This document shows positions 1-64,000 of a stretch of 64,000 nt of DNA, in pieces. The translations under genes were made by a program, and so were the position numbers. The first letter of the stretch is position 1, and every line of letters starts with the position of its first letter. The DNA is from a virus. Under the pieces are notes generated by a model. The model made no database searches. It saw only the letters and a program-made list of their open reading frames with translations, and was not told the DNA's origin. The DNA lies in IMG/VR virus record IMGVR_UViG_3300034110_000188, positions 2,955-66,954 of that record. The stretch is one strand, 5' to 3'.

Positions 1-1
1 A

Positions 2-85
2 GGAGACTACATCATCAAAGGAGTAAAAGGCGAATTTTACCCGTGCAAACCAGACATATTTGAATTGACTTACGAAAAAGTATGA
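2..85 (+). CDS. 3' end of a conserved phage protein (GDYIIKGVKGEFYPCKPDIF family), truncated by window edge
   Basis: Manual translation GDYIIKGVKGEFYPCKPDIFELTYEKV*; stop overlaps next ATG. Confidence 0.7.
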   Translation, partial: GDYIIKGVKGEFYPCKPDIFELTYEKV

Positions 86-258
86 CACAACAAGAACTAC
101 GCGAGTTGTTGAGAAGTTACTTAAGGAGAAACTACTTAACACCATACAAATTCGCGAAAATAGCAGACATACCACAGGACTGTGTGTATAAGTTCCTTAA
201 GGGACGCGACATGAGATTACACAACATTAAAAAACTAGAAGAATGCAAGCTTACGTAA
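82..258 (+). CDS. small Cro/XRE-like HTH protein (58 aa)
   Basis: Manual translation MTQQELRELL...TPYKFAKIADIPQDCVYKFLKG; HTH-like pattern; ATGA coupling. Confidence 0.55.
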   Translation: MTQQELRELLRSYLRRNYLTPYKFAKIADIPQDCVYKFLKGRDMRLHNIKKLEECKLT

Positions 259-557
259 CGTTATTATCAGCAATGCAGGTTGTGCTTAACTGCGCACTTG
301 AACTAGAAGGAACTCCCTACATGCAGGGTAAGGTGAAGCAGAAGGTCAATGAGGCGATCAACGTGATGAACCTGAAGAACGCTAAGAACCGCGACAAGCT
401 TTGGAAGATTGACGACAAGATCGCAGCTGACATGATGATGGCTATTCACACGATCGGTGAGAATATTGCTAAGTGTGACGCAACTGCACTGTCGAACATA
501 ACAGCCATTACGCGCCAGGGAGTGGACTTCAGTAAGTTTAAGTTGGTTGAGATATGA
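243..557 (+). CDS. hypothetical protein
   Basis: 104-aa ORF in an overlapping gene chain. Confidence 0.6.
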   Translation: MQAYVTLLSAMQVVLNCALELEGTPYMQGKVKQKVNEAINVMNLKNAKNRDKLWKIDDKIAADMMMAIHTIGENIAKCDATALSNITAITRQGVDFSKFKLVEI

Positions 558-715
558 ACCAGCTTCCAAACATACTTGAGATGATAGACGCTGTTCAGAA
601 GTACATTAAGGAAAAGAAGGGATTGGACGTTCAGATAGATGTGCCACAGATACTAATGTCGCAGGACCAAGTAAATAAACTAATATACGCTTATAATTAT
701 GCCAGATCTAAGTAA
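554..715 (+). CDS. hypothetical protein (53 aa)
   Basis: Manual translation MNQLPNILEMIDAVQKYIKEKKG...; ATGA overlap with the upstream gene. Confidence 0.55.
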   Translation: MNQLPNILEMIDAVQKYIKEKKGLDVQIDVPQILMSQDQVNKLIYAYNYARSK

Positions 716-914
716 ATGTAGTAATGAAGACTGTAAGAAGAAGTGGTTTTGCTTCAGATATACAGCGGCTCCGTCAATGAGACAGAGTTACTCAGCATTC
801 GATCACAACGATTGCAACTACCAGATTAAACACGACTGCATCCACTGCGGTGGCAGAAAGGTACACAAGATGTCGTGCCCAACAGTCAAACAAATGTTGA
901 TGTTAAATAATTAG
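699..914 (+). CDS. small Cys-rich (Zn-binding?) phage protein
   Basis: MPDLSKC...C...C.RY motif plus CxxC...H...C. Confidence 0.6.
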   Translation: MPDLSKCSNEDCKKKWFCFRYTAAPSMRQSYSAFDHNDCNYQIKHDCIHCGGRKVHKMSCPTVKQMLMLNN

Positions 915-944
915 ACATTGATTTAGAAGACTTAATATGCTAAC

Positions 945-973
945 TGTCGCAAAAACATACTATATTTGCGACA
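945..973 (+). promoter_or_regulatory. groEL promoter (-7 box TATATTTG at 961-968) overlapped by a 9-bp inverted repeat
   Basis: TGTCGCAAA-N11-TTTGCGACA; matches the Bacteroidetes TAnnTTTG consensus. Confidence 0.55.
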
Positions 974-987
974 AAATAAATTAAAAT

Positions 988-2520
988 ATGAATAAAGTAA
1001 TACATAGAGACGCTGAAGGCAGAGCTCAATTAATTGAAGGGATTAGATTATTCTCTGACGCTGTAAAATCTACATTAGGTCCATCAGGAAGGACTGTAAT
1101 TCTACAAGGACATCAATATATTGGAAATCACCACATCACAAAGGATGGAGTTACGGTAGCAAGATCAATCCGATTTGAGAACAAAATACACGACACCGCT
1201 GCACTTATGTTGCGCCAGGCAAGTGAGAAGACTGCATCAGCGGCAGGAGACGGAACAACTACCTCAGTGGTACTAGCAGAGGCGTTTATCAACGCTTTTG
1301 AGAAGTACTACAAGATTGAGCAAGGTTCAGTTATAGACGTTCTAAGAGACGTTCACAAGGTATGTGATGAATTAGTCCGCAAGCTTGATGATATGTCAAT
1401 AGAGGTAACAGGAGACATGCTACAACACGTTGCAACCATCTCCGCAAATAACGACGCTACGATAGGTAAGCTTATCGCTGACATATTCGCTGAGGTTGAT
1501 GTTGTGACGGTTGAGGATTCGAAGGGTGAAGAAGTTTACGCGGAGATTGTAACTGGACTTAAGTTGGATCGTGGCTACGCGTCACGTTACTTCATTACAG
1601 ATGTGAAGAAGCAAGAATGTGTGCTAGACAACCCTTACATTTTATTGTTTGACTCAAACATAGGTGACTTGCACGGAATGGAGCACATCCTAGCTGAAAT
1701 AATAAAAAGCAATAAATCACTCTTAATTATCGGAACGTTGGAGCCGAACGCTATGAACGCGCTTAACTACAACGTACTTAACGGTAACATCAAGGCTGCC
1801 GTGATTGAGCCGCCATCGAACGGATACAGACGCGACGACATTATGCGCGACTTGGCTTATGTGTTGGATGCTCAGTACTACTCAGAAGAAACTGGTGATG
1901 ACTTGCAGATGGTACAGTTGGAGGGACTAGGTCGTGCATCTAAGGTTACGATTACAGATCAGACGACTATTATTGAACCAAACTCAGAGGCAGTTGAGCG
2001 TATTGGATACAGAGTAACTGACTTACAGGCTGAAGAGCCAAGTGCAGATATCGACATCCGACTTCAGGCTATCTCTGGTGGATTTGGTGTAATTCACGTT
2101 GGGGCACCAAGCAGTGTTGAACAGAAAGAAATTAGAGACCGAGTTGATGATGCAGTGGCTGCGATTCGTGCTGCTAAGGAAGAAGGAATTCTACCAGGCG
2201 GAGGATCAGCTATATTGAATGCATTTACTGCCGTGGACATTGACGCTAAAGACGTGGCTTACGAAATCGTGCACTACGCGGTTGAATCTCCACTACGCCA
2301 AATGCTAGTTAACGCTGGAAGACTTGAGACTGACATAAACAGAATTGTTGGTGAGGTTACGAACGGTCCTTTGGGATACAACGTTAAGACGGAAGGTTAC
2401 GAAGACTTAATCGAGACAGGTGTAATTGATCCAACAAAAGTAACAAAGAACGCGATACGTAACTCGATATCTGTTGCGTCAACAATTTTAAGTACTAACT
2501 GTATAATTACTGAACAATAA
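988..2520 (+). CDS. groEL: phage chaperonin GroEL (Cpn60)
   Basis: KSTLGPSGR, ITKDGVTVA, GDGTTTS, RVDDAVAA, GILPGGG and GVIDPTKV motifs; no GGM tail. Confidence 0.97.
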   Translation: MNKVIHRDAEGRAQLIEGIRLFSDAVKSTLGPSGRTVILQGHQYIGNHHITKDGVTVARSIRFENKIHDTAALMLRQASEKTASAAGDGTTTSVVLAEAFINAFEKYYKIEQGSVIDVLRDVHKVCDELVRKLDDMSIEVTGDMLQHVATISANNDATIGKLIADIFAEVDVVTVEDSKGEEVYAEIVTGLKLDRGYASRYFITDVKKQECVLDNPYILLFDSNIGDLHGMEHILAEIIKSNKSLLIIGTLEPNAMNALNYNVLNGNIKAAVIEPPSNGYRRDDIMRDLAYVLDAQYYSEETGDDLQMVQLEGLGRASKVTITDQTTIIEPNSEAVERIGYRVTDLQAEEPSADIDIRLQAISGGFGVIHVGAPSSVEQKEIRDRVDDAVAAIRAAKEEGILPGGGSAILNAFTAVDIDAKDVAYEIVHYAVESPLRQMLVNAGRLETDINRIVGEVTNGPLGYNVKTEGYEDLIETGVIDPTKVTKNAIRNSISVASTILSTNCIITEQ

Positions 2521-2777
2521 TGGCAGTACTAAATAGATTTATCTTAGTTGAGGTAGTCAACGAAAGAAAAAGTGCATCAGGGTTTGAAATGACGGCTTCG
2601 ACCGTCACTGGTGCGCTTTACCAACGAGGCATTGTTAAAGACAAGAGCGATGAGGTCACCACAATGAAGAAAGGTGACGAGATATTTTACAATAAATCTT
2701 CAGGACATTTACTTCGACTGCCTGACGGCAGTAATGTATTTGTAATCCAGGAACGCGACGTTGTAATTGTTATCTAA
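2520..2777 (+). CDS. groES: co-chaperonin GroES-like (Cpn10)
   Basis: 85 aa; KSASG mobile-loop-like segment, KKGDEIFY, VIQERDVV end; coupled to groEL. Confidence 0.8.
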   Translation: MAVLNRFILVEVVNERKSASGFEMTASTVTGALYQRGIVKDKSDEVTTMKKGDEIFYNKSSGHLLRLPDGSNVFVIQERDVVIVI

Positions 2778-2779
2778 CC

Positions 2780-3295
2780 TTACTCGTCAGGACTTACAAG
2801 TACTGTTCGTTCCTGTAACTTCTTTTTACGTAAATCGCGGTTCATTTTACGGATCGCGATTGAGTAAATTCTAGCTTTCTGGTTTGTCTTGTCGATAAGT
2901 CCATTTATTTTGGCTGACTCGCTGATTAGCTGCTCACCATTCAACTTTTTGTATACCGTAGCTACAAGTTGCTTCCCGACAGTAGTAAGTTCGTACAGTG
3001 GTGTTCTGTGGTCTTTATCTGACCTCCACATTCTAACCCACCCGTCTTCAATCATTCTTTCAAGTTTGTATCGATCGAACGGCATAATCATGCTGTAGTC
3101 TTTAAACCTAGTCATAGTGAATATATCTTCACTGTATAGGAAGAATAACATTTCGAGGTGTACAGTCGTGATGTTGTACTTCTTTCTAGCCCAAGCCATT
3201 ACGATTCTATGATACTTTAGATAATCATTTGCTTTATGTCGTCTGTAGACAACTGGAGTAGATTTGACTATTTTAGTGTTTATCTTTTTTCTCAT
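2780..3295 (-). CDS. winged-helix-like DNA-binding protein
   Basis: Basic 171-aa ORF with a LYELTTVGKQLV wing-helix pattern; the only convincing antisense gene in the structural arm; has its own promoter. Confidence 0.55.
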   Translation of the reverse strand: MRKKINTKIVKSTPVVYRRHKANDYLKYHRIVMAWARKKYNITTVHLEMLFFLYSEDIFTMTRFKDYSMIMPFDRYKLERMIEDGWVRMWRSDKDHRTPLYELTTVGKQLVATVYKKLNGEQLISESAKINGLIDKTNQKARIYSIAIRKMNRDLRKKKLQERTVLVSPDE

Positions 3296-3299
3296 AATA

Positions 3300-3317
3300 C
3301 AAAAATAGTTATCTTTG
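3300..3317. promoter_or_regulatory. back-to-back divergent Bacteroidetes-type promoters
   Basis: - strand TATTTTTG (3307-3300) lies 4 nt before ATG 3295; + strand TATCTTTG (3310-3317). Confidence 0.55.
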
Positions 3318-3337
3318 TGAAGAAATACAATAAAAAA

Positions 3338-3610
3338 ATGGCACTAGGAAGAACTGCTAAGTACTACAAGGAAAATCCTGAGGCTTACGCAAAGAAACTC
3401 GCGTACCAGAAGAAGCTTAATAAAAAGCCATCTGAGGTAGATCGTAGAGTTGAGCTTAACAGAGTTAACAGACAGAATCACGCTGCTGGTAAAAGTTCAG
3501 TAGGTGACGGAAAGGATGTTTCTCACATGAAGAACGGTAAGACTACATTAGAAAAGGCAAAGATAAATAGAGCTAGACAAGGTTCAAACGGTAAAACAAC
3601 TAAGAAATAA
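3338..3610 (+). CDS. small basic HNH-like protein
   Basis: GDGKDVSH...NRAR pattern; start moved to ATG 3338, downstream of the promoter. Confidence 0.6.
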   Translation: MALGRTAKYYKENPEAYAKKLAYQKKLNKKPSEVDRRVELNRVNRQNHAAGKSSVGDGKDVSHMKNGKTTLEKAKINRARQGSNGKTTKK

Positions 3611-3873
3611 TGGCAACACAAAAATTACAAGTAAGTAGAGCTGCGGCAGTAACGCCAAGTAATACTGTAGATATTCCATATGTAGCGTACCCAAGTGGAC
3701 CTACATTAGCATGTGTAATTTACACAGGTACAGGTGGCGATATTAAAGTTATGACTGACGGTGGAGATGAAGTAACATTCGTTTCTACTAATCCTGGTAC
3801 ATTCTTACCAGTTCAAGTTGTTCGTGTATTTGCTACAGGAACTTCAGCTACAAACATTTTAGCTCTTTGGTAA
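3610..3873 (+). CDS. small putative virion protein
   Basis: GTFLPVQVVRVFATGTSATNILAL motif common in phage structural regions. Confidence 0.6.
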   Translation: MATQKLQVSRAAAVTPSNTVDIPYVAYPSGPTLACVIYTGTGGDIKVMTDGGDEVTFVSTNPGTFLPVQVVRVFATGTSATNILALW

Positions 3874-3874
3874 G

Positions 3875-4156
3875 ATGCCATCGATTAATGCAATAGCAAT
3901 TGCGATACAGACTGATGTTGTATCCAATGTTTACATTGTAAATAGATACATAAACGACTTTAAGACTCGTGTACTTGCCGACGGCGGTACATTTGAAGCT
4001 CAGACGTGTTTGCAAAAAACTTTAGCAGGTCTATTAATAGAATTTGGTGAAGTTGAAGAGATTGTGTACAATTTTAAAAGCAGAGTATTAGCAGATGGAG
4101 GATCTTTTGAAGCAGAGAGTTGCTTATTAACAACATTAAATGAATTAGACGTATGA
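3875..4156 (+). CDS. putative virion protein with internal duplication
   Basis: FKTRVLADGGTFEAQTCL and FKSRVLADGGSFEAESCL repeats. Confidence 0.6.
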   Translation: MPSINAIAIAIQTDVVSNVYIVNRYINDFKTRVLADGGTFEAQTCLQKTLAGLLIEFGEVEEIVYNFKSRVLADGGSFEAESCLLTTLNELDV

Positions 4157-5358
4157 GTTTATTAGATACAGCGTCACTTATCGTGACACCAAATGGTTAT
4201 AAGGCGGGAACGCTTTATTCAGTTATTCCTAATACAACGTTAGGAGATTTAGACGTAACAAGAGCAACCACAGCGACACGAGTTAATTCAAGTGGATTGA
4301 TTGAAAGCGTAGCAAGTAACGTACCACGTTTAGACTACACAAACGGAAGTTGTCCGAGTATATTAGTAGAGCCACAACGAACTAATTTGTTTAATTATAG
4401 TGAACAATTTGATAATGCTTATTGGACTAAAGTTTCAAGTTCTATTATAGCTAATTCAATTGTTTCTCCTGATGGTTTAACTTCAGCAGATAAATTAACA
4501 GCAACGGGAACTTCGATTCCATGTGTTTATAAAGATTCAACTTTATCAGGAAGTTATACAATTTCTGCTTATGTTAAAAAAGGAACAAGTAATTATTGTT
4601 GGCTTTATTTGCACTCAATTTCTGCTATATTTAATATAGACAACGGAACAATAGTAAGTGGTTCAAATGCTACAATTAATAGTGTTGGTAATGGTTGGTA
4701 TAGAGTTACTTTAACAGCGACATTATCCACTACTGATATTGATTGTATAGGGGTTTCAGATGGAACTTCAATAAACGGAATCACTGGACAATATATTTAC
4801 ATTTGGGGCGCACAACTCGAAGCGGGTTCTTACGCTACTTCTTACATACCTACTACTTCAGCAAGTGTAACACGAAACGCAGATGTAATTAGTAAGACGG
4901 GTATTAGTTCGTTGATAGGACAAACTGAGGGGACTTTGTTTTACGATGGTTATTTCGGAAATAATAATTCAGAGGTTTATTTGTTTTTACAAAAATCAGG
5001 AAGTACAATAGTTGATGATTCAATGTATATACAAAAACAATTTGGAAATCAAATACGTTTTAATTCTTTTCTTTCATCCACAAGTGAAGTAGCTATAACT
5101 GGAGGTTCTTTCTCAATAGGTGATAGAATTAAAATAGCTGTTGGATATAAAAATAATGACTTTGTTATGTATATAAATGGTGTTCAAATAGGAACAGATA
5201 CAAGTGCAACTCCACCGACTTGTGCGAATTTACATTTAGCAACTTTTGCGGGTGACCCAACTAACGAGGTTTATATTGCAAATAAAAGTGTAAACTTAAC
5301 AGCCTTTTGGAAAACACGATTAACTAATACACAAATGCAGACTTTGACAAGCTTATAA
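4153..5358 (+). CDS. virion lectin/ConA (LamG)-like carbohydrate-binding protein
   Basis: PRLDY..EPQRTNL, NGWYRV, WGAQLEAGSYATSYIPT motifs and a LamG-like C-terminus. Confidence 0.7.
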   Translation: MSLLDTASLIVTPNGYKAGTLYSVIPNTTLGDLDVTRATTATRVNSSGLIESVASNVPRLDYTNGSCPSILVEPQRTNLFNYSEQFDNAYWTKVSSSIIANSIVSPDGLTSADKLTATGTSIPCVYKDSTLSGSYTISAYVKKGTSNYCWLYLHSISAIFNIDNGTIVSGSNATINSVGNGWYRVTLTATLSTTDIDCIGVSDGTSINGITGQYIYIWGAQLEAGSYATSYIPTTSASVTRNADVISKTGISSLIGQTEGTLFYDGYFGNNNSEVYLFLQKSGSTIVDDSMYIQKQFGNQIRFNSFLSSTSEVAITGGSFSIGDRIKIAVGYKNNDFVMYINGVQIGTDTSATPPTCANLHLATFAGDPTNEVYIANKSVNLTAFWKTRLTNTQMQTLTSL

Positions 5359-5954
5359 TGCCAATAGTTTATTTACATAGAAAACCAATTGATAATTCGA
5401 TATTTTATGTCGGCATAGGCAATAACAAAAAAAGAGCTTATCATTTTTATGGACGTAATGCTCATTGGAAAAACACATATAATAAACATTCTGTATTTGT
5501 AGATATTGTAGCTGATGTAGAAACAAGGGAAATTGCAAACGAACTTGAAGAGTTTTTAATTCAAGAAATAGGAATTAATAATCTTTGTAATAAAACTTCA
5601 GGTGGTGACGGATTTAAAGGATACCATACTAAGGAGGTAAAAGATAAAATGAGCAAATCTCGAAAAGGAATGTATGCTGGTAAGAAAAGAAGCGAGTATT
5701 TTTGTGAGCAAGTTAGGAAATCAAAAATAGGATATTGCCCAAGTAGACAAGCCATAGAAAACGGAGTGCAAAAAAGAAAAGAAAAAGCAAGTTTAATTAT
5801 TGAGTTAAATAGTGGCTTTATAGGTAAGATTTGGGAAATAGAAAAAGAATTTAATATTGATAGAAAAGCAGTTTACTATAATTGTAAAAAAGAAAAAGCC
5901 ATTTTAACAAGAGAATATAAAGGATTGAAATTTAAAAAATACAAAACACTATGA
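5358..5954 (+). CDS. GIY-YIG-type free-standing homing endonuclease with NUMOD3-like motifs
   Basis: VYLH...FYVGIG...R, E...I...L.N.T.GG, HTKEVKDKMSKS; AT-rich. Confidence 0.75.
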   Translation: MPIVYLHRKPIDNSIFYVGIGNNKKRAYHFYGRNAHWKNTYNKHSVFVDIVADVETREIANELEEFLIQEIGINNLCNKTSGGDGFKGYHTKEVKDKMSKSRKGMYAGKKRSEYFCEQVRKSKIGYCPSRQAIENGVQKRKEKASLIIELNSGFIGKIWEIEKEFNIDRKAVYYNCKKEKAILTREYKGLKFKKYKTL

Positions 5955-6247
5955 TTTACAAACTAATATACACCGACCACGATAGCGCAATTGCTGATTT
6001 ATTAGCTAAAGGCGTTTTGATTAACACAACTGATTTAAACGGTAACGAGATAAACACGTATGCACAAAGTACACACGCAGTAGTTTACATAGGTCAAATA
6101 GTAGATGTTCCTGCAGTAATTGAGAACATGGAAGTAATCAAAGAGGCTACCTATTTAGAAGGTTACCACGTTGACGTAATGACTGACTTAGAGATTGAGT
6201 TCGATAACGCAATAACACCAAACAATCCGAAACACTTATTCGCATGA
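5951..6247 (+). CDS. hypothetical tail-associated protein
   Basis: GYHVDVM...P.NPKH.FA end; coupled to neighbouring genes. Confidence 0.6.
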   Translation: MIYKLIYTDHDSAIADLLAKGVLINTTDLNGNEINTYAQSTHAVVYIGQIVDVPAVIENMEVIKEATYLEGYHVDVMTDLEIEFDNAITPNNPKHLFA

Positions 6248-9200
6248 TAGAGCTTAGACCTGCCAAGTATCTTCTAGGTAGGCTAGCTCCAATGGATAAC
6301 AACGATAAAATTCCGCAGTTTAACCTTGGGGCTGGTACTTACAATTCAACAGTATTCCTCCGAGGAGATGGAATATGGGCTGATCCATTGGCGGCAGGAT
6401 ACGTTCCTACGTCACGTACACTTACAATTAACGGTGTCACTTACGACTTAAGTGCTAACCGAACGTGGACAATTGACACAACGTCAGCTACGTGGGGTAA
6501 CATTACTGGCGTACTTAGTAATCAAACAGATTTACAAACAGCACTTAACTTAAAGGAAGACAAAGCAAACAAAGGTATTCCAAATGGTTACGCTAGCTTA
6601 GCTGGTGACGGAAAGGTACCTAGCACGCAGCTACCAAGTTACGTTGATGACGTAATAGAAGTTGCTAACTTTGCTGCATTACCTGCAATAGGTGAGACAG
6701 GAGTAATTTACATTACGTTAGATAACAACAATGTATATCGTTGGTCTGGCTCAGTTTACGTTCAGATATCTCAGCCGAATGCGGTATGGGGATCAATCAC
6801 AGGAACTTTAAGTAGCCAAACTGACTTACAGTCAGCGCTTAACGCTAAGCAGAACAATATAACTTTAACAACTACAGGAACTTCGGGTGCTGCTACATTA
6901 ATTGGAGCAACGCTTAACATTCCTCGTTACGATAGTTCATTGATAGGTTACGTTCCTTATGTTGGAGCTACAGGTAATGTTAATTTAGGTGAATATGGTT
7001 TATCAGCTGGATGGGTACAAATTGATACATCACCAACTACATACACTCCAGGAGTAGGTAAGTTAGGATGGAATAATCAAGATGGTACTATAGAGTTTCA
7101 GCTTTTAGGAGGTAACGTTACTTTACAGATAGGACAAGAACAAGTTGCACGAGTTGTAAATAAAACAGATCCATCAGTTGATTTATTAGAAGCTAACTAT
7201 CAAGTAGTAAAGGTTGGTGGAGCTCAAGGAAACAGGCTTAAGGTTGCGTTAGCTCAAGCTAACAATGATGCTAATAGCGCAGAAACTTTAGGTATGGTTA
7301 CTGAGACGATACCACATAACCAAGAAGGATTTATTACAACTAGTGGTCTTGTTAGAAATATTAATACAACAGGTTCGTTACAAGGTGAAACTTGGCTAGA
7401 CGGAGATATGTTGTATTTATCTGGAACAGTAGCAGGTATAGTAACTAAAATTAAACCATTAGCGCCAATACATACGGTTATAATAGGTTACGTTGTTCGA
7501 GCTCACGTTACGCAAGGTCAAATTTACGTAAAGGTAGATAACGGATACGAGCTAGGTGAACTTCACGATGTCAACACAACTATCAGCAAGACTACACCGA
7601 TAGACGCTGACTCTGTTTTATTACAAGACACAGCAGATAGCAACATTTGGAAGAAGCTAAGTTGGTTAAATACAAAGGCTACTCTTAAGACATATTTTGA
7701 TACGTTGTATCAAGCAATAGGAAACTATGTTCCTACGTCACGTACAATAACTATAAATAGCACGACGCAAGATTTGTCAGCTAATAGAAGTTGGACAATT
7801 GACAAAGCTTCAGTTGGGTTAGGTAACGTAGATAATACGAGTGACTTAAACAAGCCGATTTCTACTGCTACTCAAACTGCACTTAACGCCAAGCAAGATG
7901 ACATTACGTTGACTACCACTGGTACATCTGGTGCAGCTACGTTGGTTGGCGCTACTTTGAATATCCCACAGTATCAAAGCGTTATAACAAATCCAATCAC
8001 TGGGACTGGGACAACGAACTATGTTTCGAAGTTTACTTCTCCTGGGTCAATTGGAGATTCGTTGATATTTGACAATGGTACTAATGTAGGTGTAGGAACT
8101 AATTTACCTTTAGAAAAGCTACATATAAATGGTAATATTTTATTACCTGTTTCAAATTCTTTATTTTTAGTACCTACTCTTACTACATACGGAATCGGTA
8201 CTCCAAATAGCGACGGTGTTCAGATATTTACAGGAGCTGGGGATTGGATTAGATTCGGTCACATGAGTGGTGTAAATACATTTACTGATCGAATGGTGAT
8301 TTCTGGATCTGGTAACGTAGGTATAGCAACTACTAACCCATTGTATAGATTAGATGTCGCTGGCATTGTAAACACAAGTTCTTTCTACAGAGTAACAAAC
8401 GGTTCAACATTAACTGGTGCAATCGGTTCTGAATTAGCTATTTTTGGCGCTGGAGGAAATAACTGGATATTTTATAATCCAAACGCCACAAGCAATGTAT
8501 TTTATACATCTGGATCTGAAAAAATGCGTATCACACCAGGTGGTTCATTATTACTTGGTGACACAATTGTACCATATGAATCAGCATGGTTTGGAACATC
8601 TGTTTTTGGTAAAAATGGAACAGATAAAGTAATTGCTGGATTTTTAAGTTCATCAACAAATGGTGCTGTAATTGGTGGACATAATTCAGCATTAAGCGCT
8701 TGGGCTAATTTGAATATAAATGGAGGTGATATTATTTTTAGAAGTGATGAAAACGAAAAAGTAAGAATAAAATCAAATGGAAATGTAGGAATCGGAACAT
8801 CAAATCCAAACAGAAAATTAACTGTTTCTGGTGAAATCAGTTCAAATTACGGTTCAAATCAAGGTGCGTTATGGTTAGGTGAAGTTGTAAATCAAGTAGC
8901 TTCTTTTACTAGTTATGGTATATTGGATTTTACTTTACATCATGGATCTGGATATGCTGATATTATGCGTATTCAAGGAAATGGTAGAGTTGGTATAGGA
9001 ACTACCAATCCTAATGGACTATTGGAGGTATATGCAGGTAATTCTGGGGGACTAGGTGGTCACATTATTATAAACAATAATGGATTAGCTGTAGGTAGTT
9101 CAACAGCTTTAATATTTCAAGATGGTAGTGCTGGAAGTGCTAGAGGTGCAATTAGTACAACAACAGAGAATAGTCCATATTATGGACAAATGGATTTTAA

Positions 9201-10533
9201 AACTGGTGCTGGTACTTATGCATCCTTGACTACACAAATGACCATAAAAGGTAATGGCAATGTCGGTATTGGAACATCTGGTCCAAGTGAAAAACTTGAT
9301 GTTAATGGATACATAACAAGCCAAAGATATTATCCATATAGCTCAGGAGGATCATATATTTCTGGTGACACAGGCGGGGTAGTGGTTGACGGAAGTGGTT
9401 ATTTATACGTTACTGCTGTTGGCGGATCTTATTTTCAAACACCTGTTAGATTCAGAAGCACAATTCAAAATGATTCAAATGCATATCTTCAAGTTAATGG
9501 AGGAACAACTGGCGCGACATATTTTGTTGGAAATATAGGAATAAATAAAAGTGATCCTTCTTCACAAGTAGATATTCTTTCTAATAAAGCTATCTCAGGA
9601 GGATTATCTTTAAGAGTATTAATTGACTCATCTACCAATCAAGGATACTTTGGAGTTGATGGTACAGGCTCTGGAGGTACAGCAGATAAAATATACTTTG
9701 GAGGTAGTGGTAATTCAGGAGACGGTAATGTTGGTTCACAGTTTAATTTGAATTTTCAAGCTGGATATAGTACAAAAATGACTATTTTATCTGGCGGTAA
9801 CGTAGGTATAGGTACAACATCACCAGGAGTAAAGCTACACATTCAAGGATCAAATATAACTGATTCTGCGATTAGGATATTAAACTCTGGCGCTGGAGGT
9901 ATATCGTGGGATATTTATTCCACTAATAATGGATTTACTCAAGGAGGAGGAAAATTATTATTTTACAGAACAGCGGCTGATGGAAGTTCAGGAACAGTTG
10001 TGTTTGATAGTAACGGAAATGTTGGAATTGGAACAACTAACCCATACCAAAAACTAGAAGTACAAGGTTATACACTTTCTACTAAATATGTTTCAGGTGA
10101 GATTGAACCTTTTTCTCAAACTGATAATTGGAGTGGAGATGTTATTGAAGGTAACCCAGATAGTTCTGTAGCTCAATGGGCTCTAGCATACTTAGATCCA
10201 TCATCTAGCACTTGGTATCCAGTAGATGATTCTGCAGTAGGTTCTACATATTTACTAGGAATTTATTTAGGCTCAAATATATTTCTTTTAGAAGGACATA
10301 TTACTGTGCATGATGTAGATACTGGAGGAAATGGACCAGGAATACAAAGTCCAGGAAATGGTTTGCCTATCTATATTAGAGATTCAACAACTATCGGAGA
10401 TATGAGTACTACATTACCAACCACTACAGGAAACTATGTAAGGATAATGGGTCATACTTATTATACAAGTGCTGGTACAGGAGACAACTTTGTTATGAAG
10501 TTTAGACCATCTAATGACTGGATACAATTATAA
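6244..10533 (+). CDS. long modular tail fibre / receptor-binding protein (1429 aa)
   Basis: Gly/Thr/Asn-rich; about 8 GNVGIGT-like linkers; duplicated N-terminal modules. Confidence 0.85.
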   Translation: MIELRPAKYLLGRLAPMDNNDKIPQFNLGAGTYNSTVFLRGDGIWADPLAAGYVPTSRTLTINGVTYDLSANRTWTIDTTSATWGNITGVLSNQTDLQTALNLKEDKANKGIPNGYASLAGDGKVPSTQLPSYVDDVIEVANFAALPAIGETGVIYITLDNNNVYRWSGSVYVQISQPNAVWGSITGTLSSQTDLQSALNAKQNNITLTTTGTSGAATLIGATLNIPRYDSSLIGYVPYVGATGNVNLGEYGLSAGWVQIDTSPTTYTPGVGKLGWNNQDGTIEFQLLGGNVTLQIGQEQVARVVNKTDPSVDLLEANYQVVKVGGAQGNRLKVALAQANNDANSAETLGMVTETIPHNQEGFITTSGLVRNINTTGSLQGETWLDGDMLYLSGTVAGIVTKIKPLAPIHTVIIGYVVRAHVTQGQIYVKVDNGYELGELHDVNTTISKTTPIDADSVLLQDTADSNIWKKLSWLNTKATLKTYFDTLYQAIGNYVPTSRTITINSTTQDLSANRSWTIDKASVGLGNVDNTSDLNKPISTATQTALNAKQDDITLTTTGTSGAATLVGATLNIPQYQSVITNPITGTGTTNYVSKFTSPGSIGDSLIFDNGTNVGVGTNLPLEKLHINGNILLPVSNSLFLVPTLTTYGIGTPNSDGVQIFTGAGDWIRFGHMSGVNTFTDRMVISGSGNVGIATTNPLYRLDVAGIVNTSSFYRVTNGSTLTGAIGSELAIFGAGGNNWIFYNPNATSNVFYTSGSEKMRITPGGSLLLGDTIVPYESAWFGTSVFGKNGTDKVIAGFLSSSTNGAVIGGHNSALSAWANLNINGGDIIFRSDENEKVRIKSNGNVGIGTSNPNRKLTVSGEISSNYGSNQGALWLGEVVNQVASFTSYGILDFTLHHGSGYADIMRIQGNGRVGIGTTNPNGLLEVYAGNSGGLGGHIIINNNGLAVGSSTALIFQDGSAGSARGAISTTTENSPYYGQMDFKTGAGTYASLTTQMTIKGNGNVGIGTSGPSEKLDVNGYITSQRYYPYSSGGSYISGDTGGVVVDGSGYLYVTAVGGSYFQTPVRFRSTIQNDSNAYLQVNGGTTGATYFVGNIGINKSDPSSQVDILSNKAISGGLSLRVLIDSSTNQGYFGVDGTGSGGTADKIYFGGSGNSGDGNVGSQFNLNFQAGYSTKMTILSGGNVGIGTTSPGVKLHIQGSNITDSAIRILNSGAGGISWDIYSTNNGFTQGGGKLLFYRTAADGSSGTVVFDSNGNVGIGTTNPYQKLEVQGYTLSTKYVSGEIEPFSQTDNWSGDVIEGNPDSSVAQWALAYLDPSSSTWYPVDDSAVGSTYLLGIYLGSNIFLLEGHITVHDVDTGGNGPGIQSPGNGLPIYIRDSTTIGDMSTTLPTTTGNYVRIMGHTYYTSAGTGDNFVMKFRPSNDWIQL

Positions 10534-10544
10534 AAAACAATATT

Positions 10545-10727
10545 ATGGCAAAAGCATCTAAATATACCCCAAATGTTTCAGGAATACCTATACTATCCAT
10601 AAATTTTATTCAAAGTAAAACATTAAACCAAATATCAAACATAAAAGGCGTTCCGACTTTAGCTATCCCAGATTGGCCTCCATATGAAGGAAAACAAAAA
10701 GGTGATGAAGCTGAAAAAATGGAATAA
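10545..10727 (+). CDS. hypothetical protein
   Basis: 60-aa ORF with an AT-rich leader. Confidence 0.4.
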   Translation: MAKASKYTPNVSGIPILSINFIQSKTLNQISNIKGVPTLAIPDWPPYEGKQKGDEAEKME

Positions 10728-10802
10728 ATGTTAAAATAAAATAACTAATATTCTTAATAAACAAATAAAAGATAAATACTATATTTGTAAAAAATTTTAA
10801 TT

Positions 10803-10955
10803 ATGAATCAAGAACAAGCGTACCAAGTTATTGAGCAAGCGTTGAACGTTGCTACAACTAAAGGAGTTTACAATTTGCAAGATGCAGCTAATATTTTAGC
10901 AGCATTGAACGTAGTAGGTCCATTATGTATTAAAGAAAAAGAAGATGGTGTTTGA
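10803..10955 (+). CDS. small hypothetical protein (50 aa)
   Basis: Manual translation MNQEQAYQVIEQALNVATTKGVYNLQDA...; TATATTTG promoter at 10780-10787. Confidence 0.6.
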   Translation: MNQEQAYQVIEQALNVATTKGVYNLQDAANILAALNVVGPLCIKEKEDGV

Positions 10956-11271
10956 TTGGATAATCTCTGCAATGGATTGTAAAATTCATGAGGGACAAAT
11001 GACTGACGTAGTACAGACTGTACACTGGCGATACAACGCGAAAGAGTCTATCGAAGATGAAGTTTACTTTGCAGAAATGTACGGTGCAACAGGTGTTGGT
11101 GAGCCAACTCCAGATAACTTCACAGACTACAACAGCTTGACTAAAGAGCAGGTAGTTGGATGGCTAGAAGCAACATTAGACGTTACTGCAATGCAGGAGA
11201 ATTTAGCTAAACAGATTGAGTTACAGATTAACCCAATCGACGTTACGTTACCTCCTCCATTCCCTAATTAA
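10945..11271 (+). CDS. tail fibre-associated (chaperone-like) protein
   Basis: DVVQTVHWRY...F.DY..LT.EQV.GW...PPF, a family typically next to fibre genes. Confidence 0.65.
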   Translation: MVFDWIISAMDCKIHEGQMTDVVQTVHWRYNAKESIEDEVYFAEMYGATGVGEPTPDNFTDYNSLTKEQVVGWLEATLDVTAMQENLAKQIELQINPIDVTLPPPFPN

Positions 11272-11293
11272 TTAGATATCAATATTTTAACTG

Positions 11294-11326
11294 AAGCCTC
11301 ATGTGTTAATTCATATGAGGTTTTTT
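11294..11326 (+). terminator. intrinsic terminator
   Basis: GCCTCATGTG-loop-CATATGAGGT followed by a T-run. Confidence 0.7.
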
Positions 11327-11342
11327 ATTTATCTTTGTCTAC

Positions 11343-11768
11343 ATGAAGTTATACTTATTTTTACTTGTCTTAATAGCAGTTAGTTGCACACCTCAGCGTA
11401 GATTTACTAGGCTTATTGAGAAGCATCCATACTTACTTACAACAGATTCAATTCAGTTGATTGACACTGTTAGAGTTATAGTTCCTGAAGTTAAGGTAGA
11501 TACTATTGTTATGGTAAACGATCTTCATGATACAATTACGCTTCAGAAAGATCAGTTGACTGTAAAAGTTTGGATGAAAGGTGATCAAGTGTTTATTGAA
11601 GGAGAATGCGACACAGTAATTGTAGATAGAATAATCAACAGAACAGTTCCAGTAAGATACTACGAAAAAGAAAAAGGTTTTATTTGGAAATTCTTTTCAG
11701 GTGGCATAGGTATAACGTTACTAGTTATGTTCATTATTTATATAATTTATAAACGTTACATTAGATGA
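11343..11768 (+). CDS. lipoprotein with C-terminal TM helix (unimolecular spanin candidate)
   Basis: LIAVS-C lipobox; C-terminal hydrophobic helix followed by KRYIR; in lysis cluster. Confidence 0.6.
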   Translation: MKLYLFLLVLIAVSCTPQRRFTRLIEKHPYLLTTDSIQLIDTVRVIVPEVKVDTIVMVNDLHDTITLQKDQLTVKVWMKGDQVFIEGECDTVIVDRIINRTVPVRYYEKEKGFIWKFFSGGIGITLLVMFIIYIIYKRYIR

Positions 11769-12025
11769 GTCAATACATTCAGTTCGGATTAGTGACAGCG
11801 ATCGCTATAATTGGATATTTTTTAAAGATAGTCCACAACGATGTTAGAAAAGCAGTAGAAGACAACGGCAAGTTAAAAGGCAAGGTTGAACTTGTTGAGC
11901 AAGAGAGTAGGTTAAAGTACCAACAGATACTTGAGACAACTCAACTTGAAATACGTAACCTGACTAAAAACATAAGCGACTTAGCTGTGGCTGTTAAAGA
12001 ACTGATGGTTAAAATAAATAAGTAA
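11765..12025 (+). CDS. holin/antiholin-like membrane protein
   Basis: N-terminal TM helix plus coiled coil. Confidence 0.55.
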   Translation: MSQYIQFGLVTAIAIIGYFLKIVHNDVRKAVEDNGKLKGKVELVEQESRLKYQQILETTQLEIRNLTKNISDLAVAVKELMVKINK

Positions 12026-12192
12026 TGGATACAGTAGCAACTCAAGATTTTGGTGTATTTGCAAAGTTAGCTGATCACGGTCCTTTAGGATTGGCTGCGC
12101 TAGCTTTAGGATACGTAGCGTGGATTTTCATCAAGAGACATCTCGCAGATAAAGATAGACAAAAACAAGATTATAAACCAAAGAAGAAATGA
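12025..12192 (+). CDS. small holin-like membrane protein (55 aa), paralog of the next gene
   Basis: Manual translation MDTVATQDFGVFAKLADHGPLGLAALALGYVAWIFIKRHL... Confidence 0.65.
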   Translation: MDTVATQDFGVFAKLADHGPLGLAALALGYVAWIFIKRHLADKDRQKQDYKPKKK

Positions 12193-12443
12193 TACTTCAA
12201 GCTGATTTCGGTATGTTTCAAACTTTAACAGACTACGGTGTGTTAGGATTTGCTGTACTTGCTTTAGGGTACTTAGTTTGGCACTTCTTACAGAAGCTCA
12301 TGAAGAGTGAAGAGGATTACCGTAATCGAGTAGAAGAGCTAGAAGGACAATACAGAGATGACTTAGAGAAGAAGATAGAAGAAAGCACAACAAGTTCTAA
12401 GAGCTTGAAAGAAACTATTCTTATATTTTTGAGTAGAAAGTAG
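12189..12443 (+). CDS. holin-like membrane protein
   Basis: DFGMFQTLTDYGVLGFAVLALGYLVW TM segment plus coiled coil. Confidence 0.6.
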   Translation: MILQADFGMFQTLTDYGVLGFAVLALGYLVWHFLQKLMKSEEDYRNRVEELEGQYRDDLEKKIEESTTSSKSLKETILIFLSRK

Positions 12444-12445
12444 TC

Positions 12446-12811
12446 ATGAAAAGAAAGAAGTTAATATTATTAGGTTCTATGCTAGTGTTTGTAGCACTGC
12501 TATTTTTTCAAGTATTTTCAACTGGTCATGGTCACGTAGTAGTGGTAGAGAAGAATGAAGTTTTAACGAATGAGAATACATCTTTAACCAAAAGCGTATC
12601 TAAACTTAAGTCTAAAAACGCTAAGTTAGTAGAAGAGAAGGAAGCTTTAGTAGAGCAAGTAGCTGAGGTTACTCAGAGTTTAGATAGCACAAGTGAAGTG
12701 GCAAAAGAATTAACAAAAGAACTGAAAGATGAAAAGACTACTAATAGCATTTCTAATGGTCGCGAGTTCGAGTTTGACCCAATCAAACTACCCGATTCAG
12801 AAGATAATTGA
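12446..12811 (+). CDS. membrane-anchored coiled-coil protein (i-spanin-like)
   Basis: Basic N-terminus, TM helix, long coiled coil. Confidence 0.5.
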   Translation: MKRKKLILLGSMLVFVALLFFQVFSTGHGHVVVVEKNEVLTNENTSLTKSVSKLKSKNAKLVEEKEALVEQVAEVTQSLDSTSEVAKELTKELKDEKTTNSISNGREFEFDPIKLPDSEDN

Positions 12812-13235
12812 CGGAGATACATTTGTTGTACTAACTAAGAAGCAGGCTGACGATATAAACACGATATTTGAAAGCCAGAAAAAGAAGTTAGTTATACTAA
12901 AGAGAGATATTAAAGTAAAGGATAGCTTGCTTGCATTGGTATCAAACGATACCATTATAGATACTAGATTTACAGATAGGTTAGATAAGTTAGAGCATTG
13001 GTTAATTAACGCGTCTATAGATGGAGCTTGGTTATACTACTCTTGGGAAGACTCATCAATTTATTCAGTAAATTTGAGAAAGCATTACGTAAGAAAAGAT
13101 GACGCCACTGGAGATTTACTATTCATGCATGGGGAGGAAGAATTTCCTAGCGATAACAGAGAGTATCCAAGAATTAATTGGCAAGAAGAAATTGTTAAAC
13201 CAAAAAGACCTAAGGTCGAAAAAATAGAATTATGA
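12729..13235 (+). CDS. secreted hypothetical protein in lysis cluster
   Basis: Signal-peptide-like N-terminus; overlaps the upstream gene by 83 nt. Confidence 0.55.
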   Translation: MKRLLIAFLMVASSSLTQSNYPIQKIIDGDTFVVLTKKQADDINTIFESQKKKLVILKRDIKVKDSLLALVSNDTIIDTRFTDRLDKLEHWLINASIDGAWLYYSWEDSSIYSVNLRKHYVRKDDATGDLLFMHGEEEFPSDNREYPRINWQEEIVKPKRPKVEKIEL

Positions 13236-13465
13236 GAAAGTTTTTTAGAGATTTAATTACTGATGATAACAACATCAACGAGCAAGCGTTTGTTGGAGTA
13301 GTATCATTTTTTGCAATGCTAGCTGTGCTGTTGGTTGACGTTATTACGGGTGCTTACGGTAAAGAATTAGTAATTAAAGAATTCATTTATGATGGATTTT
13401 TAATATTAACTATCTCTGCGTTTGGTATTAAAGTAGCAGGGAATATAATCAACAAGAAAAAATGA
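13232..13465 (+). CDS. holin-like two-TM protein
   Basis: Two hydrophobic helices and a basic C-terminus; directly before the endolysin. Confidence 0.6.
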   Translation: MRKFFRDLITDDNNINEQAFVGVVSFFAMLAVLLVDVITGAYGKELVIKEFIYDGFLILTISAFGIKVAGNIINKKK

Positions 13466-14076
13466 GTTTAAAAGGTTTACAGACAAAGATCGGTACAACT
13501 GCTGACGGTGCATTTGGACCTGGTACATTAAAGAAGGCTGCTGAGTTTTACAAGTTAACTCCAGAACGTGCAGCACATTTCTTCGCGCAACTTTCGCACG
13601 AGACAGGTGAGTTTAGATTATTCAGCGAGAACTTAAACTATTCAGCTGAAGGACTAAAGAAAACTTTTCCTAAGTATTTTCCTACAAGTATACTAGCTAA
13701 TGCATACGCGCGTAATCCAGAGAAGATTGCAAGCAGAGCTTACGCTAATAGAATGGGTAACGGAGACGAAGCGTCTAAGGATGGATGGAAGTTCAGAGGA
13801 CGTGGTGCTATTCAGTTAACTGGAAAAGCTAACTACCAGAACTTTGCTAACCATATCAAGAACGAAGAGGTTATGACTAACCCAGATATAGTTGCTTCAG
13901 ATTACGCTTTTGAGTCTGCATTATTTTTCTTTGACAGAAATAAACTATGGGACATTTGCGATAAGGGGGTAACTGACGCTACGATACTTTCAGTTACTAA
14001 GCGTATAAATGGAGGTACCACAGGATTATTACACAGATCAGAGCTTACTAAAAAATATTACGGATGGCTAAAGTAA
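13462..14076 (+). CDS. glycoside hydrolase family 19 endolysin
   Basis: AHFFAQLSHET, ENLNYS, FRGRGAIQLTGKANY, TKRINGG; N-terminal ADGAFGPGT peptidoglycan-binding-like motif. Confidence 0.92.
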   Translation: MSLKGLQTKIGTTADGAFGPGTLKKAAEFYKLTPERAAHFFAQLSHETGEFRLFSENLNYSAEGLKKTFPKYFPTSILANAYARNPEKIASRAYANRMGNGDEASKDGWKFRGRGAIQLTGKANYQNFANHIKNEEVMTNPDIVASDYAFESALFFFDRNKLWDICDKGVTDATILSVTKRINGGTTGLLHRSELTKKYYGWLK

Positions 14077-14201
14077 AAGAAACGGGATCTACAAAGACTA
14101 CCGTAAAGGTAAGTAGACCTAATGTTCACGGAAAAACAAAAGAAAGCAAGTTAAAAAGCAGCAAGCTATATACTAAAAAATATAGAGGTCAAGGTAAGTA
14201 A
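14064..14201 (+). CDS. small highly basic protein (45 aa)
   Basis: Manual translation MAKVKETGSTK...KLYTKKYRGQGK*. Confidence 0.6.
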   Translation: MAKVKETGSTKTTVKVSRPNVHGKTKESKLKSSKLYTKKYRGQGK

Positions 14202-14224
14202 TTAAAAATAATTATCTTTGTACA

Positions 14225-14335
14225 ATGGGAGAAGCTGTTAAGGTTATTATACTTGGTACTGAAGGAGAGTTTATTATAGAACTTCCTGAAGGAGTAGGGT
14301 GTGATAAAATAATAGAATTCTTAAAGAACTTTTAA
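14225..14335 (+). CDS. small hypothetical protein (36 aa)
   Basis: MGEAVKVIILGTEGEF...; TATCTTTG 4 nt upstream of the ATG. Confidence 0.4.
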   Translation: MGEAVKVIILGTEGEFIIELPEGVGCDKIIEFLKNF

Positions 14336-14346
14336 AAACGATAAAA

Positions 14347-15819
14347 ATGAGTTACAAAATTTACAAAACAGGAGCGTTTGTTATTGTTGAAGATTCAACT
14401 AGTAATCTTACTAGTGAGTTCAACTCACAAAGTGTTCAGATTGAAAAACTAAGAACAGCAGTTACTTCTTACGACTTCTTATATGAAGGAAGTCCTGTAT
14501 TTAGAGGTATGTTCTTAACTGAAATTACAGACGGTTCGGGAAATCCATATACGTCTAATGCATTTGATACATTTAGATTTACACAAGTAGGTAAACAAAA
14601 TGTTGATGGAGTTGGTACGCAAGGACCTACAGGTGCTACAGGTGCTCAAGGACCTACAGGACCAGCTGGAGCTCAAGGACTTACAGGACCAGTAGGACCA
14701 GCAGGATTAGACTGGCAAGGCGCATGGACATCAGGTGCTCCTTATGTTGCTGACGATGCAGTTGCATACGCTGGAGCTTCTTACTTCTGTATTTTAGCTA
14801 CCTCAGGTACAACAGCACCAGACTTAGATGCTACACATTGGGCTTTATTGGCTTCTCAAGGAGCTATAGGACCTGTAGGACCTCAAGGTATTCAGGGTAT
14901 TCAAGGTATTGCAGGGGCTACGGGACCAGCAGGACCTACAGGAGCTACAGGAGCTACAGGACCTCAAGGTATTCAAGGTACAGCAGGATCCAGCACAGCT
15001 ACATTAGCTGACGTACTTACTAATGGTAACGATACATCTACATTAAATTTCAATAACTACCAAGGCAATAACGCTGGTAGTGGCGCTACTGGAAATAACA
15101 ACCATGCATTTGGTACACTTGCATTATCTGGTAACACTGGGTCATTTAACATTGCATTTGGTAGCGATGCTGCTTCTGGTGGGACTGCTTCTAATGTAAT
15201 TGGATTAGGTGTTGATGCGTTACGAACTAACACTAAATCTTTTGCTGTTGGTGTAGGACACGGAAGTGGAACATCAAACACAGGTGACTACATGTCTGCT
15301 GTAGGTCCATTTTCAGCTCAAAACAATACAGGAAACAGTTTATCTGCTCTAGGATATACTGCTGCTTTTAATAACACAGGAAACAATGTAGTAGCTGTTG
15401 GTAACGGAGCTGCTAACTCGAACTCATCTGATAATTCAGTTGGTTTAGGATTTCAAGCTATTCAAGGTGGCACTGGAGATTACACAGTAGGCGTTGGTTC
15501 TCAAGCTGCATACAATAACACTGGATTCGGAGTTGTAGCATTAGGCTTAGCTGCTGCTTATGGTAATACTGGGCAAGAGTTAATCTCTCTAGGTCAGCAA
15601 GCTGGTAGCAACAACACTGGTAACTTTGTTGCAGCTATAGGTAAAAATACAGGTGTAGCAAATCCTTTAAGTAGCCAATTTATTATTGGAAATGATTATT
15701 TATCATCATACGCAAATCATGCTGCTGCTGTTGCAGCAATTTCAACGCTAGGTATAGCAGGAAATACTTACTTATACCACAATCAAGCTACAAACTCAAT
15801 TGGAGCTGTAAGATTATAA
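14347..15819 (+). CDS. collagen-like fibre protein with YadA-head-like beta repeats
   Basis: Two (G-X-Y)n blocks; repeated NTG...A.G..A units. Confidence 0.8.
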   Translation: MSYKIYKTGAFVIVEDSTSNLTSEFNSQSVQIEKLRTAVTSYDFLYEGSPVFRGMFLTEITDGSGNPYTSNAFDTFRFTQVGKQNVDGVGTQGPTGATGAQGPTGPAGAQGLTGPVGPAGLDWQGAWTSGAPYVADDAVAYAGASYFCILATSGTTAPDLDATHWALLASQGAIGPVGPQGIQGIQGIAGATGPAGPTGATGATGPQGIQGTAGSSTATLADVLTNGNDTSTLNFNNYQGNNAGSGATGNNNHAFGTLALSGNTGSFNIAFGSDAASGGTASNVIGLGVDALRTNTKSFAVGVGHGSGTSNTGDYMSAVGPFSAQNNTGNSLSALGYTAAFNNTGNNVVAVGNGAANSNSSDNSVGLGFQAIQGGTGDYTVGVGSQAAYNNTGFGVVALGLAAAYGNTGQELISLGQQAGSNNTGNFVAAIGKNTGVANPLSSQFIIGNDYLSSYANHAAAVAAISTLGIAGNTYLYHNQATNSIGAVRL

Positions 15820-15821
15820 TT

Positions 15822-16382
15822 ATGAAGTTAGACGCATATAACTTACTACAATACCAAATAGGAGACTACGTGTTCGGTTATAGACCGAACACTCCTCCTG
15901 GTAGTGTATTTAATTTGAATGACACTTTTGCTAAAGTTATTTCAAAAGCAAACTTGTCGACTGGCACATCTAGTTTAACTCCTGTTATTTTGGATTCTTT
16001 ATTGATTCCAGCTAACACAGTTAAAACAGGTGATGTAATTGAGCTAAGAGGTATTTTTGAAAAGACAGGAGGTTTAGGCGGAGCAACATATGGCATGAGC
16101 TTAAATACAACTAACGCTACTGTTGGAACGGCTATAGGTACACTAACAGCAGGTATGACGCAATTATTTGTAAACAAGTTTATGCACTTGTGCGTTACTC
16201 CATCTGGAACTTATTTATTAAACCCAGGGGCTTCAATGTTGAACGATGAAGTTGTATCACCTTCAATTGCACCAGTGTCACTTACTATAGATTGGTCTGT
16301 TAATCAGTACTTAATTCTAACAGGTCAAGTGATAAATGCAGGAGACTCAGTAAGAAGTTTAGGAATTAAGGCGGTTGTTTAA
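15822..16382 (+). CDS. putative virion/fibre accessory protein
   Basis: 186-aa beta-rich ORF following the fibre gene. Confidence 0.55.
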   Translation: MKLDAYNLLQYQIGDYVFGYRPNTPPGSVFNLNDTFAKVISKANLSTGTSSLTPVILDSLLIPANTVKTGDVIELRGIFEKTGGLGGATYGMSLNTTNATVGTAIGTLTAGMTQLFVNKFMHLCVTPSGTYLLNPGASMLNDEVVSPSIAPVSLTIDWSVNQYLILTGQVINAGDSVRSLGIKAVV

Positions 16383-16393
16383 TCGCCTTTTTT
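16368..16393 (+). terminator. intrinsic terminator, followed by promoter TATATTTG (16396-16403)
   Basis: AAGGCGGTT-GTTT-AATCGCCTT plus T-run. Confidence 0.7.
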
Positions 16394-16422
16394 ATTATAT
16401 TTGCAAAACTAAATTAAATAAA

Positions 16423-16662
16423 ATGGAAAAATTAACACAAGACAGTCTCGATAAGTTGAGAGCTGCACATTCAAGTTACCAGAACTTACGCTCTGAAATG
16501 GCTGACATCTCGTTACACGAAATGATGGTAGCTGAACGCAAACAAGAAGTTAAAGAAGCTATTAATGCTGCTAAGGCAGAGTTGATTGGTATTGAGGCTG
16601 AACTCAAGGAGGAGTATCAAGCTAAAGCAATTAACTTGGCTACAGGTGAAGTTGAGAAATGA
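16423..16662 (+). CDS. small coiled-coil protein
   Basis: MEKLTQDSL...INLATGEV; start moved to ATG 16423, downstream of the promoter. Confidence 0.65.
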   Translation: MEKLTQDSLDKLRAAHSSYQNLRSEMADISLHEMMVAERKQEVKEAINAAKAELIGIEAELKEEYQAKAINLATGEVEK

Positions 16663-16883
16663 GTTTAATTCGTAAAATATCAGTTGGTCCAGATTACAAG
16701 AATGCAATGCATTTTATTGTAGGTCAAGATGTTTTAGGCAATTCTCATAAGATATCTTCAATCAATATTAATGAAAAAGGAGACTATTTAATCCACATTA
16801 AGAATGATTCAGAAGAAGTAGTACTGTGGAAGACATTCACAGTTACTGTTCCTATTTCAATAGAGCACAACATAGACTTCTAA
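16659..16883 (+). CDS. conserved hypothetical phage protein
   Basis: IRKISVGPDYKNAMH; coupled overlap. Confidence 0.7.
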   Translation: MSLIRKISVGPDYKNAMHFIVGQDVLGNSHKISSININEKGDYLIHIKNDSEEVVLWKTFTVTVPISIEHNIDF

Positions 16884-16884
16884 A

Positions 16885-17430
16885 ATGAAATCAATATTTC
16901 ACTTCTTGGTTGAACCAAAAGGTGGGAAGCGATATGATAACGTAAAGGATGTTGGCGAAGGCAAGAAACTTGTGCTAAGTACAAGTCAAGAAGACCACAA
17001 AGCAACAAATAGATACGCAACAGTTATCGCTGTTCCACATAACTACGATGGAGAAATCTCTATCGGAGATGAGGTCATTGTACACCACAACATATTTAGA
17101 AAGTTCTCTGGAATGGACGGACGTGTGAAGAGTGGAAGCTCTCACGTTTTTGAAAAGTACTACGTAGTAGAAGACATAGAGTTATTTCTGTATCGAAGCG
17201 AAAACGGAGAATGGAAAGCTCCGTCTCCTTACATGTTTGTATCTCCTTTACCTAGTGACGATATGGGCTCGTTTAAGAAGCTCTACGGAACTATCGAGTA
17301 CAGTTCCGACCCTAACATCAATTCAGGTGAAATTGTTTCATTTCAGCCAGACTCAGAGTATGAGTTTAAGATTGACGATAAGTTAATGTACAGAATGTAT
17401 AAAAGAAACTTAGTATGGAAGAATCAATAA
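16885..17430 (+). CDS. GroES-like protein, apparently two tandem Cpn10-like domains
   Basis: FLVEP...ATVIAVP...ISIGDEVIVHH, then a second FVSP...GTIEY...SGEIVSF...LMYRM unit. Confidence 0.55.
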   Translation: MKSIFHFLVEPKGGKRYDNVKDVGEGKKLVLSTSQEDHKATNRYATVIAVPHNYDGEISIGDEVIVHHNIFRKFSGMDGRVKSGSSHVFEKYYVVEDIELFLYRSENGEWKAPSPYMFVSPLPSDDMGSFKKLYGTIEYSSDPNINSGEIVSFQPDSEYEFKIDDKLMYRMYKRNLVWKNQ

Positions 17431-17717
17431 TCGATAAAAAGAAACGTATTTGCAAGGCAGGCAGAACGGCTGTTGATGAGTTAATTAAGATTGCTGAAGA
17501 ACCGCTTATACACAGCAGGCTTAATGCTGATAATATGTCTGAAGATGGTCTAGCTGCTGATAAGTTAGTTAGAGCTGCTCAGTCAAAGAAGCTAGCTATA
17601 TTTGATGCGCTAGAAATACTTAACAGAGTTCAGCTTGAGGAGTTAGAAATTGAAGCAGCCGAAATGGGTGATCAAGTTGTTGCTCCGTCAAGTTTTGCAG
17701 AACGAAGAGCGAAGTAA
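17415..17717 (+). CDS. putative terminase small subunit
   Basis: Helical 100-aa ORF directly upstream of terL. Confidence 0.45.
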   Translation: MEESIIDKKKRICKAGRTAVDELIKIAEEPLIHSRLNADNMSEDGLAADKLVRAAQSKKLAIFDALEILNRVQLEELEIEAAEMGDQVVAPSSFAERRAK

Positions 17718-17718
17718 C

Positions 17719-19938
17719 ATGGCACTATACGAAATAGCACCGAACTACGTAGATAAAGTTTCTAAAGCCAATAAGAACAGAGGTAAGAAATGGAACTACG
17801 GCTACAACGAAGAACTTGACTTAATTGTAATTTCTAAGGACGGCACAATAGGTGATGTTTACTATATCAATGGACTTTACATTGCTCTGCCTGCTACTCC
17901 AGATAAAGTTGAGGACTACGGCAACAAATGGAAAGCTACATCAATACCACAAGAACTTTCACGTATCAAGACTATATTTGATTGGAATAGAAAGGACAAC
18001 CCATTCAAGATGAAGTATGTTGACTACATCGAAAAGGAGTTTGATAAACGTGAGAACGGGCATTGGTTCGTTAACAAAGGTAAAAAAACATACATCACTG
18101 GAAGTCACTACATGTACCTAAACTGGTCTAAGATCGACGTTGGGTTACCCGACTTCCGTGAGTCAAATAGAATTTATTTTATCTACTGGGAGGCGTGCAA
18201 GGCTGACAACAGATGCTTTGGCATGATCTACCTTAAGAATAGACGTTCAGGATTTTCATTCATGTCAGCTTCCGAGACATCTAACCTAGGAACTATTTCT
18301 AAGGATGCTCGACTTGGTATATGTTCCAAGACAGGTAGTGACGCGAAGAAGATGTTTACGGATAAGGTTGTTCCAATTGTAAAGAACTACCCATTCTTCT
18401 TCAAGCCAGTGCAGGACGGTATGGATAATCCAAAGACAGAGCTAGCGTTTAGGCTTCCTGCATCTAGGATTACAAAGAAGAACATGTACGAAGAGTCTGA
18501 TGTTGATGAGATTGAAGGACTAGACACAACAATTGACTGGAAAAACACAGACGATAATGCCTATGATGGTGAGAAACTTCTGTTCTTAGTTGAGGATGAG
18601 GCTGCCAAGCTAGAGCGACCAAACAATATTTTAAATGGATGGCGTGTACGTAAAACATGTTTACGTTTAGGTTCACGTATCACAGGTAAATGCATGATGG
18701 GTTCTACCGCAAATGCATTACTAAAAGGAGGGCAAAATTACAAAGATTTATATTATGATTCAGATCCTAAGAAAAGGAACAAGAATGGTCAAACAAAGAG
18801 TGGACTATACTCTTTATTCATCCCGATGGACTACAACTTTGAGGGATATATTGATGAATTCGGGCATGCTGTAATAAACGATCCTAAAGAGCCTGTTAAA
18901 GGAGTTGACGGTGAATTTATAAAAACGGGAGTTGTTTCGTATTGGAACAACGAGGTTGACTCACTTAAGTCAGATCCTGACGCGTTAAACGAATGGTACA
19001 GACAGTTCCCTAGAACTGAGTCGCATGCATTTAGAGATGAATCAAAGTCAAGTATATTTAACTTAACAAAAATATACCAACAAGTAGACTACAACGAATC
19101 TTTAATCAGAGACAGAGTAGTTGTGCGCGGTTCGTTTCATTGGCGCGATGGTAAGCCAGATAGCGAGGTTATATGGACTCCAGATATTCGCGGAAGGTTC
19201 GCTGTAACTTGGATGCCAGAGAAAGCAATGCAAAACAATGTAATTAAACGTAACGGAGGATTCTTCCCTGGCAACGAGCACATTGGTGCGTTCGGATGTG
19301 ACCCCTACGATATATCTGGTACAGTTGATGGACGCGCGTCAAACGGAGCGCTGCACGGTAAGACTGGGTTTACTATTGACAACGCGCCAAGTAACTTCTT
19401 TTTCTTAGAGTACATTGCTCGTCCACAGACAGCTGAGATATTCTTTGAGGAAGTGCTCATGGCTTGTGTATTCTACGGGATGCCAATTCTAATTGAGAAC
19501 AACAAGCAACGTTTGCTGTACCACTTCAAGAACAGAGGGTACAGAAATTTCTCGATTAATCGTCCAGATAAAAAGATTCACGCGCTATCTAAAACTGAGA
19601 AAGAATTAGGAGGTATACCAAACAGTTCCGAAGACGTTAAGCAAGCTCACGCGAGTGGTATTGAGACTTACATTGAGAAGTATGTTGGTATAGATGCAGA
19701 GGGCACGTACCGTGATCCAGAGGAAATGGGACAGATGTACTTCGCGCGTACTTTAGAGGACTGGGCGAGGTTTGATATTAACAACAGAACCAAACACGAT
19801 GCTTCGATTAGTAGTGGTCTAGCAATTATGGCTACAAACAGGCATGCATTTGTGTCAAAAGCAGAGAAACCAAAACTAACTATTAGGTTTCCAAGATATG
19901 ACAATACAGGCACAACGAGTAAAATTGTCAGAAATTAA
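17719..19938 (+). CDS. terL: terminase large subunit
   Basis: LKNRRSGFS Walker A, LVEDEAAK Walker B, GSTAN, nuclease motifs FGCDPYD, IENNK, HDAS; start moved to ATG 17719. Confidence 0.92.
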   Translation: MALYEIAPNYVDKVSKANKNRGKKWNYGYNEELDLIVISKDGTIGDVYYINGLYIALPATPDKVEDYGNKWKATSIPQELSRIKTIFDWNRKDNPFKMKYVDYIEKEFDKRENGHWFVNKGKKTYITGSHYMYLNWSKIDVGLPDFRESNRIYFIYWEACKADNRCFGMIYLKNRRSGFSFMSASETSNLGTISKDARLGICSKTGSDAKKMFTDKVVPIVKNYPFFFKPVQDGMDNPKTELAFRLPASRITKKNMYEESDVDEIEGLDTTIDWKNTDDNAYDGEKLLFLVEDEAAKLERPNNILNGWRVRKTCLRLGSRITGKCMMGSTANALLKGGQNYKDLYYDSDPKKRNKNGQTKSGLYSLFIPMDYNFEGYIDEFGHAVINDPKEPVKGVDGEFIKTGVVSYWNNEVDSLKSDPDALNEWYRQFPRTESHAFRDESKSSIFNLTKIYQQVDYNESLIRDRVVVRGSFHWRDGKPDSEVIWTPDIRGRFAVTWMPEKAMQNNVIKRNGGFFPGNEHIGAFGCDPYDISGTVDGRASNGALHGKTGFTIDNAPSNFFFLEYIARPQTAEIFFEEVLMACVFYGMPILIENNKQRLLYHFKNRGYRNFSINRPDKKIHALSKTEKELGGIPNSSEDVKQAHASGIETYIEKYVGIDAEGTYRDPEEMGQMYFARTLEDWARFDINNRTKHDASISSGLAIMATNRHAFVSKAEKPKLTIRFPRYDNTGTTSKIVRN

Positions 19939-19969
19939 TCGTAATTTTGAAAATTGAAAGATTAAGTAA

Positions 19970-22384
19970 ATGAGTATAGAGGTAAAGATTCCGTATCAAG
20001 CGTTCCCATCCGAGCTTGTCCCTGATGTTCAGAAAGAAACGATGGAGTATGGTAGACAAGTTGGTAACGCAATTTCTTACGAATGGTTCGATAGAAGAGG
20101 CGGAAGTGCTAGATTTTACGACCAATGGGCAGAATTCCATAAAAGGAGATTATACGCTCGTGCAGAACAACCTATATCTAAGTATAAAAACGAGATGTCA
20201 ACGGATGGCGACTTATCTCACTTAAACTTGGACTTTACTCCAGTACCGATCATACCTAAGTTTGTAGATATCGTTGTTAACGGAATGAGAGACAGAGAGA
20301 TGTCGATCAAAGCGTTTTCACAAGACATTATGTCCGCAGAAAAGAGAAACGAGTTTCAAGATATGATTGAGGCTGACATGATCGCTAAAGATTTCTTGAA
20401 CCAAACAAAAGAACAGTTCGGTATTGACGCGTTTAATGTTGACCCTGAAAAGTTACCAGAGGACGACGATGAGTTATCTTTATACATGCAGTTGAATTAC
20501 AAGCCTGCTATCGAGATTGCTGAAGAAGTTGCTATTGATACTATTATGCTTGAGAATAAGTATGATGAAATCAGAGACAGAATAAACTACGACATCACTG
20601 TACTAGGAATTGGTATTGGTAAGCATGAGTTTTTAAAGGGAGATGGCGTAAGATTACGTTACGTTGACCCAGCTAACGTTGTTTACAGTTACACTGAAGA
20701 TCCTTACTTTGAAGATTGTTTCTACTGGGGTGAAGTTAAGATGGTTCATATCAATGAGTTACTTAAAATCAATCCAGATTTAACAGATAAAGAACTAGAA
20801 GAAATACGTAGCATGTCTGCTGCTTGGTCGGAGAACTATCCTTCTATGCGTAGATATGATGTATTCCAAAAAGATATTATTACATTACTTTACTTTAACT
20901 ACAAAACAACTAAAGATTTTGTATATAAGAAAAAGAAAATGTCAACAGGTGGAGAGAAGGTGATCAAAAAAGATTCATCATTCAATCCTGAGCCAAACGA
21001 AAACTTTGAGAAAATCGGAGTAAAGAAAGACGTTTGGTACGAGGGTATCATGATTATGGGTACTCAAAAAATGATTAAGTGGGAAATGGCTAAGAACATG
21101 GTAAGAGAAAAGTCTTCCATGCAACATGCTTACCCAAACTATGTGTCATGTGCTCCTAGAATGTACAAAGGTGTTATCGAGTCTTTAGTTAGACGTATGA
21201 TTCCTTTTGCTGATCAGATTCAGATGACTCACTTGAAGTTACAGCAAGTTAAGTCGCGTATTGTTCCTGACGGTATATTTATTGATGCTGATGGTATTAA
21301 TGAAGTAGACTTAGGTACAGGAGCTGCTTATACTCCAGAGGATGCATTAAGACTATACTTCCAAACGGGGTCGGTTATTGGACGTAGCTTCACGCAAGAT
21401 GGAGAATTTAACAACGCTAGAATTCCAATTCAGCAGTTAAACACAAGCTCTTCTTACGAGAAGATGCAGTCTCTTGTTGCTGACTACAACCATAACTTGA
21501 ATATGTTACGTGACGTAACTGGACTTAACGAAGCTAGAGATGGATCAACTCCAGATCCTGATGCGTTAGTTGGATTACAGAAACTTGCTGCACTTAACAG
21601 TAACGTAGCTACACGTCACATACTAGACGCTAGCATGTACATTACTAAGACGATGGCTGAGTGCACATCGTTACGTATATCTGATATTCTTCAGTACTCT
21701 GACATGGCAGAAGATTTCGCAATGAAAATTGGGAAGTACAACATGAAGATACTTGACGAGATTAAAGACTTATACTTATACAACTTTGGTATCTTTATTG
21801 AGCTATCTCCAGATGAAGAGCAAAAAGCTATGCTTGAGCAAAACATTCAGATGTCGCTTCAAACAGGATCTATTGATTTAGAAGATGCTATCGATATTCG
21901 AACTGTTAGAAACGTGAAGTTAGCTAACGAGATGTTAAAGGTTAAGCGTAAGAAACGTCAGAAAGATAAGCAAGAGCGCGAGGATGTTCAAATGCAAATG
22001 CAAGGACAACTTAACCAAGAGTCTCAAGCTATGGCTGCTGAAGCTAAGATGCAGGCTATTCAAGCTGAGGCACAAGCTAAAATTGCTGTTAGACAAACTG
22101 AGTCTGACTTGGCTATCAAGCAACTTCAAGTTGAGGCTGCTCTTAAATCTCAGTTGATGGATAAAGAATTCCAAATCAACATGGAGTTAAGAGGCATGGA
22201 AGCTGACACTATTTTACAGAAAACAGATAAAGCTGAGAGAGCCAAGGACGAAAGAGTATTGAAGCAGGCTTCAGCTCAGTCTAAACTAATTGATCAGCGT
22301 AAAAATAATTTACCTCCAGTTGACTTCGAAAGTAGCCTAGATGACTTGGGTGATTTCGATATGGAGTCTTACGAACCAAAATAA
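19970..22384 (+). CDS. portal protein
   Basis: 804 aa after terL; PIIPKFVDIVVNG, RDVTGLNEARDG, Gln-rich C-terminal coiled coil. Confidence 0.85.
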   Translation: MSIEVKIPYQAFPSELVPDVQKETMEYGRQVGNAISYEWFDRRGGSARFYDQWAEFHKRRLYARAEQPISKYKNEMSTDGDLSHLNLDFTPVPIIPKFVDIVVNGMRDREMSIKAFSQDIMSAEKRNEFQDMIEADMIAKDFLNQTKEQFGIDAFNVDPEKLPEDDDELSLYMQLNYKPAIEIAEEVAIDTIMLENKYDEIRDRINYDITVLGIGIGKHEFLKGDGVRLRYVDPANVVYSYTEDPYFEDCFYWGEVKMVHINELLKINPDLTDKELEEIRSMSAAWSENYPSMRRYDVFQKDIITLLYFNYKTTKDFVYKKKKMSTGGEKVIKKDSSFNPEPNENFEKIGVKKDVWYEGIMIMGTQKMIKWEMAKNMVREKSSMQHAYPNYVSCAPRMYKGVIESLVRRMIPFADQIQMTHLKLQQVKSRIVPDGIFIDADGINEVDLGTGAAYTPEDALRLYFQTGSVIGRSFTQDGEFNNARIPIQQLNTSSSYEKMQSLVADYNHNLNMLRDVTGLNEARDGSTPDPDALVGLQKLAALNSNVATRHILDASMYITKTMAECTSLRISDILQYSDMAEDFAMKIGKYNMKILDEIKDLYLYNFGIFIELSPDEEQKAMLEQNIQMSLQTGSIDLEDAIDIRTVRNVKLANEMLKVKRKKRQKDKQEREDVQMQMQGQLNQESQAMAAEAKMQAIQAEAQAKIAVRQTESDLAIKQLQVEAALKSQLMDKEFQINMELRGMEADTILQKTDKAERAKDERVLKQASAQSKLIDQRKNNLPPVDFESSLDDLGDFDMESYEPK

Positions 22385-22390
22385 CTAGAT

Positions 22391-22693
22391 ATGATTAAGA
22401 AATCAGAGATGAAGTGCAACACGCCAAAGAGAACTTCTGGGCATCCTACTAAGTCACATGTTGTTAAGGCATGTGAGAATGGTAAAGAAAAAATCATTCG
22501 ATTTGGACAGCAAGGCGTAAGTGGGAGCCCTAAAAAGGAAGGTGAGTCTGAAGCTGCTAAAAACAGAAGAGCGTCGTTCAAAGCGCGTCACGCAAAGAAT
22601 ATTGCAAAAGGCAAAATGAGCGGAAGTTATTGGAGTAACCGCGTAAAGTGGAGCATAGTGTTTTTTATATCAAATGGGTATTTGTTGGTATAA
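22391..22693 (+). CDS. small basic conserved phage protein
   Basis: KIIRFGQQG...RRASFKARH...YWSNRVKW motif. Confidence 0.7.
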   Translation: MIKKSEMKCNTPKRTSGHPTKSHVVKACENGKEKIIRFGQQGVSGSPKKEGESEAAKNRRASFKARHAKNIAKGKMSGSYWSNRVKWSIVFFISNGYLLV

Positions 22694-22746
22694 TGCACTG
22701 AAATAAAAATTAATAAAAATTACTAATTTTGTAAAAATTAAATCAA

Positions 22747-23835
22747 ATGAGTGAATTCAAAGTAAGACTTGTAGAAGATGCTGAACAAAAGCCACTACAA
22801 GTAAGAGAAGCTGAGTTATTAGCTGCGGCAGGTGAAGATGTTATCGTTCCTGAAGTAGTAGAAGAAGTTAAGCTAGATGAAGAAGAAAAAATCATTGATC
22901 CAATCGATATTGAGATTGATGAAGAAAAAGTAAAGTCGTTCTTTGAAAAGAAATACGGAAAGCAAGTTGAGTCTTTTGACGACTTATTTCAAGAGCCAAA
23001 GGTAATTGAAAAAGAGTTAGATGAAGACGTAGCTGCATTTCAGAAATATAAAAAGGAGACAGGAAGAGGATTGGATGACTTTATGAAGTTAAACAAGGAC
23101 TACGCTTCCATGGATCCAGACCAGGTTCTTTTAGATTGGTATTCAAACGAGAATCCAGAGTTGACTCGTCAAGAGTTAATGGAAGAGATTAATGATAAGT
23201 TTGGATATGATGAATATGCAGACGAAGCTGACATCTCTAAGAAAGAACGGGCAAAGAAAAAAGAGCTTGCTAAAGCTACCAAAGAACTTAATGCTTTGAA
23301 GGAACAGTACAAAGCCCCTCTTGAGTCAAGAGGACTTGATGTTCCACAAGAAGAGAAGAGTGCTTGGGAAGAATTTAGAAAAGCTAAAGAAACTTCGACG
23401 AAGCAAGGCGAAGAACAGCAACAGAAAGCTCAGTACTTTCAGCAAAAAACAGATGAGTTATTCTCTTCAGATTTCGAAGGTTTCGGATTTAAAACTGAAG
23501 ATGGTAACAAGATTGTTTACAAGCCGAAGGAGACAGGAGAAATTAAGGTTGAACAGTCAAGCGTACTAAACTTTATTAATAAGTTTTTGGATGCAGACGG
23601 TAAACTTAAAGACGCTGAAGCTTATCATCGCTCAATTGCCGTAGCATTAGACCCAGACAAATTTTTTAAATTTGCGTATGACCAGGGTAAAGCAGACAAT
23701 GCCAAAGAACTAGAGGCTAGTTCTAAAAACATTGACATGTCTCGCAATACACCTCAGATTGTGCAGAACGGAGGGTTTAGTATTAAGGCTGTTGACGCAG
23801 AACGAGGAAACAGGTTAATTATTAAGAAAAGCTAA
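22747..23835 (+). CDS. capsid scaffold protein
   Basis: Acidic coiled-coil ORF between portal and MCP. Confidence 0.7.
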   Translation: MSEFKVRLVEDAEQKPLQVREAELLAAAGEDVIVPEVVEEVKLDEEEKIIDPIDIEIDEEKVKSFFEKKYGKQVESFDDLFQEPKVIEKELDEDVAAFQKYKKETGRGLDDFMKLNKDYASMDPDQVLLDWYSNENPELTRQELMEEINDKFGYDEYADEADISKKERAKKKELAKATKELNALKEQYKAPLESRGLDVPQEEKSAWEEFRKAKETSTKQGEEQQQKAQYFQQKTDELFSSDFEGFGFKTEDGNKIVYKPKETGEIKVEQSSVLNFINKFLDADGKLKDAEAYHRSIAVALDPDKFFKFAYDQGKADNAKELEASSKNIDMSRNTPQIVQNGGFSIKAVDAERGNRLIIKKS

Positions 23836-23847
23836 AATTAAGAAAAC

Positions 23848-25239
23848 ATGGCTGGTACATTACAAGCTGGTGGGGTATTTTTACAACCATCTGCATCAAA
23901 GGCAACATTGCCTACAAATTACATTACTGACTTCGACTTTTTGAATCAGTACTTACCTGATACTTACGAAAAAGAATTCGAAAAGTACGGTAACCGCTCA
24001 ATTAACTCTTTCTTACGTCAAGTAAGTGCTGAGTTACCATCTACATCAGATTTGATCAAATGGGAAGAGCAAGGACGTTTACACACTAAGTATGTATCTG
24101 TTACAACTGCTGCGGTAGCTGGAGCTGACACTGCTACTTGGACTGTTGCTGACGCTGGTATTACAGCTTGTAACTTCCGAGTTGGACAAACTGTATTCTT
24201 ATCAGCTAACGCTGGTACTGCATCTGACAAAGCTATCATTACAGCTGTATCAGGATTGACATTTACTGTAGCTTACTATGCTGCTGGAGGTCAAACTATC
24301 GCTGCTGCTGCTACGTCAACTGCATTCGTTTACGGTTCTGAGTTCAAAAAAGGTTCAAACGGAATGAACGGGTCTTTAGAGGCTGATCCATCAATTCGTG
24401 AGGTATCTCCAATCATCATCAAAGATAAGTATGAAGTATCAGGTTCTGATATGGCACAAATCGGATGGGTTGAGGTAACTACAGAAAATGGTGCATCTGG
24501 ATTCTTGTGGTATTTGAAGTCTGAGCACGAAACTCGTTTACGTTACGATGATTACTTAGAGATGGCAATGATTGAAGGTGTTCCTGCTGAGACAGGTTCA
24601 GGTGCAATCGCTGTAGCTGGTGACGCTGGTAACAAAGGTACTGAAGGTTTGTTCGAAGCGATCAATACTAAAGGTAACGTTTGGTCTGGTGGTAATCCAA
24701 CTGCATTGACTGACTGGGATACAATCATCCAACGTTTGGACAAACAAGGTTCAATCCAAGAGAATGTATTGTTCGTTAACCGTCAGTTCTCTTTTGACAT
24801 CGACGATATGTTAGCTGCTCAAAACTCTTATGGTGTAAACGGTACTTCTTACGGTTTATTCGATAACGATGAGAACATGGCATTGAACTTAGGATTCAAA
24901 GGATTCAAACGTGGATACGAATTCTACAAAACTGACTGGAAATACTTAAACGACGCTACATTGCGTGGTGGTATCACAGGTGGTGCTGTAAATGGTGTAT
25001 TAGTTCCTGCTGGAACAATGACCGTTTATGATCAAGTATTAGGTCAAAACGCTAAACGTCCGTTCTTACACGTTCGTTACCGTGCTTCTGAAACAGAAAA
25101 CCGTCGTTACAAAACTTGGATGACAGGTTCAGCTGGTGGTGCACAAACTAGTGATTTGGATGCAATGCAAGTTAACTTCTTGTCAGAGCGTGCTCTTTGT
25201 ACAATGGGTGCTAATAACTTCGTTATTTTCAACGCATAA
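23848..25239 (+). CDS. major capsid protein
   Basis: 463 aa; strong codon bias; follows scaffold; terminator downstream; QYLPDTYEKEFEKYGNR motif recalled from Bacteroidetes phage MCPs. Confidence 0.85.
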   Translation: MAGTLQAGGVFLQPSASKATLPTNYITDFDFLNQYLPDTYEKEFEKYGNRSINSFLRQVSAELPSTSDLIKWEEQGRLHTKYVSVTTAAVAGADTATWTVADAGITACNFRVGQTVFLSANAGTASDKAIITAVSGLTFTVAYYAAGGQTIAAAATSTAFVYGSEFKKGSNGMNGSLEADPSIREVSPIIIKDKYEVSGSDMAQIGWVEVTTENGASGFLWYLKSEHETRLRYDDYLEMAMIEGVPAETGSGAIAVAGDAGNKGTEGLFEAINTKGNVWSGGNPTALTDWDTIIQRLDKQGSIQENVLFVNRQFSFDIDDMLAAQNSYGVNGTSYGLFDNDENMALNLGFKGFKRGYEFYKTDWKYLNDATLRGGITGGAVNGVLVPAGTMTVYDQVLGQNAKRPFLHVRYRASETENRRYKTWMTGSAGGAQTSDLDAMQVNFLSERALCTMGANNFVIFNA

Positions 25240-25249
25240 TATAAAAACT

Positions 25250-25279
25250 AGAGAGGGGCTTAAGTGTCCCTCTCTTTTT
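25250..25279 (+). terminator. intrinsic terminator after MCP
   Basis: AGAGAGGGGC...GTCCCTCTCT plus T-run. Confidence 0.8.
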
Positions 25280-25301
25280 ATTTAATTTTAAATTATATCA
25301 A

Positions 25302-26039
25302 ATGAAAACAAATAAGTCAGAGACAATCTATGTCTTAAAAGGTGATGCAAAGCCAATGAGCTTTATCTTAGCATCAAGAGATACAACAAGAACGCGTTTA
25401 ATCGCACAAGACGAAAAAGGTAAATACCGAGCTATTCGTTACGCAAGAAATCATGAGTCACCATTCGTTGATGAGCAAGAGGGAGAGGTTATCCTTGAGC
25501 CAATTGAATTCAAAGATGGTGTATTAATCGTACAAGAATTCGAGATTGGTTTAAAAAGATTTATGGACGTTCACCCAGCAAATGGAGAGAAGTTCATGGA
25601 GTTAAACCACGAGAAAATTGCTGAAGAAGAAGTTGATATGTTGAAGGTTGCTACAGACGCACTAGTTAAAACAAGAGATAGCGATATCAATGTTTTAGAA
25701 TCAGTTGCTCGTGTATTGATTGGAGATAAAGTTGACAACATGACAAGCAACGAGATTCGTCGTGACATGATGAAATATGCACAACGTGACCCGATGTCAG
25801 TATTGGACTTATTCGATGACCCATCTTTAGAAAAACAAAACTTAGCTCGTAGAGCAATTTCTGCTGGTTGGTTATCATTAAGAAACGGTGGTAAAGAAAT
25901 TTACAACAACTTCCCTGAGAACAGAAAACGATTAATGGTCGTTCCTATGGATATGGATGCTTACACTGCTTTAGAGTCATACCTTGAATCAAATGAAGGA
26001 AAAGACCTTTATGTTCAGTTGACTAAAGTGTTAGAATAA
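25302..26039 (+). CDS. conserved hypothetical (post-capsid) protein
   Basis: 245 aa; IRYARNHESPFVDEQ. Confidence 0.7.
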   Translation: MKTNKSETIYVLKGDAKPMSFILASRDTTRTRLIAQDEKGKYRAIRYARNHESPFVDEQEGEVILEPIEFKDGVLIVQEFEIGLKRFMDVHPANGEKFMELNHEKIAEEEVDMLKVATDALVKTRDSDINVLESVARVLIGDKVDNMTSNEIRRDMMKYAQRDPMSVLDLFDDPSLEKQNLARRAISAGWLSLRNGGKEIYNNFPENRKRLMVVPMDMDAYTALESYLESNEGKDLYVQLTKVLE

Positions 26040-26059
26040 CATATTTTTATATAACTTTG

Positions 26060-26091
26060 AAAGCCCGTGATTTAGTTCATGGGCTTTTTTT
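26060..26091 (+). terminator. intrinsic terminator, followed by promoter TATCTTTG (26105-26112)
   Basis: AAAGCCCGTGA...TCATGGGCTTT plus T-run. Confidence 0.75.
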
Positions 26092-26116
26092 ACTTTTTTT
26101 GTTTTATCTTTGTATT

Positions 26117-26812
26117 ATGATTAATAGTGTAAGAAATACTGTACTTGACATAATCAATAAGGACAACAATGGATATGTAACTCCAGATGAGTTCAATAAT
26201 TATGCAATTCAAGCGCAACGTGATATATTCGAAGAGTACTTCACTAGCTATGCAATGGCTGTTCAAAAGACGAATGCTAGAATTTATGGAAGTGAGTACG
26301 CTGACATTAAGAAAAGAATTGAAGGTGTAATTGATATATTTAACGTTCCTGCCGAACCATTGGTGTACGATCCACTGACGCTTACATTTCCTAAGCCAGC
26401 TGACTTATTTAAGATGGAGCGTTTAACATACAACGGAAACGTTGAGATTGAGAAGGTTACGCACGGAAAGATTCTATATTTACTTGGATCTCCACTAACA
26501 TCTCCGTCTGTTTTATATCCATCTTACACGCTAAGTGCTAACAACTTAACCGTTTATCCATCAACTATTACTACGTTAGTTACAGCAAATTACTTACGAT
26601 ACCCTGTTGATCCAAAGTGGACATACATAATGGTAAATGACGCTCCATTCTTTGATAGTAATGCGAATGACTACCAGGACTTTGAGTTACCTAAAAGTGA
26701 TGAGATGAACTTAATTACAAGAATACTGCAACTAGCTGGCGTTTCAATTAGAGAAAATGAAGTAGTTCAAATGGCTAAGTCAGAAGAAATACAAGATAAG
26801 CAAGAACAATAA
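26117..26812 (+). CDS. head-tail adaptor/ring protein
   Basis: MINSVRNTVL..NKDNNGYVTPDEFN; start moved to ATG 26117. Confidence 0.6.
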   Translation: MINSVRNTVLDIINKDNNGYVTPDEFNNYAIQAQRDIFEEYFTSYAMAVQKTNARIYGSEYADIKKRIEGVIDIFNVPAEPLVYDPLTLTFPKPADLFKMERLTYNGNVEIEKVTHGKILYLLGSPLTSPSVLYPSYTLSANNLTVYPSTITTLVTANYLRYPVDPKWTYIMVNDAPFFDSNANDYQDFELPKSDEMNLITRILQLAGVSIRENEVVQMAKSEEIQDKQEQ

Positions 26813-27729
26813 TGGGATATATAACAGATTTTCAGTACTACCAGAATGGAGGTAACATTCCTACCAATGCAAATTGGGGTTCGTATCAATACGTATCACT
26901 AAAGGATATAGTTACAAATTTTGAGTTGATGTATGTTGGTAACGATAAGCTTATTAACAACGTTGATAGATATAACATTTTGTTTCATGCAAAGAGAGCT
27001 ATCCAAGAGCTGAACTACGATGCGTTACGTAACGTAAAGGTTCTTGAGCTTACAATCAATGATACGCTTCAGATGATTCTTCCTCCTGACTATGTGAACT
27101 ATGTTCGTATTAGTTTTGAGAAAGATGGAGTTCTGTTTCCTATGATTGAAAACAAACAGACAAACTACGCTAACTCGTACTTGCAGGATAATAACCTTGA
27201 TATTGTATTTGATATTGCTGGTAACGTTATCGAGACTGCTTCTCAGTTAGACATGGATAGATTGCTAGGTCAAACTCAAAGAATTTACCTTGGCGACGGA
27301 AAGTATAACGGTCAGTACGGTTGGTTTGTTGATGGGGATTGGTATTTCTCTCGCCAAGTAGGTGGAAGATTTGGAGCTGATCCTGAGACATCTAACGGAA
27401 ACGTTACATTCAGAATAGACAATAAAAGTGGAGTTATTAACTTCAGTTCACAAATACCAGATGAAAACGTAGTTCTTGAGTACATATCTGACGGTATGGA
27501 AAATGGAGACGATGGAGAGATTTCTATAAATAAATTAGCTGAAGACGCTGTTTATTCGTACATGAAGTGGGCAATACTTGATAACAAGTTTGGTGTTCAG
27601 GAGTACGTTGTAAGTAGAGCGCGTAAAGAAAAGACAGCTAAGTTGCGTAATGCTAAGATTCGTCTGAGCAATTTACATCCATCGCGTTTATTGATGGTAT
27701 TAAGAAATCAATCTAAATGGATTAAATAA
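26812..27729 (+). CDS. tail structural (ring/adaptor) protein
   Basis: FHAKRAIQELNYD, LPPDYVNYVRIS; genomic position. Confidence 0.6.
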   Translation: MGYITDFQYYQNGGNIPTNANWGSYQYVSLKDIVTNFELMYVGNDKLINNVDRYNILFHAKRAIQELNYDALRNVKVLELTINDTLQMILPPDYVNYVRISFEKDGVLFPMIENKQTNYANSYLQDNNLDIVFDIAGNVIETASQLDMDRLLGQTQRIYLGDGKYNGQYGWFVDGDWYFSRQVGGRFGADPETSNGNVTFRIDNKSGVINFSSQIPDENVVLEYISDGMENGDDGEISINKLAEDAVYSYMKWAILDNKFGVQEYVVSRARKEKTAKLRNAKIRLSNLHPSRLLMVLRNQSKWIK

Positions 27730-30700
27730 TGGATATTTCAAGAAATTTCACCGCTGGGGTGATGGATAAAGATCTTGATGAGCGTGTAATACCTAACGGT
27801 AAGTACATTGACGCGTTAAATATTATCGCAGGTTCATCTAAAAATTCAGACGTAGGTTCAGTTCAAAATATATTAGGTAACACCAAGATTGGCAATACTG
27901 CTTCTGTTTTAGGATTTCCTGCTGGACTAACAAACGCAAGAGCAATTGGCGCAATTTCAGTTGAAGACATCGATTGTATTTACTGGTTGTTATCATCAGA
28001 TGAGTGTGACGCAGTTTTAGAGCTAAACACAATTAGTGGAACTGTATCTAGAATAATTCAGTCAAACAGAATCGGAGGAGTTACTCAGTTAGGATTTGAT
28101 TTAGGTTACTTAGTGACGGGTATAAACTACATTAATGGTTTGTTGTTCTTTACTGACGCATTAAATCCTCCTAGAAAAATGAATATTTCTCGTGTAAGAA
28201 CTTACACGGTAAACGATCCAAGAATAGATATTGATATTAACGTGGTGCTTAGACCACCGCTTATTGCACCATACATCGCTATGGGCAACGACGGTACTCA
28301 GTCTAACAACATGTCAGATAAGTTTTTGTACTTCGCGTACAGATTCAAATACATTGACAACGAGTACAGCTCGCTTAGTCCATTTACACCTGCTGCATTT
28401 GCTCCAGGTAATTACAATGTAGATCCACAAGTTGGGTACAATGTATCAATGCAAAATAAGTATAACTACGTAGATGTTTCGTTTGAGACTGGAAATCAGT
28501 TCGTGACAGACATTCAGTTGGTTATGCTTGACTCAACTAGCAAGAATATCTTTATAGTTGGAAGCTTCAATAAAGAAGAATTGAATTTATCAAACGAAGT
28601 TTCGTATACGTTTAGTAAGTTTAGCAACAACAAGACTTACTCTACGCTACCTTCGGATCAGATAGGAAGACTATTCGACAACGTACCACTTACAGCTAAA
28701 GCTCAGGACATTGTAGGCAGTCGATTGGTATTTGGTAACTACACTGAGTTTTATGATGTTTCAGACGCTAGGTTTAAGCTATCTGTAATATCTAACATAG
28801 ACGGTAACTTACCTACAACTACTAATCCGTTAAACACATTAAGATCGAATAGAGACTACGAGATTGGTATTGTATATACAGATGAATATGGTAGAATGTC
28901 GACTGTTATGGATGCTCCAAGCAATACGATATATATTCCACCTACAAACTCAGCTACAGCAAACAGTATCAGAGTAACAATCAATAGTAATCCTCCAGTT
29001 TGGGCGACTAACTGGCGTTTGGTTATTAAGCAGTCAAGAGATGGGTACTATAACTTATTCCCTATACTATTCTACAAAGATGGTAACTATCGTTACTTTT
29101 TGATAAATGAGTCAGACAGAGACAAGGTATCTGTAGGTGAATACATTACATTTAAAGCTGACGCAAACGGAATTACAAACAACAACAAGCAATATAAAGT
29201 ATTAGAGATTGCGTTAAAAGAAGCTGACTTTATTTCTTCAAATGCGGTTAGTGAATACGCTGGACTTTACTTAAAGATTAAAGTAGATAACGCTAATGAT
29301 TTTGATCCTAGTGCGTTATATAATTATTTATATGTAGGCGAAGGTGTAAGTACTACTATAGGCGCTCCAGTTACAGGATTATTAGGGTTAGGATTAAATG
29401 CTCCAGTTGGAGAAATTCCAGTTAGCCCACTAAACAATCCTATTAAGTGTGCTGATAATCCTATATTTTACGGTAATGGAAATGGATCTGTTTTAACAAT
29501 ATCAGGGGGTGCTTTATCGAATAATCAGTACCTAGGTAATGTTGATGCTAGATATACTATTGAAATAGATTCTCCTACTACATTTAGATATACAACAAAC
29601 ATAAATGGTACTGGTCCTTTTATACAGCAAAACGTTCCAATTATAGCAAACGCAGGGAATCCAATATTAAACGCAGCTGGTATAGCTGTTATGAATATAA
29701 CATTTTCCACATCTACAGGACTTATTGTAGGAGATAGATGGAAGATTAGTTGTAGAGGTCCTGTTTATACAGGTCAAGGAACTATTCCTTCAAGTAATTA
29801 TTTCGGTGGTATAGGAATAGCTAATATGTCAGCGCTGAATTATGATTCAGTAGGAGGATATGCTATTATTCCTGGAACATTATGGTCTCCAAATAATGCT
29901 ATTGAAACTGACAGAACAATAAACGTTGGCGCTGTAATAACTTTACAGATAGTTGAGGATAGATATAATTCAGGCGCTTATATTCAACAACAAATATTCC
30001 CCCCATCAGACAGAACATACGCTAATATTGAAGAATGGTTTGTTGAATCTGGAGCTTACCAAACATTTATTCAACATGACTTAAGTGGTAATAATGTAGG
30101 AGCAAACAGGGTCTCATTTAGAAGAGGAGCTACATATCAAATGGCAAGTGGTTCTAATAATGGATCTGATTTATCAAATACAGTAAACCAAGGATTTGTA
30201 GCAAACGCTACAACAATGGCTTATCCTGTTAGAATGTTTGTAGCTGGGTTTGGTAAAAGTGAAAATATAAATAATCAAAACCACATTAAGGTAGCATTTA
30301 AAATACAACAACAAGATTCACCTACGGTAGTGGAAACTGTGCCTAAGCAAAATGACTTAGAAGTATTCCATGAGTTAACTAGAACATATAAAGTTGAAGG
30401 AGGTAACCACAGAGTTAAGTGGGACTACGAGGACTACACTTTCTTTATATCGTCTAATGCTACATTAAACGGCAAGACCGCACTTAGACAGCTAACTCCA
30501 AACTACCCACACGACTTTGAGGTAGGTGAGACTGTTTACGTTACTACTTCTGTACCTGCATTAAACGGATCATTCACAGTTCTTAGTGTGCCAGATATGT
30601 ACACGATAGTTCTTAGCGCTCCGTTCCCAGGATCAGGTCCTGTTACTCCAGGGCAAGTGGCTCACAATTCTATTGACACAAACCAATTGAATACAACGAC

Positions 30701-31742
30701 TAGTCCTGCTGTAGTTATAATAAATAATCCTAAGAATAAGAATAGCAATTACAATGCATATACTTGGGGTAACGGTCAGGAGTCAAACCGAATCAAGGAT
30801 GACTTCAACCAATCAACTTTAGAGTACTCTCCTAGAGCTACTTCAGTTATTGAGGATTACGAAGAGCGTCATAACAGAGAGGCACTTACTTACAGTGGTG
30901 TGTACAGAGAGACTACATCAATCAATAGATTGAATGAGTTTAACTTAAGTATAGCTAACTTCAAGTACCTTGACAAATCGTTTGGTTCTATTGAGAAGAT
31001 ATACGCTCGTGATACTGACTTACTTACATTCCAAGAGAATAAAGTTAGTTCTGTTTTATTCGGTAAAAACTTAATATCAGACTCAGTTGGGGGAGGTTCA
31101 ATTGTATCTATTCCTGAAGTACTTGGGACTCAGATTGCATATCCTTACGAGTATGGTATTTCGAATAATCCAGAGAGTTTCGCAGCTTGGGGTGACGATA
31201 TATTCTTTACAGACGCGTACCGTGGTGTAGTTCTACAACTTAACGGAGCTACAATAAACGAAGCTTCTTCACTTGGTATGGAGTTCTACTTCAGAGATTT
31301 ATTTGAAGCCAACTTAAACAATCAAAAGATTGGTGCATACGATCCGTTTCAAAGAGTTTATGTTCTTACAACTAACGAAGAGACAGTTTTACCATGTAAC
31401 GTTAAGGTAAGTCCACCTACTAGAACAGTAATCAGAACAGCTGCAAGTAATGTAAATTTATTTTATATTAGCGCAACGCTAGGATGGGTTCTTCAACTAG
31501 CAGACTTAGGATTTGGGACTTCTTGGTTGACACTTAGTCAGACATCTGGGTTTGGAGACAGACAAATTAGAGGAAACATACTAGCTAACAATACTGGACT
31601 TCCTAGACAAATAGGAGTTACCGTCCTAGCTTGTGGAGTAAGCTATAGCTTTACACTTACACAGACAAACGGAAGGTTCATTAACATAGTAAATGTAATT
31701 TATAATAACATAGGAGACAATGAAATTATCAGAAAGTTATAA
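27729..31742 (+). CDS. tail stabilisation/nozzle protein (P22 gp10 / T7 gp12-like), N-terminal portion
   Basis: F.AG.MDKDLDER..PNGKYIDALN start; FFTD..NPPRK.N; YGIS.NPESFA. Confidence 0.7.
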   Translation: MDISRNFTAGVMDKDLDERVIPNGKYIDALNIIAGSSKNSDVGSVQNILGNTKIGNTASVLGFPAGLTNARAIGAISVEDIDCIYWLLSSDECDAVLELNTISGTVSRIIQSNRIGGVTQLGFDLGYLVTGINYINGLLFFTDALNPPRKMNISRVRTYTVNDPRIDIDINVVLRPPLIAPYIAMGNDGTQSNNMSDKFLYFAYRFKYIDNEYSSLSPFTPAAFAPGNYNVDPQVGYNVSMQNKYNYVDVSFETGNQFVTDIQLVMLDSTSKNIFIVGSFNKEELNLSNEVSYTFSKFSNNKTYSTLPSDQIGRLFDNVPLTAKAQDIVGSRLVFGNYTEFYDVSDARFKLSVISNIDGNLPTTTNPLNTLRSNRDYEIGIVYTDEYGRMSTVMDAPSNTIYIPPTNSATANSIRVTINSNPPVWATNWRLVIKQSRDGYYNLFPILFYKDGNYRYFLINESDRDKVSVGEYITFKADANGITNNNKQYKVLEIALKEADFISSNAVSEYAGLYLKIKVDNANDFDPSALYNYLYVGEGVSTTIGAPVTGLLGLGLNAPVGEIPVSPLNNPIKCADNPIFYGNGNGSVLTISGGALSNNQYLGNVDARYTIEIDSPTTFRYTTNINGTGPFIQQNVPIIANAGNPILNAAGIAVMNITFSTSTGLIVGDRWKISCRGPVYTGQGTIPSSNYFGGIGIANMSALNYDSVGGYAIIPGTLWSPNNAIETDRTINVGAVITLQIVEDRYNSGAYIQQQIFPPSDRTYANIEEWFVESGAYQTFIQHDLSGNNVGANRVSFRRGATYQMASGSNNGSDLSNTVNQGFVANATTMAYPVRMFVAGFGKSENINNQNHIKVAFKIQQQDSPTVVETVPKQNDLEVFHELTRTYKVEGGNHRVKWDYEDYTFFISSNATLNGKTALRQLTPNYPHDFEVGETVYVTTSVPALNGSFTVLSVPDMYTIVLSAPFPGSGPVTPGQVAHNSIDTNQLNTTTSPAVVIINNPKNKNSNYNAYTWGNGQESNRIKDDFNQSTLEYSPRATSVIEDYEERHNREALTYSGVYRETTSINRLNEFNLSIANFKYLDKSFGSIEKIYARDTDLLTFQENKVSSVLFGKNLISDSVGGGSIVSIPEVLGTQIAYPYEYGISNNPESFAAWGDDIFFTDAYRGVVLQLNGATINEASSLGMEFYFRDLFEANLNNQKIGAYDPFQRVYVLTTNEETVLPCNVKVSPPTRTVIRTAASNVNLFYISATLGWVLQLADLGFGTSWLTLSQTSGFGDRQIRGNILANNTGLPRQIGVTVLACGVSYSFTLTQTNGRFINIVNVIYNNIGDNEIIRKL

Positions 31743-33351
31743 GCACGGAACTAGTATTGAATATACTTTCACAGCAGAAAGAAACGACAACGGAGAAACT
31801 TTGTATGAATCAAATTCTGGTGCAGGTGGAAGTGATATATACCCAGCTGAAGGAGATACCGTTACAGTATTTGCTGATCAGATTGACGTAAACTTAAACA
31901 ACAAGTGTTACTACTTAGTATCTAACTCAACTGGATTAAACAGAGAAGAGATAATAGGTCAAGGAACAGAAATATCCTTAAGCGTCATTGGAGATAGACT
32001 CCAAGGTTCTTTTGTGTTTTCTAATCCAAACAACTTTGCTGTACTTTACCTTATGTTTGACTATACAAATATAGTTGAACTTGGTGATACAATTACTTAC
32101 GGTTCTTCATCTATAGAAAACAAGGTAATCAATATTCCACTTACAGATGCGGTAGGAAACGTTAACGTGGCTTACTCAATCAATAATCCTGGAGGTAGAG
32201 TTGTGTTGTTCTACAACGGTGACATAGTTGACGACTCAGGCGTGTCGGTTAGTTCTACTTCTGGTAACCTAAGATTTTTTAAGTTCTCTGGAGAACTGAA
32301 TGAAGCTAAACTCGTGTTTTCTAACACAAACGCGCTATCAATGACATTTACCTCTACACCAACATTCCCAGGACTCACAAGGTTCTTTATATGTGACGAA
32401 GACGGAACTATAAGCAACGTAGGATCGCAAATCGCGATTAACAATAATGTGTGGCATAATGGGTCAGCTTCTATACCACAAGCGGGAGATATTGTATTTA
32501 CAAATTCAACTGGAACTCAACTATACGACGGAGCTAATTCATATCACGTTGTTAGCCCAACACTTATGACTGTACCTAGCCCAACTGCAATTTACGTTCA
32601 GTTGGATGCGGAGGGCAATGTTATAAATAGAGGCACAGTGGCTTGTACTGAAACACTAGGACCTGTAATTACACAGGGCGACGTTACGATAGTTCAAAAC
32701 CAAAGACTGAACCTGACTATTGAAGCTGAAAATAATCCAACTACGTGGAGTATAGTAACACCGTTCAACGAATACTTGCTAAGCGGAAACGAAAAGGGAG
32801 CTATCTTCACGTACACTGACGTTAACTCAAACGCTCAGAGAGTAACTGTAAGCGCATTAGAAACGCAAACGGTATATGGAGCTGCTTTACCCGTATTAGT
32901 TACAGGAACAGGATCTATTGAGCTAGTAGGATTATATCAACAAGCAGGACTTCCAAACGGCATTACGTTCTCTAACGGTATCTTAAGTGGTCAGCCAGCG
33001 ACAACTGGTATTTACGATATCACGTTAATTGCAGCTAACTGTGTTGGAGATTCTTTAGAGTATACGTTTAGTATTATAGTTGAGTCAGAAATCAACATGA
33101 CTCCGTTTGCTATTGATGTAAACGACTTTATGGAGACTGGAGCTTTAGCTTGTTCATTGACACCACGTTACGACTTGTTGTATCACAATAGTCCAACAGC
33201 TTTAATTCCTGACGTAAATGACACTATCTTTGTAGACATGAAGGGAACTACTACATTTAACGGTGGTAAACTTTGGTATAATATTGACGCGTCTACTTAC
33301 TCAGTTCAAGTAGATGAATATGGAACAGTAATAGCAACTCACACATGTTAG
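31720..33351 (+). CDS. virion protein with putative Ig-like (He_PIG) domain
   Basis: GLPNGITFSNGILSGQPATTGIYDITLIAAN; two copies of a H/W...P...D..F...G...G repeat. Confidence 0.6.
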   Translation: MKLSESYKHGTSIEYTFTAERNDNGETLYESNSGAGGSDIYPAEGDTVTVFADQIDVNLNNKCYYLVSNSTGLNREEIIGQGTEISLSVIGDRLQGSFVFSNPNNFAVLYLMFDYTNIVELGDTITYGSSSIENKVINIPLTDAVGNVNVAYSINNPGGRVVLFYNGDIVDDSGVSVSSTSGNLRFFKFSGELNEAKLVFSNTNALSMTFTSTPTFPGLTRFFICDEDGTISNVGSQIAINNNVWHNGSASIPQAGDIVFTNSTGTQLYDGANSYHVVSPTLMTVPSPTAIYVQLDAEGNVINRGTVACTETLGPVITQGDVTIVQNQRLNLTIEAENNPTTWSIVTPFNEYLLSGNEKGAIFTYTDVNSNAQRVTVSALETQTVYGAALPVLVTGTGSIELVGLYQQAGLPNGITFSNGILSGQPATTGIYDITLIAANCVGDSLEYTFSIIVESEINMTPFAIDVNDFMETGALACSLTPRYDLLYHNSPTALIPDVNDTIFVDMKGTTTFNGGKLWYNIDASTYSVQVDEYGTVIATHTC

Positions 33352-34094
33352 AAACACTAGTATTCGATAACGGAAAAGAAGGAGGTACACCAGGGTGGGT
33401 ATCTAGATATTCTTACTACCCAGATTTTATGATTGGGTTTAAGAGCAAGTTATACACATTTAAGAACGGTGAGATTTATTCGCACGGAACGAATCAAAGT
33501 AGAAACCAGTTCTATGGAGTTAACTATACTTCTAAAATTAAGACAGTTCTTAACGATGCTCCTACTGACACTAAGATGTTCAAGACTTTAGCTTTAGATA
33601 GTAACTTTGCTTGGAATGCTTCTTACGAGACCGACATGGGACAAGGTTACAATCCGAGTTCGACTTTCGTAAGTAAAGAGAAAGATTTCGTATCTTACTT
33701 AAGAAGAATAGATAGCTTGGTTATAAACGACTACGACGCAAAGTTACGTTCAACAATGGGTCTAGGTACGGTGCTTTCATTTACGTCACCTATAATAACG
33801 TTCTCCGTAAGTATCGACTTAAGTACACTTGCTATTGGTGATCGAATTTATAAAATTGTAGCTAACGCATTTGTATACGTAGGCAATGTTGTTTCATACA
33901 CGGCAAATACAGTTACGTTATCAGGAGGAATAGTTGTGCCAGGTGATTTCATTGTAGTAGCTAAGAATAAAACTGCTGAATCATATGGAATGAGAGGGTT
34001 CTATCTAAACCTAGAGCTAGAGTCTGACGTTACAAACACAAATTATATAGAATTATTTGCTGTAGAATCATCTGTTTTCAAGTCTTTTCCGTAA
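33345..34094 (+). CDS. tail stabilisation protein C-terminal-like module
   Basis: GWVSRYSYYPD...YTFKNG.IY.H...FYG; G.RG.Y...ELFAV.S. Confidence 0.6.
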   Translation: MLETLVFDNGKEGGTPGWVSRYSYYPDFMIGFKSKLYTFKNGEIYSHGTNQSRNQFYGVNYTSKIKTVLNDAPTDTKMFKTLALDSNFAWNASYETDMGQGYNPSSTFVSKEKDFVSYLRRIDSLVINDYDAKLRSTMGLGTVLSFTSPIITFSVSIDLSTLAIGDRIYKIVANAFVYVGNVVSYTANTVTLSGGIVVPGDFIVVAKNKTAESYGMRGFYLNLELESDVTNTNYIELFAVESSVFKSFP

Positions 34095-34103
34095 CTTTGT
34101 GTT

Positions 34104-34499
34104 ATGGAGTTTAGATTATTAGAAGATTTAGATTACGATACGTTATGTAAATGGTGGAAGTGGTGGAGATTTTCTGCCCCACCGAAAGATGCGTTACCTC
34201 ACAATGGTAAAGGCGGTATAATGGTATCGAAGGATGGCGTGGACATCTGCGCTGGATTCATTTACTTTACAAATAGCAGTATGTGTTGGATTGAGTTTAT
34301 TGTAAGCAATCCAGAGGTGAAGGAAAATAGAAAGGAAGCTATAGCTTTTCTTATTAATGAATTATCCATACTGGCAAAACGAATAGGAGTAAAAGTAGCA
34401 TACACTTCATTAAAATCACAAAGTTTAATCAATAGTTTTAGTGAGTGTGAATTCATTATAGGTAGCCACAAATGCACCGAGATGATTAAAGTACTATAA
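34104..34499 (+). CDS. GNAT-like protein (positional analogue of T7 gp13)
   Basis: ICAGFIY.TNS..CWIEFIVSNP; lies between nozzle and ejection genes. Confidence 0.5.
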   Translation: MEFRLLEDLDYDTLCKWWKWWRFSAPPKDALPHNGKGGIMVSKDGVDICAGFIYFTNSSMCWIEFIVSNPEVKENRKEAIAFLINELSILAKRIGVKVAYTSLKSQSLINSFSECEFIIGSHKCTEMIKVL

Positions 34500-34533
34500 T
34501 TTTTCGTAACTTTGAAGTTCATAAATATTTAAT

Positions 34534-35211
34534 ATGGCAGCAATTACAAGCGCAGTAATAGGAGGTTTATCAGCTGGAGCTAGTTTAGTTCAGTATGCAC
34601 AGCAACAAAAATTATCCAAGGAAGCTGCGAAATCTAGAGAGTTAGCTCTTAATAGGCTTAAAGCAATACAAGAACAAAATCCATTTGCAGCAGTACAGAC
34701 TCCAACACTAGGGTCTAAAATGGCTATGGAACAAATTAGCCAACAAGGCGCAGATACATTAGCGGCACTTCAAGGTGCGGGAGCTGAAGGAGTTATTGGT
34801 GGTGTTACGGCACTTAACCAAGGACTACGTGGAGCTGAGCTAGATGTTGCTGCCAACTTGGATCAAATGAGATACCAACGTGACATGACTCAAGCTGAAG
34901 CTCAAGCTGGTATAAATGCTAGAGGTGCTGAACGTGACTTTAAGATTGGTGCTGCTGAGGCAAGGGCTGCGGCTGAACAAATGGCTGACGCTGAATTAGC
35001 AGGTAACCAAGCGTTACAGAGTGCGTTTGCTGCGTTAGGTACAGCAGCTGGATCGCTAGGGGCTATTGAGAAGTTTGACTATACTGACATTGAGAAATTA
35101 AATGCAGTAGAGAAAGCTGACTTTGATAAGTTGACAGATCCAAATGAACAAGGAGCATTCCTAGCTAGGCTATATCCAAGTAAATTGAAATACCGTAAAT
35201 ACGCTAAGTAA
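34534..35211 (+). CDS. internal virion/ejection protein
   Basis: Ala/Gly/Gln-rich, N-terminal AVIGGLSAGAS. Confidence 0.65.
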   Translation: MAAITSAVIGGLSAGASLVQYAQQQKLSKEAAKSRELALNRLKAIQEQNPFAAVQTPTLGSKMAMEQISQQGADTLAALQGAGAEGVIGGVTALNQGLRGAELDVAANLDQMRYQRDMTQAEAQAGINARGAERDFKIGAAEARAAAEQMADAELAGNQALQSAFAALGTAAGSLGAIEKFDYTDIEKLNAVEKADFDKLTDPNEQGAFLARLYPSKLKYRKYAK

Positions 35212-36641
35212 TGGTTTCAAGAATAAATGAATTAGATTTATACGTATCCAATCGTGGTGAAGATGGTCAGTTAATGGACTGGTCCAAGGCTGCTGCTAGT
35301 TTAACTTCTGGTCTAGCTGTTGCATCTGGTATGCGTCAATTACGTAGAACCGAAAACGAGCAGTTTAAGAAAAGTGCTGAAGCTGAGGTTGAGAAAGATC
35401 TTAACTTAACAAATCAAACTGTAAATAACTTAGTTGTTAATGGAGCAAGTGCTGGTCGTTCTAAGATAAACCAATTGTATAATGATATGCAAAATGGTAG
35501 AATATCCAGATCTCAGTATAAAGCTGCCATGGCTAATGTTCAAAGTAATTGGAAAGATACAGCTGAATATATTAAAGGAGTAGATGGAAAATATTCAGAG
35601 GCGTTAGCTAGACAAGAGTCAGGTGATGCATCTGAAATCGAAATGGGTATTATTGATTACTTCGGTAGATTGAATGACCTTGATAATAAAGCATTTGCTT
35701 TCGATGATAATGGAGCTGTATCTGTAGCTGTTTTTAATAATGAACAGAAACCTATTGCGTATCAAGACATAAGAGCCCTTAATAATTTAATGAACACTAA
35801 GTTTGATAAGGTTGATTTAACTGGAATGGTTGATGTTGGTGTAAAAGGATGGGAGAAAAATAAACAATACAGCGTAACTGACATTAGACTTAAACCTGAG
35901 TTATTTAATGCTGAAAAACAAAGATTAACAAATACTATATTATCAGATAATAGAAGTATTGCATCTGTATTAGTTGATCACGGGGCTAGTGGATTCTACT
36001 TTGGTGATGCAGATAAAGAACGTGCTTTAGCTCAATTGAGACAATCTAATCCAAATGCTACTGAAGCTGATTTAGTTTTAATGGAGCAAGATAAAAATGG
36101 ATATACTACAGCCAAGCTAACTGATGATCAATTAAAAAAAGCAAAGGATATAGTTGGAAGAGAAATTGAAATAAGATTTGGTCGTGAAGTTGATTATGCT
36201 CCTAGCTCTGGATCAGGGGATGGAGGACTTACCGCTAATCAAAGTCTTGGAATACAGCAACAAGAAGAGAGAGATAATTCTCTATGGAGATTAACATGGG
36301 ATGCTTTTAATGCGCCAAATAGAGACAGAGATTTATACGCTAATAATCTAACAGCAGCTACAGGTGGAGCAATTATATTCGAAAAGAATGAAAATGGAAA
36401 AGGATATATAGCTAAAAGGGTAAATGGTGAGGAAATTTATACCGAAGGCAATCCAATGGTGCATGGAAAACAGGCATGGACTATGATAGGTCAAGAGACT
36501 GAAGGAAAAGGGACGACTAAAACAGATACTAAATGGGAAAAGAAACGCATCGGATTTCAAGGATTATCTAAAAGCAGTCCGAAAGGATCAGCTAACGGGG
36601 TAATTCAAACAGCTGTGTCTGGAGGTAAACCAAGAACTTAA
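35211..36641 (+). CDS. internal virion/ejection protein
   Basis: 476 aa, helical, in the ejection gene block. Confidence 0.55.
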   Translation: MVSRINELDLYVSNRGEDGQLMDWSKAAASLTSGLAVASGMRQLRRTENEQFKKSAEAEVEKDLNLTNQTVNNLVVNGASAGRSKINQLYNDMQNGRISRSQYKAAMANVQSNWKDTAEYIKGVDGKYSEALARQESGDASEIEMGIIDYFGRLNDLDNKAFAFDDNGAVSVAVFNNEQKPIAYQDIRALNNLMNTKFDKVDLTGMVDVGVKGWEKNKQYSVTDIRLKPELFNAEKQRLTNTILSDNRSIASVLVDHGASGFYFGDADKERALAQLRQSNPNATEADLVLMEQDKNGYTTAKLTDDQLKKAKDIVGREIEIRFGREVDYAPSSGSGDGGLTANQSLGIQQQEERDNSLWRLTWDAFNAPNRDRDLYANNLTAATGGAIIFEKNENGKGYIAKRVNGEEIYTEGNPMVHGKQAWTMIGQETEGKGTTKTDTKWEKKRIGFQGLSKSSPKGSANGVIQTAVSGGKPRT

Positions 36642-36675
36642 TAATACAATTATAACAGAAGGAAATAAATATAGT

Positions 36676-39600
36676 ATGCCAGATTTAAAACAATCATTGA
36701 GAGATTTTGTAGCTACATCTAATAGCGGTAATTACAAAACAGAAGGAGAAGTTATGTCTAAGTTCCCTGAATTAAAAGGATATGACATTACTGTATTAAG
36801 AGATTTTGTGGCTACATCTAATAGTGGAAAATACAAAAATGAAGATGAAGTTTTTGCTAAGTTTCCTGAATTCAAATTTAGTACTCCAAAAAAAAAAGTT
36901 CCTACACAGGTATCAAAGCCTTCGGTTGGTTCTTCGGGTACTACAGAGACTCCTCAAAAACAGTCATCGGGTTCGTTAAAACAAGACGGAATCTATAAGT
37001 ACCAAGGTAACTTAAAGGCAAACTATAAAAAAGAAAACGGGCAGTGGTATATTGACCCGACTGGTGGAACTAAATTCCAACCACTTGCGCAAGGTGACGT
37101 TGCTAAACGTGTAAAAGTATTAGAGAGTCAAGCTAATTATGACGCAGACTTAACTGCTTACAACATGCCGAATAAGGCACAGTATAAGCCGTTGCTATTA
37201 CCTGACAATATTGAAGGCGCTCAAGCTATAAATGCTAAGGAAACTGAAAAATATAAAGACCTAAGCAAAGCTAAGGTATTCACTGGATTTCCTACTAAAG
37301 AAGAAAACAAGTACCGTGTTGTTGACGGACTATGGCAGAGAAGTGTACCAAACGAAAAAGGAGAATACTCCGACTGGTCTACAGTAAAAAGCGAATCATC
37401 AATCAAAGCATTAAATGGTCAGTTCAAACAGAATGTAAACCTTGATGTCGCTAAGACACTAGAGGAATATAGCAAGATTGGATTCAAAGATATTAACTCT
37501 GACTTAATTGGAGGAGACGAAGGTGATGCTGTTCCAATGCTTAATAATAAATATAAATCACTAGGATTTAGCTTTAGAGAGGGTCTTGGAGATCAAATGA
37601 TTGTCACTTCATCTATAGAAGGAGTACCAGAAATTACAATAGACATGGACTCTTGGGATGGTGCTAAGGACGCGCATAACGCAGCTAGACTTAAAGCATA
37701 TTTGTCTGAGAACGCATTAACACCTCAAAAAGAAAAAGAACAAGCATTCGAAAAGAAGGCTACGGGTATTTTATCTAAAGGAATATATAACGAACCAGAC
37801 AGAGTTCAAAGGAATGCTGACGGTACACTTCAGAGTCCGATAATGAACGTGCCTAAAATAGATCAAGGATTTGTTACTGAATTCCAGCAAGCAGAAAAAC
37901 AAGTTAAGCTAAGAAATCTTGAGAAAGAGACGGGGCTTAACATGGATGAAATTCAAGCTAAAAAAGCTAGAAAAGCTACTGTATATGGATCGGAAAAGGT
38001 AATAAGTGGAGATTTAACAGCAAAGTCTATATCATCTCAGAATAAAGTTAATAAGGTTTATGTTGATAACGAAATAAAAGATATTAACTTAAGAGATAAG
38101 TATACTCAAAGACTTATTACTCAGTATGAAAACGATAAAGCAGACTTTGAGGCTAACTATGATAACTACTCTCAAGAAGAGATAACTATAAAAGAAAATC
38201 AATTAAAAGAAAAAGCTAAAGAATTAAAGCAGTCATATGACCAGTCAGAAAAAGACGCAAAAAATGTTGATTATTTAATTCAATCTCAAGCTGCTTCAAC
38301 TATATCTGAAAAGCTAGTAAAAGAGAAAACAGGTACTGTTGCTGGAGCTATAGGTAGATCGCTAACCGATGCAATTATCGATTCTGGCCTTGGTATTTAT
38401 CAGGCAGTTGGAAACAATGTTACGACTAGAGAGCGTCAAGCTGCTAAAGATTCTGTAGCCGAGTTATTCACAACCACAACTTCTGAATTTACAGCTTCGG
38501 AAGATAGAAGCTTAGTAACGAGTACTTTAGTTGCTTTAACTCAAATGACTCCAGCTATCGCTGCTGGTGTTGCTACTGGTGGCGCAACTGCTGGTGCTGC
38601 TTATTTTTGGGGTATGTCTTACTCTAATACTTATGACTCAATGGAAGGTTTAGATCTTCCAGAGGAGGATAGAAAAATGATGTCTTTTGCTATAGCTACA
38701 GCTACCGCTGCTTTAGAGTCTTACGGATTAGAAAAAATAACTAGTAATAAAGCCGCTTCAGGTTTTGTAGCTAAAAGAGTAGCTCAGGTATTATCAGGTC
38801 TTCCAAAAGAAGCGACGATGGATATGATGAATAACGCTATCTACACTGACATGAAAAAGGTTGTTGCAGACAAGTTAATCAAGGTGGTATCTAAAGGTGT
38901 TATTGAAGGTGGCGTTGAGGTGTCTCAGTCTGCTGCTGAACAGGAAATTAAAAATTTATACGAACAAGCTAAAAAGAAAGATGTATTTCAAGAAGACTGG
39001 GGTACATTTGGTAAGAATGCATTAAAAGAATTCTTAATAGGATCATTCGCTGGGTCTACTGTGAATGCTATGTCAGGTTTAGGAACTACTGTAAAACAGC
39101 TAAGTGACCCTGTAAACTTTGGTTTATCTAAAGAAATTGCAAATGATGAAGACCTACAAGACTTGTTTAAAAATGACTTAAAGTCAAAGATCATACAAGG
39201 CGAGATAACAATCCCAGAAGCGAAAGCAAAGCTGCGTGCTATGGGTGAATTCAAATCATTATTAGGAAAAGTACCTTCTAATATGTTAGAGAATAATCAG
39301 CGAGAAGCAATGAAGCTGATTGAAGAAAAACAAAAGTTACAACGTGAAATTGAAGGAAAAGAGCCTTCATTAGTTGAAGATAAAAAACAACGTATAGTTG
39401 ATATAGACAATGAGATGAAACAACTCGTTGAATCTGAATCAGTTATACCAGATGAAATATCATCTTTAAATGACGATGAGCAAGTTATATTTAATGTAGA
39501 GACATTAGAAGAAGTGCCTGAGCAATTTAGAGATAGAGCCGTTAAAAAAAGCGGTATGGAAGTTACACTCAGAAAAAAAATTCTAGGTTTGCCTATAGGT

Positions 39601-42600
39601 AAAAAAACTAAGAGAATTTTAGGTGATGGTTATAGATATGAATTAACAGGTAAAGAAGCAAAAGATTATGCCGTACAAGAGCGAAGCACAGAGGAAGTTC
39701 TTCCACGCGAACAAGAGCAAGCTGGAGAAACAGGGGGTCAACGTGAAGGAATGGGACAAAGCCTCGAAGGGCAAGAAGTTGCCCAAGAAAGCGCCCAAAA
39801 AGTAGAAGACTTAAGAGCACAGGAACAGGCTGAGTTGATTGAAGCTATTCCAAATGCTGAACAGTACATGACGGATGGTAAAGTTGATCGAACTAAGATT
39901 ACTAACCCTGAAGAATTAAAAACTTTTGATAATATCTACAAAAAGTATGATGAGATTATCACTCCGTTAATAAGAGAAGTTAAAGTAGAAGAATCTCCTA
40001 AAGGAAAGATAACTGTATTTAGGGGTATTGGTAACAATGTGGCTGAATCAGAAAATGGAAGTACTCTTTGGGTAGCTGAAGATGAAGAGGTTGCTAAGAA
40101 TTATGCTGGAACAAACGAAGAAGGATTATTGAATGTTGAGAAAATAGAGATTGAAAAACCTACTAATCCAATTGAAATGCCTTATAAACTAGCAACCGAA
40201 GTCAGAGCTTCTGACATAGGGAATAACTTACGTTCAGTGGTTAAAGATTTATATAAGAATAAAAAAATATCTAAAGAAAAATTAACTGAAATAATAGCTT
40301 TAATAAAAGATTTTGAAACAAAGGCTGGCAATAATTTAGAGTTATTTACTGCTAAGCTAAATAAAAAAGAATCTGCCGAAGCTTTTTCTAAAATCGCTCA
40401 ATCATTAGGTTTTGATGGTGTAGTTCAAAAAGAATCAGCTACAAGAGATGGAGATAAAACTAATACATATGGCATATTTAAAAATAAGTATGAATCTATT
40501 TTATTAGAAGAGACTCCAGTAGTTGAACAAGTAACTATTGATGACGTAAAAACACTTGACACAACAGATGAAGCAGATGTCAAAGAAGTAGCTGAAGAAT
40601 CTGAGGCAGATCAAATGGTTAGGCTTCAGAATTTATTAGCTAAAAGTAATAAGACTTTTGTTACTAAAGTAATTAACATACTTAAGAAGACTGGATTAGC
40701 TAAGAAAGTATCAATGCTTAATTCTAAGCAGATAGAGAATAAACTTAAGTCACTTGGTATAAATCCAGATGTAGCTAAACAAGTTTCTGTGTGGCATGGA
40801 TCTCCATATTCTTTTGATAAGTTTACAACAGCAGCTATGGGTACTGGTGAAGGTGCTCAAGCATTTGGTTGGGGGTTATACTTTACTGACTTAGAGAGTA
40901 TAGCTAAGGGTTACGCTAAAGCACTTGCATCATTAAAGTATGATGGAAAAAATGTAGATCAAAATGATCTTTTTGAAATGCTATTCAGAGATTTAGATGC
41001 TTCAAATTCTGATTTTTATGATTATGAAACAGGAAAAATATTTAATTTAAAAAAATTCAAAGAATACATCGATGATAATTTTGAATATTTTTCTAATTTA
41101 GAAATTAACGAAAAATCACCTTCTGTCACAAGATTGATGCAGGATTATGAATATCGTGATGAGAAACTAAATCAAGCTAAAGAAAATTACAGAAAAGGTA
41201 AAGAAATAGATTTTGATAGAATTAAAAATCAATTATTAGAAAATGGTATAGATGAAAGAACAGCTAATATTTTAACATCTGATCTTAAAAAGAATCACGA
41301 AGCAAATATAAATTACCTTAGAAATGCAATAAAATATCTATCTGAAAGAGATATGATATTAAAAGAAGTTGTACAAAACGAAAGGAATAGAACTAAAAGT
41401 CAGTTAAATTATTTTAAACTATTAAAGAATAATTTTGATAAATTTGATCTAACTAGAAACTTATATAAAGTATCTCTACATAAAGGAAAACAACCTTCTG
41501 AGTATGATTGGTTACAGTGGGATAAAGAACTCACTAAAGATCAAATGAAGAAAATACTAGATAACGACATAGATGGTAGTATAGCAGAAGCGTTAGAAGA
41601 TAATTTTTCTGAACTTTACGATATAAAAACAACTAATGAACTACTAGATACTATGTATAACATAGGTCTTACTGGTAGTGATTTTTACAAAATATTATCA
41701 AAAAATATAGGAGAAAACCCATCAGGTAAAGATGCATCATTGGCTCTATTAAACGCTGGTATAGACGGAATAAAATACCCAGCAGAAAGTATTTCTCGTG
41801 GAGCAACATCTGAAACAGCAAGAGGTTTTAACTACGTGGTATTTGATGAAAATGCAATTACTATTGAAGAGCAAATTCAATTTCAAAAAGCATTAGCTAA
41901 AAAAGGAGTTGAGTTAATAACAAATGGATTCGTTCATAATGGTGAGGTTTATATAAACTCTGATAACTTAAATCCAGAGACACCTATTCATGAATTCTCG
42001 CATTTATTTAATTCTTGGTTAAAGGAAAACAATAAGGAACTTTACAATAAAGGAATTGCTTTAGTTAAAGCTGAATTAGATAATGAGAAAAGTGAGATAA
42101 AAGATGTAATTGATTACGTTAAATCCACTCAACCAGATTTAAAAGGAGATGCTTTACTTGAAGAGATTTTAACACAATTAACTGGAGAAAAAGGAGCTGA
42201 GCTAATTAAAACTAATTCAGCTATAGGTAATTGGTTGAAAGAATTCTGGAAGAGCATTAAAGATAAGTTAGGATTACTTGATGTAACTCCAGAGCAGTTA
42301 TCTAAAATGACTGTAAGTGAATTTGCTGAAGCTAGTGCTGTTCAGTTGCTTAAAGGGCAAAAAATAGGCAGTGCAGAAACTGGTACTAAATTCCAAAAAG
42401 CAACTGATGGAATGTCTGCTGCTGATATCGTAAGAATCGGTAAGGCTAATGGTATTGCTAATTCAGTCATTAAAAAGTATCTAAAAGATAATGGGTATAC
42501 TAACTATACATCATTATTTCCTTCAGTTAAAGTTAGTCCAGCAGCTAAAGCGGCTAAAGCTATCACAAAGAAACCTGCTCCTAAGATGGTTACCGTTGAT

Positions 42601-45600
42601 GAAATGGCTGCGTTAAAGGATCAGATTAGACTTGAAGCAAGAGCTGCAAGAGGAGCCAAAGCAAACATAAAAGAAAACATCGAGAAAATATCCACACTCA
42701 TCAAGAGTATGGTTACAGCAAAAGGTGACATTAAGCAAAGACATTTAAAGTATATCTTCAATAAACTTGCTAGTACAAACTTAACTAGCGACGAATCTGT
42801 TGACAAGTTATTGGATTATATATTCAAGAAAATGACAGATGCAAATTACTTGAATAAACTTGATGAAATTGAAAAAATCAATAAGGCTATTAAGAATAAT
42901 AAAAACATGGTTGCTGAGATTAAGTACTTGGCAGATATGTTTACTAAAATTGATTTGAGCAAAGTAAGTAATATTGATAAGCATCTTGAGATAGCTAATA
43001 AATTAAAAGAATCTTTAGCTAGATACACTAAGAAAACAGATCCAACTGGAGTTGAGTTTAGAAAGAACGTAAATTACCAAGAGTTGCTTGACTATGTTTC
43101 TAAAAATGAAGATAAGTTAAAAACTAAGATTGAGAAAAGTTTATCTGAGGTTTACGATAAGTTATTTGGTGAAGGTGCTTCTGATGGTATGTCTGATGAG
43201 GATATGATTAAGAATATCAATGAAGCTAAGGCAGATAAAGTAGCTGAGATGCGAGATATTGTTGAGGCTAAATTGGAAGATCTTAAGAACGCAATTGACG
43301 AGGATACTCCAGATATAGTGAAGAAAGCTGTTTCGCTTGATCCAAAGTTAATACCAATTACTGACTTAATTGATATCATCAACGGTATAACTATGTACAT
43401 GGATAATGGAATATTGTCTGGTATGAAGAAGATTGTGGCTAAATATGACGGATTAGAAGCAGCTAATAAAAGTAAGGTTAGGTTTAAGCAGTTAATAAGT
43501 ATTCTTGGTAAAAACGCTTCTATACGTTATAATAATTTGTTTGGATATGTTGATAGTATCCTAACAAAAAAGACTGCAAAAGCTGGAGATGTTGAGCAAT
43601 TAAAAAAAGAATCTGGTTATTCTGATATTGAACTTGGGTACAATAAATCTCAAATTGAAAGAAACAAAAAGGAAGCTGAATATAAAAAGAAGTTTGGTAA
43701 AATAAAAAACTTCAATCGTTCAAACAATATCGTAGAAAGACGAATCATCTCTCATATGCAACGTGAGTTAATGGATTCTGAGAAACAAGGCGAATACTTC
43801 TTAGACAGAAAGAAATTAATAGAAAGCAGTGTCAAAAACTTAAAAGCGTCAAATGATATTCAACTTGTTGAAGAAGGTAAATTATTAGAAGAGTCTGCTA
43901 TTAAGTTAGGTGTTTTAAATAAAGATGGTAGTGTTAATGAAAGCAGCACTATGAATGATATCAATAGCAAAACTCAAAAGTTTAATCTTGATTCTGTTAA
44001 GTATATTCAAGATATGTTTAGCGATATATATGAAGCTTTATATGATCACTCACTTGGTTTTTATAATACTCTTTTAGAAAGAGACGTTAACTATACTCCA
44101 GACGTAATAAGATTAATAGCAAAAGTAGGAACAGATGAAGATGCTGTTAATAAATCAGATTTCTCTAGATTCACAGGTATGCTAGTTAAGAAAGCTGGTA
44201 TATTAATGAAGACAAATAGACCTAGTTCATTAACAGATAAATATATCTCACTTAATTTTGATCAAGATATGTTTGGTGCTTATGAGGCTGCATTACGAGA
44301 TTTATACACATCTGAATATAAACAAAAATTCAATGCATACAGAAGTTCGGATGCGTTCAATGATATAATGGGTAAAGATAAGAATGGAATTTCTAGAGAT
44401 GCTAAACTTGTCAACCAAAGATATGATGCATATGTAAATGTAAAGGAAGGAAACATAGCTCCAGATGACGATACGGATAGAGCAATTAAAAAATTCTTAA
44501 ATACTATTGGAGTATATAACACTGCAATTGCTTTGGGTAGTTTGAAGAATATACTTGCTCAATCTATACCTACTTGGATTGATACTATGGTATCTACTAA
44601 ATCATACTTAAATCCTAAGCGAGCTGGTAATGTAATTATAGATTCTTTTAACCCACAGATATGGGATTTTGTAGAAAGAGCTAATTCGCAAGTTGCGTTA
44701 CGTGGAAAAGATGCTGTTAGATTTACAGAGACGGTTAAGGATATGATGAAGAAGGAATCTTTTACTGGTGATGTTAAAAAAATATCAGGTAAAATTTTGA
44801 ATTTTATTCCTGAACAAGTAATAAAAATAACTAATCAGTATCCAGATAAGGTAGCGGCTATAGGTACATGGATGGCGTACTATAGAGAGTATTGCGCAAA
44901 AAACAAGATACCTTTAGATTTAGAGAATCCAAATGCTGATGCGGTAAACTATGCTGAAACTAAAACTAAGATACAAATTCTACCTAGTGATGCTGCTGAA
45001 AGAGGTAAGATTGGTACGGAGAATTCTACTGGATACGCGATTGCTAGACAGATGTTATTTCCTTTTAGTTCATTTGCTATAAACTCAAAAAATAGAATTT
45101 ATGGCGATTTATTGAGAATATTTAGAGGTGATACTTTAAATGCTACTAGTGATATGGTGGGTGCCATTGCTGGTGTTACAGCTTTTCAGATGATTAATCA
45201 TTATTGGAAAATATATGTAGGAGGTATTATAGCATCAGCATTATTTGGAGATGATGAAGATGAGGAGGAACTAGCTAAACGAATTAAATCCTCGAAAGCA
45301 AATTCATTATTACAAGGTATTCAAGATTTTGTATCTCCTATGCCTATTCTTGATCCATTGATTCCTGTTTTAGGTAATAAAATAATAAGTGCTTATGATT
45401 TAGGATTACCAGAGGAACAAGAGTGGAATGAATTCTTGGAGAAAAAAGTAACGTCATTAAAGAAAAAACAAAATAAAAGTTACACAGACGAAGAAATTGA
45501 AGAAATGAAAGTTAAGTTCTTCAAGGATAATCAATTCCAATTGAGAGAACAAGATAAGTTAGACTACCTTGACAAGTTTGGATCATTGGGTATATCTTCT

Positions 45601-46008
45601 AAAGTATCGATAGAACTTTTTGATATTTATCAATCAGCTACTACAGGTGTTTATATGACCGAATTCAATGGTAAACCAGTAGAGAAGATATTACCTGAAG
45701 CTGGAAAAGAAAAAATGAAACAAATTCTTTACGCAAAAATAGCTGGATTAACATTTACAGATATAAATAGACAAGCTCAACAAGCATACTATAAAGTAGG
45801 CAAGGAAATGTCATTGACGGCTACTCAAGCTGAGACAGCTGATAAAATCAAAGAATGGTCTGATTTTAATGGATACAAAATGGATGAATATACTTATCAA
45901 GCTATCAAGAATGAATCATCATTAAATAAAGTGAAAGCAGCCATCAGAAAAATGGACGGCATGTCAGTTAAAGAAAAGGATGAGTATATTAAATCACTAA
46001 AGGATTAA
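36676..46008 (+). CDS. giant (3110 aa) polyvalent/ejection protein with two ADP-ribosyltransferase-like segments and an HExxH zincin motif
   Basis: TVFRG...LWVAEDEEVAKNYA...GFDGV; VWHGSP...GEGAQAFGWGLYFT...GIDGIKY...NYVVFD; ETPIHEFSH. Confidence 0.7.
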   Translation: MPDLKQSLRDFVATSNSGNYKTEGEVMSKFPELKGYDITVLRDFVATSNSGKYKNEDEVFAKFPEFKFSTPKKKVPTQVSKPSVGSSGTTETPQKQSSGSLKQDGIYKYQGNLKANYKKENGQWYIDPTGGTKFQPLAQGDVAKRVKVLESQANYDADLTAYNMPNKAQYKPLLLPDNIEGAQAINAKETEKYKDLSKAKVFTGFPTKEENKYRVVDGLWQRSVPNEKGEYSDWSTVKSESSIKALNGQFKQNVNLDVAKTLEEYSKIGFKDINSDLIGGDEGDAVPMLNNKYKSLGFSFREGLGDQMIVTSSIEGVPEITIDMDSWDGAKDAHNAARLKAYLSENALTPQKEKEQAFEKKATGILSKGIYNEPDRVQRNADGTLQSPIMNVPKIDQGFVTEFQQAEKQVKLRNLEKETGLNMDEIQAKKARKATVYGSEKVISGDLTAKSISSQNKVNKVYVDNEIKDINLRDKYTQRLITQYENDKADFEANYDNYSQEEITIKENQLKEKAKELKQSYDQSEKDAKNVDYLIQSQAASTISEKLVKEKTGTVAGAIGRSLTDAIIDSGLGIYQAVGNNVTTRERQAAKDSVAELFTTTTSEFTASEDRSLVTSTLVALTQMTPAIAAGVATGGATAGAAYFWGMSYSNTYDSMEGLDLPEEDRKMMSFAIATATAALESYGLEKITSNKAASGFVAKRVAQVLSGLPKEATMDMMNNAIYTDMKKVVADKLIKVVSKGVIEGGVEVSQSAAEQEIKNLYEQAKKKDVFQEDWGTFGKNALKEFLIGSFAGSTVNAMSGLGTTVKQLSDPVNFGLSKEIANDEDLQDLFKNDLKSKIIQGEITIPEAKAKLRAMGEFKSLLGKVPSNMLENNQREAMKLIEEKQKLQREIEGKEPSLVEDKKQRIVDIDNEMKQLVESESVIPDEISSLNDDEQVIFNVETLEEVPEQFRDRAVKKSGMEVTLRKKILGLPIGKKTKRILGDGYRYELTGKEAKDYAVQERSTEEVLPREQEQAGETGGQREGMGQSLEGQEVAQESAQKVEDLRAQEQAELIEAIPNAEQYMTDGKVDRTKITNPEELKTFDNIYKKYDEIITPLIREVKVEESPKGKITVFRGIGNNVAESENGSTLWVAEDEEVAKNYAGTNEEGLLNVEKIEIEKPTNPIEMPYKLATEVRASDIGNNLRSVVKDLYKNKKISKEKLTEIIALIKDFETKAGNNLELFTAKLNKKESAEAFSKIAQSLGFDGVVQKESATRDGDKTNTYGIFKNKYESILLEETPVVEQVTIDDVKTLDTTDEADVKEVAEESEADQMVRLQNLLAKSNKTFVTKVINILKKTGLAKKVSMLNSKQIENKLKSLGINPDVAKQVSVWHGSPYSFDKFTTAAMGTGEGAQAFGWGLYFTDLESIAKGYAKALASLKYDGKNVDQNDLFEMLFRDLDASNSDFYDYETGKIFNLKKFKEYIDDNFEYFSNLEINEKSPSVTRLMQDYEYRDEKLNQAKENYRKGKEIDFDRIKNQLLENGIDERTANILTSDLKKNHEANINYLRNAIKYLSERDMILKEVVQNERNRTKSQLNYFKLLKNNFDKFDLTRNLYKVSLHKGKQPSEYDWLQWDKELTKDQMKKILDNDIDGSIAEALEDNFSELYDIKTTNELLDTMYNIGLTGSDFYKILSKNIGENPSGKDASLALLNAGIDGIKYPAESISRGATSETARGFNYVVFDENAITIEEQIQFQKALAKKGVELITNGFVHNGEVYINSDNLNPETPIHEFSHLFNSWLKENNKELYNKGIALVKAELDNEKSEIKDVIDYVKSTQPDLKGDALLEEILTQLTGEKGAELIKTNSAIGNWLKEFWKSIKDKLGLLDVTPEQLSKMTVSEFAEASAVQLLKGQKIGSAETGTKFQKATDGMSAADIVRIGKANGIANSVIKKYLKDNGYTNYTSLFPSVKVSPAAKAAKAITKKPAPKMVTVDEMAALKDQIRLEARAARGAKANIKENIEKISTLIKSMVTAKGDIKQRHLKYIFNKLASTNLTSDESVDKLLDYIFKKMTDANYLNKLDEIEKINKAIKNNKNMVAEIKYLADMFTKIDLSKVSNIDKHLEIANKLKESLARYTKKTDPTGVEFRKNVNYQELLDYVSKNEDKLKTKIEKSLSEVYDKLFGEGASDGMSDEDMIKNINEAKADKVAEMRDIVEAKLEDLKNAIDEDTPDIVKKAVSLDPKLIPITDLIDIINGITMYMDNGILSGMKKIVAKYDGLEAANKSKVRFKQLISILGKNASIRYNNLFGYVDSILTKKTAKAGDVEQLKKESGYSDIELGYNKSQIERNKKEAEYKKKFGKIKNFNRSNNIVERRIISHMQRELMDSEKQGEYFLDRKKLIESSVKNLKASNDIQLVEEGKLLEESAIKLGVLNKDGSVNESSTMNDINSKTQKFNLDSVKYIQDMFSDIYEALYDHSLGFYNTLLERDVNYTPDVIRLIAKVGTDEDAVNKSDFSRFTGMLVKKAGILMKTNRPSSLTDKYISLNFDQDMFGAYEAALRDLYTSEYKQKFNAYRSSDAFNDIMGKDKNGISRDAKLVNQRYDAYVNVKEGNIAPDDDTDRAIKKFLNTIGVYNTAIALGSLKNILAQSIPTWIDTMVSTKSYLNPKRAGNVIIDSFNPQIWDFVERANSQVALRGKDAVRFTETVKDMMKKESFTGDVKKISGKILNFIPEQVIKITNQYPDKVAAIGTWMAYYREYCAKNKIPLDLENPNADAVNYAETKTKIQILPSDAAERGKIGTENSTGYAIARQMLFPFSSFAINSKNRIYGDLLRIFRGDTLNATSDMVGAIAGVTAFQMINHYWKIYVGGIIASALFGDDEDEEELAKRIKSSKANSLLQGIQDFVSPMPILDPLIPVLGNKIISAYDLGLPEEQEWNEFLEKKVTSLKKKQNKSYTDEEIEEMKVKFFKDNQFQLREQDKLDYLDKFGSLGISSKVSIELFDIYQSATTGVYMTEFNGKPVEKILPEAGKEKMKQILYAKIAGLTFTDINRQAQQAYYKVGKEMSLTATQAETADKIKEWSDFNGYKMDEYTYQAIKNESSLNKVKAAIRKMDGMSVKEKDEYIKSLKD

Positions 46009-47141
46009 TCAAAGAATATGTCGGTATGGCGTACATCGTTACTGAACTTCGGTATCTCTTGTACGCTGTACCCACAGTAAGATACACCAAAGTTATGCTG
46101 TACCCAATTTGACGGTGGAGCAAATGACATGAAGTTACGGTAGTCAAAGCGACGAGCTCTGTCGTAAGCAAGTTGGTGTAAGTCACCCTTATCTAAGTGT
46201 ATATACTTAGCTGTTATATTTTTTTCATATATGTAATCCAACAGGATTGTACTTGTCTTAGGATCAAGTTTCAACGGGAATCCTTTAAACATATACTTAG
46301 CATCCTTACCGTGCGTTAAGATGTGGCAGTGATCGCCATAGTAAGTTGGTGTAATGAACTCGTCTAACACCAAGAACTCAACTTTAGGCATGATATGCTC
46401 AAGTACCATTTGTATTGTGCGGTTAGCGATGTAAGCAAAGCTACCACTGTGGTTATCTGAACTTACGTTACGACACACGATTTTCTTAGCAAACGACTCA
46501 CACATTCTAATGAGACGTAACTTTCCTTGAACAAACGTTTCGAACTGTTGCTCAGTGCTCATGTTTTGCTCTAGCTCGTGTCCTCCGCGTGTTGTCTTAC
46601 CGTTGTACCCGTCAAGTCCATCTCCTAAATCGTCAATAAATAAAACGTCATACGGTCCGTTTTGCATTACCTTACTTCTAATGTAGTTGTACACATGATC
46701 AATTCTTTGGTTGAAAATTTCAGCATTGTACTCGTAAGTGTAAAGGCTTTTAGCTCCAGGACTAAGCCCAACGTGCATGTCTGACAAGACAACACGAAGA
46801 GCCATCTCGGAACTTGATACTACTTTGTTAATCGGTTGTGGTGTGAGTTTAGCTTGAGAGATTATCTTTCTTACGGCATCCTCTATGTTTGTGTTACCTG
46901 GGTTTACGTTGATTGAGAAGTGTTTTCCTTTGTACCAGTAGCGTGGCACCTCATTAGGGTCTATCCCTTGTTTTTCACACTCTTCAACGAACGAGTTTTT
47001 ATGATTCCAATTTGAAACATTCTTGCGAAGTGAGTCAACGTTTTCTATGTCAAATTCTTTTGCTAAGATTCTAGCTGCTTCTGAGAAGTTGTAACCTTCT
47101 TCATTGACCAATTGAATGGCTCTGGATTTGATTTTCTCCAT
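46005..47141 (-). CDS. HTH plus calcineurin-like metallophosphoesterase
   Basis: SDMHVG, DLGDGLDG, DNH, THG, GDLH motifs; N-terminal SEAARIL HTH. Confidence 0.7.
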   Translation of the reverse strand: MEKIKSRAIQLVNEEGYNFSEAARILAKEFDIENVDSLRKNVSNWNHKNSFVEECEKQGIDPNEVPRYWYKGKHFSINVNPGNTNIEDAVRKIISQAKLTPQPINKVVSSSEMALRVVLSDMHVGLSPGAKSLYTYEYNAEIFNQRIDHVYNYIRSKVMQNGPYDVLFIDDLGDGLDGYNGKTTRGGHELEQNMSTEQQFETFVQGKLRLIRMCESFAKKIVCRNVSSDNHSGSFAYIANRTIQMVLEHIMPKVEFLVLDEFITPTYYGDHCHILTHGKDAKYMFKGFPLKLDPKTSTILLDYIYEKNITAKYIHLDKGDLHQLAYDRARRFDYRNFMSFAPPSNWVQHNFGVSYCGYSVQEIPKFSNDVRHTDIFFD

Positions 47142-47283
47142 AAGATCTTTTTACGTCGCGTAGCGTCCTGATTAGGGCTTCGCATATTTGAATTACATTC
47201 TCGTCGTTATCCATCAATGCCTCATACAGATCGTCTGTATAGTCGTTAATTTCTTGCATAGTGGATAACACGTATTGACTCAT
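47101..47283 (-). CDS. hypothetical protein
   Basis: 60-aa ORF filling the gap, coupled overlap. Confidence 0.5.
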   Translation of the reverse strand: MSQYVLSTMQEINDYTDDLYEALMDNDENVIQICEALIRTLRDVKRSYGENQIQSHSIGQ

Positions 47284-47561
47284 GCTGGCAAATCTACCAT
47301 TATTTTTGATGAAAACCTAACATTAGTTAAAAAATATTTAACATCGTATAGTTTATAATCTTTAACTCGGTTCTTTGTCAGCCTACGCATTGTATTGTCA
47401 TAGCGCGATTTAGCTATCTTTTGATCGTCATCTAAAGTGACTGGTACGTTCTCAAGTGAGAACACATGACGTTCCTCTTTTGGTTTAGTTTTCTGTCTAG
47501 CGCGTGGCTTAGGTCGACCAACTAAGAAGAACTTAATGTCGGCTATGTAGAGTGCTGTCAT
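47280..47561 (-). CDS. hypothetical basic protein
   Basis: 93-aa ORF with ATGA overlaps. Confidence 0.55.
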   Translation of the reverse strand: MTALYIADIKFFLVGRPKPRARQKTKPKEERHVFSLENVPVTLDDDQKIAKSRYDNTMRRLTKNRVKDYKLYDVKYFLTNVRFSSKIMVDLPA

Positions 47562-47818
47562 AACTTATCAAAATTTACGTTATAATCTGTCCATACGTGA
47601 TACTTTATCCCTCTGGACTGTAATTCCTTCATTCTATATTTTTGGATCTCGCTAAGGACTCCTTTCTCTGTCTTAACCTCAACGAACATAACATCATCTG
47701 GTTTAACTGCAACTAAGTCAGCTATACCGTTTACGTTTGTCTTCATCAGTTTAATGACGTACCATCCATCAGCCTCAAGCTTCTTGATAATTTTCGATTG
47801 TATTTGCGATTCTTTCAT
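47558..47818 (-). CDS. VRR-NUC nuclease (Holliday-junction resolvase-like)
   Basis: E..IQ..I, GIADL, FVEVK...G.LS..Q. Confidence 0.85.
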   Translation of the reverse strand: MKESQIQSKIIKKLEADGWYVIKLMKTNVNGIADLVAVKPDDVMFVEVKTEKGVLSEIQKYRMKELQSRGIKYHVWTDYNVNFDKL

Positions 47819-48068
47819 GTTCTACTTTTCTAAATCTGTCAATTCTAAATGCTGGCTCCTGATATCGACCAAGTAGCTTTTGGTAAATTTCGATATTGTG
47901 AACTTCTTCTAGCCACATACCGTCAACTATTCCATCGTTATCCGTAAAACCACGTATAGTGTACTCAGTATTTTTCTTTATCCAATTCAAGTATACCTCA
48001 CGTACAAACTCAATTTGATCAGCTTTAATCGAATCATCAACACAAATTACTTTGTCACCTATTTTCAT
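47775..48068 (-). CDS. hypothetical protein
   Basis: MKIGDKVICVDDS...YTIR...F...RFRK family pattern. Confidence 0.6.
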   Translation of the reverse strand: MKIGDKVICVDDSIKADQIEFVREVYLNWIKKNTEYTIRGFTDNDGIVDGMWLEEVHNIEIYQKLLGRYQEPAFRIDRFRKVEHERIANTIENYQEA

Positions 48069-48070
48069 AA

Positions 48071-48958
48071 TTAATCAATAAATGCTATTTCTTTTTCAGT
48101 TTTATTTCTATCCACTAAATCGTTAATACCGCACATCCCGTTACATTCAAAAAGTGGCTCTACTTTCCTTAACGGAATATCATCTAGGCATTTGTTATTA
48201 GGATAGTCTGGATGCTTAATAAGGAATACAAGAATATCTTTTTTATTCTTCTTATACTTTTCTTTTGCTTCATTCGATTGGTCCTTCAGCATTGCTACTG
48301 GCTCTCCTTTTAAGTCAGTTAATTCATGTTCTAAATCAGCCATGACTTTAAATTTATCTGGAAATTCTTTCTGCATTTTTTGCCAATAGCCAATTCCACC
48401 CTGCACGCATCCAGTAGAGAAACAATTATTATTTTGAAAACCTAATTTATACATTTCTGGTATTTCAATATTAGCTTCAGTAACTATATCTATGCAATCC
48501 TTTTTATCTAGACCAAGCATTAATAATGGATATATAGCTTTTACTCTTTCTCCATGATTCATTGTCATTGATAATGCTCTGTTGAATTCTTTCTTATCAA
48601 ATTCAAAACCGAACACTTGGTGAGTATAATCAGGATTATTTTTCTCCCACTTCTCACGAACTAATCTCTTCAAATTAGTAGAGCAAATAGCTCCAGTAGC
48701 GGTATTCAATGATTTGTGTTTTCTCCACACATCGAATATGTTACCGTACTTTTCTCCAATACCTGTAATTATTTCTATTGGTAGACCATACCAATTTTCG
48801 CAATCCTTTTTGAATCTATAAGTATCTGGGTGTTCATTCTCAGTATCAATCATAATTACTCGAACTCTCCCCCCCCCATATATTTCTATTGATTTCTTGC
48901 ATGCTACAGCTGAAGTTACTCCTCCTGACCACCATGCTATAATGTCTTTATTTTTCAT
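48071..48958 (-). CDS. PAPS-reductase-like (PP-loop) protein
   Basis: WWSGGVTSA PP-loop, C..LKR, NNNC..GCV, terminal C..C; AT-rich. Confidence 0.75.
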   Translation of the reverse strand: MKNKDIIAWWSGGVTSAVACKKSIEIYGGGRVRVIMIDTENEHPDTYRFKKDCENWYGLPIEIITGIGEKYGNIFDVWRKHKSLNTATGAICSTNLKRLVREKWEKNNPDYTHQVFGFEFDKKEFNRALSMTMNHGERVKAIYPLLMLGLDKKDCIDIVTEANIEIPEMYKLGFQNNNCFSTGCVQGGIGYWQKMQKEFPDKFKVMADLEHELTDLKGEPVAMLKDQSNEAKEKYKKNKKDILVFLIKHPDYPNNKCLDDIPLRKVEPLFECNGMCGINDLVDRNKTEKEIAFID

Positions 48959-49178
48959 ACACTACTTTTACTGGTTTACAATCTAAACTTTTAATAAAAT
49001 CTTTTGCTTGTTTTAAAGTATAATAAGATAAGTTAACTGTTATTTCATCTGTAAATATACCATTTAAACAAATCTCTACATCTTCATAATACCTCCAACC
49101 TTTGCCAATACCTAAAAAACCTTTGCAATAATATTGAGGAAAATATCTATTATCTTTTTTGATTATTCTTACTTTCAT
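48948..49178 (-). CDS. hypothetical protein
   Basis: 76-aa AT-rich ORF. Confidence 0.55.
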   Translation of the reverse strand: MKVRIIKKDNRYFPQYYCKGFLGIGKGWRYYEDVEICLNGIFTDEITVNLSYYTLKQAKDFIKSLDCKPVKVVYEK

Positions 49179-49196
49179 ATCACTTAATTTTAATTA

Positions 49197-49227
49197 CCGA
49201 ACTTTTCCCCGAACTTTTCCCCGAACT
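49197..49227. repeat. 12-bp tandem repeat CCGAACTTTTCC, about 2.6 copies
   Basis: Copies at 49197, 49209 and a partial at 49221. Confidence 0.9.
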
Positions 49228-50473
49228 ATTGAGATAAATCTTTCGAGTCCTTTTTAAATACAGACAAGGTATAATTCTTTTTCTCCTGTACTGCTTTGTA
49301 AATTTTTCTCTCTATTCCTTTACTTGAGAATATCCAATAAACTTTATTTTGTTTTCTATCGATTCCAGACAAACGATCCCTCGCCTGCCAATAAGACACA
49401 GCACTGAACGCAATGTTATAAAACACTAGCGCATCAGCAGCACGTAACGAAATTCCTTCACGTCCAGATACTACCTGCAAGGCAATGTTCTTTCTTGTCG
49501 CATTGAACTCATCTAAGTCGTTTGTCAAGTTATCTGCACCGAAAACTTCTAGCAGTAAGTTATACTCTTCCTTGAATACATAGAAGATACCTATCTTTTG
49601 ACCTTTGAAGTATTCTTTGATGAACTCACCTTTTCTTTTGTCAAGTACCGTTGAGTTACCGCTTTCGAACTTAACTGTACCCGACCAGATTTGGTGTAGC
49701 TTCTGCATCATCTTAGCTCCAGTGTCAGCAAGTATAACCTCAGTCTTACCTTGAACTATCTTATCTTTCATTAGCTCGCGAGCTATGTGTGAAGTCTGTG
49801 GACTCATGTCAACGTAAAGTATCTCTTCGTCAATCTTAGTGCTGAATCCTGCTTCTTCTTGCGTGAAGGTAATCATGTAAGGGTTAATTGACTGCATTAT
49901 CTTATCTCTGATGCCGTCACTGTAATCGTTCTTAGGAAATCCATTGATAATCTTTCTAGTCACGTTAACGTAGTCGTTTGCCCACTTGTAAAAGTTAGTG
50001 TAGTTACGCCACGGAGATCTGTCTGATATCCAAAACTGATGAAACAATTGCGAGTAAGACTCGGGTGACATTGTTCCGCTCAAGAATATCATTGGCTTAT
50101 GCTTGAATAACTTTTTGTACATCGTGGTGTACTTCCCTGGCTTTGGAAATGATCCGAATCGGTGGTGTTCGTCATGTATGATTAAGTCGTATTGACTTGG
50201 TTCCTCAATCTTATGCATCGACTCGTCGTTGCATACAGAAAGATTAAAGCAGTCATTATAACTAAAATCAAAGTAGTCCTTCTTAATAGACGATACAGCC
50301 TTCTTCTTAGTAAGAAACAGAACGTTAGTCGCTCCGTAAAGTCTAGCCGTCTCAAGTGAAGTAAGAGTCTTTCCGCAACGTACAGCCATCGATAGATACA
50401 CCATTCCGTGCTCATTTATTATTGATACGGCTCTATTAGCTATATCAATTTGATATTCACGCAACGTTAACAT
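49226..50473 (-). CDS. superfamily 2 (SNF2-like) helicase
   Basis: LREYQ, CGKT, DEHH, SGT, GREGISL, QARDR. Confidence 0.88.
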   Translation of the reverse strand: MLTLREYQIDIANRAVSIINEHGMVYLSMAVRCGKTLTSLETARLYGATNVLFLTKKKAVSSIKKDYFDFSYNDCFNLSVCNDESMHKIEEPSQYDLIIHDEHHRFGSFPKPGKYTTMYKKLFKHKPMIFLSGTMSPESYSQLFHQFWISDRSPWRNYTNFYKWANDYVNVTRKIINGFPKNDYSDGIRDKIMQSINPYMITFTQEEAGFSTKIDEEILYVDMSPQTSHIARELMKDKIVQGKTEVILADTGAKMMQKLHQIWSGTVKFESGNSTVLDKRKGEFIKEYFKGQKIGIFYVFKEEYNLLLEVFGADNLTNDLDEFNATRKNIALQVVSGREGISLRAADALVFYNIAFSAVSYWQARDRLSGIDRKQNKVYWIFSSKGIERKIYKAVQEKKNYTLSVFKKDSKDLSQ

Positions 50474-50990
50474 AGTACTTATTTTTTAATATATTTCGAA
50501 TAGTGCTAGAGCTAATGTTAAATTTAGCAGACAATTCTATCGTATTTCCATTTCTACCCATTATTCCTTTTGATTTTATAAATCTAACCTGATCTTCTGT
50601 TAATTTTCTGAATGGATTTATCTTATTTAAAACATCATATGAATGCTTTTCATTCTCAGAGTAAGTACACCATTCTAAATTGCTAACTTTATTATTCAAT
50701 CCATTACCATCAATATGGTTTACACATGGTTTGTTCTTAATATTATCAATAAACATTATAGCTACCAATCTATGTACTTGAAATCTTTTAACAGATCCAT
50801 TCTTACTTAATGTTACTCTTCTATATTCAGATTTCCCTCCTCTTTTAATTAATTCTTGATTCAAATATTTTTGCTTGTATTTATAAACATATCCATTTGA
50901 ATAAGTTATGATGCAGTCCTTTCTTCTAACATTTCCCAAGTTAGATACTTCATAATTGTCAAATTCTGTAACTGTTTTCCAAATTTCCAT
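50457..50990 (-). CDS. NUMOD4-HNH homing endonuclease
   Basis: EIWK...YEVSNLGNVR; VHRLVA..F...VNHIDGN..NN...NLEW. Confidence 0.92.
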   Translation of the reverse strand: MEIWKTVTEFDNYEVSNLGNVRRKDCIITYSNGYVYKYKQKYLNQELIKRGGKSEYRRVTLSKNGSVKRFQVHRLVAIMFIDNIKNKPCVNHIDGNGLNNKVSNLEWCTYSENEKHSYDVLNKINPFRKLTEDQVRFIKSKGIMGRNGNTIELSAKFNISSSTIRNILKNKYYVNVA

Positions 50991-50993
50991 AAT

Positions 50994-53372
50994 CTAAAAA
51001 CTTAATTGTTTGTCATCTAATCTGATGAATTTAATTGTTTTGCCTGCTGAGTTACGTGACGTTACTGGTTGGTTTCCTGTGAAGTAAACTCCGTAGCTAT
51101 CTAGCCATCTGTAGAACCTTGCTTGAGGTAAGTTGTATCTACCATACCTACCGTAGTCAGGATATTTCTCAGTGAAGTCGTTGTACATGTCAGTCATCTG
51201 GTACTGAGCGTTAGCTGTATTTGTTCTGTGGTTCTCTTTGTCTGTACACCACTCGTAGAACTCGAAGCACGTATCAGCAATAAACTTACGCGCCTTGATG
51301 TTACGGAACTCAGCCTTAAGTAGTCCAGACTGAAGGTACCTCATTAGGCAACCAATCATGTAGTTGTCGAACCTGTTCCACTCATCTTTGTCCCACTCAA
51401 CGAAAAGTTGTCGTTTGAACTCATCCTGTGGCGTGTGGTTGCGGTTGAAGTACTGTCTGAACTCAATCTCCCACTTACGTCGCTCGAATGAATTACCGCT
51501 ACCTTTAATCGCGTAGTTTGTAGTGATTACAATCTTTGGACTCTGCTCGAATGGAACCTTGATCGCGTCACGGTTCTTCTTCTCAAGTGTAATTCCCTGC
51601 GTAATTATACTGAATAGTCGCTCAAAATCAAAATTTTTCACAACATCATCATACACAAGTATTTGCGTGTCTGCCGATACAGTTTGGTACGGGAACGTCT
51701 TGTCAAACTTAAAGTCCTTACCGTCAATATCAACGAGGCGCTTGATTTTAGCTACAGCTGTAAAGAACAAACCTTTACCTGTCCCTCCCTCTGGATTCTC
51801 TGAAATCTTCTCATCGTTAATAATCACAGCTGGACAGTACGAAGCTGGCTTGTATCCATGCAATAAGAATCCTACAGTTGACTCAAGTGATTTTTTTGAC
51901 TCATCGTTACCGCTCACAAGCTTCACGAAGTTCTTAAAGTCACACTCATCCGTCTCTGATGGCACGTAATCTCTATCGATGATCTGCTTGCTCCACACAA
52001 ATCCGCTAAGGTCAATGTAGTCAATTGGTTGTATCTCAGTTGGTGTGATCTTAAGCGCACAGTTTCTAAAGTAGATAAAGCTCTCAGATACTGAGTCAAC
52101 AACAAACTTCGGGTCGAGTCTGTCAAGTAGCGACAAGAAATCTTCCTTAAAGTAACGCGTCTTATCCGCAAAGTAGTTATAGATTGACTTGTTCTCAAGC
52201 TTATCCAAGTAGTCTAACGTGAATACCTTGATGTCATCTTCCGTAGCATCGTCAATTAAGTTATTCTGAATGCGAACAAACACGAACTTATCTGATCCTG
52301 CATGGTAGTACTTATAGAACCCGTTCTCCTGTAGAAACTTCTTGAACAGGTGATGCACTGGCGATACGACACCTTTGCTGTTTATGCTCCAGAACTCATC
52401 CTCACTGTTCAGTTCAATGATGTGCTCAATTACTTTCTTCACTTCGTTCTTGTCACCTTTCGATACGTACTCAATGATACTATCGATTGGTTTACCTTGC
52501 TTCACGTCACGTTTAATCGCGTCAAGTCGCTCAGTATCTTCGTAGAACTTAGTGTTGTGTATGTGAGTCTGTTTGTATGCTGACTCTACTGTAGTCTTAA
52601 TCTCCACCCAAGGGAAATCCTTTTGCTCGAACTGACGTACAATAACCTTACACATGTCCTCTGATATACCAAACTCATTCATAGCCTGGCACAGTACGTA
52701 TAGGTTGTGGTTGCGAGATCCGTCTACTAAACCGAACTTCGCTTCCCACCACACGAGTAGTCTGCGTGAGATTTCGTCTGTCTCCTCTAGCTTAAGTGTA
52801 GGAACCGTATCAACGATACTTAACTGCTCGTACTTCTCTGTAGGTAAGCTATCCCAAAGTGCAGAGAATTCATTTACATAAATGTCTGGGTCATATGATT
52901 CGTAACATACACGAGATATGTCCTTTGTTGTCTTATCAAATTCAGCACAAGCGTAGTACTCTTCAAGTGCTGCAAAGTATTGTTTGTGATTTTCTATTGA
53001 CGGAGGTATTCTAACAACTAGTTTTAGTCCGTCGTTGCTTGGAGATATGAAGCAAGCAAATGTGTACTTGTCTTCAGATAACTCTTCTTTCTTTTTGTCT
53101 CGTAACTTATTATTCTTGAATCCATCGAAGTCAAGACATATAAATCCCGAGTGTTGCTCAATTGCTTTTGCCTCACGTCTAAGAAACTTACCTGAGAAAC
53201 ATATCGCAGGTAGGTCCTTCTTTAGTTCGTTTCGGTCTGACTTCTCACCCTTGTCTCGGATACGCTCAACGAGTTCCTTTGACGCACCATTTCTAATGCG
53301 TTCAAACTCCTCGAGTATATCCCTGAAGAATGGAGTGCTTGTCTCCTTAATATTCTTAAATACAGTTATCAT
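50994..53372 (-). CDS. primase-helicase (BT4734/VirE-N-like, PriCT-like and SF3 helicase domains)
   Basis: LKKDLPAICFSG, ICLDFD, FISPS.DGLK, KDISRVCYESYDP, G.RN..L, GGTGKG, VITTN. Confidence 0.85.
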   Translation of the reverse strand: MITVFKNIKETSTPFFRDILEEFERIRNGASKELVERIRDKGEKSDRNELKKDLPAICFSGKFLRREAKAIEQHSGFICLDFDGFKNNKLRDKKKEELSEDKYTFACFISPSNDGLKLVVRIPPSIENHKQYFAALEEYYACAEFDKTTKDISRVCYESYDPDIYVNEFSALWDSLPTEKYEQLSIVDTVPTLKLEETDEISRRLLVWWEAKFGLVDGSRNHNLYVLCQAMNEFGISEDMCKVIVRQFEQKDFPWVEIKTTVESAYKQTHIHNTKFYEDTERLDAIKRDVKQGKPIDSIIEYVSKGDKNEVKKVIEHIIELNSEDEFWSINSKGVVSPVHHLFKKFLQENGFYKYYHAGSDKFVFVRIQNNLIDDATEDDIKVFTLDYLDKLENKSIYNYFADKTRYFKEDFLSLLDRLDPKFVVDSVSESFIYFRNCALKITPTEIQPIDYIDLSGFVWSKQIIDRDYVPSETDECDFKNFVKLVSGNDESKKSLESTVGFLLHGYKPASYCPAVIINDEKISENPEGGTGKGLFFTAVAKIKRLVDIDGKDFKFDKTFPYQTVSADTQILVYDDVVKNFDFERLFSIITQGITLEKKNRDAIKVPFEQSPKIVITTNYAIKGSGNSFERRKWEIEFRQYFNRNHTPQDEFKRQLFVEWDKDEWNRFDNYMIGCLMRYLQSGLLKAEFRNIKARKFIADTCFEFYEWCTDKENHRTNTANAQYQMTDMYNDFTEKYPDYGRYGRYNLPQARFYRWLDSYGVYFTGNQPVTSRNSAGKTIKFIRLDDKQLSF

Positions 53373-53375
53373 AAT

Positions 53376-53555
53376 TTAACTTCCGCAATATAAACAACCG
53401 TCCTCATCGTCATCTAACTCTGGGTTAGTTTCGATCTCTGGGTTGAGCTGTTTCTTTAATTCATAAATCTGTTGCATTATCTCTCCATCCTTGAAGATAT
53501 CACCCGTAAGTTTTGATTTTAGCTTTTCAATTTCATCTTTATTTGGTTGTTTCAT
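53376..53555 (-). CDS. small acidic protein ending CLYCGS (59 aa)
   Basis: Manual translation MKQPNKDEIEKLKSKLTGDIFKDGEIMQQIYELKKQL...DDDEDGCLYCGS*. Confidence 0.7.
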   Translation of the reverse strand: MKQPNKDEIEKLKSKLTGDIFKDGEIMQQIYELKKQLNPEIETNPELDDDEDGCLYCGS

Positions 53556-53707
53556 TGTTCTTGTTGTTTAAGTTCTTCTATTAACTCTAAAAATTCTTTT
53601 AATGGTAATTTACCCGTTTTAACCCATTCATAAATTAATTTATACTTTTCTGAATTAAGGCTCAAAGCATTTAGTTTTTCTGTTCTGTCAATTTTTGTTT
53701 GTGTCAT
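53552..53707 (-). CDS. micro-cassette gene (51 aa) ending KQQEQ
   Basis: Manual translation MTQTKIDRTEK...KLIYEWVKTGKL...ELKQQEQ*. Confidence 0.7.
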   Translation of the reverse strand: MTQTKIDRTEKLNALSLNSEKYKLIYEWVKTGKLPLKEFLELIEELKQQEQ

Positions 53708-53949
53708 TGTTCTTGTTGTTTAGTTATTTCTAATTCAGAAAGTAAAGAATCTGCAAATTGCACGGATAAAATAGGCAATTGTTTAAGAATATTTTCAGTT
53801 ATTAAAGCATTTGAGCAACTTGCTAACAACCCTTGCATTGCTAATCCTGCAAAGTATTCACGTTTTGTTAAACCTTTAGAATACTCTTGAACTTCTCCAC
53901 TATGTGTGTAAACTAAATGTGGATTTATTGGTTCGTTTTCGTTTTTCAT
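53704..53949 (-). CDS. micro-cassette gene (GLTKREYFA..AMQGLLA family) ending KQQEQ
   Basis: ORF track; widespread phage motif. Confidence 0.75.
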   Translation of the reverse strand: MKNENEPINPHLVYTHSGEVQEYSKGLTKREYFAGLAMQGLLASCSNALITENILKQLPILSVQFADSLLSELEITKQQEQ

Positions 53950-54092
53950 TGTTCTTGTTGTTTAAGGATAAAGGCTAATACTATTGATACTAAAAAAATA
54001 GTTCCACCTAATCCTTGATTAATTACTGCACCAATGTATAATCCGAAAAACATTACTACTACTATCATTAATGCTATTATATCTTTTCCCAT
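53946..54092 (-). CDS. micro-cassette gene, two-TM membrane peptide (48 aa) ending KQQEQ
   Basis: Manual translation MGKDIIALMIVVVMFFGLYIGAVINQGLGGTIFLVSIVLAFILKQQEQ*. Confidence 0.65.
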   Translation of the reverse strand: MGKDIIALMIVVVMFFGLYIGAVINQGLGGTIFLVSIVLAFILKQQEQ

Positions 54093-54360
54093 CTTATTCT
54101 GATTTAAGTTGTCCTAATCTTGAATTTATAAGTTTATGTAATCTTACATGGTCATCTTTTTTACCTAAAAAAAACGCAAGATTTACATCATCTTCACTAA
54201 ACCCTTTCTGTTGCTTTTCCATTTCCAACTTTGCATAAGCCAAGCACAAACAATCTTCAATTGCTTTAAATGAACCCGTGTAAAGTTTTGTTTCTTTGAG
54301 TTGTTCCATTTCTGAAATCAATTCCCGTACTGCTGTTTGTTTCATCTTATTCTGATTTAA
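54090..54360. repeat. two exact 18-bp direct repeats CATCTTATTCTGATTTAA at gene junctions
   Basis: 54090-54107 and 54343-54360. Confidence 0.95.
54094..54345 (-). CDS. micro-cassette gene (MKQTAV...MEKQQ type) ending LKSE
   Basis: ORF track; bounded by the 18-bp repeats. Confidence 0.7.
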   Translation of the reverse strand: MKQTAVRELISEMEQLKETKLYTGSFKAIEDCLCLAYAKLEMEKQQKGFSEDDVNLAFFLGKKDDHVRLHKLINSRLGQLKSE

Positions 54361-54557
54361 AAGTTAAATAATACTGCTAAAAGTGTAACAGATAAAAGTA
54401 TTGTGCTAATCATGTAAAATTTATACATTCTTTCATACTTTTTTAATTCTTTTCCTATTTCTGTGATTTCAATATCTGTTATAGGTCTTCCTCTTTGTTC
54501 TTCCCTATTTTTTTTGATATATTCATTAAGCATTTTTTTTGTTTTTATTAATTTCAT
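54357..54557 (-). CDS. micro-cassette gene with C-terminal TM helix
   Basis: ORF track; starts within the 19-bp repeat and ends within the 18-bp repeat. Confidence 0.65.
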   Translation of the reverse strand: MKLIKTKKMLNEYIKKNREEQRGRPITDIEITEIGKELKKYERMYKFYMISTILLSVTLLAVLFNF

Positions 54558-54850
54558 TGTTCTTGTTGTTTAGTTATACTTTTATGTTGTTCAATTGTTA
54601 TAGATGTTTGTTTAACCACACAAACTCTATCGCTCGATCCAAATGGGAGCAAGTAGTGAGCGTCAAATGACTCACTGAATAGTACGCTTGTGTCGTGGTT
54701 ATCTAATACGTTTAACTCATCAAAGTTCGCTACTGTGTACTTAACGTTGTCGCTAATCACTATCCAACCTTCTTTGGTGTATAGCGCGCGACCAAATAAA
54801 AAGGGGAGATTATCTCTCCCCACTTTACTCTTAGAATGGAGGCTCAGCAT
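54554..54850 (-). CDS. hypothetical protein ending ITKQQEQ (start uncertain: 54850 or 54907)
   Basis: ORF track; ends in the 19-bp repeat. Confidence 0.55.
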   Translation of the reverse strand: MLSLHSKSKVGRDNLPFLFGRALYTKEGWIVISDNVKYTVANFDELNVLDNHDTSVLFSESFDAHYLLPFGSSDRVCVVKQTSITIEQHKSITKQQEQ

Positions 54851-55136
54851 CTGATACAGTTGCTTCAACTCTGAATGCGTCAAGCGTGTTGAAGTACTTA
54901 ACTTCACCGTCTTTTGGACTAACCCACTCGCGCCCTTTCAAACCGAAAGAAATCTCGCACTCATCACCTTCTTTAACTCCGTCAAGTAACGTAACGTTTT
55001 TTTGCGATAACTGGAACGAGACAAGTTGCTCGTAGTTACCATCTTGAATTGACAATACAAACTCTCTCTTTGAGAATTTATCTGACACTTGTACAGTGTC
55101 TCCCTTAACTTTAAGGGTTCCTTGAACTTTAAACAT
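54831..55136 (-). CDS. DUF3127-family OB-fold ssDNA-binding protein
   Basis: VSDKFSKREFVL...V.FQL...F.L.GREW...YFNTL.AF; acidic PF tail; start moved to ATG 55136. Confidence 0.8.
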   Translation of the reverse strand: MFKVQGTLKVKGDTVQVSDKFSKREFVLSIQDGNYEQLVSFQLSQKNVTLLDGVKEGDECEISFGLKGREWVSPKDGEVKYFNTLDAFRVEATVSDAEPPF

Positions 55137-55854
55137 TGAACTTTGATTTATATTCGTAATAGTATTCTGACGCAAGTTTACCTTTAGCGTCAAACATTTT
55201 TATATCTTCTTCTGTTAATTCTACATCAAACGACGCAACACGTAACTCCAACGGTAAGTCACCACATTCGTGCAACGATAAGTCTTCGTATGCTGGTATC
55301 AATTCCTCTGGAGTATCTACCAATACATACGCAACTTTACCTTTAGTCCAGCCTTTCATATAGAGGTAGCATTTCACTTGCCACTCGTACTGAGCATTCT
55401 TTGGGTCCTTGTAGTGCTTAATGAAACTCTTCTTGTCTGTAGCTGTCTTGATATCGATAATCATTTCATTATCGTAGTCAATTATATCTGGGTGACCCGT
55501 CCAAAACTCTGTACTTAACTCTTCGTCAGACTTTACAAAGTTAGTAAACCAAAGTGAATTAACAATACCTATTGACTCATCTTCGCACATAGTTCCTTTC
55601 TGAGTTCTATAGCTACTGAACGACGAAGTATATTGCCATATCTCAGCATCAACCGACTCTTCGATGAAAGACTTAGCACCAGGAGTAAGCTCTATTTGTG
55701 CGTCGCGTTTCTTAATCAACTCGTCTCTAGTCTCTGCTTGCTTATCAGTTAGCTTAATCTTCATCATCAACTCATTCAACGTGCGATGTTGAGCTTCAGT
55801 CAATCCATGACTACCAGCCATGATTGAGTACGCACTACTTGCTCTGGACTTCAT
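55129..55854 (-). CDS. YqaJ/lambda-like PD-(D/E)xK exonuclease
   Basis: RAS, KG...E, GHPD, IDIK, YEWQVKCY. Confidence 0.8.
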   Translation of the reverse strand: MKSRASSAYSIMAGSHGLTEAQHRTLNELMMKIKLTDKQAETRDELIKKRDAQIELTPGAKSFIEESVDAEIWQYTSSFSSYRTQKGTMCEDESIGIVNSLWFTNFVKSDEELSTEFWTGHPDIIDYDNEMIIDIKTATDKKSFIKHYKDPKNAQYEWQVKCYLYMKGWTKGKVAYVLVDTPEELIPAYEDLSLHECGDLPLELRVASFDVELTEEDIKMFDAKGKLASEYYYEYKSKFNV

Positions 55855-56311
55855 CTAATTGTTTGATTTGTTCGTCAGTTAATATTCTTGTGCTAAGGAT
55901 TTGTTCCTTAGTCCACGTCCCGTCTTGTACAGCCTTGATCGCTTTAGGGAAGTCCTTGTCGCTGATTGGTGTCTTACGTGGCGCAGGTTTGTCGCGCTTA
56001 ACTCTAATTGCGTCAACCATGTCGCCGTCCTGTACCGAGCGTACCTTAGCTGTTATCAACTCGATTTCCTTACCGACCCACTTAGTAAAGTCAGGTGTAC
56101 CAACCGCACTTGCAATTGCCTTCATGTTAGTTGAGTTAGCCATAAGAGGTTTAGGTAAGTCACTAAACTCAATTACAATTTTCTCAACACCTTGTAGCTC
56201 AGAAATTTTCTTCTTGCTAACTGATTTTATTTTACCAATCAAGCTACCACCTGTTGGCACGTCCCATGCACCTAAGTACGGTGATGGCATTAATTCTCTC
56301 CAATGATTCAT
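55835..56311 (-). CDS. putative ssDNA-binding/annealing partner of the exonuclease
   Basis: HWR...YLGAWD...KPL..N.TN...W.GK.I.L...DAIRV; directly upstream of the exonuclease. Confidence 0.5.
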   Translation of the reverse strand: MNHWRELMPSPYLGAWDVPTGGSLIGKIKSVSKKKISELQGVEKIVIEFSDLPKPLMANSTNMKAIASAVGTPDFTKWVGKEIELITAKVRSVQDGDMVDAIRVKRDKPAPRKTPISDKDFPKAIKAVQDGTWTKEQILSTRILTDEQIKQLDEVQSK

Positions 56312-56321
56312 ATTATTTAAT

Positions 56322-56546
56322 TTACCAAGATTCAACATTATTAATACAGTAGTCATCACCAGGATGAGCATTCATCCAATCGCCTTCGCTCAAGTAAAAT
56401 GTCTTAACATTTTGTGAGCAACTGTTCTTAATTACTACTGAGTAATCTGACACGTTATCGCTTTGTATAACACCGCAGTTACAATTTTCTTTTTCGCAAG
56501 ATGTCATCCCGATGACAATTACTGCTAACATAATTAACTTTTTCAT
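56322..56546 (-). CDS. small Cys-rich lipoprotein
   Basis: GMTS-C lipobox; CNC...C...C. Confidence 0.7.
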   Translation of the reverse strand: MKKLIMLAVIVIGMTSCEKENCNCGVIQSDNVSDYSVVIKNSCSQNVKTFYLSEGDWMNAHPGDDYCINNVESW

Positions 56547-56547
56547 A

Positions 56548-57228
56548 TTATTTGATTTTATTTAGATACCATATTGCTTTGTTGATGTCTTGCTTGAAGT
56601 CATCACCTGGCTTATCGCCAGCTCTTGAAATGTATTTGAATGCATTGAGTAGGCAGAAGCTCTCGAACTTTTCTTGACCAAACATGTCAATCATAATCTC
56701 CCATACTTCCTTGTCACCTTTCTTGTAGTGATCGGGTTCAACGAAGTTGTATTCTTTTTGTTCACTAACTGGTTCTTCTATAAACTTACTGTCAGAAATT
56801 ACATCGTCGCAGTTTCGAATTGGATACTCCGAGTAAGTAATCGTTTTATCTTCCCAAGCGATGATTGACTCTATTTTCTTATCCTTCCAATCTGTTGGTT
56901 TGATTTCTTTACCAGTTGCCCAAATATATCCAAGTGCGCCGAGTTTATGTAAAACAGCGAACTTAAAGTCAGGTACATTTATTTTGTATACTATACCGTC
57001 AGCGTCGTTGTTCTGAATAATAAAGTCTAGTTCATCAATTGCTTCTAAGCCATAGTTAATACTACTCCATGATATAGTTTTTTCATGTACTATAATTGAC
57101 TTGATGTCATCAGAAGGAGGTGTCTTTGGATCTATAGGATTCCCTTGATTCCATCTATATCCAAGTTGCTTTAGTTTGAATAGCAAGGCATATAGATAAC
57201 CGTTGTTTATATTAATTTTTTGTTCCAT
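56548..57228 (-). CDS. DUF3310 (T7 gp1.7/SaV-like) domain protein with duplicated N-terminal module
   Basis: PDHY...FCLLNAFKYISRAG.K...DINKAIWYL; LGY.W..G twice. Confidence 0.75.
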   Translation of the reverse strand: MEQKININNGYLYALLFKLKQLGYRWNQGNPIDPKTPPSDDIKSIIVHEKTISWSSINYGLEAIDELDFIIQNNDADGIVYKINVPDFKFAVLHKLGALGYIWATGKEIKPTDWKDKKIESIIAWEDKTITYSEYPIRNCDDVISDSKFIEEPVSEQKEYNFVEPDHYKKGDKEVWEIMIDMFGQEKFESFCLLNAFKYISRAGDKPGDDFKQDINKAIWYLNKIK

Positions 57229-57261
57229 GCTGTAAAAATATTTAATGTTAATTGAATTAAG

Positions 57262-57444
57262 TTATTTTTTCTTATTTTGTTTATAATCTAAGTAAAATCC
57301 CGTAGCAACTATTAAGTTCATTCCCATAGATGCAATCACCTCGTGCAAGTCAGCGTAAACGTTTGTGCTTAAGTGAACGTGACCAACTACCCAGAATGGA
57401 ACCGACAAGTTCTGCGAGATCCAGATGATGGTGAACCTTAACAT
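57262..57444 (-). CDS. small membrane protein
   Basis: IWISQNLSVPFWVVGHVHLS; hydrophobic. Confidence 0.6.
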   Translation of the reverse strand: MLRFTIIWISQNLSVPFWVVGHVHLSTNVYADLHEVIASMGMNLIVATGFYLDYKQNKKK

Positions 57445-57545
57445 TACAGTACGTAACTAAGGACCAACCACGGACCAAACATGTACAGTAGCGACATTAA
57501 TATCGCAAGTAGTACACCGAATGTTTTATCAAGTATGTTTCTCAT
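57444..57545 (-). CDS. membrane micropeptide (33 aa)
   Basis: Manual translation MRNILDKTFGVLLAILMSLLYMFGPWLVLSYVL*. Confidence 0.45.
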   Translation of the reverse strand: MRNILDKTFGVLLAILMSLLYMFGPWLVLSYVL

Positions 57546-57705
57546 ATAACTTGTGTAAAAGTTTACCCATTGCTAATGGAAATATTACCATACAGATGCA
57601 TGCATAGAAAATAAGTCCTATTACTTTTTGCCACCAGTGATGGAGTTTATCGAATCCACTCAATGAAAAGAATGTAAATGCAAAACTTAATGCGAAATAA
57701 ATCAT
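57529..57705 (-). CDS. membrane peptide (58 aa)
   Basis: Manual translation MIYFALSFAFTFFSLSG...KVIGLIFYACICMVIFPLAMG... Confidence 0.45.
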   Translation of the reverse strand: MIYFALSFAFTFFSLSGFDKLHHWWQKVIGLIFYACICMVIFPLAMGKLLHKLYEKHT

Positions 57706-57799
57706 GTTAATAAAGTTTTAAGTAAATAAATAAAAAGTGTTGGTCCTAACCCGACGGCTAGTAGTCCAACCGCAGCAAGAAATACTCCAGCTGCATTGT

Positions 57800-58051
57800 C
57801 AAAATGTTGCTTCATGTTTAGTTTATTTAATACCAACATCGCTGAAGGTATTGATATTACTGGTACTCATACTAAATAATGTTAAGATGTTGAAAAAAGT
57901 TGCTCTATACAACTATATAGAATTATACTATACTATACTTTTCTATGAGAGAGTATTTATAATATTTCTTAACATAGTAACATTTTAGTATATAAATATA
58001 CTGATAATTAGTCAGTTACGCAATGTTGTGTTATATTTTTCTCAACATTTT
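57800..58051. other. candidate replication origin (AT-rich, nested ATGTT/AACAT inverted repeats)
   Basis: AAAATGTTG 57801 pairs with CAACATTTT 58043; ATGTTAAGA 57879 pairs with TCTTAACAT 57967; mostly non-coding. Confidence 0.4.
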
Positions 58052-58601
58052 CCAGCACTAATCGTAGTTCTTCAACATACTTTAGCACCAATTTGTCCTT
58101 AATTGACAGCATGTTACTGATTAGTTTCTCTGCGTGAATGACCGTCGCATGGTTGCGATTGAACAGTTCAGCTATCTCTCTGAGCGTCATATGGTGTTTG
58201 TTTCTGAGATAATGCATGATGATCTGTCGCTTCATTGTTGACTCTCGATACCTTGACTGAGTAATATAAGGTGCGATAATTTCCTCTAACGCTGTCTTAC
58301 ATTCCATTGGTGTATTGAGGTTCATGCTTATGTATTCTGCCATGGACTCAGCTACAGATTTGTAACGTTTCATCTTGTCAGAGGCAACCTTTCGAGTCAG
58401 TGTTGACACTGCGGTTTCTTTGATGCTGAATGCCTTTGCTATGTCACGTATACTGAAGCCAAGTTTAACACAGTGATACACAGCGTAGCTTCTTTGAGCT
58501 CCGTGGTAGTGTGGGTTTGGCTTCGGATACCTTTCATTGATTACATCAGCAAATTCATTAAGACTTATTCCCCTGTTGTATATCCACGATTTCCAACTCA
58601 T
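58008..58601 (-). CDS. DnaA domain IV-like (Bac_DnaA_C) double-HTH protein
   Basis: SR.RE....RQIIMHYLR....TL.EIA..F.RNHATVIHA; N-terminal SIRDIAKAF HTH. Confidence 0.7.
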   Translation of the reverse strand: MSWKSWIYNRGISLNEFADVINERYPKPNPHYHGAQRSYAVYHCVKLGFSIRDIAKAFSIKETAVSTLTRKVASDKMKRYKSVAESMAEYISMNLNTPMECKTALEEIIAPYITQSRYRESTMKRQIIMHYLRNKHHMTLREIAELFNRNHATVIHAEKLISNMLSIKDKLVLKYVEELRLVLENVEKNITQHCVTD

Positions 58602-58809
58602 ACTTATTAATTTTAATTTCTAATCCAATTAAGTCAAGTAGACCATCTACTGACACTACGTCAATCAATCGAGACCTAAACAATATTTGATCTGACTGAG
58701 ACTTGTTAAGGTTAAACTTTCTGTAGAACTGGTCAGCATTGTAACCCTTCATCAGCATGTTTATTTTCAACATTGCGTTGAATTGCGGTGTGCGTTTTGC
58801 TTTTATCAT
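58558..58809 (-). CDS. small HTH-like hypothetical protein
   Basis: 83-aa ORF with coupled overlap. Confidence 0.45.
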   Translation of the reverse strand: MIKAKRTPQFNAMLKINMLMKGYNADQFYRKFNLNKSQSDQILFRSRLIDVVSVDGLLDLIGLEIKINKYELEIVDIQQGNKS

Positions 58810-58972
58810 TTTATTTCATAATTAAATGGTTCGTAAATTCCACTAACCGACTGATTGTCCTCTGTTAGTGTTCTCAATTGTTTCTTTTGTTTCTTTGGTG
58901 TTAGTACGTGGAATAGCACAACAAATACCATTAGCACCAACATGAAACGTGTTTCATTCTTCCTCTTCTTCA
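58806..58972 (-). CDS. small membrane protein
   Basis: MKKRKNETRFMLVLMVFVVLFHVL; start uncertain. Confidence 0.45.
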
Positions 58973-59100
58973 TATCCAGTTCCATTACATTCTTCACACA
59001 TAATCTCATCGTAACATCCGCCACAGCATTCGTTACTCCAATTGGTACAGCTTAATCTTTCGATACATCCCGTGCCCTCACATGTCTCGCATTCTTTCAT
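58954..59100 (-). CDS. DnaJ-type zinc-finger micro-protein (48 aa)
   Basis: Manual translation MKECETCEGTGC...CCGGC...CEECNGTGYEEEEE*. Confidence 0.65.
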   Translation of the reverse strand: MKECETCEGTGCIERLSCTNWSNECCGGCYDEIMCEECNGTGYEEEEE

Positions 59101-59375
59101 ATCTCAGTTGCTTCTTTGATTAGTTGTTCTGCATTTCTTCTAACATTTGGAGTAATCATTTCATTCCTAGAAATATTTTGTAACATCTCCAACATTTCGG
59201 GTGCTTTTGAAATTAGTAATGCGTTTGCTTTTCCATTAATATCTTTGTATGAAGATTTTGAATACACCCAAGCAACGCAATCTTGATTAACTGAATTGAT
59301 TGCAATATCTAAATGACTATCAACTTCATCAGTTATTAATACTTCCCACTTTCCTTTTGTTCCTCTGAATTCCAT
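59097..59375 (-). CDS. hypothetical protein (ANA.LI..APE.LE family)
   Basis: MEFRGTKGKW...ANALLISKAPEMLEML. Confidence 0.7.
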   Translation of the reverse strand: MEFRGTKGKWEVLITDEVDSHLDIAINSVNQDCVAWVYSKSSYKDINGKANALLISKAPEMLEMLQNISRNEMITPNVRRNAEQLIKEATEI

Positions 59376-59377
59376 GA

Positions 59378-59698
59378 TTACTTAGATAAAATATATATTG
59401 GTTCAACACCAGGATACGCTATGTAGAATCGCTCAAGTGCGTCCATCATATCCGTTCCCTTTACATTAACTCCCGTACTCTCGGTACTGCTTGTCATCCA
59501 CGTTACGTGAAACTCTTTGTTCTCTTCGTCAAGTACCTTGAGGTACAAATCGTTCCATAATTCCTCGTCGTCTGACCAACTGAATGAGCGTAAAGCGTAT
59601 GAAAGTTTCTTTACGTGTAGTTCGCTACTACCTAATCGTAGTGCGTTTGTTCTGTACGGCTCTTCTAATTGTGATAGCCACTCTGTAATTGTTTTCAT
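59378..59698 (-). CDS. hypothetical protein
   Basis: 106-aa ORF in the early gene chain. Confidence 0.6.
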   Translation of the reverse strand: MKTITEWLSQLEEPYRTNALRLGSSELHVKKLSYALRSFSWSDDEELWNDLYLKVLDEENKEFHVTWMTSSTESTGVNVKGTDMMDALERFYIAYPGVEPIYILSK

Positions 59699-59699
59699 A

Positions 59700-59903
59700 T
59701 TAATTTAGAATTACGTCCTCGTACACCCATGTAGTGTACGCAGGACAATTTAACTTTATAATTTTTGTTACCTCGTAACGTTTGATGCACATGTCGACCA
59801 TGTAGTCATCTAACTCTATTAGAAGCTCTCTGACGTTGAATGCTTCTATTTCAAGTACCCAGAACTCATGTCTCGCTTTGACTCCAACTTTGTAAACGTT
59901 CAT
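59700..59903 (-). CDS. hypothetical protein
   Basis: ORF in the early gene chain. Confidence 0.5.
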   Translation of the reverse strand: MNVYKVGVKARHEFWVLEIEAFNVRELLIELDDYMVDMCIKRYEVTKIIKLNCPAYTTWVYEDVILN

Positions 59904-60081
59904 AATCTTGCTTTGTTATTTCAATGTAAAAAGTACCAACTAAGTTATCCATTAGTTCGTCAATAGAAGAACCATGATGGTGAACATATAGCTTAAACTC
60001 AAACGACCTAACGAAGTCGTCGAAGTCTAGCTCATTGAATAGGTCTGCGTCATCGCTGAATATAAAGTGCCGTGATTTCAT
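59866..60081 (-). CDS. hypothetical acidic protein
   Basis: ORF in the early gene chain. Confidence 0.5.
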   Translation of the reverse strand: MKSRHFIFSDDADLFNELDFDDFVRSFEFKLYVHHHGSSIDELMDNLVGTFYIEITKQDYERLQSWSQSET

Positions 60082-60232
60082 AAGTCTTTAATTTCCATTA
60101 GTATTTCTTCCTCAGACATCTCGTGGTCTAAGTCAATTGATAAATTCATTAGCACCGTATCCATGTCCTCGTACATTGCTAACTTTAAGTTAGGTACATT
60201 AATGTACCGTTCCTTTACTGCCTTGATTACTT

Positions 60233-60454
60233 TCATATCGTTATTAATTTTATTTCTAATAATCTTATGGATGCATTCGGATACGTTGATACTAATTCAT
60301 TGTACAACATCTCATTGTCATACTCTTCACCACCGTTTCGTTCAGCTACTACTATAGGTAGTATTACATCAATGACTTGTTGTTCAGTCAAGTCTGTCTC
60401 AAGCATGAAGTTTTCCTCGCTCCATGCTGTTGTGTTGATTTCAAATTTGTTCAT
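60233..60454 (-). CDS. hypothetical acidic protein
   Basis: INTTAWSEENF.L.T.L; ATGA coupling at its 3' end. Confidence 0.6.
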   Translation of the reverse strand: MNKFEINTTAWSEENFMLETDLTEQQVIDVILPIVVAERNGGEEYDNEMLYNELVSTYPNASIRLLEIKLITI

Positions 60455-60580
60455 AGCTTATAATTTTATTTGTTTTACTAATTAAATTGATGTAGTTATC
60501 CAAGTGTCGCTGGTCCGCGAACTGTTTCGTAACTACTTTGTGGTCACCTTTCGGTGTCTTATAACTTATCGTTGCTTTCA

Positions 60581-61282
60581 TTAATGATTTAAAATGTAAA
60601 TACTTTTCTTTCCTTTGCCTTCTGTACCGCTACACAAACCGCACTTGCTACAGCTTGACTTATATCCCGATTCTTTACTTGCAGGACAATTAACAACCTC
60701 GCCTATCGGTGTAGGTGTAGCAATGTAACTTCTGTACCCTTGTTCCTTAGCTACGTTCGACTCATCTAACGTGTGCGTTGATGCCATGAAGTACTTGCCT
60801 AGGACATCGCTTCGTTTCCATTGGTGTGTGTATCCCGTCCAATTGTCAGCTACGTCGACCATTGCCTCGATCAGTTCAATTGGATGCAGTGACGGTTCAC
60901 CGTACGTACCGAACCGAATGAATTTACCTTGAGCAATTTCACGAGCAATGATGGTGAACGATGCTTCATAGTTAGGCACATCGTCCCACGTTGCGTACTG
61001 TTTCGCTACACGTTTCAACATTGATATGAAACCCACGTATTGGTTGAACTTATGCGTGTAACATTTGCCGAATGAATTGAATGGACAATCTAAGCAATTG
61101 CTATCAGCTGCATTAAAGAACGACCTCATGTTACGTTCATCGTTGTTAGCTATCATCTCGAATTGTTTGCGACTAAACGTGTACGTCTGTACAATCGGTC
61201 GCTTACTGTTGGCTTCAATCTTATCGTTTGAAGTAACCCCCAAGCGTATCACTTGGAGGGTATCGTCTATCTTAAATATCAT
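60581..61282 (-). CDS. Cys-rich putative Fe-S (radical-SAM-like) early protein
   Basis: CLDCP....CY, IRFGTYGEP, WTGYTH, CPA...C..C.LC. Confidence 0.6.
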   Translation of the reverse strand: MIFKIDDTLQVIRLGVTSNDKIEANSKRPIVQTYTFSRKQFEMIANNDERNMRSFFNAADSNCLDCPFNSFGKCYTHKFNQYVGFISMLKRVAKQYATWDDVPNYEASFTIIAREIAQGKFIRFGTYGEPSLHPIELIEAMVDVADNWTGYTHQWKRSDVLGKYFMASTHTLDESNVAKEQGYRSYIATPTPIGEVVNCPASKESGYKSSCSKCGLCSGTEGKGKKSIYILNH

Positions 61283-62067
61283 ATGCTATTGATTTCTTTA
61301 ATACTAATGTTGTGACATCCTATAGTCACATACTTATCTGTTACTGAATTAACTCTGTATCCTAATACCTCACGCCCTAAATTAGGTAGCATTGATTTGT
61401 ATCTACGGTACACATCAATAGGTAGCTTGATACCTCGCGATGTAGTAACCGTCTCTCCGTCGCTACGTAGGTACGTATCCTTAGTGTGACCTTTCAGCCA
61501 TAGGTCATTGGTCTCGAAGTTACGCCACTTAGCTAATCGTTCTGCATTCTCTTTCTTATCCGCATCAGCCTTAGCCTTGTTAATAGCTTTCAACTCGTCC
61601 GCCTTTACTCCGAAGTCCATCGTTGCATAGTGCGACAGTCTGTTATCTTTACCGAAGTAGTCACAATAGTCTTGTGCTTGTGCTACTAATCTTAGTATTT
61701 CATTGACATACATAGCAGGTTTCTTTGCTCGTGACATCTTATCCAATTGCGTATTGATATCAACGTCCCATTGGTTCATGCTACTTTCATTGTATTGAAT
61801 ACTCGGGTCAGAGCATCGTATAATCTTTGCCCCAGTTGGTATCGACCACAATACTTTACCTATGTGTTTACTCGTAGTATTACTGTATCCGCGTGTAGTT
61901 AATAGATACACATTATCGTCCATTCTAACTGCTATCGGGAAATGATATCCGTAGCTATAAATTGTTCTACCATTAAAGAAGAAACTATTTTGAGGGTTAC
62001 GTCCTTCTTCTTGTGTGCCATACGCCCATACGTGTGGCAATTCGTTATTTGAGAATACTTTTTTCAT
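61279..62067 (-). CDS. conserved early phage protein
   Basis: IYSYGYHFPIA...YS.TT.KH...IGCH. Confidence 0.65.
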   Translation of the reverse strand: MKKVFSNNELPHVWAYGTQEEGRNPQNSFFFNGRTIYSYGYHFPIAVRMDDNVYLLTTRGYSNTTSKHIGKVLWSIPTGAKIIRCSDPSIQYNESSMNQWDVDINTQLDKMSRAKKPAMYVNEILRLVAQAQDYCDYFGKDNRLSHYATMDFGVKADELKAINKAKADADKKENAERLAKWRNFETNDLWLKGHTKDTYLRSDGETVTTSRGIKLPIDVYRRYKSMLPNLGREVLGYRVNSVTDKYVTIGCHNISIKEINSI

Positions 62068-62384
62068 ATCTGTTCTAATTTATATACATTAATACTTGCA
62101 TGCATTGAGTACAATTGCATCTTGCCTTGCTTCCATTGTTCAATTTCCTTTTCGTTTGCTTCGCAACAGTCTTCGTCTACTGTCCATGAGTACCATCGAT
62201 TTCCGTCATCTTCAAGTAAGAAGTTGACATCGTATGACAAACCGACTTGTTCGAAGTGTTGTTGCAGTGCCGATTCAATAGCATCGTGCTTTGATTCCCA
62301 TGCCCATTGATTGACATGCTTTCCTTCGCCTTCGTTGTAGTCGTCCTCGAATACATCGAAGTATGTTTTGATTAAGTAGCTCAT
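62064..62384 (-). CDS. hypothetical early protein
   Basis: 106-aa ORF, ATGA coupling. Confidence 0.6.
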   Translation of the reverse strand: MSYLIKTYFDVFEDDYNEGEGKHVNQWAWESKHDAIESALQQHFEQVGLSYDVNFLLEDDGNRWYSWTVDEDCCEANEKEIEQWKQGKMQLYSMHASINVYKLEQI

Positions 62385-62599
62385 ATCTCACAAATTCTAA
62401 GTCCGTATTCTGTTTGTACTAAGCATAAATTTTCGTTAACTTCTGTAATAACATACTCCAATTCTTCAATTGAATAATCGAATAACGTCACTCCGAAGTG
62501 TTCGCTTGCATAGTTTTGTACTTCTACTACCGTGTCCATCTTTGGTGTACCTACAATAGTAGAATATTCCTCTATTGATAATATCTCTATTCGTTTCAT
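62381..62599 (-). CDS. hypothetical early protein
   Basis: 72-aa acidic ORF, ATGA coupling. Confidence 0.55.
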   Translation of the reverse strand: MKRIEILSIEEYSTIVGTPKMDTVVEVQNYASEHFGVTLFDYSIEELEYVITEVNENLCLVQTEYGLRICEI

Positions 62600-62955
62600 A
62601 GCTCAGCTTTAAAATTACAACTACCTTCTTCTTTGATACAGTCACGTATCTTAATACCCAACTCTAGATCAGCGTACTCGCTTAAGTCATGTCTATCGAT
62701 ACCTATTTCTTCCAATTGGTCGTCTGAATATGACACCCTATCCTCATTGAAGAAGTCATTTAACTTTTGTAGCTTATCGCCCAGTGCATCTTCGATACGT
62801 TTGATTTCATCTTCAACGCCTTGCAAATCTTCTTCGCAATAGCAATACTCAATATAATTTGCGTAACCTTTCGACCCAAAACGGTCAGCTGCATCACTTG
62901 ATTGAACGGCAAACCAAAACTTGCCTTCAATGTCTCCGTCATAATATCGTCCCAT
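62596..62955 (-). CDS. conserved acidic phage protein
   Basis: MGRYYDGDIEGKFWFAVQSSDAADRFG...LG.KI..C....G.C.F.AEL. Confidence 0.7.
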   Translation of the reverse strand: MGRYYDGDIEGKFWFAVQSSDAADRFGSKGYANYIEYCYCEEDLQGVEDEIKRIEDALGDKLQKLNDFFNEDRVSYSDDQLEEIGIDRHDLSEYADLELGIKIRDCIKEEGSCNFKAEL

Positions 62956-62957
62956 AA

Positions 62958-63122
62958 TTATACTCTTCGCGTATGGTATTTGCACCCATTTAGATTAAAC
63001 ACTCGATTCATTCTCTTAACTCTTTGACACTTCTTGTAGTGTTTCTTATAATTGTAGCCACTTGGTGGCGTTGCCATTGATACGTTCGCGATCAATAACA
63101 TTAATACTAAAATTGATTTCAT
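62958..63122 (-). CDS. secreted basic peptide
   Basis: Signal peptide MKSILVLMLLIANVSMA followed by a Lys/Arg-rich mature part. Confidence 0.5.
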   Translation of the reverse strand: MKSILVLMLLIANVSMATPPSGYNYKKHYKKCQRVKRMNRVFNLNGCKYHTRRV

Positions 63123-63184
63123 TTGATTTGATTTTAATGGGGCGACCATATTGCCACCCCTTGTTAACAATTAAAACTTCTTTG

Positions 63185-63505
63185 TTATCTATAAATTCCA
63201 CTTAATACGAATGCAGCCAGTGCCACGACCGCCACAATTATCATTTCAATACGTTCTCTTTTCATCTTATTTAACTTTAAAAATTATTAATAATAATACT
63301 ATAATCGCCATAGTATATGCGTAAAGTACGCCAATTGATGCCTGTCTTTTCATCTTAGTTTGATTGAAATTATTGATACTATTGCACCAAGCATACTTAG
63401 TGCAAATAACCCCGCGTAAATACGCCCTAAATTAACGCTACTCGTTAACATTACTAATAAGCATAACATTGCTAATAGTAAAAAAATTAATGTGATTGTT
63501 CTCAT
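63185..63505 (-). CDS. three tandem hydrophobic micropeptide ORFs (63350-63505, 63267-63353, 63185-63265)
   Basis: Manual translations of 51, 28 and 26 aa; each TM-like; tightly coupled. Confidence 0.45.
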
Positions 63506-63775
63506 CTTTGTTAGTTTTAGCAAGTGTATGCCGATTCGGACGGCGTTTCAATACCATATTTTTACACTTGTTTGCATACCACGTGAAACTGTATGCCCTC
63601 TTTTATTCCGTTACATTGCTCACCCTTTGAATGTACGTTTTGACAATTGCCATTTGAGAATGTACAATATGCCCTACCTTCGGAGAGTCTTTATACTTAC
63701 TCCAGTAGACTGCGTATGACTTACCGCGTTAATTTATAGTCTTATCAATACGTCAATGACCTTCCTTCAAATAGC

Positions 63776-63840
63776 CCATTAGATGCAACTATTTAAACGT
63801 TCGTAATTTTTTAACCTTTGCCCAGTCCATTAGATGCAAC
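63776..63840. repeat. 14-bp direct repeat CCATTAGATGCAAC, two copies
   Basis: 63776-63789 and 63827-63840. Confidence 0.85.
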
Positions 63841-63904
63841 CGTACAAATATTATTTATTGTATTACGTTCTTGGTTAATAAAGGCAACCAAGCAAAAAAC
63901 TATT

Positions 63905-63953
63905 GAGGCGTCCCTTGAATCGAACAAGGGACAAAAGTCAACCGTTGACGCCT
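63905..63953 (-). ncRNA. tRNA-like minihelix RNA (acceptor stem plus T-arm)
   Basis: AGGCGTC-17 nt-CCTTG TTCGATT CAAGG-GACGCCT-C. Confidence 0.55.
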
Positions 63954-64000
63954 TATTTATTGTTTAATATCTTTGCCACTGCTTGAATGACGCTATATTT

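Follow-up and report, generated by a model that had tools for sequence, protein, structure and literature searches.

Exact stop/start junction motifs bound small-gene cassettes in a lake-water phage and in phages with unrelated backbones

Introduction

The notion that short boundary sequences guide the mosaicism of phage genomes is an old one, and clear, quantifiable cases of it are few. Susskind and Botstein are said to have formulated a modular theory, and Clark et al. reportedly described boundary, or "linker", sequences of lambdoid phages in 2001. Such linkers are short conserved sequences at gene boundaries; they were proposed to direct homologous recombination between modules with no other relationship. 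The best case is that of the promoter-early stem-loops (PeSLs) of T4-type phages, on which further work was reportedly carried out by Comeau et al. in 2014. In Arbiol et al. (2010; PMC2839356), PeSLs are presented as mobile regulatory cassettes.

Two other described systems bear on the present locus. The start-associated sequences (SAS) of the cluster K mycobacteriophages have an unproven function that is thought to be translational, according to the passages of Pope et al. (2011; PMC3203893) that deal with them. For initiation without a Shine-Dalgarno (SD) sequence in F. johnsoniae, the relevant portions of Baez et al. (2019; PMC6847099) name A at positions -3, -6, -12, and -13 as positive determinants. 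Here, an array of five small phage genes is described in which all of the junctions are formed by two exact motifs (A and B). These are probably portable gene-junction modules of 17–19 nt.

Results

The DNA analyzed (hereafter "the window") is a 64-kb (64,000-nt) stretch of the 66,954-bp lake-water virus record IMGVR_UViG_3300034110_000188 from IMG/VR. The initial annotation had drawn attention to five unrelated, AT-rich genes of 48–83 aa and held that all six of their junctions were one of two exact repeats, and both observations were confirmed. The five ORFs between the junctions (66, 83, 48, 81, and 51 aa) fall into five separate protein clusters, and the GC fraction of the array is 0.28 (vs. 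0.368 for the whole window). The junctions consist of four exact copies of motif A (TAAACAACAAGAACAATGA, 19 nt), located on the minus strand at 53552, 53704, 53946, and 54554, and two exact copies of motif B (TTAAATCAGAATAAGATG, 18 nt), located on the same strand at 54090 and 54343. No extra copy of motif A was present within the 64 kb at up to three mismatches; 0.08 copies were expected by chance, and four or more were reached in none of 100 shuffles. For motif B, a single three-mismatch site was found (at 63351); 0.24 were expected by chance, and three were reached in 1 of 100 shuffles. Two of the A junctions resemble each other past the core, with 76% identity over 63 nt (repeat family D2).

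All features of the locus lie on the minus strand. Upstream of the array lie a gene for a 178-aa protein (55835..56371; phrog_21613, OB-like fold in the model), an exonuclease gene (55129..55854; phrog_5715, weakly RecE/Cas4-like), and an SSB-like gene that serves as the left-hand anchor (54831..55136; DUF3127, phrog_4932). Directly after the latter comes a terminator-like hairpin with a T-run (54803..54821), and with it the transcription unit or leader of the array begins. The hairpin is conserved in the close relatives L256 and L257; the stem in a third relative, L258, differs in sequence and still seems able to pair. About 230 nt separate the hairpin from motif A copy 4 (54554..54572), which is the first junction of the array and provides the ATG of the 66-aa gene. 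That gene (cassette 1; 54357..54557) is a singleton cluster with no family above the cut-off; its product has a predicted hydrophobic C-terminus and ends ...LFNF* at the first TAA within motif B copy 2 (54343..54360). The 83-aa protein of cassette 2 (54094..54345) takes its tail, ..LKSE*, from motif B, and its N-terminus (MKQTAV..) resembles a large small-protein family of these arrays, yet it clusters apart. Motif B copy 1 (54090..54107) follows, and then cassette 3 (48 aa, hydrophobic; 53946..54092), whose ..KQQEQ* tail comes from motif A copy 3 (53946..53964). Cassette 4 (81 aa, cluster 41; 53704..53949) ends at motif A copy 2 (53704..53722). Cassette 5 (51 aa; 53552..53707) likewise has a ..KQQEQ* tail, and motif A copy 1 (53552..53570) gives its ATG to a conserved 59-aa gene (53376..53555; cluster 38). 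This gene is upstream of the primase gene, is the right-hand backbone anchor, and occurs in relatives both with and without motif A. The primase/helicase-like gene itself (50994..53372; BT4734-like N-terminal domain and DUF5906) is also a backbone anchor.

The tails claimed in the initial annotation stood in part. All four copies of motif A are exact, but of the four proteins that had been assigned the KQQEQ* ending, the first is doubtful at its 5' end: its ORF (54554–54907, or 54554–54850 from the ATG) crosses the terminator-like hairpin, and in the 99% relatives a 1-nt indel closes the frame about 50 nt short of the junction. The KSE* ending encoded by the second repeat holds for the 83-aa gene and not for the 66-aa gene. 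An anti-defense role had also been suggested for the cassettes, and the searches lent it no support. Against Pfam and PHROGs, four of the five had no family, and the 81-aa protein matched only phrog_2201, which is of unknown function; this protein has relatives at 37–39% in Vibrio and Shewanella phages. When the cassettes and the main array families were compared with Pfam, PHROGs, and PDB sequences, none had an informative family, the only matches being DUF7695 and a DnaA-C-like HTH (in two backbone-side families) and phrog_2201.

The anatomy of motif A was examined in a larger set of loci. Conservation is confined to a T plus an 18-mer, beyond which the information content drops away (215 unique contexts); A-rich codons occupy positions 2–5 downstream. 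An ORF of at least 30 codons (median 65) starts from the motif's own ATG in 203 of 218 unique contexts. Upstream ORFs end at the motif in the KQQEQ* frame only (96 contexts), in the TAA frame only (36), in both (10), or in neither (76), and in 142 of the 218 (65%) the motif lies inside the last codons of the upstream ORF. Two of the three reading frames meet a stop codon in each motif, so that most upstream ORFs terminate within it, and both motifs carry the ATG of the next gene, mostly overlapping the stop as ATGA. Array-terminal copies without an ATG were seen in eight contexts. A count of the junction 18-mers at 1,594 gene starts showed two that are abundant, A (165) and B (58), and no others.

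The variants of motif A arise mainly by replacement of C and G with A or T. They do not follow a synonymous-site pattern, and they include stop codons in the KQQEQ frame. These nonsense changes mean that selection acts on the nucleotides rather than on the peptide; peptide-level selection on KQQEQ was therefore rejected. The motifs go with the start codon that follows them and not with the peptide that precedes them. When purifying selection was assessed at junctions with homology in both flanks, the mismatch fraction was 0.085 in the motif and 0.092 in the flanks (23 pairs from all loci, a small and biased sample), and in the same small, biased sample the exact motif was kept in 18 of the 23 pairs, the remainder having lost it by deletion. 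Restriction of this comparison to loci not picked by the tested motif left no usable pairs.

Both motifs have A at all four of the positions -3, -6, -12, and -13. In the 87 called genes of the phage, T occurs at -15 with a frequency of 0.53, A at -14 to -11 with frequencies of 0.54–0.66, and A at -3 with a frequency of 0.59; the resulting genome-wide consensus for the initiation region is a degenerate version of the motif's 5' part. An SD-like word precedes just 4 of the 87 genes (background fraction 0.116). When folded as single-stranded DNA, the six junctions had minimum free energies of 0 to -2.4 kcal/mol (z of -1.2 to +0.7), with the motif unpaired. Judged by these sequence features, the repeat looks foremost like a Bacteroidia-type translation initiation region that is A-rich, unstructured, and SD-less, and it would be expected to drive efficient initiation.

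These features raise the question of whether the motifs are purely functional RNA elements, i.e. a very strong initiation or translational-coupling sequence, or an operator for an RNA-binding protein that regulates early genes, comparable to T4 RegA. Selection alone would then keep the motifs exact, and recombination would be incidental rather than the cause of their spread. The strict tie to start codons (203/218), the A at all four determinant positions, the A-rich codons that follow, and the kinship with the genome-wide consensus are all consistent with this explanation. The SAS of cluster K mycobacteriophages, which are the closest analogue, are likewise read as a translation signal. The distribution of the motifs and the exchange boundaries, considered below, make a purely functional RNA element rather unlikely, and two discrete, exact classes occur instead of a graded consensus.

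A transcriptional role was also considered, in which the motifs would serve a transcription system specific to phages, as its promoters or start sites, and the mRNAs made would be leaderless and begin at the ATG; the repeated early promoters of the T4-type PeSLs would be the parallel. In favor of this are the exactness of the motifs (about 19 nt), their restriction to phages, their strict orientation, and their placement just upstream of small non-structural genes; the window also contains a 3,110-aa ORF of unknown role. We consider this explanation very improbable. The position of the motif is fixed and takes in the ATG, and in 65% of contexts the motif lies inside the last codons of the upstream ORF. 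Unrelated backbones would all require one polymerase specificity, and the array, with one leader behind a conserved terminator, looks like a single polycistronic unit. A scan of 53200–57600 for sigma-70-type promoters (a class that does not include Bacteroidia-type promoters) yielded 15 sites vs. 14.5 expected, and none was at a minus-strand junction.

The motifs are spread over phages with unrelated backbones and are nearly absent from the sampled cellular genomes. In IMG/VR, motif A was detected in more than 131 loci and motif B in more than 126 (both lower bounds), often as clustered copies. One record of 174 kb (G304; 173,789 nt) has 21 copies of motif A at up to one mismatch, all on one strand, and another of 224 kb (G307) has eight copies of motif B. 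Neither contains the exonuclease of the present phage, whose terminase was found in none of five jumbo records. Among 301 Bacteroidia genomes, motif A at up to one mismatch occurred in seven, as a single copy in each (a control pattern gave 1), and in the genome_contigs set the motif 18-mer was found only as single copies scattered over all phyla. A generic host initiation sequence was rejected on the grounds of this scarcity. It also weighs against the purely functional RNA element: host-class genomes do not use the sequence, so the motif is not simply the optimal host initiation region, and convergence of unrelated phages on the same 19 letters is unlikely unless they share a specific factor, and no such factor was found. 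Most of the cassettes in G304 have few or no relatives in the sample, so much of the motif's spread is unaccounted for by traced cassettes; the placement of the motif before genes with few traceable relatives is a point in favor of the RNA-element explanation. In cultured phages, a blastn search with 6 kb of the locus returned a single weak primase match, and a 35-nt junction query returned only chance-level, A-rich matches (99 records, 100 places, one place per record save one). Literature searches with the sequence strings of motifs A and B retrieved no paper, and keyword searches retrieved nothing relevant.

All records compared are metagenome assemblies, and all loci behind the statistics below, save the primase set, were picked for carrying a motif and thus have an ascertainment bias. 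The initial annotation had predicted that cassette sets and orders would differ among close relatives, that the breakpoints would fall in the repeats, and that the same cassettes would appear in distant phages; the comparisons bear this out. Between near-identical backbones, cassette content is hypervariable: at 99% identity in the primase (L256 and L257), and likewise at 91% (L258), the relatives have other gene sets at this locus, with A, B, and hybrid junctions. The left breakpoints between the window and L256/L257 are within motif A, homology stopping at copy 4. The left junction is of type A in the window and of type B or hybrid in these relatives, so that exchange was not between identical copies. 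The right breakpoint is 19 nt inside the 59-aa gene, counted from its ATG, and the homologue of this gene in L256 and L257 has another junction and another N-terminus. Further breakpoints sit within paralogous genes.

The ends of homology blocks are in strong excess at the motifs. A block end occurs between -21 and +10 at 148 of 194 motif-A small-gene starts and at 413 of 992 other small-gene starts; blocks coming from upstream end at the motif's 3' edge, and those from downstream at its 5' edge. Of the flank homologies, those confined to one side numbered 529 of 552 at A junctions and 164 of 173 at B junctions (ca. 95%) vs. 1250 of 1572 at other tight junctions in the same loci (80%). Junctions without a motif are thus also very plastic, and relatives at ca. 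51% primase identity have plastic arrays without motif A or B; the motifs are therefore dispensable for plasticity. Nothing in these comparisons points to the dedicated shuffling system that had been proposed. For 320 recent homology blocks (internal, 100–700 nt, at least 90% identity), both ends lay in A/B windows, which make up 1.6% of bases, in 31 cases (ca. 0.08 expected), and both lay at other gene starts, whose windows make up 6.5% of bases, in 14.

The same cassettes recur, bounded by the repeats, in distant phages. A 67-aa cassette shared by G304 and the record L079 is 95.8% identical over 239 nt in blastn (94% in a whole-record search), and the identity begins at one motif and ends at the next ATGA; the rest of L079 (4,988 nt) has only matching pieces of 51 nt or less in G304. 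The 81-aa cassette is present in eight locus groups, next to six different upstream neighbor clusters (in the seven groups showing one) and seven different downstream ones (in all eight groups); its tail (..KTKQQEQ*, ..KTKSE*, or ..ELEK*) is set by the downstream junction. Such motif-to-motif blocks of at least 90% identity across unrelated backbones, in which the motif bounds the exchanged unit, are a further point against the purely functional RNA element.

The Logan contigs left some parts uncovered, and they showed peaks of depth in the motif bins as well as joints whose sides were 20–34 nt long; these are features of contigs and do not resolve events within a population. One 100-nt Logan unitig connects 54563 to 53555, with short sides. 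The breaks of Logan contigs at motif copies, the duplicated two-cassette unit at the end of the G304 contig, and the fact that every record is an assembly could point to chimeric joins at short repeats as the source of the mosaic pattern. The final k-mers commonly used by assemblers, however, exceed the length of these repeats (17–19 nt, or up to ca. 25 nt with flanks). Furthermore, the same cassettes with the same boundaries occur in contigs from different samples, and a cassette between two motifs needs two successive chimeric joins. An assembly artifact is accordingly extremely unlikely.

The machinery that might act at the motifs was also sought. That no integrase is present, as initially stated, was corroborated: in the 66,954-bp record, estimated to be 100% complete, no tyrosine recombinase (PF00589; control found in 14 of 14 genomes) or serine recombinase (PF00239; control found in 12 of 14) was detected. 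The exact, short sites that bound mobile single-gene units, and the eight array-terminal copies without an ATG, would suit a dedicated but unrecognized site-specific recombinase or nuclease, in a true integron-like or homing-like system. Given the recombinase searches, the lack of any inverted repeat or hairpin in the sites, the absence of a protein family common to all motif-bearing records among those compared, and the breakpoints that do not fall at sites, we assign such a system a very low probability. The description of the array as integron-like thus fails for want of both an attC-type hairpin and an integrase.

Exonuclease, putative annealing-protein, and SSB genes had been reported next to the array. 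The exonuclease and SSB genes are present; they belong to the conserved backbone and have no particular tie to the motif. Of 231 locus groups with a motif, 55 have a cluster homologous to the exonuclease close to the array. The 178-aa protein occupies the position of the ERF annealase in other motif-bearing phages. Its AF2 model (pLDDT 81.7) had no PDB match at E ≤ 0.001, and only weak OB-fold and SSB-like matches were obtained; its assignment as an annealase was dropped.

Discussion

Taken as a whole, the initial interpretation of this locus is partly supported. On balance, we favor the view that the repeat is a portable linker composed of a stop, an initiation region, and a start, and that it also marks where cassettes are exchanged by homology. 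In such a mechanism, the same linker copies would flank many unrelated small accessory genes in co-circulating freshwater phages; since identical copies flank unrelated genes, they are the sole homology that such genes have in common. Copies that recombine or anneal through this homology, whether they lie in the same genome or in two genomes that co-infect a cell, could join any upstream gene to any downstream gene with both remaining translatable. The crossovers might be carried out by phage exonuclease and annealase functions or by host RecA. Nineteen nucleotides are few for homologous recombination, which is a point against this mechanism; phage annealases may be able to use such lengths. 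Single-gene cassettes would in this way be gained, lost, reordered, and moved across lineages, and the exchange itself may uphold the exactness of the motif.

A bolder proposal, which we advance only tentatively, is that A and B are community-wide standard connectors. The 17–19-nt linker would itself be the unit of selection, with a few exact types sweeping the accessory genes of freshwater Bacteroidota phages that are unrelated to one another and whose sequences range from ca. 30-kb contigs to 224-kb records. The result would be an integrase-free, distributed exchange network that moves micro-genes for host takeover or counter-defense, each join terminating and re-initiating translation. If this is true, a commoner linker would provide more recombination partners for the genes that it flanks.

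A linker that is minimal, exact, and countable across unrelated phages makes the mosaicism idea directly testable. It also connects gene exchange with the unusual SD-less initiation of Bacteroidota, and it offers an easy sequence tag by which mobile accessory micro-genes could be retrieved from uncultured freshwater phages. These genes would be the likeliest to serve in host takeover or counter-defense.

Among the described systems, PeSLs are similar in several respects. In Arbiol et al., as at the present locus, repeated regulatory motifs that include the upstream stop and the downstream start are found just upstream of small ORFans in hyperplastic regions; insertions, deletions, and replacements between close relatives sit at the motifs; and recombination between copies is proposed as the vector of modular shuffling. 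PeSLs are described there as longer and composite, with a sigma-70-like promoter, a stem-loop terminator, and an SD sequence. The motifs here are 17–19 nt in length, without structure, SD, or a match to a sigma-70-type promoter (Bacteroidia-type promoters being outside the scan). A terminator-like hairpin occurs just once, ahead of the array and outside the repeat, and the motifs are exact and common to phages with unrelated backbones. Mini-circles have been shown for PeSLs, whereas the present evidence comes from assembled contigs alone.

The SAS, according to Pope et al., are likewise exact repeats, short and asymmetric, that all point the same way and immediately precede the starts of non-structural genes. 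The upstream stop is sometimes inside the repeat, the genes belong to different families, and host genomes virtually lack the sequence. SAS are, by that account, 13 bp long, positioned 3–7 bp before the start, built on an SD core, and limited to one phage cluster; motifs A and B include the ATG, have no SD, and cross unrelated phage lineages. They also coincide with the boundaries of cassette exchange, which is not reported in the SAS passages. With the Bacteroidia initiation regions, as treated in the relevant portions of PMC6847099, the motifs share A at -3, -6, -12, and -13, an A-run from -14 to -11, little structure, and no SD; the host regions follow a loose consensus, whereas the motifs are two frozen, exact sequences that the sampled host-class genomes do not use.

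As in an integron, the cassettes are single genes in a tandem row, all read in the same direction and with no promoter evident for each; a site recurs between them, and their content varies among close relatives. Unlike an integron, the array has neither an integrase nor an attC-type imperfect inverted repeat or hairpin; the site doubles as a translation start, and exchange is apparently homology-dependent. Lambdoid linkers, finally, are reportedly less exact and limited to one lineage, whereas the motifs described here are exact, abundant, and statistically tied to breakpoints.

Array organization and motif copies

The source virus record is 66,954 bp in length and was rated 100% complete by CheckV; the window covers 64 kb of it. 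A minus-strand gene run spans ~46 kb to 63.5 kb of the window and includes the micro-cassette array (53552-54572, -), the GC content of which is 0.28 compared to 0.368 for the window. Motif A (TAAACAACAAGAACAATGA) has four exact copies, at 53552, 53704, 53946, and 54554, and no further copies were detected in the 64-kb window at ≤3 mismatches. The chance expectation is 0.08 copies, and a count of 4 was reached in 0 of 100 shuffles. Motif B (TTAAATCAGAATAAGATG) has two exact copies, at 54090 and 54343. Together, the six copies constitute every junction of five ORFs (66, 83, 48, 81, and 51 aa) that belong to five different protein clusters.

Two details of the initial annotation required revision. 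The 66-aa gene, assigned a ...KSE* tail, ends in ...LFNF* at the first TAA within its B copy. All six copies had been taken as gene-to-gene junctions; the first A copy (54554) may instead be located in a leader, because the "117-aa" ORF preceding the array crosses a conserved terminator-like hairpin (54803-54821, -) and its frame is closed ~50 nt before the junction by a 1-nt indel in 99% relatives. This hairpin follows the SSB-like gene. In L258, a relative with 91% primase identity, a terminator-like hairpin is kept at ~2590-2625 with a different stem sequence that can apparently still pair, which suggests that the structure is conserved. In a second small-gene run (63257-63369, -), two junctions resemble the 3' half of motif B (..TAAGATGAAAAGA) and may represent a degenerate or related linker class.

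Motif anatomy

Across the 215 unique contexts for which both flanks were complete, information content falls steeply beyond T plus the 18-mer, and the only enrichment left there is that of AA following the ATG and of A as the second base of codons 3-6. An ORF of ≥30 codons begins at the motif's ATG in 203 of 218 unique contexts (median, 65 codons). Termination of the upstream ORF uses only the KQQEQ* frame in 96 of the 218, only the leading TAA in 36, both in 10, and neither in 76. Within loci, 231 copies were exact, 71 had one mismatch, 24 had two, and 17 had three, after which the background climbs. The variants chiefly have A or T in place of a C or G of the motif, and some of the changes create a stop codon within the KQQEQ frame. 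The tail of one protein family varies by junction: ...KTKQQEQ* (A), ...KTKSE* (B), or ...ELEK* (another kind). Given the tie to ORF starts, the variant pattern, and the junction-dependent tails, the object of selection is a nucleotide module linked to the downstream start, with the peptide tails as by-products.

At the ends of arrays in four IMG/VR loci (L067, L128, L068, and L130), motif A copies read ..CAATAA or ..CAATAG and have no ATG. Conserved non-coding sequences follow them, one pair apparently with a short inverted repeat, and these copies may be terminators or other end-of-array elements.

Resemblance to a translation initiation region

For F. johnsoniae, which lacks SD sequences, Baez et al. 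(2019; PMC6847099) describe positions -14 to -11 as A-rich and adenines at -3, -6, -12, and -13 as positive determinants of initiation. Motifs A and B have A at all four of these positions. Upstream of the window's 87 called genes, the frequency of T at -15 was 0.53, that of A at -14 to -11 was 0.54-0.66, and that of A at -3 was 0.59; SD-like words preceded 4 of the 87 genes, compared to a background fraction of 0.116. The motifs are thus exact, frozen forms of the phage's own initiation-region consensus. The array junctions are predicted to be unstructured, and the motif would drive efficient initiation. The initiation signals, together with BT4734-like and DUF3127 domains, point to a member of the Bacteroidota as the host.

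A purely translational or regulator-binding motif, with an incidental role in recombination, would be compatible with these features; we regard it as unlikely, albeit the most credible of the alternatives, and weigh it against the homology boundaries found at the motifs. That the motif is a phage-specific promoter yielding leaderless transcripts is very improbable.

Distribution

At least 131 IMG/VR loci contain the 18-nt core of motif A and at least 126 contain the 17-nt core of motif B; many of the loci have 2-5 copies spaced at gene-size distances. Sequencing runs holding the locus were mostly lake and freshwater metagenomes. In fetched 2-kb flanks, 108 of 231 motif-bearing locus groups had A starts, 68 had B starts, and only 5 had both; the window's mixed array is thus unusual. 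The genome_contigs search returned the motif as single copies only, scattered over all phyla, and 7 of 301 sampled Bacteroidia genomes had one copy each (≤1 mismatch; control pattern, 1).

A homolog of the window phage's terminase, at 71-73% identity, was present in 2 of 5 records of about 60 kb and in 0 of 5 records of 174-373 kb. G304, a 174-kb record rated complete, has 21 copies of motif A at ≤1 mismatch, on a single strand in about five clusters, and the 224-kb record G307 has 8 copies of motif B; the window phage's exonuclease is absent from both. Neither motif was detected in ~50 phages having a primase ~51% identical to the window's. At their 861 gene starts, junctions were generically A/T-rich only, and no 18-mer occurred >10 times. 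Since records lacking the terminase or exonuclease carry the motifs while the ~51%-primase relatives do not, motif distribution does not track backbone phylogeny.

Neighboring genes and other features

The exonuclease and SSB-like genes adjoining the array belong to the backbone. In 55 of the 231 motif-bearing groups, a cluster homologous to this exonuclease is situated near the array; it is also found in motif-less relatives. At many other motif loci, the neighbors are a distant exonuclease and an annealase of the ERF family (PF04404, E about 1e-28 to 1e-30). The name "annealing protein" given to the array-adjacent 178-aa protein is unsupported: its model is OB-fold-like with no significant PDB match. 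In many motif-bearing phages, the slot before the exonuclease holds the ERF annealase (L309:526-1050 and L003:67-594 were compared with window 55835-56371, -). The window lineage's OB-fold-like protein (55835-56371, -) is unrelated to it, with only a C-terminal helical tail shared; this looks like non-orthologous replacement.

Elsewhere, a single 3,110-aa ORF (36676-46008, +) directly follows the structural genes and has near its start an 82-nt direct repeat of 83% identity (36696-36777, 36795-36876). Collagen-like 9-nt periodic repeats (GGN NNN NNN) at 14614-14996 (+), within ORF 14347-15819, are probably Gly-X-Y tracts of a fiber or decoration protein. Auxiliary genes include a GroEL-like chaperonin (988-2520, +; phrog_5725, E 6e-121) and a PAPS-reductase-like gene (48071-48958, -; phrog_424). 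In G309, a 65-kb motif-bearing record, the terminase homolog (C1:53239-56427) aligns as two segments (residues 3-295 and 288-737) within one open frame of 1,083 aa. This indicates an in-frame insert of ~320 aa, possibly an intein or inserted domain.

Exchange boundaries across loci

The comparison set comprised 311 sequences (310 loci and the window's 46-64 kb segment) in 276 non-redundant groups; the loci were selected by motif, except for the primase set. A homology block ended at -21 to +10 at 148 of 194 motif-A small-gene starts, compared to 413 of 992 other small-gene starts. Blocks from upstream ended at the motif's 3' edge and those from downstream at its 5' edge; the motif is therefore the shared overlap while the neighbor changes. 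At tight small-gene junctions of motif-scan loci, homology was confined to one flank in 529 of 552 pairs at A, 164 of 173 at B, and 1250 of 1572 at junctions of other types. Of the 320 internal blocks left after de-duplication (100-700 nt, ≥90% identity), both ends fell in A/B windows in 31, with ~0.08 expected (windows are 1.6% of bases), and one end in 112; both ends were at other gene starts (6.5% of bases) in 14.

Members of the window's 81-aa cassette family are found in 8 locus groups, with 6 upstream neighbor clusters in the 7 groups showing one and 7 different downstream clusters across all 8. The largest family (~69 aa; 129 groups) has 59 distinct upstream and 61 distinct downstream neighbor clusters, at A, B, or other junctions. 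The clearest single case of exchange is a 67-aa gene common to G304 and L079, a locus from a record with ERF and exonuclease genes in its backbone. Blastn gave 95.8% identity over 239 nt, and the whole-record search gave 94%; the match spans the upstream motif to the downstream motif's ATGA; the flanks are unrelated. The other 4.7 kb of L079 matched whole G304 only in pieces of ≤51 nt, mostly at motif A copies.

In L001, a locus of G304, a two-cassette unit (80 aa + 67 aa) flanked by motif A copies occurs twice near the contig end (2417-2859 and 3068-3510). This is either a motif-mediated duplication or an assembly or terminal-repeat effect.

Exchange at this locus

L256 and L257 have primases 99% identical to the window's and flanks 93-97% identical at the DNA level. 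The small-gene sets between the SSB-like gene and a conserved 59-aa gene differ in L256, L257, and L258; the junctions comprise A, B, near-variants, and one hybrid (left part of B, right part of A). The homology that L256 and L257 share with the window stops in or at motif A copy 4, and a gene of the MKQTA family that opens the array in L256 is in fifth place in L257. Three observations speak against a simple model: the breakpoint on the right is 19 nt into the 59-aa gene, the left breakpoint has junctions of different types, and breakpoints inside paralogous genes also occur.

All sequence data were assemblies, and a mosaic made of assembly chimeras was considered; we find it the least probable account. 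The population data are weak, as they consist of Logan contigs only; in four studies, close relatives retain both flanks, and contigs end at motif copies. One 100-nt unitig (X7) of flank-like depth connects 54563 with 53555, separated by four other letters; it would be a form without the five cassettes, but its shorter side is only 30 nt.

Proposed mechanism

We favor, with moderate confidence, a portable stop/initiation-region/start module whose copies between micro-genes recombine by homology. Exact copies would flank many unrelated micro-genes in phages that encounter one another in shared hosts. Recombination or annealing between these copies, dependent on homology, would then generate deletions, duplications, reorderings, and inter-phage transfers, and every product would remain translatable. 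The boundary pattern at the motifs is an observation; we infer that 17-19 nt of homology is enough, that exchange preserves the exactness of the motif, and which enzymes carry it out. The motif could alternatively be the site of an unrecognised site-specific recombinase system, to which block ends at a short sequence might also point, but no tyrosine or serine recombinase was found in the phage record, in agreement with the initially noted absence of an integrase, and we hold this to be highly unlikely.

Comparison with known systems

The array is not an integron, to which it had been likened. A literature search for either motif string found no paper. In appearance, the motifs are closest to the start-associated sequences (SAS) of cluster K mycobacteriophages; compared to SAS as described in PMC3203893, they have no SD, contain the ATG, cross phage lineages, and are tied to exchange boundaries. 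In how the system works, the closest are the promoter-early stem-loops (PeSLs) of T4-type phages, described as recurrent regulatory cassettes that lie upstream of ORFans and mediate the shuffling of modules (PMC2839356); the motifs are without the promoter and stem-loop of that description. Repeated regulatory elements that drive modular shuffling are thus already known, and the motifs are a variant of this kind. What is probably new is a minimal initiation-region linker for modular exchange in uncultured freshwater phages, the hosts of which are probably Bacteroidota.
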